Shown here: in pieces, positions 1 through 22,922 of the stretch
How the letters are laid out: the number at the start of each line of letters is the position of its first letter
Position numbering within the stretch: position 1 is the first letter of the stretch
IMG/VR virus record: IMGVR_UViG_3300025890_000013
Location: 1 to 22,922 of that record
Length of the DNA stretch: 22,922 nucleotides
Source: a virus
Reading direction: 5' to 3' (one strand)
Translations under genes and position numbers: made by a program
Notes under the pieces: generated by a model
What the model saw: only the letters and a program-made list of their open reading frames with translations
What the model was told of the DNA's origin: nothing
Database searches by the model: none

Positions 1-99
1 CGTTATGCTTTCGAGTATCTCAAAGGTTGAATAGTATTGATTAACTCCGTTGCTGTCTGGGTTGCCTAGCGATGGATTATAAATTCGCGTATCAATCAA
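1..99. repeat. Terminal direct repeat, copy 1. It is identical to 22824..22922 and is read as a circular-assembly overlap.
   Basis: Base-by-base comparison shows that 1..99 equals 22824..22922. The repeat lies inside a coding sequence, and joining the ends keeps the reading frame open. Confidence 0.9.
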
Positions 100-660
100 T
101 TGGTTGCTTCCCGTGTAATCCACCGCGTCAAAGTCATTGACGTAATACAAAAAGTTGTCCGTACTCCAAAGGTGTGTCGCCCGTGTGCGGTTCAAACATT
201 GCAGCAGCAGCGTCGGCACATCTACCAAGCCCGTCGAATCGTGCTTAACATATTGCAAATTACCAAGGTCGTCGGCTGCTGTTAGGGTGTTCTGGATCGG
301 CTGGTAATCGTATGGCCGTGTGACCTGCTCCGGATACAATACCCCAAACCAATACTTTGAATTCACCCCGTCCGGATCTTTGTACACGCTTACCGAAAAC
401 CGTAGTTCGGGCGTTGTGGTGAGCAGGTCCATAAAGGTTGTATGTATGCTGGTTTGTTCGGTAAGTGTGAACGTTAATTCACTACCGATAACGCCCTGCA
501 TCCGGTCTTCATTGTTGCCGGTGTATGTCAATACGAAGCCATCGGCACCGAGCTTAAACGTGCCCGCCGTGCCGGTAAAATCTGCATCGTGAATATTCAC
601 CCGATAGTCCGTGCCAAGGTCATCGGTAAATTCTGCGTATAGTCGTATTGGATCAGCCAT
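1..660 (-). CDS. Tail-tip protein (Dit/Tal-like by position), 5' portion. The gene wraps across the contig junction and continues as 22823..21165, for 772 aa in total.
   Basis: ATG at 660..658 overlaps the TMP stop (ATGA). Hand translation gives MADPIRLYAEFTDDLGTDYRVNIHDADFTGTAGTFKLGADGFVLTYTGNNEDRMQGVIGSELTFTL...DYTGSNQLIDTRIYNPSLGN, with no stop down to position 1. The codon at 99..97 is the TTG that the ORF track shows as the first residue of ORF 21165..22922. The gene is missing from the ORF track because it runs off the window edge. Confidence 0.8.
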   Translation of the reverse strand, partial: MADPIRLYAEFTDDLGTDYRVNIHDADFTGTAGTFKLGADGFVLTYTGNNEDRMQGVIGSELTFTLTEQTSIHTTFMDLLTTTPELRFSVSVYKDPDGVNSKYWFGVLYPEQVTRPYDYQPIQNTLTAADDLGNLQYVKHDSTGLVDVPTLLLQCLNRTRATHLWSTDNFLYYVNDFDAVDYTGSNQLIDTRIYNPSLGNPDSNGVNQYYSTFEILESIT

Positions 661-2696
661 CAGAATCCCCTTACTCGGTTTCGGTCGATTGCATTTCGCT
701 CACTGGTTAGAAGTATATCGCGGCCTGAAATCTTGCCGGTCACCTGTACGCTTTGCCCGCCCATCATGCTCTGCAATTTATCTAGCGGTGCAATCACTTC
801 AGGGTTATGCTGTGCGCCTGAGTACTCACCGACCTGCGCAATGACTGGCCCGCTTACGATGCCACCGCTGGCCATCTGTGGAATGCCAAAGCCGCCGCCT
901 ATAAACTTACCGAGTCCGCCCTTTACTAAACTACTGGCGGGCATAAGCACGGATAGAATGGCGAATTGAGCAATGAGCGAAGCCAGCTGTATTAACATCT
1001 GCTTTATCATATTTCGCATGACTTCCTCGAACGTTGCCGTGCCGTCAATGATGCTTCTGAATGTGCTGTCGATAAAGTTCGCCATGCTTTGCGCGATGCT
1101 GTTGATTTGGTTCTTTACAAGGTTCGTGCGCTCGATTACCTTATCAATATCCTCTTCGTCAAGATCTGCATCGTCTATAAATTCAATATCCTGAAATTCG
1201 AGATCAGCCTGCACGGTTACGGTTTCGGTTGGTGTTGGTGTTACCGTAGCACCTGCACCGCCGCCGTCTGATGCATTGAAATTTAGGTCAGGAATTAGAT
1301 TGCTAAAGAATCCTACAACTTTATCCTTTGTTTTATCAAGGTCTTCTGTAGTTACAAACTCAACAGGATCTTTTGTTTTAGCGTCCTCAATTGCCTCAAC
1401 AAAGCCATCATAAACATCCGCGCCCGCTTTCGCAGTGTCCTCTACAATTGTTTTGAAACCTTCTGTAAGTACGTCGCCCGCTGCCGCAAAGCCATCAGTA
1501 AAGGCGGTTTTTATAGCCTTAAACAACAAAGCAAATGCATCAACCACATTTAAGACCTGCCGTTTAACAATTGTAAACGCTGCAACAAATGCCTGTTTGA
1601 AAACTGCAACCGCAATCCGCAGTCCTTCGCTTTCGTTGTACATTGAGATTATAGCATTGATTGCATTGGCTAAAGGCTTCTTGACATCATCCCAAAAATA
1701 AAAGAACGCCGCAACCAATCCAGCAATAGCCAACACGACTAAACCAATTGGTGAAGTCATCGCGCCCCACATTTTCATTAATTGCTTTGGTAAGGTTTTA
1801 CCTACAAAACTGCCCAGCAGCATAAACCCCTTTAATAATGACGGCAGTATGATAAGCAACGGGCCAAGCGCCGCCGCAATACCTGCACCGATTACCATAA
1901 ATCTCTTAACCGCTGGGCTGAGGTTTTGGAATGTCGCCAGCATATTCTTTAGGCCATCAATGACCGGCGGCAGAAACTCCATTATAATCTTACCGAATTC
2001 CTCCTGCAAATCACCGAATGAATTGGCTAGCTGCTTCAGCCCACCCGTGCCGGCCTTCGCTGCGGCTTCTGCGGATCCTCCGTATTGCTTTTCCAGTTCG
2101 TCAAGTATAACGGTTTGAGCCTCGGCAAGCCTACCGGATTCCGTCAGGCTTTTAATTACTTGCTTTTGGTCTTCGCTGAACTGAATGCCCGACCGGCTTA
2201 AAGCGCTCAGGTTTGCAATCGGATCGTTCAACGCTTTACCCAATTGAATCGATGCGCTTTTTAGATCGCCATCTAATCGCGTGGCAAGATCCAAAGCAAC
2301 GGACTGCGTGCGGGCAAACTGATCGCCGGCAATGTTCGTAAACGTCAGCAGCTGCGAAGTTGCATCCTTTAATATTTCCTCATCCCCGAATATGGTTTTC
2401 GTTTGCAGGTCGCTGGCCATCTGCTGCAACTGCTTAGAAGTATATCCAACGGTTGAACCGGTGGACTTCAAACCCGCCTCGACCTGTGCAATTGCTTTGG
2501 CCTGCTGGTCGAATGCTTTTACTGCTGTAAAGCCAAGCGCCGCAATCGGTGCGGTCAGCCCCATGGTCATGGACTTGCCGAGCTTCTTGGTGTTCATACC
2601 AAAGCGCTGCATCTTTTTCATAGATGAGCCAAGCGCCTTATCAAATTGCTTTGTTTGCGCTCCTATCGTTACGATTAAATCGTTCAGCTTTGCCAT
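660..2696 (-). CDS. Tape measure protein (678 aa)
   Basis: It is among the longest ORFs and lies directly after the G/GT chaperone pair. It has an alpha-helical Ala/Gln/Lys-rich N-terminal half and central hydrophobic segments (LSPAVKRFMVIGAGIAAALGPLLIILPSLL; IGLVVLAIAGLVAAFFYF). The C-terminal GEYSGAQHNPEVIAPLDKL motif is typical of TMP C-termini. Confidence 0.85.
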   Translation of the reverse strand: MAKLNDLIVTIGAQTKQFDKALGSSMKKMQRFGMNTKKLGKSMTMGLTAPIAALGFTAVKAFDQQAKAIAQVEAGLKSTGSTVGYTSKQLQQMASDLQTKTIFGDEEILKDATSQLLTFTNIAGDQFARTQSVALDLATRLDGDLKSASIQLGKALNDPIANLSALSRSGIQFSEDQKQVIKSLTESGRLAEAQTVILDELEKQYGGSAEAAAKAGTGGLKQLANSFGDLQEEFGKIIMEFLPPVIDGLKNMLATFQNLSPAVKRFMVIGAGIAAALGPLLIILPSLLKGFMLLGSFVGKTLPKQLMKMWGAMTSPIGLVVLAIAGLVAAFFYFWDDVKKPLANAINAIISMYNESEGLRIAVAVFKQAFVAAFTIVKRQVLNVVDAFALLFKAIKTAFTDGFAAAGDVLTEGFKTIVEDTAKAGADVYDGFVEAIEDAKTKDPVEFVTTEDLDKTKDKVVGFFSNLIPDLNFNASDGGGAGATVTPTPTETVTVQADLEFQDIEFIDDADLDEEDIDKVIERTNLVKNQINSIAQSMANFIDSTFRSIIDGTATFEEVMRNMIKQMLIQLASLIAQFAILSVLMPASSLVKGGLGKFIGGGFGIPQMASGGIVSGPVIAQVGEYSGAQHNPEVIAPLDKLQSMMGGQSVQVTGKISGRDILLTSERNAIDRNRVRGF

Positions 2697-3306
2697 TGGT
2701 CTCTTTCTAGTATTCGCTGCCTAAGTTCTTCCTTGTTAAACTTACCGGCCTTGGCCTTTGGTTTCTCCCATGGAAATAGCATCAGGTCCTTTGGCTGCAA
2801 TTTACGCCCTTTTTTTAGGTGGGGCTGCATGATCATAGAACCGAGCCACCGCGTGCGCTCCCACTCCATCCGCTCCCGTATCTCTTCGCTCTCTCGGTTG
2901 GCGTCAAGTGCTAGGCTGACTTCGCCGAATGTCATTGACCAAAACGCAGAAGGGGATAGGCGCAGTATGCCCATCCCCATCCGTATAATATCCGGCCAGC
3001 CAATCGGCTTGTCTGTGCCGTCTATGCTTTTTTTTCGCTGCTATATTCGCCGAGTGCGTCAAAGCATTGGGTGACGTGTTCCAGCGTTATGTGATCTTCG
3101 AACGTCATCAAATCCATATCGAAGTCCTGACCTTCAAAGCTGCATCCACATTCAACGCCGACGAAGCAAAGGTAGGCGCAGGCGTCTGCGCTCAGCTTTG
3201 ACGGATCGGATAGGCTGAACACATTGACCTTGGTCTTACGTTCAAACTTCTTCAGCGCCTTCATGCTGTACCGCACTGGGTACTCCGTGCCGTTTACTTC
3301 AATCAT
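2684..3306 (-). CDS. Tail assembly chaperone G-T fusion made by a programmed -1 frameshift (about 207 aa)
   Basis: The -1 frame is open from the slippery site (SIDGTDKPIGWPDIIR) into the 98-aa ORF 2684..2980 (MGMGILRLSPSAFWSMTFGEVSLAL...). The LxLxPxxFWxMTxxE motif resembles the chaperone-T segments of GTA/HK97-like tail clusters (rcc01693-like, from memory). Confidence 0.6.
3022..3306 (-). CDS. Tail assembly chaperone, gpG-like (94 aa)
   Basis: Small acidic ORF between the major tail protein and the TMP. Its ATG overlaps the MTP stop (ATGA at 3303..3306). It ends two codons after an A8 slippery run. Confidence 0.7.
   Translation of the reverse strand: MIEVNGTEYPVRYSMKALKKFERKTKVNVFSLSDPSKLSADACAYLCFVGVECGCSFEGQDFDMDLMTFEDHITLEHVTQCFDALGEYSSEKKA
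3028..3035 (-). promoter_or_regulatory. -1 programmed ribosomal frameshift slippery site, A AAA AAA (G)
   Basis: The minus strand reads gaA AAA AAA gca TAG. This is an X XXY YYZ heptamer in the zero frame of the gpG-like ORF, 2 codons before its stop. A -1 slip reads through into the downstream ORF. Confidence 0.6.
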
Positions 3307-3716
3307 TCAGCTGTCTGTGTAATTGCACCGGTCAATTCGAAAGTAGCTGAATAGGTTGCTGTGTCTTCTGTGCCACCTGACTGCTCAAGGCTAGTAATAA
3401 AACCGCTGGCGCTATAATTGAAATCTTCTCCAACGACTGGAGTAGCTTTCGCAAACTTTAAAGCCAAAGCCGTGCGATTGTCCAAGGCTGTAAACAGATC
3501 GGAAACGTCTTTGTTTGCACTGTCGTTGTAATCAATCAAACCGCTGACGCTGATTGATCCAGACTTTACACCACCGAGCAGTTCACGAAATCCCGCGCTG
3601 TCCTTTGTAGTGATGTCAATCGTTTCCATGTTTAAGGAAATCGAGCAATCTGTGGCCGCTGCGATCAGCGTGCTATCAATGTAAACTCCTAGTTCTGTAC
3701 CGTTAAAAATGGCCAT
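3303..3716 (-). CDS. Major tail (tube) protein (137 aa)
   Basis: Position is immediately upstream of the G/GT chaperones. The sequence MAIFNGTELGVYIDSTLIAAATDCSISLNMETIDITTKDSAGFRELLGGVKSGSISVSGL resembles small TP901-1/phi13-type major tail proteins. Confidence 0.75.
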   Translation of the reverse strand: MAIFNGTELGVYIDSTLIAAATDCSISLNMETIDITTKDSAGFRELLGGVKSGSISVSGLIDYNDSANKDVSDLFTALDNRTALALKFAKATPVVGEDFNYSASGFITSLEQSGGTEDTATYSATFELTGAITQTAE

Positions 3717-3717
3717 T

Positions 3718-3885
3718 TTATTCTTCTATTAAATCGTTATTATCTGAGTCCGTTTTTTTCTTTGGGGCGTCGAGGTATCCTTTTGCTTTTAGTTCTGCGG
3801 CAAAGTCAGAAGTAACTGACGGCGTTGCGCCTTTCTTCCAGTTGTTACCGCGTAGCTTGCACGCCTTTTGAATTGTGACCTTCAT
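3718..3885 (-). CDS. Hypothetical small Lys-rich protein (55 aa, below the ORF-track cut-off)
   Basis: Hand translation gives MKVTIQKACKLRGNNWKKGATPSVTSDFAAELKAKGYLDAPKKKTDSDNNDLIEE. It fills the only gap between 3895 and the MTP start, and its stop TAA lies 1 nt before the MTP ATG. Confidence 0.45.
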   Translation of the reverse strand: MKVTIQKACKLRGNNWKKGATPSVTSDFAAELKAKGYLDAPKKKTDSDNNDLIEE

Positions 3886-3894
3886 GGCTGCAAG

Positions 3895-4299
3895 TTAATC
3901 AATTTCAGGTTGATCTGGAAACCAACCATTTTCCTCCATGTATTCCTGTGTTCGGATCGTTGTATCGCTCGGCACGATATGGCCGAACGGGAACTTCTGA
4001 TTCACTTGCACGTAACTGCTAAGGCTGTACCGCTCATCGTTCGAAAGCTCAGGGAAGCAAGCAACGAGGCGTTCGAGCGTTGCCGCTGGGTGTACGTTTA
4101 TAAGATACTCGGTATCCACTTGCAACGCGTTCTGTACTCCGTCAGGGTGTACCACGATACCGAACACGGCAGAATCTACTTCCCACTCTGCTTGGATGAG
4201 AACGGGGCGAGAGATGTTGTACAGCTCGCGGGTGATTTGCTTTGCCCGTGCTTCGCTTGTCTGCGTGGGCGTAGGTAGTACTATGATATATCCGTTCAT
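3895..4299 (-). CDS. Hypothetical protein (134 aa). Its position suggests a possible fibre assembly or accessory factor.
   Basis: Its ATG overlaps the stop of the 938-aa fibre gene (TAATG). I recognised no motif. Confidence 0.6.
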   Translation of the reverse strand: MNGYIIVLPTPTQTSEARAKQITRELYNISRPVLIQAEWEVDSAVFGIVVHPDGVQNALQVDTEYLINVHPAATLERLVACFPELSNDERYSLSSYVQVNQKFPFGHIVPSDTTIRTQEYMEENGWFPDQPEID

Positions 4300-7115
4300 T
4301 AGAAGATGTCGTAAAACGTGTTGATGTTGGATTCGATGTTCGTGCGGTTGCTAGATTGGTCGGAGGTGTAGATAATGATTTCTTGCGTGTCCATCATGGC
4401 ATAATTAAACGACCCATCTTGAAAACCGAGGCAAAAACCAGTCGTTCCAAACGAAAAATCTGCATCAATAAAATATAAATTCTGTCCGTTTATATCAGTC
4501 CATAAATCTGTTCGAGTTGTGGGGTATGACCAACTTGAACCATTTTTATGAGCTGAATTTATTGTTACGTTGTCTAGAATTGGGTAGTTCGGTGAGCTTT
4601 GTGCGGAAGCAAAAAAGTTGTCGGTATTTCTGTTGCCTATCCAAGTCGTCGCGTTTGTAGCAAATGAATTTATTGGGCGTGTATGATTCATAATGACAGT
4701 TCGGTCTCCGCCCGTAGTTATGTCGTATGCGCTACGCATTGACGCGTTCGTTGTTACTTTTCTTAATACTGGCTTTCCATTCTCTGTTTCAACACCGTCT
4801 GTACCGTCATATATCTTTGGCATTTGCCCCGTAGTAGTTTGTGTCAAATCGTTCGAGCCTGCTTGGTCATACCACTTCGACACGAACCCGTCGTTGCTTC
4901 CACAGTGAGCCGCCAGTGCAACCGTATCCAACTCACCGAATACATTGAACCCTATATCCGCGTAGCTGCTCCCGTTGTAAACCTCTACCGCGTCACCTGT
5001 GTATGCCGTGCGCATCAGTCGCAAAGAATAGCAAGCCGCCGCACCTGAATACGTGTCGAGCAGTGGCGTGTTTTGGGTGAAGTAGTCGCCTATGTTGGAT
5101 TCGATGGACGCTATTGGGTTAGTAGATGACGCTGGATAAAAAATTAATTCCTGCGAATTGTACATCCGATAAGTTGAATTCCCACCGTAAGAATTTTGAA
5201 CGGTTGAACCCTGAAAATTCAAATCTATATCAGCGTAAAAAAGACGCCTCATTGAGAAGTCGTCATATAAATTATTGCGAGTTCCAATAGTATACGAGTT
5301 TCCGTCTAATCGTGATGAAGACAACGTAAAACCTGCACCGCTACCGCTACTATTGTTACCATCTACCGCTATTAGGAAAAAATCGTTTGCATTTTCGCTT
5401 CCCAAAAAAACGTGGGGGGCGTGGGATTGCATAACGCTGAAAATCTTGTATGCGTCGGTCGATGTTATTGGTATGTCAAACGCCTCCTCTGTTGCATCTG
5501 CGGTAATCATTGCTTTACCGTTATCCTTCACAATCGCCCCACCCGTGTAAATCGTAGGTTCTTGTCCGCTTTGCGCCGTCGCTGTATTTCCGTTTCCTGA
5601 TTGGTCCAGCCACTGATACACCGTGCAAGTCGTGCCCGTGCAGAACGAAATAATATCAGCCTCCGATATGTTGCCTGAACCGTCAAAGCCGATTGTTGTG
5701 GTCGTGCTATCCGATGCCCTGCGAATCACCATGCAGTCCGTTACGTTGCCATTCAATCGACGGGTTGAATAAGCCGCCTCGGCTCCGCTGCCATACGTCT
5801 CGTTTAACAAGCCCGTGAACGCGGGTGCGGCTGTTACCTCCTCCCACGATTGCGCTAAGGTAAACGGCGGCACGCCATAGGTTGCGCCGTCTTCGAATGC
5901 GTCAAACACGGCAACCGTATCCGCGTATGCTGTATCGTCCGCGAAGGTGTGAATTAGTGTATAGTCGCCTATTACATCGTCGTCACTGATGAAGCCCGTT
6001 TTGTGGTAAATCTTTCTTTTGATAACCTTGCCGGCTGTTGGTGTATCGGGCGAAGCGTCTATAAAAATTCCGTCGCCTTCTGACTTGACACTATACCCGC
6101 GTTCAAAATAAACACTAGGCATTTGCAAACCCGTTTCAACCTCATCTTCGAATCGGTTCGTATAACTCACCAACGATTTGAATGCGCCGGCTGTGGCGTC
6201 GTATATAAGCGCCTGATTACCTGCCGGCGTGCCAACGATTGTAACGTCGCTCAAGTCGTTTAAATCCGTAGGTACGGCGCTTGTATCGGCCTTGGCGTTT
6301 AGCGCTGTTTGCGTGGCTGTACTTACCGGCTTATCCGCGTCGCTGGTATTGTCGACGTTGCTAAAATCTGCGCTGTTTGCCTTGGCGCTTAGTGCCGTTT
6401 GCGTGGCCGTGCTTACCGGCTTCGCTGCGTCGCTGGTGTTGTCTACATTGCCTAACCCCACTTCGCTTTTAACGATGCTGTCGTTTGTCCATTCGCTGCC
6501 GTCGTACTTTAGAAGCTCGCCCGTTTCCGGTCCGCCCTGTCCAAATTGTACATCTGTCAATTGCCCCAACTCCGTCACGCCGCCCGCGTCGTCTGCCGGT
6601 TGCCATTCCTGTACCGATGCATCGTAGGCAAGTACCTGCCCATCTGTTACGCCTGATACGTCAACGTCGTACAGGTCGCCAATCTTTGCACCCGTTACCG
6701 GTGTACCCTGCGCTATTGTAAAATCATCGCGCTTTATTCGAAATGTAAACGTTAGCACTTGAGCAAAGCGGCGTGGCGCGTCAATGGTGTCTATGTCTAC
6801 GTCATTGAATTGTACGCTCTCCACGTTCACGCCGTTGTATGTGCCGCTAACACGATCCAATGCACCGCGTACTTTGTCGCCTAGATCAGCAGCCAGCGCA
6901 TAGGTATCCGCATAGCAAAGGAATTCAAAGCGTACTTCGTCCAGCTTACTTGGCCCGTCGTGCGTGTCTTCCGGCGCTACGCTTTGCAACTGATAAACGA
7001 TGAACGGCGTGGCCGTTTCCTGCTCTGCTACCTCTGGAAATACTTTGACCCCAACAATGTCGGTGACGTCTGTGTTTTGCGTCAGTATTACGTACGCGGC
7101 TATTCCTGCATTCAT
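4299..7115 (-). CDS. Fusion of a tail-terminator-like (DUF3168-like) N-terminal domain to a fibre (938 aa)
   Basis: It occupies the slot after the gp10-like gene and before the MTP, where tail terminators sit. Residues 1-130 (MNAGIAAYVILTQNTDVTDIVGVKVFPEVAEQETATPFIVYQLQS...VRFEFLCYADTY) look DUF3168-like. Residues 147-312 carry three LxDVxxxxGQxLxYDxxxxxW motifs and two NVDNTSDAxKPVSTATQTALxAKA tail-fibre repeats. Residues 436-684 and 685-938 are two paralogous modules of about 250 aa. Confidence 0.7.
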   Translation of the reverse strand: MNAGIAAYVILTQNTDVTDIVGVKVFPEVAEQETATPFIVYQLQSVAPEDTHDGPSKLDEVRFEFLCYADTYALAADLGDKVRGALDRVSGTYNGVNVESVQFNDVDIDTIDAPRRFAQVLTFTFRIKRDDFTIAQGTPVTGAKIGDLYDVDVSGVTDGQVLAYDASVQEWQPADDAGGVTELGQLTDVQFGQGGPETGELLKYDGSEWTNDSIVKSEVGLGNVDNTSDAAKPVSTATQTALSAKANSADFSNVDNTSDADKPVSTATQTALNAKADTSAVPTDLNDLSDVTIVGTPAGNQALIYDATAGAFKSLVSYTNRFEDEVETGLQMPSVYFERGYSVKSEGDGIFIDASPDTPTAGKVIKRKIYHKTGFISDDDVIGDYTLIHTFADDTAYADTVAVFDAFEDGATYGVPPFTLAQSWEEVTAAPAFTGLLNETYGSGAEAAYSTRRLNGNVTDCMVIRRASDSTTTTIGFDGSGNISEADIISFCTGTTCTVYQWLDQSGNGNTATAQSGQEPTIYTGGAIVKDNGKAMITADATEEAFDIPITSTDAYKIFSVMQSHAPHVFLGSENANDFFLIAVDGNNSSGSGAGFTLSSSRLDGNSYTIGTRNNLYDDFSMRRLFYADIDLNFQGSTVQNSYGGNSTYRMYNSQELIFYPASSTNPIASIESNIGDYFTQNTPLLDTYSGAAACYSLRLMRTAYTGDAVEVYNGSSYADIGFNVFGELDTVALAAHCGSNDGFVSKWYDQAGSNDLTQTTTGQMPKIYDGTDGVETENGKPVLRKVTTNASMRSAYDITTGGDRTVIMNHTRPINSFATNATTWIGNRNTDNFFASAQSSPNYPILDNVTINSAHKNGSSWSYPTTRTDLWTDINGQNLYFIDADFSFGTTGFCLGFQDGSFNYAMMDTQEIIIYTSDQSSNRTNIESNINTFYDIF
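6289..6449. repeat. Two 71-nt direct repeats with 90-nt periodicity inside the fibre gene
   Basis: 6289..6359 (gccttggcgtttagcgctgtttgcgtggctgtacttaccggc...) and 6379..6449 (gccttggcgcttagtgccgtttgcgtggccgtgcttaccggc...) are about 85% identical. They encode the NVDNTSDAxKPVSTATQTAL repeat. Confidence 0.85.
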
Positions 7116-7636
7116 TTCTTTTTTCCTTTTGCTTTCGCTGCTTTGCGAATTTGAAACTCGTATTTTTTGCGCATCTTCGTGAGCGCCTCGCCCCGCTTGT
7201 TTGCAATCGACCGAGTAAATACGCCTTTGTTTCGGTTGTTGCCTTTTACATACTGGTCATCACCTTCCACGATGTTAGCAAACCATCCATCCCCGTCTTT
7301 TGGTGCGCGTTTACCAGCACGCGGCCCAACCCAGTAAGTGCTTTTCTGTTTATCAATGAGCCAAACCTTAATTGATCGGCGCAGCGTACCCGCCTTAATA
7401 TCAAAGCCACCTTTACCACCTCGACGGATCCGAATAGTTTCGCGCGCGTCGACAATGTTGTTCAGCATCTCATCCTTGTAAATCTTACCTACTGCGCGAT
7501 GAATCTGCTTTTGTATTTTTGGATTGCTAACCTGTTTGCGCATCTGCTCAAATTGTTTCATCAGCGGCTTTATGTCTGCGCCGATTCCTTCAAAGCCAAC
7601 CTTACCTCCTTTCTGCTCAAGTGATCCCTGTGCCAT
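7112..7636 (-). CDS. HK97 gp10-like neck/tail-component protein (174 aa)
   Basis: It lies between the head-closure gene and the terminator-like gene. It has a GTLRRSIKVW...VGP...WFANIVEGD pattern like the HK97-gp10 family and a basic C-terminus. ATGA coupling to the next gene at 7112..7115. Confidence 0.6.
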   Translation of the reverse strand: MAQGSLEQKGGKVGFEGIGADIKPLMKQFEQMRKQVSNPKIQKQIHRAVGKIYKDEMLNNIVDARETIRIRRGGKGGFDIKAGTLRRSIKVWLIDKQKSTYWVGPRAGKRAPKDGDGWFANIVEGDDQYVKGNNRNKGVFTRSIANKRGEALTKMRKKYEFQIRKAAKAKGKKK

Positions 7637-7967
7637 GTGTTCCCGTTATTTCGCAAAGTAGAATAAGCTGGTCATTGCGCCCAACTTCCTCAATGCCTTG
7701 GATGGTGTAAGTGTTGCTGTTGTAGATAACGCGGTCCGCTGGATTTATTGCCCGCGTGTCCGTGCTGCTGCGGATCTTAAACCGTAGCCGCTGCACCGGC
7801 ATATCCTGATCGCCGGTAAGCTTTTCGGCCATGCCTTCGCCGGCCTTCATCAGTTCAGCCCATACGGTCACCAACGTAGACCATGACGGCACGCGCTCAC
7901 CGTAGGCGTTGGTGCTGGTAGTGTAGTTCTGCACCTCGATTCGTCGGTCGCTTTGTCCTATCCTCAT
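7617..7967 (-). CDS. Head-closure / head-tail joining protein, SPP1 gp16-like (116 aa)
   Basis: I take the start at the ATG at 7967, which overlaps the upstream stop (ATGA). MRIGQSDRRIEVQNYTTSTNAYGERVPSWSTLVTVWAELM...RLRFKIRSS...RVIYNSNTYTIQGIEEV fits the Phage_H_T_join pattern. The longer track ORF (to 8084) overlaps the upstream gene. Confidence 0.7.
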   Translation of the reverse strand: MRIGQSDRRIEVQNYTTSTNAYGERVPSWSTLVTVWAELMKAGEGMAEKLTGDQDMPVQRLRFKIRSSTDTRAINPADRVIYNSNTYTIQGIEEVGRNDQLILLCEITGTHGTGIT

Positions 7968-8530
7968 ACTGAAGTGATAACGCGGTAAGGGTTTAAGATA
8001 GCGTACAGGCCAAGCGGTAACGTGGTTGCAATCGTACCGGCTACGACTGGCTGCCGCTGCTCGTACAGGTGCGCCACCATCCAACGAATAGCGGTAATGA
8101 ATGGCTTTGGTATATCGGCCTCTGGGTATCCTACATTCATGTTTACCTGCACCGCGTTAAATGTGTCGTCATAAAGATCCGGCACGCTGTCAAATGTGAT
8201 CCGCGCGGCTTTGGTTTTTATATCGGCCCACCACTTAGTTGTCGCCAGCGTCTGCGTGGCGTTCGCCGTGTCCTTGTACTGCACTGAAGCAATGGAGTTG
8301 ACCGGACCAATAGGCAGACGGACGTTGTAAAAAAAATCAATGTAGCCCACGGCAGTAACATCACCGAGCCGCGTATTGCAATAATCCTCAACCCACGCAA
8401 TGGCTGCATCTCGGTAAGCTTCTATAAGTGTATCCTCGTCTGTGTGATCCACTCTCAAATGTTCTTTAAGCTGTGCCACGGTTATAATGCTGTCGAGGTC
8501 GGGCGTGCCTGTTATTTCTACGGTCATCAT
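7964..8530 (-). CDS. gp6-like head-tail connector (adaptor) protein (188 aa)
   Basis: I take the start at ATGATG 8530/8527, downstream of the capsid terminator. IITVAQLKEHLRVDHTDEDTLIEAYRDAAIAWVEDYCNTRL is the classic gp6-like N-terminal motif. Confidence 0.75.
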   Translation of the reverse strand: MMTVEITGTPDLDSIITVAQLKEHLRVDHTDEDTLIEAYRDAAIAWVEDYCNTRLGDVTAVGYIDFFYNVRLPIGPVNSIASVQYKDTANATQTLATTKWWADIKTKAARITFDSVPDLYDDTFNAVQVNMNVGYPEADIPKPFITAIRWMVAHLYEQRQPVVAGTIATTLPLGLYAILNPYRVITSV

Positions 8531-8547
8531 GTCGCTAAAATACGGAC

Positions 8548-8573
8548 AAAAAAAAGAGGGGCCGAAGCCCCTC
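8548..8573 (-). terminator. Rho-independent terminator after the major capsid gene
   Basis: The minus strand reads GAGGGGC-TTCG-GCCCCTC followed by TTTTTTTT. It lies 28 nt after the capsid stop. Confidence 0.8.
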
Positions 8574-8600
8574 CTTTCCAATGAAATAAACCTAACCAAA

Positions 8601-10499
8601 CTACTGCTGCAAAGCTGTTGCCGTTGACAAAGCTTTTGGCTGTCGCAAATCGAAGTCAAAGAATCGGTTCACGTGCAAAGCAATCTGTGCATTACCTGCG
8701 TTGCTGTAAGGGTCAATAAGCAAATCTAGCGAACCAAAATAAGCAAGAATAGCGCCCTGTGCGAAGTTTCCGAAAATCATTTGCGCGGCTGCTGTTGTGC
8801 CGTCTGCTAAGAATCCATCTACCAAGTAAGGTGTTGCAACTGCATTGTACATATTGAACTGCCCAGCATCCCACAAAGCATTCACTGCGTTTACCTGCGC
8901 CAATGCTTTCGAGTTTACGTAAGCGTTTGGACTCATAACATATGAAGCGCCTGCAAGGTTTGCACCCTGTGCAAGGGCCTGCGATTCCATGAGATTAACT
9001 GTTGCAGCTGTTAATACCGCGTCTGCGGTTTGCGTTTGATTAACGGCAGTTGAAGCCATGATAGTATCAAAGCCGTAATCATCAATGTAAGCATTCATCG
9101 CCGCGGCCAACTCGTTAGCAATAAGCGAATCAACCTCTGCACCTCCTTGCTGAATGAGGAGTTTTGAATACTTAGTATTCGCTGCAACTCGCTGAGGAGT
9201 CAAAGAAACTTCATCCATTTCCATGCCTGAACCTGCATCGGCTGAAACTTCTGTTTCATCTGTACCTGTGGCCTTCGCGCTTACACGTGGAAACTGCAAG
9301 TTGCCCGTAGCGTTTCGAATTACTGTTGTGCCGAGTCCTTCCAATACGGTAGGGGCGCGAAGTGCTTCGATTGCAGCAGGGACAACAGTTGGAACGAATC
9401 CTGAACCGTCGCCGCTTCCTGCTTGGAAGTCGTCAGTACCTCCAGCACGCAAAGCGATTGAAGGAATTGCCACCTGTCCAGCAGACTGCAAACCCTGTGA
9501 GCGCATTTCTTTAGCGGCTTCTTTTTGCCACTCTGCTTCTGCACCTTCCAAGCTGCGGCCGTTTGCAATGGCACTGATTGCACGGCTTAGGGAAAAAGAA
9601 CCGTTCACGCGCTCAACTTCGCGTTGCTCGGATGCGCCAGCTGTACCGCTCTGCGCCATTCGTGCGACCATATCCTGCTCACGTGTCTTGTGCTTGATTT
9701 TTACATCAAGGTCCTGCATCATGCCGTCAAGCTTGTCGCATCGTTCTTGTTCTGCTTCTGTCATAACGCGGCCCTCTGAGTCCGCCTTTTGGCCAATAGC
9801 TACGAATTCTTCGTAGTTCGCATTGCGCTGGCCTTTCAAATCGTTTAAAGTCATCTTAGTAATGTTTTGCGTAAAGTTACGCGGTTCTGTTTTTATCGTT
9901 GCAGGTTCTGCGCGTTCTTCCGTTTCCGGTTCTGCTGCTACCTGTTCTTCCTTCAATTCCTCCACTTCCTGCGCCGCCGCTGCCATGTTTCGCGCGTATA
10001 CTGAGGTTGTAGCTGCGGCCGGATATGTCACGGCGCTCGTGTCTAATAACCTGCCAACCTTGGTAATGGTTCGCGTGCTGCGGTCTTCGCTCCATTCGTC
10101 CGCCTCGATTGTAAAGGCAAAAGAACTTTGTGATATATCGCCGCGCTTAATCAGCTTGTAAAGATCGCGCCCGTCCTGCGTGTCGGCAAGTGCCGCGCGA
10201 TACTTCAAACCTTGCTCGTCTACGCTCAGTTCCAGCGTGCCGTTTGTAGTTCGTGCCAACGGTGCGCCGGTATGGTTAAGCAAAAATCTAACGTCGTCTT
10301 CCATGACGCCATCAAATGCGCCACGTGCTACGGTTTCTTTGAAGTATCCAAGATCATACTCTACATCAAAGTTGCTTGCATAGCCTTCGACTACCAAAGC
10401 ATCGTCGCCAGCGGCCCGCACTTCTGCCGTTCGCAGTTCTACGTTCTCACCGTACTGGCTGCGCAGCTCATCGGTGCGCTTATCTTCTTTATTGTCCAT
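8601..10499 (-). CDS. In-frame fusion of an HK97-family prohead protease and the major capsid protein (632 aa)
   Basis: Residues 30-170 carry prohead protease motifs (VVEGYASNF, RFLLNHTG, GDISQSSFAF). Residues 172-215 form an acidic linker. Residues 216-632 look like an HK97-type MCP with a coiled-coil delta region (MTLNDLKGQRNANYEEF...), then LQFPR and TKYSKLLIQQ. There is no stop between the two parts. Confidence 0.8.
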   Translation of the reverse strand: MDNKEDKRTDELRSQYGENVELRTAEVRAAGDDALVVEGYASNFDVEYDLGYFKETVARGAFDGVMEDDVRFLLNHTGAPLARTTNGTLELSVDEQGLKYRAALADTQDGRDLYKLIKRGDISQSSFAFTIEADEWSEDRSTRTITKVGRLLDTSAVTYPAAATTSVYARNMAAAAQEVEELKEEQVAAEPETEERAEPATIKTEPRNFTQNITKMTLNDLKGQRNANYEEFVAIGQKADSEGRVMTEAEQERCDKLDGMMQDLDVKIKHKTREQDMVARMAQSGTAGASEQREVERVNGSFSLSRAISAIANGRSLEGAEAEWQKEAAKEMRSQGLQSAGQVAIPSIALRAGGTDDFQAGSGDGSGFVPTVVPAAIEALRAPTVLEGLGTTVIRNATGNLQFPRVSAKATGTDETEVSADAGSGMEMDEVSLTPQRVAANTKYSKLLIQQGGAEVDSLIANELAAAMNAYIDDYGFDTIMASTAVNQTQTADAVLTAATVNLMESQALAQGANLAGASYVMSPNAYVNSKALAQVNAVNALWDAGQFNMYNAVATPYLVDGFLADGTTAAAQMIFGNFAQGAILAYFGSLDLLIDPYSNAGNAQIALHVNRFFDFDLRQPKALSTATALQQ

Positions 10500-11691
10500 T
10501 GTTCTGTGTTTCTGAAACTTTATCCGAATAAGCGCCTAGCCTATCCAGTGCAATTTGATTAACTGCAACCGTATGCGTATCGCCTCCGGCCGTTGGGTTT
10601 AGCTCTTCCTTGCCCCGTACTTCGTTAATGCTTAGCACGCCGTTGTTGAGCATCTTCGTGTAGAAGTCTGCACGGCTCTGCATATCGCCACGGTATAAAT
10701 CGTTAAGGTTAAACTTGCTGTATATCTGTGGCCGCTCGCGTGACTGGATCAGCTTGCGATCAATCTCCTGTTCGATGCGCTTGGCCCATGGTGCAATCGT
10801 GTGCCGTGCGAATTGCAGGTTTTGCTGTTCGACGTTGTTGTATGTTGTTTGGCTTTCGAGCTGTACCAATGTAGGCGGCACGCTGAAAATGCGGCATATC
10901 TCTTCCGCTTGGAATTTACGCGTTTCGATAAACTGCGCTTCGTCGGGGCTAATGCTTATCCTTGAATACTTGAATCCAAACGGCAGCAGTTTCGTGCCGG
11001 CCTGTTGTGCAGCCTTGTTCCAACTGCCTTGAATTATATCCATCTGCTCCTTTTTCAAAGGCTGGTCGCTGGATAATATCCCCGTCATTTGCCCGCCGCT
11101 TCCAAAGTATTCCGCGCCAAAGTCCTCGGCTGCTTTCGCTAGTCCTAAATTCTCACGGTGCAAACGGATGGGCGACTTCCTTTGAAGGTTGCAAATCTCC
11201 AGCATATTCTCCGCCTGCACGATGCCCACGTTTCGCACGCTGTAAACCATTTGGCCATTTACGGTCTTGCGGTCTACGTCGTAAATATCTAAGCACACCA
11301 AACTTGTAACGTACCCACGGCCATCGCGCTCGATGAGTGCATAGCCCACGCCGTTAATTACTGCATTGCTTATAATGGTTTCCCAAAAGTCGAAAGCTGT
11401 TTGGTATTCGTTGGGCTTGTATTTGATAACGTCATAAGCTGGGTGAACATTCGCGGGTTCTATCTCGCGGCCTGTGCGCTCGTATACCTCAAGATCTAAA
11501 CTGGCCAACGTGCTGGCAATCTTATACACGCAAGCGTAAACCGTGGAAATGGTTAGCGCTGTATTCTCGTTGATGTTCGCACCGCTAACCGTAGTGCCGT
11601 AAATGCCTAGGTCATTCGCCAAGGTCTGAGAATCGTACTTACCTACGCGATACCTCAAAAGCGCATTTAATCTGTCGCGAAGTGTTGCCAT
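10489..11691 (-). CDS. Portal protein, HK97 family (400 aa)
   Basis: It lies between TerL and the protease/MCP gene, and its size is typical. Matching segments include VYACVYKIASTLASL, FWETIISNAVINGVGYALIERD, SPDEAQFIETRKF and APWAKRIEQEI. Confidence 0.85.
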   Translation of the reverse strand: MATLRDRLNALLRYRVGKYDSQTLANDLGIYGTTVSGANINENTALTISTVYACVYKIASTLASLDLEVYERTGREIEPANVHPAYDVIKYKPNEYQTAFDFWETIISNAVINGVGYALIERDGRGYVTSLVCLDIYDVDRKTVNGQMVYSVRNVGIVQAENMLEICNLQRKSPIRLHRENLGLAKAAEDFGAEYFGSGGQMTGILSSDQPLKKEQMDIIQGSWNKAAQQAGTKLLPFGFKYSRISISPDEAQFIETRKFQAEEICRIFSVPPTLVQLESQTTYNNVEQQNLQFARHTIAPWAKRIEQEIDRKLIQSRERPQIYSKFNLNDLYRGDMQSRADFYTKMLNNGVLSINEVRGKEELNPTAGGDTHTVAVNQIALDRLGAYSDKVSETQNNGQ

Positions 11692-11706
11692 ATGGGTTGC
11701 AATTTA

Positions 11707-13398
11707 CTACAGGGAAATTATATCGAAATTCTGCTCTGTCTCCTGTGGCGTCTTCATGTGTTCGCCAATGCCCATGACCATGGCCACGATCGGGTCAATC
11801 TTGCCGCCGCTCTTTTGTTTGTCGGCTTTTATGTTGCCCGCCGGATCCATTTTCAACTCGACGTTTCCAAGCGCCCAACGCAGGACCGGATCGCCATCGT
11901 GCCACACCTTGCCCGTTCTTATTAGCACCTCCAGTTGTTTGGTGGGTGACGACATAGAAACAAAGCCCTGACCGAATGGCGTAAGCGGCACGCCATCATC
12001 TACCAAGTCGATTGCAATCTGCGTGCTGTTGTATCTGTCGAAAGCAATCTTTTCTATTTGATAGTTATGCATGAGGCTGCTGCCGTCCACTTCCTGACCG
12101 TCGGGCCTATTCATCACGCCGCTGACTAGCCGGCGGATTGCCGCGTAGTCCGTTACGTTGCCATCTGTTATGTAGAAGTTTGGAAGATCTAAAAAGGTCC
12201 GGTAGATGTGCGACGGATCGCGATCCAGTATATTGTCAATGGTATCGCTTGGCATAAAGTAATGGCCGCGCACATGGTAGCCGTCGCCGTCAGGGTATAC
12301 CATTACCAGCGCCGTCATATCGGAAACGCTTGCAAGGTCCAACCCACCCCAACAAATCCGCCCCGTCAAATCTTCCTGTCGTTCGTTGGCGCTCCATATC
12401 TCATCCTGTATCCAAGTCTTTGAAGCGGTCACCCATTTATTCAGGTGCTTGGTTTTAAATTCTACCTCACGCGATCCGCCGAGGTTAATGGCTTGCTGTA
12501 ACTGTGACTCCAATAGCTGCGGGCGTAGCGCCACGCCCAACGATGGGTTAGCCTTTATCCATGTGCTGGAGTCCGTCCAATCGTCATCTTCGTCCAGCTC
12601 ATAGATCAACGCAAATTGTGCATCGTCGTGCTTTACACCGTCGAGTATTTCCTTGCAGGTCTTTTGCATTTCGTAGCATGGCGATTCACGGTTAAAGCCT
12701 GCCGTGGTAATGGTAAGGTGTAACGGGTTACGCCGCGCTTGCATACCTGATCGCAGTACGTTGGCCACGCCATCGGTTGGGTGCGCGTGGTATTCGTCAA
12801 TTCCTGCAAAGTGTATATTCAAGCCGTCGAGTGTGTCGCGCTCGCTGCTCAGGTAGGTGCATCGCGCTGAGAGCGTTGGCGCTTTAATATCGTGCTTGCC
12901 TGCTCTTAAGTGTCGCCTGAGTTGCGGCGAGATCGAAACCATCCTTTGCGCTTCGTCGAATCCGATTTTAGCCTGATCCTTTTTCGTTGCTGCAAAATAA
13001 ACCTCGGCAGCTTTTTCCTGATCAAAGAAAAGAGCAGCGAGCGCACAACCCGCCATAAGTGTCGTCTTGCCATTCTTGCGAGCCACAGTAATATATGCAT
13101 AATTGAAGCGTCTTGTACCGTCTTCACGAAACCACCCGTAAAGATTCCACAATATAAACTGTTGCCATGGAAGCGGATCAAACGGCTGACCATCCCATTC
13201 GCCTACCGTGTGCCTGATTGCCCGCTGAAAAAATGTAATGTAAGCCTGTGCAGTCTTTGGCTTAAATTCTAAGCCGCGTTCTTCTGCTGTGTCTAAATCT
13301 GTAAGGTATCGCTGGCACGCCTTGGCAACGTATTTGGCGGCTAGTGTTTTGCCGGTAACAATATCGAGCGCGTACCGATGCGCTACACTGTCAAGCAT
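11707..13398 (-). CDS. terL: Terminase large subunit (563 aa from ATG 13398; an alternative ATG at 13440 gives 577 aa)
   Basis: Walker A-like VARKNGKTTLMAG, a DEYH Walker B-like motif (AGIDEYHAH), and a C-terminal nuclease region (GGLDLASVSDMTALV). The start at 13398 gives an 8-nt overlap with TerS. Confidence 0.9.
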   Translation of the reverse strand: MLDSVAHRYALDIVTGKTLAAKYVAKACQRYLTDLDTAEERGLEFKPKTAQAYITFFQRAIRHTVGEWDGQPFDPLPWQQFILWNLYGWFREDGTRRFNYAYITVARKNGKTTLMAGCALAALFFDQEKAAEVYFAATKKDQAKIGFDEAQRMVSISPQLRRHLRAGKHDIKAPTLSARCTYLSSERDTLDGLNIHFAGIDEYHAHPTDGVANVLRSGMQARRNPLHLTITTAGFNRESPCYEMQKTCKEILDGVKHDDAQFALIYELDEDDDWTDSSTWIKANPSLGVALRPQLLESQLQQAINLGGSREVEFKTKHLNKWVTASKTWIQDEIWSANERQEDLTGRICWGGLDLASVSDMTALVMVYPDGDGYHVRGHYFMPSDTIDNILDRDPSHIYRTFLDLPNFYITDGNVTDYAAIRRLVSGVMNRPDGQEVDGSSLMHNYQIEKIAFDRYNSTQIAIDLVDDGVPLTPFGQGFVSMSSPTKQLEVLIRTGKVWHDGDPVLRWALGNVELKMDPAGNIKADKQKSGGKIDPIVAMVMGIGEHMKTPQETEQNFDIISL

Positions 13399-13753
13399 CT
13401 TTAAACGTAAGGAGCTGCTCCAGTTCGTCGTCCATTTCAACCTCGACTTCTATGCGCTTCCTTGCCGCTGGTGTCATACCTAACTCCTTCAGCACTACCA
13501 AATATTTTGATCGTGATTCAACTAGCATTTGATGCTCAGGCCGGTGCTTCGTCATCGTGCCGCCGTCACGGTTTTTGAATTCGTAGGTGTAACCTTTTTC
13601 GTCAATCAGGCTTTGCAGCTCACGGACCTCAACCGCTAGGCAGGCCGCCATTGTTAAAAGGTCTTCATCTAATTCGCCAATGTGTCGAGCGCTGCGCAGT
13701 GCGTTTTTTATGCGCTTGTATTCAAGCTTTTGCGTCTTTGTCAGTACGTCCAT
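13391..13753 (-). CDS. terS: Terminase small subunit, P27-family-like (120 aa)
   Basis: I take the start at ATG 13753 (MDVLTKTQKLEYKRIKNALRSARHIGELDEDLL...HRPEHQMLVESRSKYLVVLKELGMTPAARKRI). The track's upstream extension to 13903 overlaps the HNH gene and looks non-coding. Confidence 0.7.
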   Translation of the reverse strand: MDVLTKTQKLEYKRIKNALRSARHIGELDEDLLTMAACLAVEVRELQSLIDEKGYTYEFKNRDGGTMTKHRPEHQMLVESRSKYLVVLKELGMTPAARKRIEVEVEMDDELEQLLTFKDA

Positions 13754-13851
13754 GCTCAAAGGTAGCGCCAAAACCCAAAGAAAAAAATGAAATATTTCGC
13801 CATGGATACTACGGCGATGCAGGCGCTTTTTGCTCAGGTTTTTGCAGGGGG

Positions 13852-14133
13852 CTACCCCCCGTGGGCCTCGCGCCCTGATTTGCTTGCGTGGCATGGTGTG
13901 CATAGGCTCTGCCAGTTGCTTACATCGAAGAACTCGGCCCCTTGACGTACTGGAATGACGTGATCCACCACGTTAGCAGGCCCGCCGCATCCAGTGCATT
14001 CGGGATTGTTCTTAAGAAAGGCCAGCCGGCTCTTACGCCACGCGTTTGTCCAGTACCTGCGATCCTGTGGCGTGTCTCGCTTGCGTCCTTTGCGCCTCGG
14101 ATCGGGCGTCTGCTTGCGTGGTATCGTAGGCAT
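13852..14133 (-). CDS. HNH endonuclease (93 aa), associated with the terminase
   Basis: CTGCG...DHVIPVRQG...NWQSLCTPCHASK is a canonical HNH/zinc motif. It sits directly upstream of TerS, as in HK97-like cos phages. Confidence 0.85.
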   Translation of the reverse strand: MPTIPRKQTPDPRRKGRKRDTPQDRRYWTNAWRKSRLAFLKNNPECTGCGGPANVVDHVIPVRQGAEFFDVSNWQSLCTPCHASKSGREAHGG

Positions 14134-14243
14134 TAGATATAAAAGTAACCGTAGTGGCCTGTGAGTTCATACATCTCGCGGCTGATCCGCTTAAACACCT
14201 CCCACCTGCAACCGTATCCAAGCTCTTTAATATTGCTCACCAT
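14133..14243 (-). CDS. Hypothetical small protein (36 aa from ATG 14243)
   Basis: This is the only non-overlapped part of the 181-aa track ORF (MVSNIKELGYGCRWEVFKRISREMYELTGHYGYFYI). Its stop shares 1 nt with the HNH ATG (TAATG). The start is uncertain. Confidence 0.35.
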   Translation of the reverse strand: MVSNIKELGYGCRWEVFKRISREMYELTGHYGYFYI

Positions 14244-14283
14244 GCGCACATCGAGCAACTCATTGCGCTCGGCTCTCAGCTGG

Positions 14284-14721
14284 TCATACCTTTGCCTTTG
14301 CTTTCGGTTTAGGCTTGACCGCTTTAGTCTCTGCGTACCTAAGCGCCTCGGCTCTGTGATAGTCGTATAGGTGCTGTAACTCTGATACCGTGAACTTTCT
14401 ACCTCGGTCCGCTTGTCGCATAAGCTGCGCAGTTGTTCCGGCGTTTTCGCTTTCAATACGGCAGCCAAAAATCCATTGTTCTCCTTGTCGGTGAATATTG
14501 CAGGCATAGCATTGCGGCTTAACGTTAGATTCTTCCCACCTAGTAGCCATGTGCCTTCTGCTGAGAAAATGCCCAGCGTGTATCTTAGATGCGTGATGCT
14601 TTGCGTTGCAGGTGTAACACGTACAGTTTCCGCGTAGATCTGCCGCTTTCCATCGGATGTGCTTGCTAAACCACTCATCGACCTTTTTCTTTAGTTGTGC
14701 GTGCGTCTGCTTCTTTGCCAT
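14284..14721 (-). CDS. ninG: NinG/Rap-like recombination endonuclease (145 aa)
   Basis: CTCYTCNAKHHASKIHAGHFLSRRHMATRWEESNVKPQCYACNIHRQGEQ matches the NinG pattern Cys-x2-Cys ... GH ... QC-x2-CN. The C-terminus is basic. Confidence 0.7.
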   Translation of the reverse strand: MAKKQTHAQLKKKVDEWFSKHIRWKAADLRGNCTCYTCNAKHHASKIHAGHFLSRRHMATRWEESNVKPQCYACNIHRQGEQWIFGCRIESENAGTTAQLMRQADRGRKFTVSELQHLYDYHRAEALRYAETKAVKPKPKAKAKV

Positions 14722-15061
14722 TGCCGTTGATTGCGTCGCTAATGTAGTCCTTTAGCAGTTCGCGTTCACGCTTGCGGTTTTTGTATTCGGTTGACTGCTG
14801 CACCATGTGCCAGTTGGCCCGTAGCTTCCTGCGGTACGCCTCGCGCTGGGTTGTATAATGCGTTTCGCACATCACCCAAAACGCTTTTGTGTGTTCTGTT
14901 ACACTTGGATGCGCTGAGAACGTGCCTCGGTTGTTTATGAAGTATTCGCGTTCGATGGGATGCGGCTTGTAACGGCTCGCGCATTCCGCGCCATATACCT
15001 CTGTGATTGCGTACCTGCGTGCGTCCATCAGGTCGAGCCAAAAGCGTTCAATTTCAGTCAT
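14675..15061 (-). CDS. Hypothetical protein (128 aa)
   Basis: Long ORF in the gene-dense strand, overlapping the upstream stop by 8 nt. I recognised no motif. Confidence 0.55.
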   Translation of the reverse strand: MTEIERFWLDLMDARRYAITEVYGAECASRYKPHPIEREYFINNRGTFSAHPSVTEHTKAFWVMCETHYTTQREAYRRKLRANWHMVQQSTEYKNRKRERELLKDYISDAINGNGKEADARTTKEKGR

Positions 15062-15302
15062 TGTGTGGATATTGCTTTTTGAAGTGTTTCAGTTCTTTTT
15101 CTGCGTCATATCCTGACATTTCCGCAATCATCTCCATATATGCGTGTAACGAACGGTCAACATATTGCGATAAAGTCATATCAAACCAACTTGCCTGCGT
15201 TTCAAGTATTGTACGCATTTGCCCAGTAGTTTTAAATTTAATTTCGTGCATTGAATCGTCAAGCATATGCATCAAATCCTTTTGTTTTTTATAGTTGTTC
15301 AT
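15054..15302 (-). CDS. Hypothetical protein, possibly a ribbon-helix-helix DNA-binding protein (82 aa)
   Basis: I take the start at ATG 15302, which overlaps the upstream stop (ATGA). HEIKFKTTGQMRTILETQASWFDMTLSQYVDRSLHAYME has a strand-helix-helix pattern. Confidence 0.45.
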   Translation of the reverse strand: MNNYKKQKDLMHMLDDSMHEIKFKTTGQMRTILETQASWFDMTLSQYVDRSLHAYMEMIAEMSGYDAEKELKHFKKQYPHND

Positions 15303-15814
15303 TGTTCTTGCTTCTGTCGGTTCTCCATCTCCTGTCGCTCTGTGTACGTTAGGCGGTTCTCTCCTGCCATCCAATCAGCTGGGTGTACCCTTGACGCTAT
15401 TGGGTTGACCTCTGTGGCGTATTCGGGCCGTAAATGCCGCATTGCTTCCTGCTGCATCCGTTCCGCGTATTTCCGTTCGTTCTCGCGGATCGTCTGAATG
15501 ATTGGTTGCTTCAGTTGGTCGTATTTGGTGAAGCAATCCACGAACTGCGCTAATTTAAGGCGCTCGTAGTACGGTCCAAAGCTCTCTTTTGCCATCATAT
15601 ACAAGCACAGGCGCCAGTCTTCCAAAGTGAATGCCGGAAATTGCTGTACAAGCTCGTTCACGGTCATTGCAATGTGCGCCGGCTCGTTAAGTGTCTTGTT
15701 TGCGTCTATAAAGTCCACGCAGCGGCTGATCATACCGACCAGCGCCGCCCGTGTAGCGCTTTCGTTGACAATTAGGGCCGTTTTCACGTTTGTGCCCTCA
15801 AAGCACGCCGCCAC
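15299..15814 (-). CDS. Hypothetical replication-module protein. The start is uncertain: GTG 15814, ATG 15733, or ATG 16003 for the full 234-aa ORF.
   Basis: The frame is open from 16003, but the first 206 nt overlap the initiator gene. GTG at 15814 would reduce the overlap to 17 nt. I recognised no motif. Confidence 0.5.
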   Translation of the reverse strand: MAACFEGTNVKTALIVNESATRAALVGMISRCVDFIDANKTLNEPAHIAMTVNELVQQFPAFTLEDWRLCLYMMAKESFGPYYERLKLAQFVDCFTKYDQLKQPIIQTIRENERKYAERMQQEAMRHLRPEYATEVNPIASRVHPADWMAGENRLTYTERQEMENRQKQEQ

Positions 15815-16514
15815 TGTCAGGCGCGATACGTCCAGTTCTTGCAAATTGTGCAAGCTGTTCGCGGTTGACGTCTGTTTTAAGGTTTGCCGCTCTGCTGGCG
15901 TTAGTTCTGCCGCCTGCGCGCTGTTTAAATACAAGGCCTTTGTATCCGTTTGCGATACTTCTGTGGATCGCTTCAATGGCGTCCGTTTGGTTGTTGTACT
16001 CATTTTGGAGTTGAATTAGTGCCCTTTGTTCACTTTTGGGCGATTTGTACGTAAATCGGTGATCTGTTTTTTTGTACTCCAGCCACTCAGACCATGCGGC
16101 TGTGAAGGCTTCTGTTTGCCATGGAAGTACTATCAAAAAATTTTCTTCCTTGTTTTGTAGTGTTTTAGTAATATGTTTTGTAAGTTCTTTTGTACGTGTC
16201 CGTTTGCGCCCACCCCCCTGTCCGTTAGCACCCACCCCCCTGTCCGTTTGCGCCCACCCTAAAGTCCGTTTGTACCCACCCTGTCCGTTAGCGACCACCC
16301 CCCTATTGAGGTGGCCGCTTTGGATCAGTCTGTAAATAATCTTTCGTGTGCGGTCTTCGCTAATGCCGAGCGCCTCGGCTAGTTTGGCGTTGGTCATGAA
16401 GCACGCTTTGCCATTCTCCGCGAAGCTGGCAACCTCGGCCAATAGAACGCGATCCATGGGCGCGAGGTCCAGCGTCCAAATCTCTATCGGGATCCATATG
16501 CCGGTGCGCTTCAT
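15798..16514 (-). CDS. Winged-HTH replication initiator / replisome organiser (lambda O-like in logic), 238 aa
   Basis: The N-terminus IWIPIEIWTLDLAPMDRVLLAEVASFAENGKACFMTNAKLAEALGISEDRTRKIIYRLIQSGHL is a wHTH common in phage replication proteins. The gene contains an iteron array plus an AT-rich tract. ATGA coupling at 16511..16514. Confidence 0.6.
   Translation of the reverse strand: MKRTGIWIPIEIWTLDLAPMDRVLLAEVASFAENGKACFMTNAKLAEALGISEDRTRKIIYRLIQSGHLNRGVVANGQGGYKRTLGWAQTDRGVGANGQGGGRKRTRTKELTKHITKTLQNKEENFLIVLPWQTEAFTAAWSEWLEYKKTDHRFTYKSPKSEQRALIQLQNEYNNQTDAIEAIHRSIANGYKGLVFKQRAGGRTNASRAANLKTDVNREQLAQFARTGRIAPDSGGVL
16197..16303. repeat. Five iteron-like direct repeats (candidate origin of replication)
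   Basis: TGTCCGTTTGCGCCCACCCCCC (16197), TGTCCGTTAGCACCCACCCCCC (16219), TGTCCGTTTGCGCCCACCC (16241), GTCCGTTTGTACCCACCC (16264) and TGTCCGTTAGCGACCACCCCCC (16282). GTCC-to-GTCC spacing is 22, 22, 22 and 19 nt. An AT-rich stretch at about 16131..16196 flanks the array. Confidence 0.75.
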
Positions 16515-17023
16515 TTTAGCTCGTCAATTGGACGTAAATCACGCAACTCAATTTTAAACGCGTCGGCTGGTTCTGTGTAATATTTACCGTCTTTATCGCC
16601 TTTCCGCACTTGGTAAAACCGTTCGTTGTACAAATAGCGATCAATCCAACCAAGTAAATAAGCGCCGTGCATTAGTTTTTTTGGGTTGTCTGCGCGTTTC
16701 ATTACCTGCATAAATAAATACACGTCGCAAAGCTGATCAGCGTTTGAAGCATAAACACAGGCCGCAAAATTTGGATCGGGTAATCTATTCCGCACCTTTG
16801 TTTTTACTTCTATACGTTTACCATTGCGCTGCAAGTCATACTCATAATTGTCAATGTTTACCGCCTTTAAATACTTCATTGCTGCGACCTGACCAACATA
16901 ACCGGCGTACTTACTTAATTCATTGTTGCCTGTATGATTGTTTTTCATTTTTGCCTGTATTACTTCCTTGCCTGTTTCGTATGCAAAGGCCATTTCATGG
17001 GTTGTAAGCTTTTGCCATATCAT
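16511..17023 (-). CDS. PD-(D/E)XK nuclease-fold protein (170 aa), possibly a resolvase or exonuclease
   Basis: GYVGQVAAMKYL...YEYDLQRNGKRIEVKTK gives a D-x(n)-E-x-K arrangement like Hjc/restriction-endonuclease-fold proteins. ATGA coupling on both sides. Confidence 0.45.
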   Translation of the reverse strand: MIWQKLTTHEMAFAYETGKEVIQAKMKNNHTGNNELSKYAGYVGQVAAMKYLKAVNIDNYEYDLQRNGKRIEVKTKVRNRLPDPNFAACVYASNADQLCDVYLFMQVMKRADNPKKLMHGAYLLGWIDRYLYNERFYQVRKGDKDGKYYTEPADAFKIELRDLRPIDELK

Positions 17024-17244
17024 TTCGGGCGGTTCTCGTTTATCTGCTCTATTGTTTCCGCCACTGCGTCGAATAGCTGCAACGGCTCGACATCATCCAA
17101 CTGTATGATCTGACCGCTGTGCTTCAATATGCCGGACGGGTTACGAAAGCAATAATTTTCAATGGTTCGCCGGCTTACGTCCAGTTCCACGGCGCACCGC
17201 TCAATTGTTGTGTAGTGTCGCTTTATAAACTCTCTGAGATTCAT
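17020..17244 (-). CDS. Small helix-turn-helix DNA-binding protein (74 aa from ATG 17244)
   Basis: MNLREFIKRHYTTIERCAVELDVSRRTIENYCFRNPSG is a Cro/excisionase-like HTH. The upstream 27 codons of the track ORF overlap the neighbouring ORF. Confidence 0.55.
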   Translation of the reverse strand: MNLREFIKRHYTTIERCAVELDVSRRTIENYCFRNPSGILKHSGQIIQLDDVEPLQLFDAVAETIEQINENRPK

Positions 17245-17398
17245 GGTATTCGGTTTTGATTTCGTAGCGGATCCCCTTGCTTTCGAGGTCGTCAATGTAT
17301 TTGCTTGCGCTGCCATAGTTTTCAAATTTTACGCTGCTGTTATATGCCGGTACTTTGACGCAGTAGTAAAGCCTATCAAAATGGGAAGTTTTGGCCAT
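17201..17398 (-). CDS. Hypothetical protein (65 aa)
   Basis: This ORF fills the gap between the DUF3127-like gene and the HTH gene. Its 3' end overlaps the HTH ORF by 44 nt, so its boundaries are uncertain. Confidence 0.4.
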   Translation of the reverse strand: MAKTSHFDRLYYCVKVPAYNSSVKFENYGSASKYIDDLESKGIRYEIKTEYHESQRVYKATLHNN

Positions 17399-17744
17399 CG
17401 GGTGCAGGTTGTTGGGTTGGTGCTGAATCCTTCTTCCAAGATTCAGGAGTCCTTAATTGTTCAACTATTTCATACTTCCAAGGCACTAGGGACATAAAGA
17501 CGCGCATGGGCTGCGTGTCATCCTTTTGCCATTCGCTGCCGCGCACGTTGCAGCGTGCTTTGATTGTCTTGCCTTCAGGCAATGCGACGGCCTCGTCTAC
17601 GTCGTCTTTCAGAAACTCCAGTGCTAAGGTTTGCGGGTATTTACCGTCTTGTATTTCTACGTGTACTTCGCACTTCCTGAAGCCGCTTTCGAATTCCATC
17701 GGTTTGCAAACGCGCTTAATTACTCCTTCAATTATCAATTCCAT
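17376..17744 (-). CDS. DUF3127-like OB-fold protein, putative single-stranded DNA-binding protein (122 aa)
   Basis: From ATG 17744, MELIIEGVIKRVCKPMEFESGFRKCEVHVEIQDGKYPQTLALEFLKDDVDEAVALPEGKTIKARCNVRGSEW matches the DUF3127 pattern as I remember it from Bacteroidota. The C-terminus ends ...PAPDGQNFPF, which resembles an SSB tip. Confidence 0.6.
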   Translation of the reverse strand: MELIIEGVIKRVCKPMEFESGFRKCEVHVEIQDGKYPQTLALEFLKDDVDEAVALPEGKTIKARCNVRGSEWQKDDTQPMRVFMSLVPWKYEIVEQLRTPESWKKDSAPTQQPAPDGQNFPF

Positions 17745-18006
17745 GTTTTTTATAAGATTTAGTGAATTCTGTTTGCGAGCAGTTCGGCAAATCGATTGCA
17801 CGCAACTGGTTTAATTTGAGCCGCTCAAATATCTCACGCCAGCGGCTTGGCGTTGGGTTGGTGTCTATTATTTCATCCTCTAAGCCGTCGTCGTCGTCCT
17901 TCATTGTGGACGTACTCAGCAGCAGCAAAGCATAGTCTTTGACGTCTTCCACGTGTGCGGCTTGGTCAGCCTCTACAGCATCAAAAAACTCGTCAAGGCT
18001 ATTCAT
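17728..18006 (-). CDS. Hypothetical acidic protein (92 aa)
   Basis: ORF with an 8-nt overlap on the upstream stop. The N-terminal half is rich in Asp/Glu (DEFFDAVEADQAAHVEDVKD...KDDDDGLEDEIID). Confidence 0.5.
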   Translation of the reverse strand: MNSLDEFFDAVEADQAAHVEDVKDYALLLLSTSTMKDDDDGLEDEIIDTNPTPSRWREIFERLKLNQLRAIDLPNCSQTEFTKSYKKHGIDN

Positions 18007-18370
18007 CTATTTCGTCTTCGCCGTATACAATACCGCCATAACCAGTAAGCTTCAAAATGGCACGTGATAAGGCGCGTTTTTCCGCCATGGCAATCGGGTA
18101 AGGGTTTCTGTTATTTGCTTTGCTCGCCTCGCCATACGTTTCTACCTTGCCTATTTCGCATTTTGCGTACGCTTTAATGCAATATTTTCCTTCTTTGGGG
18201 TCTGAGTATTCCGGCACGGTAGAAAAACGAACCTCGGCCTTTATTTTGGCTTGTAAGTGTTCGACGCCTCGGCGCGTCATAATGACAAAGCCGCGCGGGT
18301 CTTTGTGGAAGTGATCCGGATGCATATCGTATTTTGCGGATAGCGCCCGCAGTTCGTCAGTGTTATTCAT
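17999..18370 (-). CDS. Hypothetical protein (123 aa), possibly a minimal Rad52/Sak-like single-strand annealing protein
   Basis: ETYGEASKANNRNPYPIAMAEKRALSRAILKLTGYGG resembles the conserved helix of Rad52-superfamily phage recombinases (from memory, unverified). It is adjacent to the SSB-like gene. Confidence 0.3.
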   Translation of the reverse strand: MNNTDELRALSAKYDMHPDHFHKDPRGFVIMTRRGVEHLQAKIKAEVRFSTVPEYSDPKEGKYCIKAYAKCEIGKVETYGEASKANNRNPYPIAMAEKRALSRAILKLTGYGGIVYGEDEIDE

Positions 18371-18891
18371 TGCTCAAAGGTTAAAGGTGTAACGTCGTAA
18401 TTGATGAATGGCGCGTATCCGGATGCGAATCGCAAGCTGCTAAGGTTGTTTGTGACGGGCACATCTACCACCACGTTAAATTGTTCTTCGATCATATCCA
18501 TGACGCGGCTGGCTTTCTCTCGGTGATTGGTTTCGTTTATGCCGTCTATTGCGATCAGCATATAAACGCCTTCACCCATGCAGCTAATGCCACCAGCCAC
18601 CACGTACGGCGCGGCCTCCATATCGCGCACCACGTTTTCCGGATCAAATCCAGCGCTTTGGTGTTTGCCGTCAATGTCGATTTGCACTAAACCGCTATGC
18701 TTTTGGATCGTGTCCTGTCTGCGGTTGTAAAATACACCGTGCGGCATAATCGCCGGCAGTTGTTTTTTGCTGTAATCGTTTATCATGACATCGGGCCGGA
18801 CGTGTTCGAGCCATTCGATGAGGTAGACCATTCGCGTCTCGCGATCAAATGCCCCACGGCAGGAACTGACTTGTATTGTTTCGATATTCAT
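18367..18891 (-). CDS. BT4734/VirE_N-like (AEP primase-superfamily) stand-alone domain protein (174 aa)
   Basis: KKQLPAIMPHGVFYNRRQDTIQKHSGLVQIDIDG...GGISCMGEGVYMLIAI...SSLRFASGYAPF follows the VirE N-terminal/BT4734 pattern (LPa..p.G.F..R......hSGl..lDiD ... SpSG.G ... R..S.D). Confidence 0.55.
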   Translation of the reverse strand: MNIETIQVSSCRGAFDRETRMVYLIEWLEHVRPDVMINDYSKKQLPAIMPHGVFYNRRQDTIQKHSGLVQIDIDGKHQSAGFDPENVVRDMEAAPYVVAGGISCMGEGVYMLIAIDGINETNHREKASRVMDMIEEQFNVVVDVPVTNNLSSLRFASGYAPFINYDVTPLTFEQ

Positions 18892-19038
18892 CGCTCACGG
18901 TTTTGCTTTAGGTGCATTTTCATTTTGTCAATCAGGCGCAGAAACTCACGTTCCTCGGCTAGGTCTTGCTGCCATTGATTGAATGACTGCGGTGCTGTTA
19001 CTTGTACGCTTGAGCGCACGCAAATAGGTCTTTTCATT
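18888..19038 (-). CDS. Hypothetical small protein (49 aa from ATG 19038)
   Basis: MKRPICVRSSVQVTAPQSFNQWQQDLAEEREFLRLIDKMKMHLKQNRER. There are ATGA overlaps at both ends (19034..19038 and 18888..18891). I prefer this over the 109-aa track ORF. Confidence 0.45.
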
Positions 19039-19147
19039 GGTCTAGGGTTAAATCTTGTTGTTTGTCGTGTTGTTCGTCGGCCTCTTCGTAGTAGTCGCGG
19101 CCTTCGTCTTCGTCGTCTGCTGGGTAGTCGTATCCTTCGCGCCACAT
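19034..19147 (-). CDS. Hypothetical highly acidic mini-protein (37 aa)
   Basis: Hand translation gives MWREGYDYPADDEDEGRDYYEEADEQHDKQQDLTLDQ. Its stop overlaps the next ATG (ATGA). The alternative frame is the Arg-rich part of the 109-aa track ORF. Confidence 0.35.
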   Translation of the reverse strand: MWREGYDYPADDEDEGRDYYEEADEQHDKQQDLTLDQ

Positions 19148-19150
19148 GGT

Positions 19151-19181
19151 AAAGAGATAAAGCCCCGCCCGAAGGCAGGGC
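19151..19181 (-). terminator. Candidate intrinsic terminator or attenuator after the first early gene
   Basis: The minus strand reads GCCCTGCC-TTCG-GGCGGGGC (8-bp stem with 1 mismatch) followed by TTTATCTCTTT. It begins 8 nt after the stop of ORF 19189..19401. Confidence 0.5.
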
Positions 19182-19188
19182 GTTGAAT

Positions 19189-19401
19189 TCAAATTGCTTT
19201 TGCTGCAAGCTTTGCAATAACTTCTAAACCTTCAGCGCTGTACATCATGCGCTTTGTTTTTTCAACTGTTAAGCCTTCATCATAACAAGCGTCTGTAAAT
19301 TGCTTACAAGCCGCTTGAATTACTGCGGTCATGTTTACGTTGCTAAGCTCCTGTTTTGCTGTTTCTAAGTTTGTCATGATAGTGTTGTTTGCGTTTGTCA
19401 T
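19189..19401 (-). CDS. Hypothetical protein (70 aa), the first gene after the control region
   Basis: ORF bracketed by the control region and a hairpin. I recognised no motif. Confidence 0.55.
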   Translation of the reverse strand: MTNANNTIMTNLETAKQELSNVNMTAVIQAACKQFTDACYDEGLTVEKTKRMMYSAEGLEVIAKLAAKAI

Positions 19402-19475
19402 GGTGTAAAGATACGCAACTTATTTCGTTACGCAAGCTTTTTCGTGAAATATTTTCAATTTTAACATTTGGGCAC
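19402..19475 (-). promoter_or_regulatory. Candidate early promoter/operator region
   Basis: It forms most of the largest non-coding stretch and lies immediately downstream of the main terminator. The minus strand has TTGCGT-16 nt-TATCTT ending about 7 nt before the ATG. TTGCGTA occurs twice (19435..19429 and 19418..19412), and an inverted ACGCAA follows just inside the gene. Confidence 0.3.
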
Positions 19476-19500
19476 AAAAAAAGCCTCCACGTTTGGAGGC
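19476..19500 (-). terminator. Strong rho-independent terminator at the end of the late/lysis transcription unit
   Basis: The minus strand reads GCCTCCA-AACG-TGGAGGC followed by TTTTTTT. Confidence 0.8.
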
Positions 19501-19535
19501 TCTTTAAATTATCTCTATGTAACAAACTAGGAAAC

Positions 19536-19554
19536 AACCCTAGCGGCTAGGGTT
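19536..19554. promoter_or_regulatory. Perfect 9+9 palindrome AACCCTAGC-G-GCTAGGGTT
   Basis: It overlaps the stop codon of ORF 19553..19738. It could be a hairpin or a binding site for a dimeric protein. Confidence 0.3.
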
Positions 19555-19738
19555 AGTCATTTTTTCGCGCTTCTCTGCGTTCCTTGCGCCGGTCGCTTAC
19601 GATTGCGCTTATTAGCGTGTCAAGCCATCCGAATACCTTGTTATCTGCTTCCGTTGGCGTGAGATTCACAATAACCTTCACGAATGCCATGATAGCCAAA
19701 AGTATCTCGGCCCAATATGTCTGTATCAATTCTCCCAT
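19553..19738 (-). CDS. Small membrane protein (61 aa), holin candidate
   Basis: It has one hydrophobic helix (YWAEILLAIMAFVKVIVNL), then a TPTEADNKV motif and a charged C-terminus (DRRKERREARKND). It is the last gene of the lysis region. Confidence 0.45.
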   Translation of the reverse strand: MGELIQTYWAEILLAIMAFVKVIVNLTPTEADNKVFGWLDTLISAIVSDRRKERREARKND

Positions 19739-19762
19739 GATGTAAAAATTTAGTGCAAGGTA

Positions 19763-20476
19763 TTAAAGCGGCATCAAACAATTGATAGCCGTATGTCCAC
19801 CGATAACTACGCCACATCCTATCGCCTGCTTTTTATAGTGCTTAGCATATGCCGCTGCATACGTTTCGCGGTCAAGGCCACAACCTACTTGCATACCGAA
19901 TAACTTGGTACGATTGCCAACCATCCATTCCACATAGGCCTGTGTATGTATATGACCCTGCACCGTGCTTTGTAGGTCGTTCTTTGCCTTTGTGCGGGCT
20001 GTTCCACCTTCACCGTGTACGTACTGCACGCCATCGTACTCAACGCGCTCGCGCCAATTCCATGAAGTGCCCAATACTTCATTAAAGGACTTAATCCAAA
20101 CGCTGGGAATAGATGAGCTGAACGCCCTGCGCATTACCACGCGGTCATGGTTTCCTATAATGCAATCGGCCACCGGAAAAGCTATGCGCCATTTTTGCAG
20201 GTCTTCAATTGCGCGTTCTAACTCCGTCCTTGCGCTTTCCCCGTCTGGGTCTGTTTCGTGCCTGCTGGTGGCGTGTGAGTCGATGAGGTCACCGATGAAA
20301 ATAACCTGATTGCACGCGTACTTATCATAGGTTTCAAGGCAAAACTCAAAATATCCTCCCTTCTCAAATGGGCAATGCAGGTCACCTATTACAAGCACTC
20401 TACGCTCTTTGTTGCGTAGGAAGTCCAGCGCTTTTTTTTGCTGGGCTGTGACTCGCGGGCGTATCGTGTTAATCAT
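19763..20476 (-). CDS. Calcineurin-like metallophosphoesterase (237 aa)
   Basis: The full motif set is present: VIGDLHCPF (DxH), FIGDLIDSH (GDxxD), IGNHD (GNHD), VHGEGG and QGHIH (GHxH). Confidence 0.8.
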   Translation of the reverse strand: MINTIRPRVTAQQKKALDFLRNKERRVLVIGDLHCPFEKGGYFEFCLETYDKYACNQVIFIGDLIDSHATSRHETDPDGESARTELERAIEDLQKWRIAFPVADCIIGNHDRVVMRRAFSSSIPSVWIKSFNEVLGTSWNWRERVEYDGVQYVHGEGGTARTKAKNDLQSTVQGHIHTQAYVEWMVGNRTKLFGMQVGCGLDRETYAAAYAKHYKKQAIGCGVVIGGHTAINCLMPL

Positions 20477-20852
20477 AGAGCCACACTAGGTCTTCCGTTT
20501 TTCCGTCATCGTCGTCCACATGGATAAACGTGCGGCCTATACCGATGCGGTTGAATCCCGCGTCATAAAGTGCGCCCAAAATATAACCCCGTGTACGTTC
20601 ATCTGAGCAGCTAATATCAGCCGCCAAGCCTTTTAAATGTGAACTGCTTTTTTTCCCTCCAACGGCTCGGTTGTGAGAGCTGCACCGAACGCCCGACGTG
20701 ATAACAAAGCTTACGCCCGCTTTGTGGCGTGCGTCGTCCAGCATTAACAAAAAATCCAAATCCATCACGTCAATCCCGAGGCCCTCCAAATTAGTGCGGC
20801 ATTTCTTGCACTTGCAATCGAATTCTTCGTATCTAAAATATCTCAGTTCCAT
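20469..20852 (-). CDS. Peptidase M15 (VanY/M15A-like) endolysin (127 aa)
   Basis: SGVRCSSHNRAVGGKKSSSHLKGLAADI (H-x6-D zinc ligands) and RTFIHVDDD (third His). Size and motifs match phage L-Ala-D-Glu / D-Ala-D-Ala peptidase endolysins. Confidence 0.8.
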   Translation of the reverse strand: MELRYFRYEEFDCKCKKCRTNLEGLGIDVMDLDFLLMLDDARHKAGVSFVITSGVRCSSHNRAVGGKKSSSHLKGLAADISCSDERTRGYILGALYDAGFNRIGIGRTFIHVDDDDGKTEDLVWLYD

Positions 20853-20965
20853 ATTATCGAACAGGCTGCGACAAAGATTATAATATCAGCAACATCAGCA
20901 CGGCCATATTCGCGCGCCTTATAAGTTGCGTTCACCATTACCGTCGCTAATATAATCCAAATCAT
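20843..20965 (-). CDS. Mini membrane protein (40 aa, two hydrophobic segments), holin/antiholin candidate
   Basis: Hand translation gives MIWIILATVMVNATYKAREYGRADVADIIIFVAACSIIWN. Its ATG overlaps the upstream stop (ATGA), and its stop overlaps the endolysin start region. Confidence 0.45.
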   Translation of the reverse strand: MIWIILATVMVNATYKAREYGRADVADIIIFVAACSIIWN

Positions 20966-21165
20966 TTTTGCAGCTTTGCAAGCATTAACTCGATTTTGTG
21001 GACGGAGGCCAATAGTTCCTTCATGTCGCTTTTAATTTCGTTGCTGTCAATTTCGAGCTGGATGACGCGGCTTTTGAGGCGTGCCACCGTGCTGTTGAGG
21101 TTCACCCATACACCTACCAAACCCGCCACCACCGGCGCAACCATTGCCACAAATTCCCATTCCAT
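20962..21165 (-). CDS. Membrane-anchored coiled-coil protein (67 aa from ATG 21165), spanin or holin candidate
   Basis: MEWEFVAMVAPVVAGLVGVWVNL (TM segment) is followed by heptad-like ARLKSRVIQLEIDSNEIKSDMKELLASVHKIELMLAKLQK. Its ATG shares 1 nt with the tail-tip stop (TGATG). Confidence 0.5.
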   Translation of the reverse strand: MEWEFVAMVAPVVAGLVGVWVNLNSTVARLKSRVIQLEIDSNEIKSDMKELLASVHKIELMLAKLQK

Positions 21166-22922
21166 CACTTTTCTTTTTTCTGTATTATATACCAGTTCGA
21201 ATTGTGGCACAAGATAGTGATGCCATCATAAGCTCGGTTGAAATCATAGGACGTTGCGCCGTCGATAGTTACGCCTGAATCCCCTGTATTAGGTCGCAGG
21301 CTAACATACTGGTTTGCGGCTATTGTGCCATCGCTATGAAACTGGATGCTGCGCCCTTCGTTATCTGCAACCAGCGGCAAATAAATAATGCTTGCACCGT
21401 TGCCGCCTTGCCACGTGTTCATTATCATATAATCAATCGGCCGCACGTTGTACGTTGTGCCTGTTCGATTGGTTACTGTGGCGGTTCTGTACTGCACGCG
21501 TGAGCCGTAACTGTCTTCACCAATCAGCAGCGTCCTATTCAGCGCCTCCGTTGCACCTGTCACGCCTAAGCTAGGATTGTGGGTTATCGGATCAACCACG
21601 TCGATGGCGTCGCCTATGGCCGTTGTAACGGTCGAAGCATCTCGCGAAACAAGAAACGCCTCTAATTCGGTTTCGATGGATCGCGCTGTGAATGTAAGTT
21701 GGAATAGTGCAAAGTCGCCAACTGTGTCGTCAAGCACTTGCCACATTTTTAAATTGCTTCCGTATACCGTGCCGCGTTGTATCGGTGTGCTAATTCGCTG
21801 GCCTGCTAGTATCTCCTGCACGCCAAGCCGGTTGATGCCTACGCCTGTACCCGTGTAGTTTAAACTTTGCCATTGGGTTACCGGTACGGCATTGACGCCC
21901 ACAATGACGCGTATAACCCCGTCGGCGTTCTGTGTTTCACCGTCACCAAACAAGCACAGGCCTTGGTCAATCTCGCCGCGTGCCGTGTCGCTGTTGGTAG
22001 CTGTGAAAACAACCTCATCGCCTAGCGCATTATTGCCTAGGAGGTCAGCACGCAATACCACGATTTGAAAATCTGCTGCCGATGTGCTTACTAGGTTACT
22101 ATCGAATGCGCCATCGTCATCAATGCCGACAATCGTCACACTTAAATCCATTCCGGTCTGATCACTTGGTAGCGCTGGCGTATTAATCACAATCGGCATG
22201 GTAACTTCACCGCCTTCGTTCCTGTTGAATACGTAGCTAACGACTTCATAATATTCGGGCGTTGCCGTCCATTGTGGCGTGCTGTAAACGTGCGAAGTGT
22301 ATTCGAGTACGCCCTCATCTAAATCGCCAAGTTGGAAGTCTAGCATTGTTTCCGTAAACTGTGCATCCCGTTGCAGGTACTGCGTGCCAACCTTAACAAG
22401 GAAGCGAAGCATTACCCGCGCCACAATATCATCTCCCGTCGCTACGCCGTCGCCGTCATATTCATAATTGAATGTGCCAGTGATTAAAAACTCTGTGTCC
22501 TGCAAGTAATCTATATCGGTATCCTCTAACGTGTTGCCGAATTCCGTTTCGGTATACAGGTTGTCATAGATCAGCGGATAGTTGCCATTGTATTTGCGCG
22601 TGCGCCGCACTTCCTTTAATGGTGCAAGGCCGCTATACTGGTATCCGCGTAGCCGCTCCAGTGTCGAATCAAATGCACGCGCTGCGTTATATGTGTCCTG
22701 TGTTATATCCGTGCCGTCTTTCTGCTTGCCTTCTGCCGTCAGCGTTGTACTTGCCTGCTGTGCCCCCAATGGCAAGAACCACCAAACGCCGTCACTCTGA
22801 AATAACCGCGCGTTAAATACCTTCGTTATGCTTTCGAGTATCTCAAAGGTTGAATAGTATTGATTAACTCCGTTGCTGTCTGGGTTGCCTAGCGATGGAT
22901 TATAAATTCGCGTATCAATCAA
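21165..22922 (-). CDS. Tail-tip protein, 3' portion (585 codons) of the 772-aa gene that starts at 660 across the junction
   Basis: The ORF runs to the window edge. The track's first residue is an internal TTG codon (Leu). Continuity with 660..100 was checked by hand translation. Confidence 0.8.
   Translation of the reverse strand: MIDTRIYNPSLGNPDSNGVNQYYSTFEILESITKVFNARLFQSDGVWWFLPLGAQQASTTLTAEGKQKDGTDITQDTYNAARAFDSTLERLRGYQYSGLAPLKEVRRTRKYNGNYPLIYDNLYTETEFGNTLEDTDIDYLQDTEFLITGTFNYEYDGDGVATGDDIVARVMLRFLVKVGTQYLQRDAQFTETMLDFQLGDLDEGVLEYTSHVYSTPQWTATPEYYEVVSYVFNRNEGGEVTMPIVINTPALPSDQTGMDLSVTIVGIDDDGAFDSNLVSTSAADFQIVVLRADLLGNNALGDEVVFTATNSDTARGEIDQGLCLFGDGETQNADGVIRVIVGVNAVPVTQWQSLNYTGTGVGINRLGVQEILAGQRISTPIQRGTVYGSNLKMWQVLDDTVGDFALFQLTFTARSIETELEAFLVSRDASTVTTAIGDAIDVVDPITHNPSLGVTGATEALNRTLLIGEDSYGSRVQYRTATVTNRTGTTYNVRPIDYMIMNTWQGGNGASIIYLPLVADNEGRSIQFHSDGTIAANQYVSLRPNTGDSGVTIDGATSYDFNRAYDGITILCHNSNWYIIQKKEK
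22824..22922. repeat. Terminal direct repeat, copy 2. It is identical to 1..99.
   Basis: Same 99-nt string as the window start. The implied circular unit length is 22,823 bp. Confidence 0.9.

What the first reader, a model, noticed from the sequence alone, without database searches (positions are those of the whole stretch)
4299..7115. Tail-terminator-like domain fused to an 800-aa fibre/lectin-like extension
The gene sits in the syntenic slot of the tail terminator, in the order gp6-like, head closure, gp10-like, this gene, then major tail protein. It starts with about 130 aa that look DUF3168/terminator-like, then continues without a stop for about 800 more residues. Those residues include three LxDV...GQxLxYD...W motifs, two NVDNTSDAxKPVSTATQTAL tail-fibre repeats and two paralogous C-terminal modules. 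Terminators are normally small ring-forming proteins at the head-proximal end of the tail. A fusion would put fibres at the neck (a collar or whisker structure) as part of the terminator itself. The genome also has only one gene after the tape measure, so this protein may carry much of the host-recognition function. This is my best candidate for something undescribed in the window.
Basis: partly seen in the sequence, partly recalled or inferred. Interest (0 to 1): 0.7.

Follow-up and report, generated by a model that had tools for sequence, protein, structure and literature searches.

The report
Tail terminator fused to a lectin-tipped fibre
In a 22.8-kb uncultured marine phage, the small ring protein that caps the tail next to the head carries an 800-residue fibre ending in two sugar-binding-type domains whose cores are swapped between near-identical phages. 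This points to a host- or surface-binding device built into the neck, which I found described nowhere.

Summary
Window 4299-7115 (minus strand) is one uninterrupted 938-aa gene in the tail-terminator slot of a complete, circularly assembled 22,823-bp siphophage genome.

- **N-terminal domain:** aa 1-130 pass Pfam Tail_completion_gp17/DUF3168. The model superposes on solved terminators (RcGTA, T5 p142, lambda gpU, SPP1 gp17).
- **Extension:** a conserved linker, a stalk with tail-fibre motifs, a compact middle domain and two paralogous ConA/LamG-like (GH54-N-like) beta-sandwich modules.
- **Not an artefact:** 379 IMG/VR contigs encode relatives. All 52 complete ORFs examined run 661-1201 aa without a stop.
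- **Variable cores:** the centre of each module (aa 534-669 and 772-916) is hypervariable. A phage 91-95% identical in DNA elsewhere shares no similarity there.
- **Mobile cassette:** the fibre and the downstream 134-aa gene also occur on a diverged terminator domain (41% identity) and, in an unrelated 25-kb phage, on a different N-terminal domain.
- **Wider pattern:** among the 146 closest terminator-domain representatives that keep a near-full domain, 83 carry C-terminal extensions and 17 carry N-terminal extensions or insertions.

Best reading: a hexameric terminator ring displaying six covalently attached adhesin arms at the head-tail junction. Virion location and ligand are inferred, not shown. 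No cultured phage or paper with this architecture was found.

The parts
6726..7115 (-). aa 1-130: tail-terminator (Tail_completion_gp17/DUF3168) domain
   Evidence: PF11367 at 34.7 bits against a 24.5 cut-off, and phrog_347 'tail terminator'. AF2 pLDDT 75-88. Foldseek hits to RcGTA 6TBA_4A (TM 0.73), T5 p142, lambda gpU and SPP1 gp17. BFVD models at TM 0.83-0.88. Family-conserved residues P27, P37, D59, R83, D87 and R126 are shared with standalone terminators.
6675..6725 (-). aa 131-147: conserved linker FxIAQG(T/S)P(V/I)TGxxLG(D/E)L. It is the recombination junction between terminator domain and fibre.
   Evidence: The linker is conserved across terminator-domain classes of 90%, 70% and 40% identity. 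Invariant columns I134, A135, G137, P139, T141, G142, G146. No slippery heptamer.
6156..6674 (-). aa 148-320: fibre stalk with three LxDV...YD...W hairpin motifs and two NVDNTSDAxKPVSTATQTAL repeats
   Evidence: Motif coordinates. Several PHROG tail-fibre and minor-tail families match aa 156-290. tblastn hits to annotated tail-fibre and minor-tail genes of cultured phages. Monomer pLDDT is below 50.
5811..6155 (-). aa 321-435: compact alpha/beta middle domain of unknown family
   Evidence: AF2 pLDDT 75-88. 60-73% conserved in relatives. No Pfam, PDB or NCBIfam sequence match.
5064..5810 (-). aa 436-684: ConA/LamG-like beta-sandwich module A, with a GH54-N-like conserved frame
   Evidence: PF09206 on aa 444-558. 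Profile hit to GH54 structures 1WD3/6SXR residues 16-89. Foldseek hit to GH54 at E = 3e-8. Paralogous to module B.
5109..5514 (-). aa ~534-669: hypervariable core cassette of module A
   Evidence: ~11-20% identity and ~3 bits entropy across 60 homologs. No DNA similarity to L022, which is 88-91% identical in the flanks. Only 1 of 119 homologs shares it.
4302..5063 (-). aa 685-938: ConA/LamG-like beta-sandwich module B
   Evidence: 28% identity to module A, E = 2e-17. tblastn hit to the Synechococcus phage S-CBS4 'virion structural protein'.
4367..4800 (-). aa ~772-916: hypervariable core cassette of module B
   Evidence: ~9-14% identity. No DNA similarity to L022. None of 119 homologs shares it above 33% identity.
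3895..4299 (-). 134-aa ORF translationally coupled to the fibre gene. It travels with the fibre and is a candidate assembly chaperone or accessory subunit.
   Evidence: TAATG overlap. 59-99% identity in all 11 long loci, including those with a different neck/tail module. A 62%-identical copy lies directly downstream of the fibre in the unrelated phage L001. No family hit.
7112..7636 (-). HK97 gp10-like gene immediately upstream, a putative partner at the head-tail joint
   Evidence: PF04883, weak, E = 0.015. Its identity across relatives changes together with that of the terminator domain (33% when the terminator domain is 41%).
3303..3716 (-). Major tail (tube) protein, the ring that the terminator domain would cap
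   Evidence: PF06199 E = 1.5e-15 and phrog_1407. Co-varies with the terminator domain (36-39% identity in the loci where the terminator domain is 41%).

Best explanation
This is a genuine, conserved 'decorated' tail terminator.

- **Ring (inferred from homology):** aa 1-130 fold as a canonical terminator subunit. By homology it forms the hexameric ring that caps the tail tube and docks onto the head-completion/gp10-like proteins.
- **Arms (inferred):** a conserved linker leads each of the six chains out of the ring into an ~800-aa arm made of a fibre stalk, a compact middle domain and two tandem ConA/LamG-type beta-sandwich modules.
- **Binding (inferred):** the centres of these modules are interchangeable hypervariable cassettes that most likely bind surface polysaccharide. 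The virion would then carry adhesin arms at the head-tail junction for reversible first contact with cell-surface or extracellular glycans. The 772-aa tail-tip protein would handle irreversible binding and DNA delivery.
- **Accessory gene (inferred):** the co-inherited 134-aa gene is probably an assembly factor or accessory subunit.

Shown here: the fusion, the fold, the synteny, the conservation pattern and the cassette exchange. Inferred: ring formation, the neck location of the arms, the oligomeric state (six single arms or two trimers) and glycan binding.
For: - **Fold and family:** Pfam PF11367 above its cut-off and phrog_347. Foldseek to solved terminators and to predicted tail completion proteins at TM 0.83-0.88.
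- **Synteny:** the gene sits exactly between the gp10-like gene and the tube-protein region. No other terminator candidate exists. The 134-aa and 55-aa ORFs have no hits, and hhalign of the 134-aa family against the terminator domain is negative.
- **Same constraints as standalone terminators:** the conserved residues are identical in both forms.
- **Co-variation with partners:** in four relatives the terminator domain falls to 41% identity together with the head completion protein (43%), gp10-like (33%), tube protein (37%) and chaperone (27%). The stalk stays at 87% and the 134-aa ORF at 61-90%.
- **Fusion is real:** 379 IMG/VR contigs encode relatives. 52 of 52 complete ORFs are continuous. 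More than 100 proteins carry both Pfam domains.
- **Adhesin signature:** lectin-type beta-sandwiches with two hypervariable cores. Sharp DNA-level replacement in a 91-95% identical genome. The cassettes are almost unique. Module number varies from one to three.
- **General pattern:** other terminator-domain proteins carry LamG_3, pentaxin, Lcl_C, fn3 or BclA_C domains, or CBM-like insertions.
Against: - There is no virion image, proteomics or binding data, and no cultured relative.
- The stalk and the variable cores are modelled with low confidence (pLDDT below 50). The oligomeric state and the exit direction from the ring are therefore unknown.
- Tail-fibre-type stalks are usually trimeric, while the ring is expected to be hexameric.
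- The same fibre occurs on a non-terminator N-domain in another phage. The fibre itself is therefore not neck-specific.
- From the TMP length (678 aa) the tail should be about 100 nm. This estimate rests on my own knowledge of ~0.15 nm per residue. A neck fibre is unlikely to reach the tail tip, which makes a role in final receptor engagement less obvious.
- The post-TMP protein is also mosaic.
Confidence: 0.62

Rival explanations
1. Polyprotein or cleaved precursor. The fusion is translated as one chain, but the conserved linker (IAQGTPVTG) is a processing site. The mature virion would then have an ordinary small terminator, and the released fibre would attach elsewhere, for example to the 772-aa tail-tip protein.
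For: - The linker is unusually conserved across diverged terminator domains.
- The same fibre works with a different N-terminal domain in another phage.
- The genome encodes an S78 prohead protease fused to the capsid protein.
Against: - Linker conservation is equally explained by its role as a recombination junction.
- No known cleavage motif or autoproteolytic domain was detected.
- A released fibre would lack any recognisable attachment domain.
- Other family members place lectin modules directly after the terminator domain, or insert them inside it. Cleavage cannot explain those.
Confidence: 0.1
2. Repurposed anchor. The N-domain has a terminator fold but no longer terminates the tube. It only serves to attach the fibre somewhere on the tail, and an unrecognised protein such as the 134-aa or 55-aa ORF is the real terminator.
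For: - Two unannotated small ORFs sit between this gene and the tube protein gene.
- The 134-aa ORF has terminator-like size.
Against: - The 134-aa ORF travels with the fibre, not with the neck/tail module (61-90% where the tail module is ~27-43%). It also follows the fibre in an unrelated phage.
- hhalign of the 134-aa family against the terminator domain is negative.
- The N-domain keeps the residues conserved in standalone terminators and co-varies with the tube and connector proteins.
Confidence: 0.1
3. The C-terminal modules are glycoside hydrolases (GH54-like depolymerases) that degrade capsule or exopolysaccharide, rather than lectins.
For: - PF09206 (GH54 catalytic domain) is above its cut-off.
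- Profile and fold hits to arabinofuranosidase B structures.
- Some cultured-phage homologs are annotated 'alpha-L-arabinofuranosidase'.
Against: - Sequence similarity covers only profile positions 11-129 of 315, that is chain residues 16-89.
- The rest of each module is hypervariable, with no invariant residue between aa 531-655 or 783-911 in 60 homologs. A family-wide catalytic site is therefore excluded.
- Some variants match Laminin_G_3 in that stretch.
- The CBM42 arabinose-binding domain of GH54 enzymes was not detected.
Confidence: 0.12
4. Assembly or gene-calling artefact that joins a small terminator gene to a fibre gene.
For: One relative (L003, P0036) has a truncated 549-aa version. 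That contig also has a split terminase, so it looks error-prone.
Against: - 52 of 52 complete ORFs in independent assemblies are continuous.
- 379 IMG/VR contigs and over 100 distinct proteins show the architecture at 45-100% identity.
- The junction residues are invariant.
Confidence: 0.01

Closest known systems
Canonical siphophage tail terminators (lambda gpU, SPP1 gp17, T5 p142, RcGTA and roseophage R4C terminators; Pfam PF11367)
   Same: Fold, conserved residues, gene position between the gp10-like gene and the tube protein gene, and the expected hexameric ring that caps the tube and docks the head (PMC11784142, PMC10276861).
   Different: Those proteins are 120-170 aa and single-domain. 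This one carries an extra ~800 aa of fibre and lectin-type modules. PMC11784142 mentions larger terminators only for extra domains that contact the myophage sheath.
Lactococcal neck passage structure (NPS, 'collar-whiskers') of 936-group and TP901-1 phages
   Same: Fibres at the head-tail junction ending in carbohydrate-binding modules. Modular and variable C-termini behind a conserved N-terminus. Ancillary host binding (PMC6669499).
   Different: NPS is a separate, non-essential protein. Its N-terminus is a BppU-like beta-sandwich predicted to form an 18-mer collar with six trimeric coiled-coil fibres. Here the anchor is the essential terminator itself, so at most six chains are present. The stalk has beta-type fibre motifs, and the host is unknown (marine).
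'Evolved' Dit proteins and major-tail-protein extensions (TpeX) carrying CBMs
   Same: The same design principle: a hexameric tail-ring protein covalently decorated with a carbohydrate-binding module (PMC6669499).
   Different: Those decorate the distal tail ring or the tube rings. Here it is the head-proximal terminator ring, and the decoration is a long fibre with two modules.
T4 fibritin (Wac) and other myophage collar whiskers
   Same: Fibres radiating from the neck with swappable C-terminal domains (PMC3797505; own knowledge).
   Different: Fibritin is a separate trimeric coiled-coil protein bound to the neck proteins. It acts mainly in long-tail-fibre assembly and retraction. It shows no similarity to this protein.
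GH54 alpha-L-arabinofuranosidase B catalytic domain (PF09206; PDB 1WD3, 6SXR)
   Same: The first ~75-120 residues of each module share a sequence motif and the beta-sandwich fold.
   Different: The remainder is hypervariable with no conserved catalytic residues, and there is no CBM42 domain.

Membership tests
Tail terminator / Tail_completion_gp17 (PF11367, DUF3168) | Sequence match to the family model above the curated threshold | tested here: met
   34.7 bits against a 24.5 cut-off, aa 10-127 covering profile positions 6-123 of 124. phrog_347 'tail terminator' at E = 4.7e-15.
Tail terminator / Tail_completion_gp17 (PF11367, DUF3168) | Terminator fold (beta-sheet core with peripheral helices) matching solved terminators | tested here: met
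   Foldseek: 6TBA_4A TM 0.73, 4ACV 0.75, T5 p142 0.63, lambda gpU 0.60-0.62, SPP1 gp17 0.54. BFVD tail completion protein models at TM 0.83-0.88, rmsd 2.0-2.5 A. Domain pLDDT 75-88.
Tail terminator / Tail_completion_gp17 (PF11367, DUF3168) | Gene position between the head-tail joining genes and the major tail protein gene | tested here: met
   Order is gp6-like, head completion protein, gp10-like, this gene, (134 aa, 55 aa), major tail protein. The order is the same in relatives.
Tail terminator / Tail_completion_gp17 (PF11367, DUF3168) | Small single-domain protein (~120-170 aa) | tested here: not met
   938 aa. Relatives are 661-1201 aa. Standalone 128-135-aa members of the same subfamily exist.
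Tail terminator / Tail_completion_gp17 (PF11367, DUF3168) | Forms a hexameric ring that caps the tube and binds the head | not testable with these tools
   Only indirect evidence: co-variation with tube, chaperone, gp10-like and head completion proteins, and conserved core residues.
GH54 alpha-L-arabinofuranosidase | Full-length catalytic domain match | tested here: not met
   Only profile positions 11-129 of 315 are matched. The PDB profile hit covers chain residues 16-89 only.
GH54 alpha-L-arabinofuranosidase | Conserved catalytic acid and nucleophile residues | tested here: not met
   No invariant or near-invariant column between aa 531-655 or 783-911 in 60 homologs. This excludes a family-wide active site in that stretch. 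Individual cassette types were not examined.
Concanavalin A-like lectin/glucanase superfamily (LamG_3 type) | Beta-sandwich fold or family model match | tested here: inconclusive
   PF09206 matches the window protein. PF13385 is recorded or scored only in relatives (P0007, P0016, P0046, P0085, P0113), not in the window protein at E <= 0.1. The fold match to the GH54 sandwich has E = 3e-8 but a poor global superposition. That both Pfam families belong to the same ConA-like clan is from my own knowledge.
Lactococcal NPS (collar-whisker) proteins | BppU-like N-terminal beta-sandwich followed by a trimeric coiled coil | tested here: not met
   The N-terminus is a terminator domain. The model predicts no long helices in the stalk. 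The NPS features are taken from PMC6669499.
Phage tail fibre proteins | Fibre repeat motifs shared with annotated tail fibres | tested here: met
   Tail-fibre and minor-tail PHROGs, together with several function-unknown families, match aa 156-290. tblastn hits to tail-fibre and minor-tail genes of Arthrobacter, Gordonia, Tsukamurella, Bdellovibrio and Synechococcus phages.
Phage tail fibre proteins | Trimeric assembly | not testable with these tools
   Only a monomer could be folded, and the stalk pLDDT is below 50.

The most novel reading that the evidence does not exclude
'Evolved terminators' would be a widespread, unrecognised class. In them the head-proximal tail ring, not only the tail tip, is a platform for host or particle recognition.

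In these minimal ~23-kb marine siphophages, which have a single post-TMP gene, the neck fibre would be a primary host-range determinant. It would be exchanged as a two-gene cassette (fibre plus 134-aa gene) even between unrelated phage backbones. This implies neck-first or side-on adsorption to capsule, exopolysaccharide or marine gel particles before the tail tip engages.
Probability: 0.3. Interest if true: 0.75.

Novelty: new variant of a known kind. Interest (0 to 1): 0.62.

Why it matters
Terminators are treated as small, invariant assembly parts. The host-recognition machinery of siphophages is looked for after the tape-measure gene.

This family shows that the terminator ring can carry the most variable, adhesin-like part of the virion. 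That matters in three ways.

- **Annotation and host prediction:** receptor-binding candidates inside the 'connector' block would be missed.
- **Marine phage ecology:** a large uncultured clade of very small siphophages carries hyper-diverse lectin cassettes.
- **Engineering:** a conserved linker marks a natural graft point for displaying binding modules on a hexameric ring.

The cassette swapping between near-isogenic genomes also gives a clean natural experiment for mapping specificity, once a host is found.

Tried and rejected
- **Self-BLAST of the whole protein** gave nothing useful. Segment-against-segment BLAST was needed.
- **Word-indexed homolog search with the 135-aa N-domain** returned only 15 mostly truncated proteins. 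The exhaustive HMMER search was informative instead.
- **Structure prediction of the 134-aa ORF** failed (pLDDT 42, shallow alignment). No fold search was done on it.
- **The alternative N-terminal domain of the class-2 fibre** (P0077 aa 1-175) gave no Pfam, PHROG, NCBIfam or PDB hit. hhalign against the terminator domain was negative, but that profile has Neff 1. Its nature stays unknown.
- **PDB sequence searches** with the stalk plus middle domain, and with the two modules as a single sequence, found nothing.
- **Search of GTDB species genomes** found only two MAG contigs (Pontimonas, Pirellulaceae), probably binned phage DNA. This gave no host clue and no prophage.
- **A programmed frameshift producing a short terminator** was considered. 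There is no in-frame slippery heptamer near aa 120-150.
- **A DGR as the source of hypervariability** was considered. The Pfam scans of the ORFs tested returned no reverse-transcriptase domain, and the variable blocks are replaced wholesale rather than mutated at scattered sites.
- **The truncated 549-aa relative** (L003) was set aside as an error-prone assembly, because its terminase is also split.


Full report
**Context.** The window begins and ends with the same 99 nt (1-99 = 22824-22922). It is therefore a circularly assembled, complete genome of 22,823 bp. All genes are on the minus strand, in this order:

| Gene | Window coordinates |
|---|---|
| HNH endonuclease | 13852-14133 |
| Small terminase | 13391-13903 |
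| Large terminase | 11707-13440 |
| Portal | 10489-11691 |
| S78 protease fused to HK97-type capsid protein | 8601-10499 |
| gp6-like adaptor | 7964-8659 |
| Head completion protein | 7617-8084 |
| HK97 gp10-like protein | 7112-7636 |
| Target gene | 4299-7115 |
| 134-aa ORF | 3895-4299 |
| 55-aa ORF | 3718-3885 |
| Major tail protein | 3303-3716 |
| Two chaperone ORFs | 3022-3306 and 2684-2980 |
| Tape measure protein | 660-2696 |

A single 772-aa post-TMP gene starts at 660 and wraps around the ends to 21165. That protein has no Pfam or PHROG hit. The rest of the genome encodes an M15 peptidase, a phosphoesterase and replication genes. The Pfam scans of the ORFs tested returned no integrase, and there is no tRNA.

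**Observation check.** The 938-aa ORF is uninterrupted and translationally coupled to both neighbours (ATGA and TAATG overlaps).
- aa 10-127 match Pfam Tail_completion_gp17 (the former DUF3168) above its curated threshold, and phrog_347 'tail terminator'.
- The LxDV...YD...W motifs (aa 148-171, 186-209, 288-312) and the two NVDNTSDAxKPVSTATQTAL repeats (aa 223-242, 253-272) are present.
- The two C-terminal modules are true paralogs: 28% identity over 261 aa, E = 2e-17.

**The N-terminal domain is a terminator.** An AlphaFold2 model built on 60 homologs has pLDDT 75-88 over aa 1-130.
- Foldseek against the PDB returns solved tail terminators and their tailocin equivalents: RcGTA 6TBA chain 4A (TM 0.73), Listeria antigen B (0.75), T5 p142 (0.63), lambda gpU (0.60-0.62), SPP1 gp17 (0.54), Mu, pyocin R2 collar and Bxb1.
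- Against predicted viral structures it matches 'tail completion protein' models at TM 0.83-0.88 and rmsd 2.0-2.5 A.
- The residues conserved in standalone relatives (P27, P37, D59, R83, D87, R126 and others) are equally conserved in the extended forms.
- No other ORF in the genome resembles a terminator.

**The fusion is real and old.**
- More than 100 distinct metagenomic proteins carry both Pfam domains, mostly on contigs of 22-24 kb.
- 379 IMG/VR contigs encode a relative.
- In the 80 loci fetched, all 52 complete ORFs that start with the terminator domain run on for 661-1201 aa. These lengths fit one, two or three C-terminal modules.
- The terminator domains of these proteins fall into classes of about 90%, 70-80% and 40% identity to the window. 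All join the fibre through the same linker, FxIAQG(T/S)P(V/I)TGxxLG(D/E)LxDV.
- There is no slippery heptamer at the junction.

Misassembly, a masked frameshift and a recent accidental fusion are therefore excluded.

**Anatomy of the extension.**
- **Stalk (aa 148-320).** It matches several PHROG tail-fibre and minor-tail families, and annotated fibre genes of cultured phages. It is modelled with low confidence as a monomer.
- **Middle domain (aa 321-435).** It folds confidently (pLDDT 75-88) into a compact alpha/beta domain with no known relatives.
- **Modules (aa 436-684 and 685-938).** Each begins with a conserved ~100-aa frame whose motif (AAYSxRxL...RRxSDxTTxxIGF...FC...C.V..WxDQSGNGN) also occurs at the start of the GH54 arabinofuranosidase beta-sandwich. 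Each ends with a QExIxY...IExNI strand.
- **Fold assignment.** In some relatives the stretch in between scores as Laminin_G_3. Each module is therefore one ConA/LamG-type sandwich. That PF09206 and PF13385 share a clan is my own knowledge.

**Hypervariable, exchangeable cores.** Across 60 full-length homologs, identity to the window is 54-85% in every 30-residue block up to aa 540 and 66-85% over aa 661-780. It falls to 9-20% (about 3 bits entropy, many indels) in aa 541-660 and 781-900.
- The contig L022 is 91-95% identical in DNA over nearly all aligned genes. At the protein level it is 95-100% identical in most genes, including the terminator domain (99%) and the post-TMP protein (94-96%).
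- L022 shows no detectable similarity at 5109-5514 (aa 534-669) and 4367-4800 (aa 772-916), with sharp boundaries.
- Only one of the 119 closest homologs shares the window's module-A core. None shares the module-B core.
- Weak cross-hits between A-position and B-position cores show that they are diverged versions of the same structural piece.

This is the pattern expected of a ligand-binding surface under diversifying selection and cassette exchange. It also argues against a conserved enzyme active site, because no invariant column exists in these stretches.

**A mobile two-gene cassette.**
- In four relatives (L024, L033, L048, L052) the whole neck/tail module is different: terminator domain 41%, head completion protein 43%, gp10-like 33%, tube protein 37%, chaperone 27%. 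The stalk is still 87% identical, and the downstream 134-aa ORF is 89-90% identical in three of them and 61% in L033.
- The terminator domain therefore evolves with its presumed structural partners, while the fibre recombines in at the linker.
- A third, unrelated phage type (L001, L002, L071; 25-kb contig; different terminase and capsid genes) carries the same fibre from aa ~145 onwards (44% identity). It also has a 62%-identical copy of the 134-aa gene directly downstream, but a different ~200-aa N-terminal domain of unknown family.
- The 134-aa protein is very abundant and conserved (298 hits at E <= 0.001; the 120 listed are 77-98% identical) and has no known family. Its structure could not be predicted.

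**Decorated terminators are common in this subfamily.** An exhaustive HMMER search with aa 1-135 found 2,749 representative proteins. Of the best 150, 146 kept a near-full domain:

| Architecture | Count |
|---|---|
| Standalone (<= 165 aa) | 46 |
| C-terminal extension | 83 |
| N-terminal extension or insertion | 17 |

- The extensions include this fibre, other long fibres with classic tail-fibre repeats, and a single LamG-type module attached directly to the terminator (~390 aa).
- They also include CBM-like repeats inserted after the first helix of the terminator domain.
- Pfam finds LamG_3, pentaxin, Lcl_C, fn3 and BclA_C among them.
- On a neighbour-joining tree of the domain, at least 13 switches between standalone and extended forms are needed.
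- This sample is biased towards relatives of the query. It says nothing about PF11367 as a whole.
- A gut phage contig with a similar small genome layout has an ordinary 133-aa terminator.

**Most likely mechanism.**
- **Shown:** a terminator-fold domain under terminator-like constraints is covalently followed by a fibre with two hypervariable lectin-type modules.
- **Inferred from what is established for lambda gpU, SPP1 gp17, T5 p142 and R4C (PMC11784142, PMC10276861):** six copies cap the tube when it reaches the length set by the tape measure, and they provide the docking surface for the head.
- **Inferred further:** the linker leaves the ring at its periphery, so six arms radiate from the head-tail junction, either singly or as two trimers. 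The modules then bind surface or extracellular polysaccharide reversibly, increasing encounter and dwell time. The 772-aa tip protein, itself mosaic, triggers infection.
- **Geometry:** from my own rule of thumb of 0.15 nm per TMP residue, the tail is about 100 nm. The arms probably cannot reach the tip. This favours binding to extended structures (capsule, exopolysaccharide, gels) or side-on landing.

**Rivals.**
- **Cleavage at the conserved linker.** It would free the fibre and is not excluded (confidence 0.10).
- **Repurposed anchor with a hidden true terminator.** It is disfavoured by the co-variation data and by the behaviour of the 134-aa ORF (0.10).
- **Hydrolase rather than lectin.** It is disfavoured by partial coverage and the absence of conserved residues, but it remains possible for individual cassettes (0.12).
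- **Artefact.** Refuted.

**Comparison with known systems and novelty.**
- Functionally the nearest things are the lactococcal neck passage structure and CBM-bearing 'evolved' Dit or tube proteins (PMC6669499), and myophage whiskers.
- None of these uses the terminator as the carrier. The NPS has a BppU-like anchor and is dispensable.
- The recent review-type paper on terminators notes larger terminators only for sheath-contacting domains (PMC11784142).
- Full-text searches for terminator plus fibre, collar, whisker, lectin or DUF3168 found no description of such a fusion.
- No cultured phage in the 50,697-record collection has one.

I class it as a new variant of known kinds: a terminator combined with a neck adhesin. 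It is widespread in marine viromes. Interest is moderate to high. The limits are the absence of any experimental anchor and an unknown host.

Noticed in passing
window 1-99 and 22824-22922: Exact 99-nt terminal direct repeat. The window is a circularly assembled complete genome of 22,823 bp, very small for a siphophage with a full head and tail module. Relatives cluster at 22-24 kb.
   Followed up: yes
window 1-660 joined to 21165-22922 (minus strand, across the ends): The only post-TMP gene encodes a 772-aa protein with no Pfam or PHROG match. It would have to supply the functions that Dit, Tal and a receptor-binding protein normally provide. It is mosaic between relatives: 25-45% identity in L011 and L012, whose other genes are 85-98% identical.
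   Followed up: partly
L001:6446-10605 (also L002, L071): An unrelated ~25-kb phage type carries the same fibre and 134-aa gene, on a different ~200-aa N-terminal domain with no detectable family. The gene sits next to the terminase gene and two genes upstream of a Neck1/tail-completion-like gene (186 aa).
   Followed up: partly
proteins P0219, P0246, P0254: Terminator-domain proteins in which 250-620 aa of CBM-like repeats (the ...TNGDFS...W... type) are inserted after the first helix of the terminator domain, rather than appended to its C-terminus.
   Followed up: partly
window 16197-16322: Four to five tandem 22-nt iteron-like repeats (TGTCCGTTnGCnCCCACCCCCC) inside the HTH_36/DnaD_N-like gene (15798-16514). 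Probably the replication origin within the initiator gene.
   Followed up: no
window 8601-10499: Prohead protease (Peptidase_S78) and HK97-type major capsid protein are encoded as a single 632-aa fusion, conserved in relatives.
   Followed up: partly
window 1267-1820: A ~550-nt block inside the tape measure gene shows no DNA similarity to L022, although the flanks are 91-95% identical. It is a third replaced segment besides the two fibre cassettes.
   Followed up: no
window 3718-3885: A 55-aa ORF between the 134-aa gene and the major tail protein gene is conserved. It co-varies with the neck/tail module (49-51% where the terminator domain is 41%), not with the fibre. Function unknown.
   Followed up: partly
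window 17376-18891: Replication-region genes have Bacteroidota-flavoured domains (DUF3127, BT4734-like_N). The nearest cultured terminator-domain hits are Bacteroides phages. Some database copies are binned to Marivivens, Phycisphaerae, Pirellulaceae or Pontimonas MAGs. The host remains unresolved.
   Followed up: no
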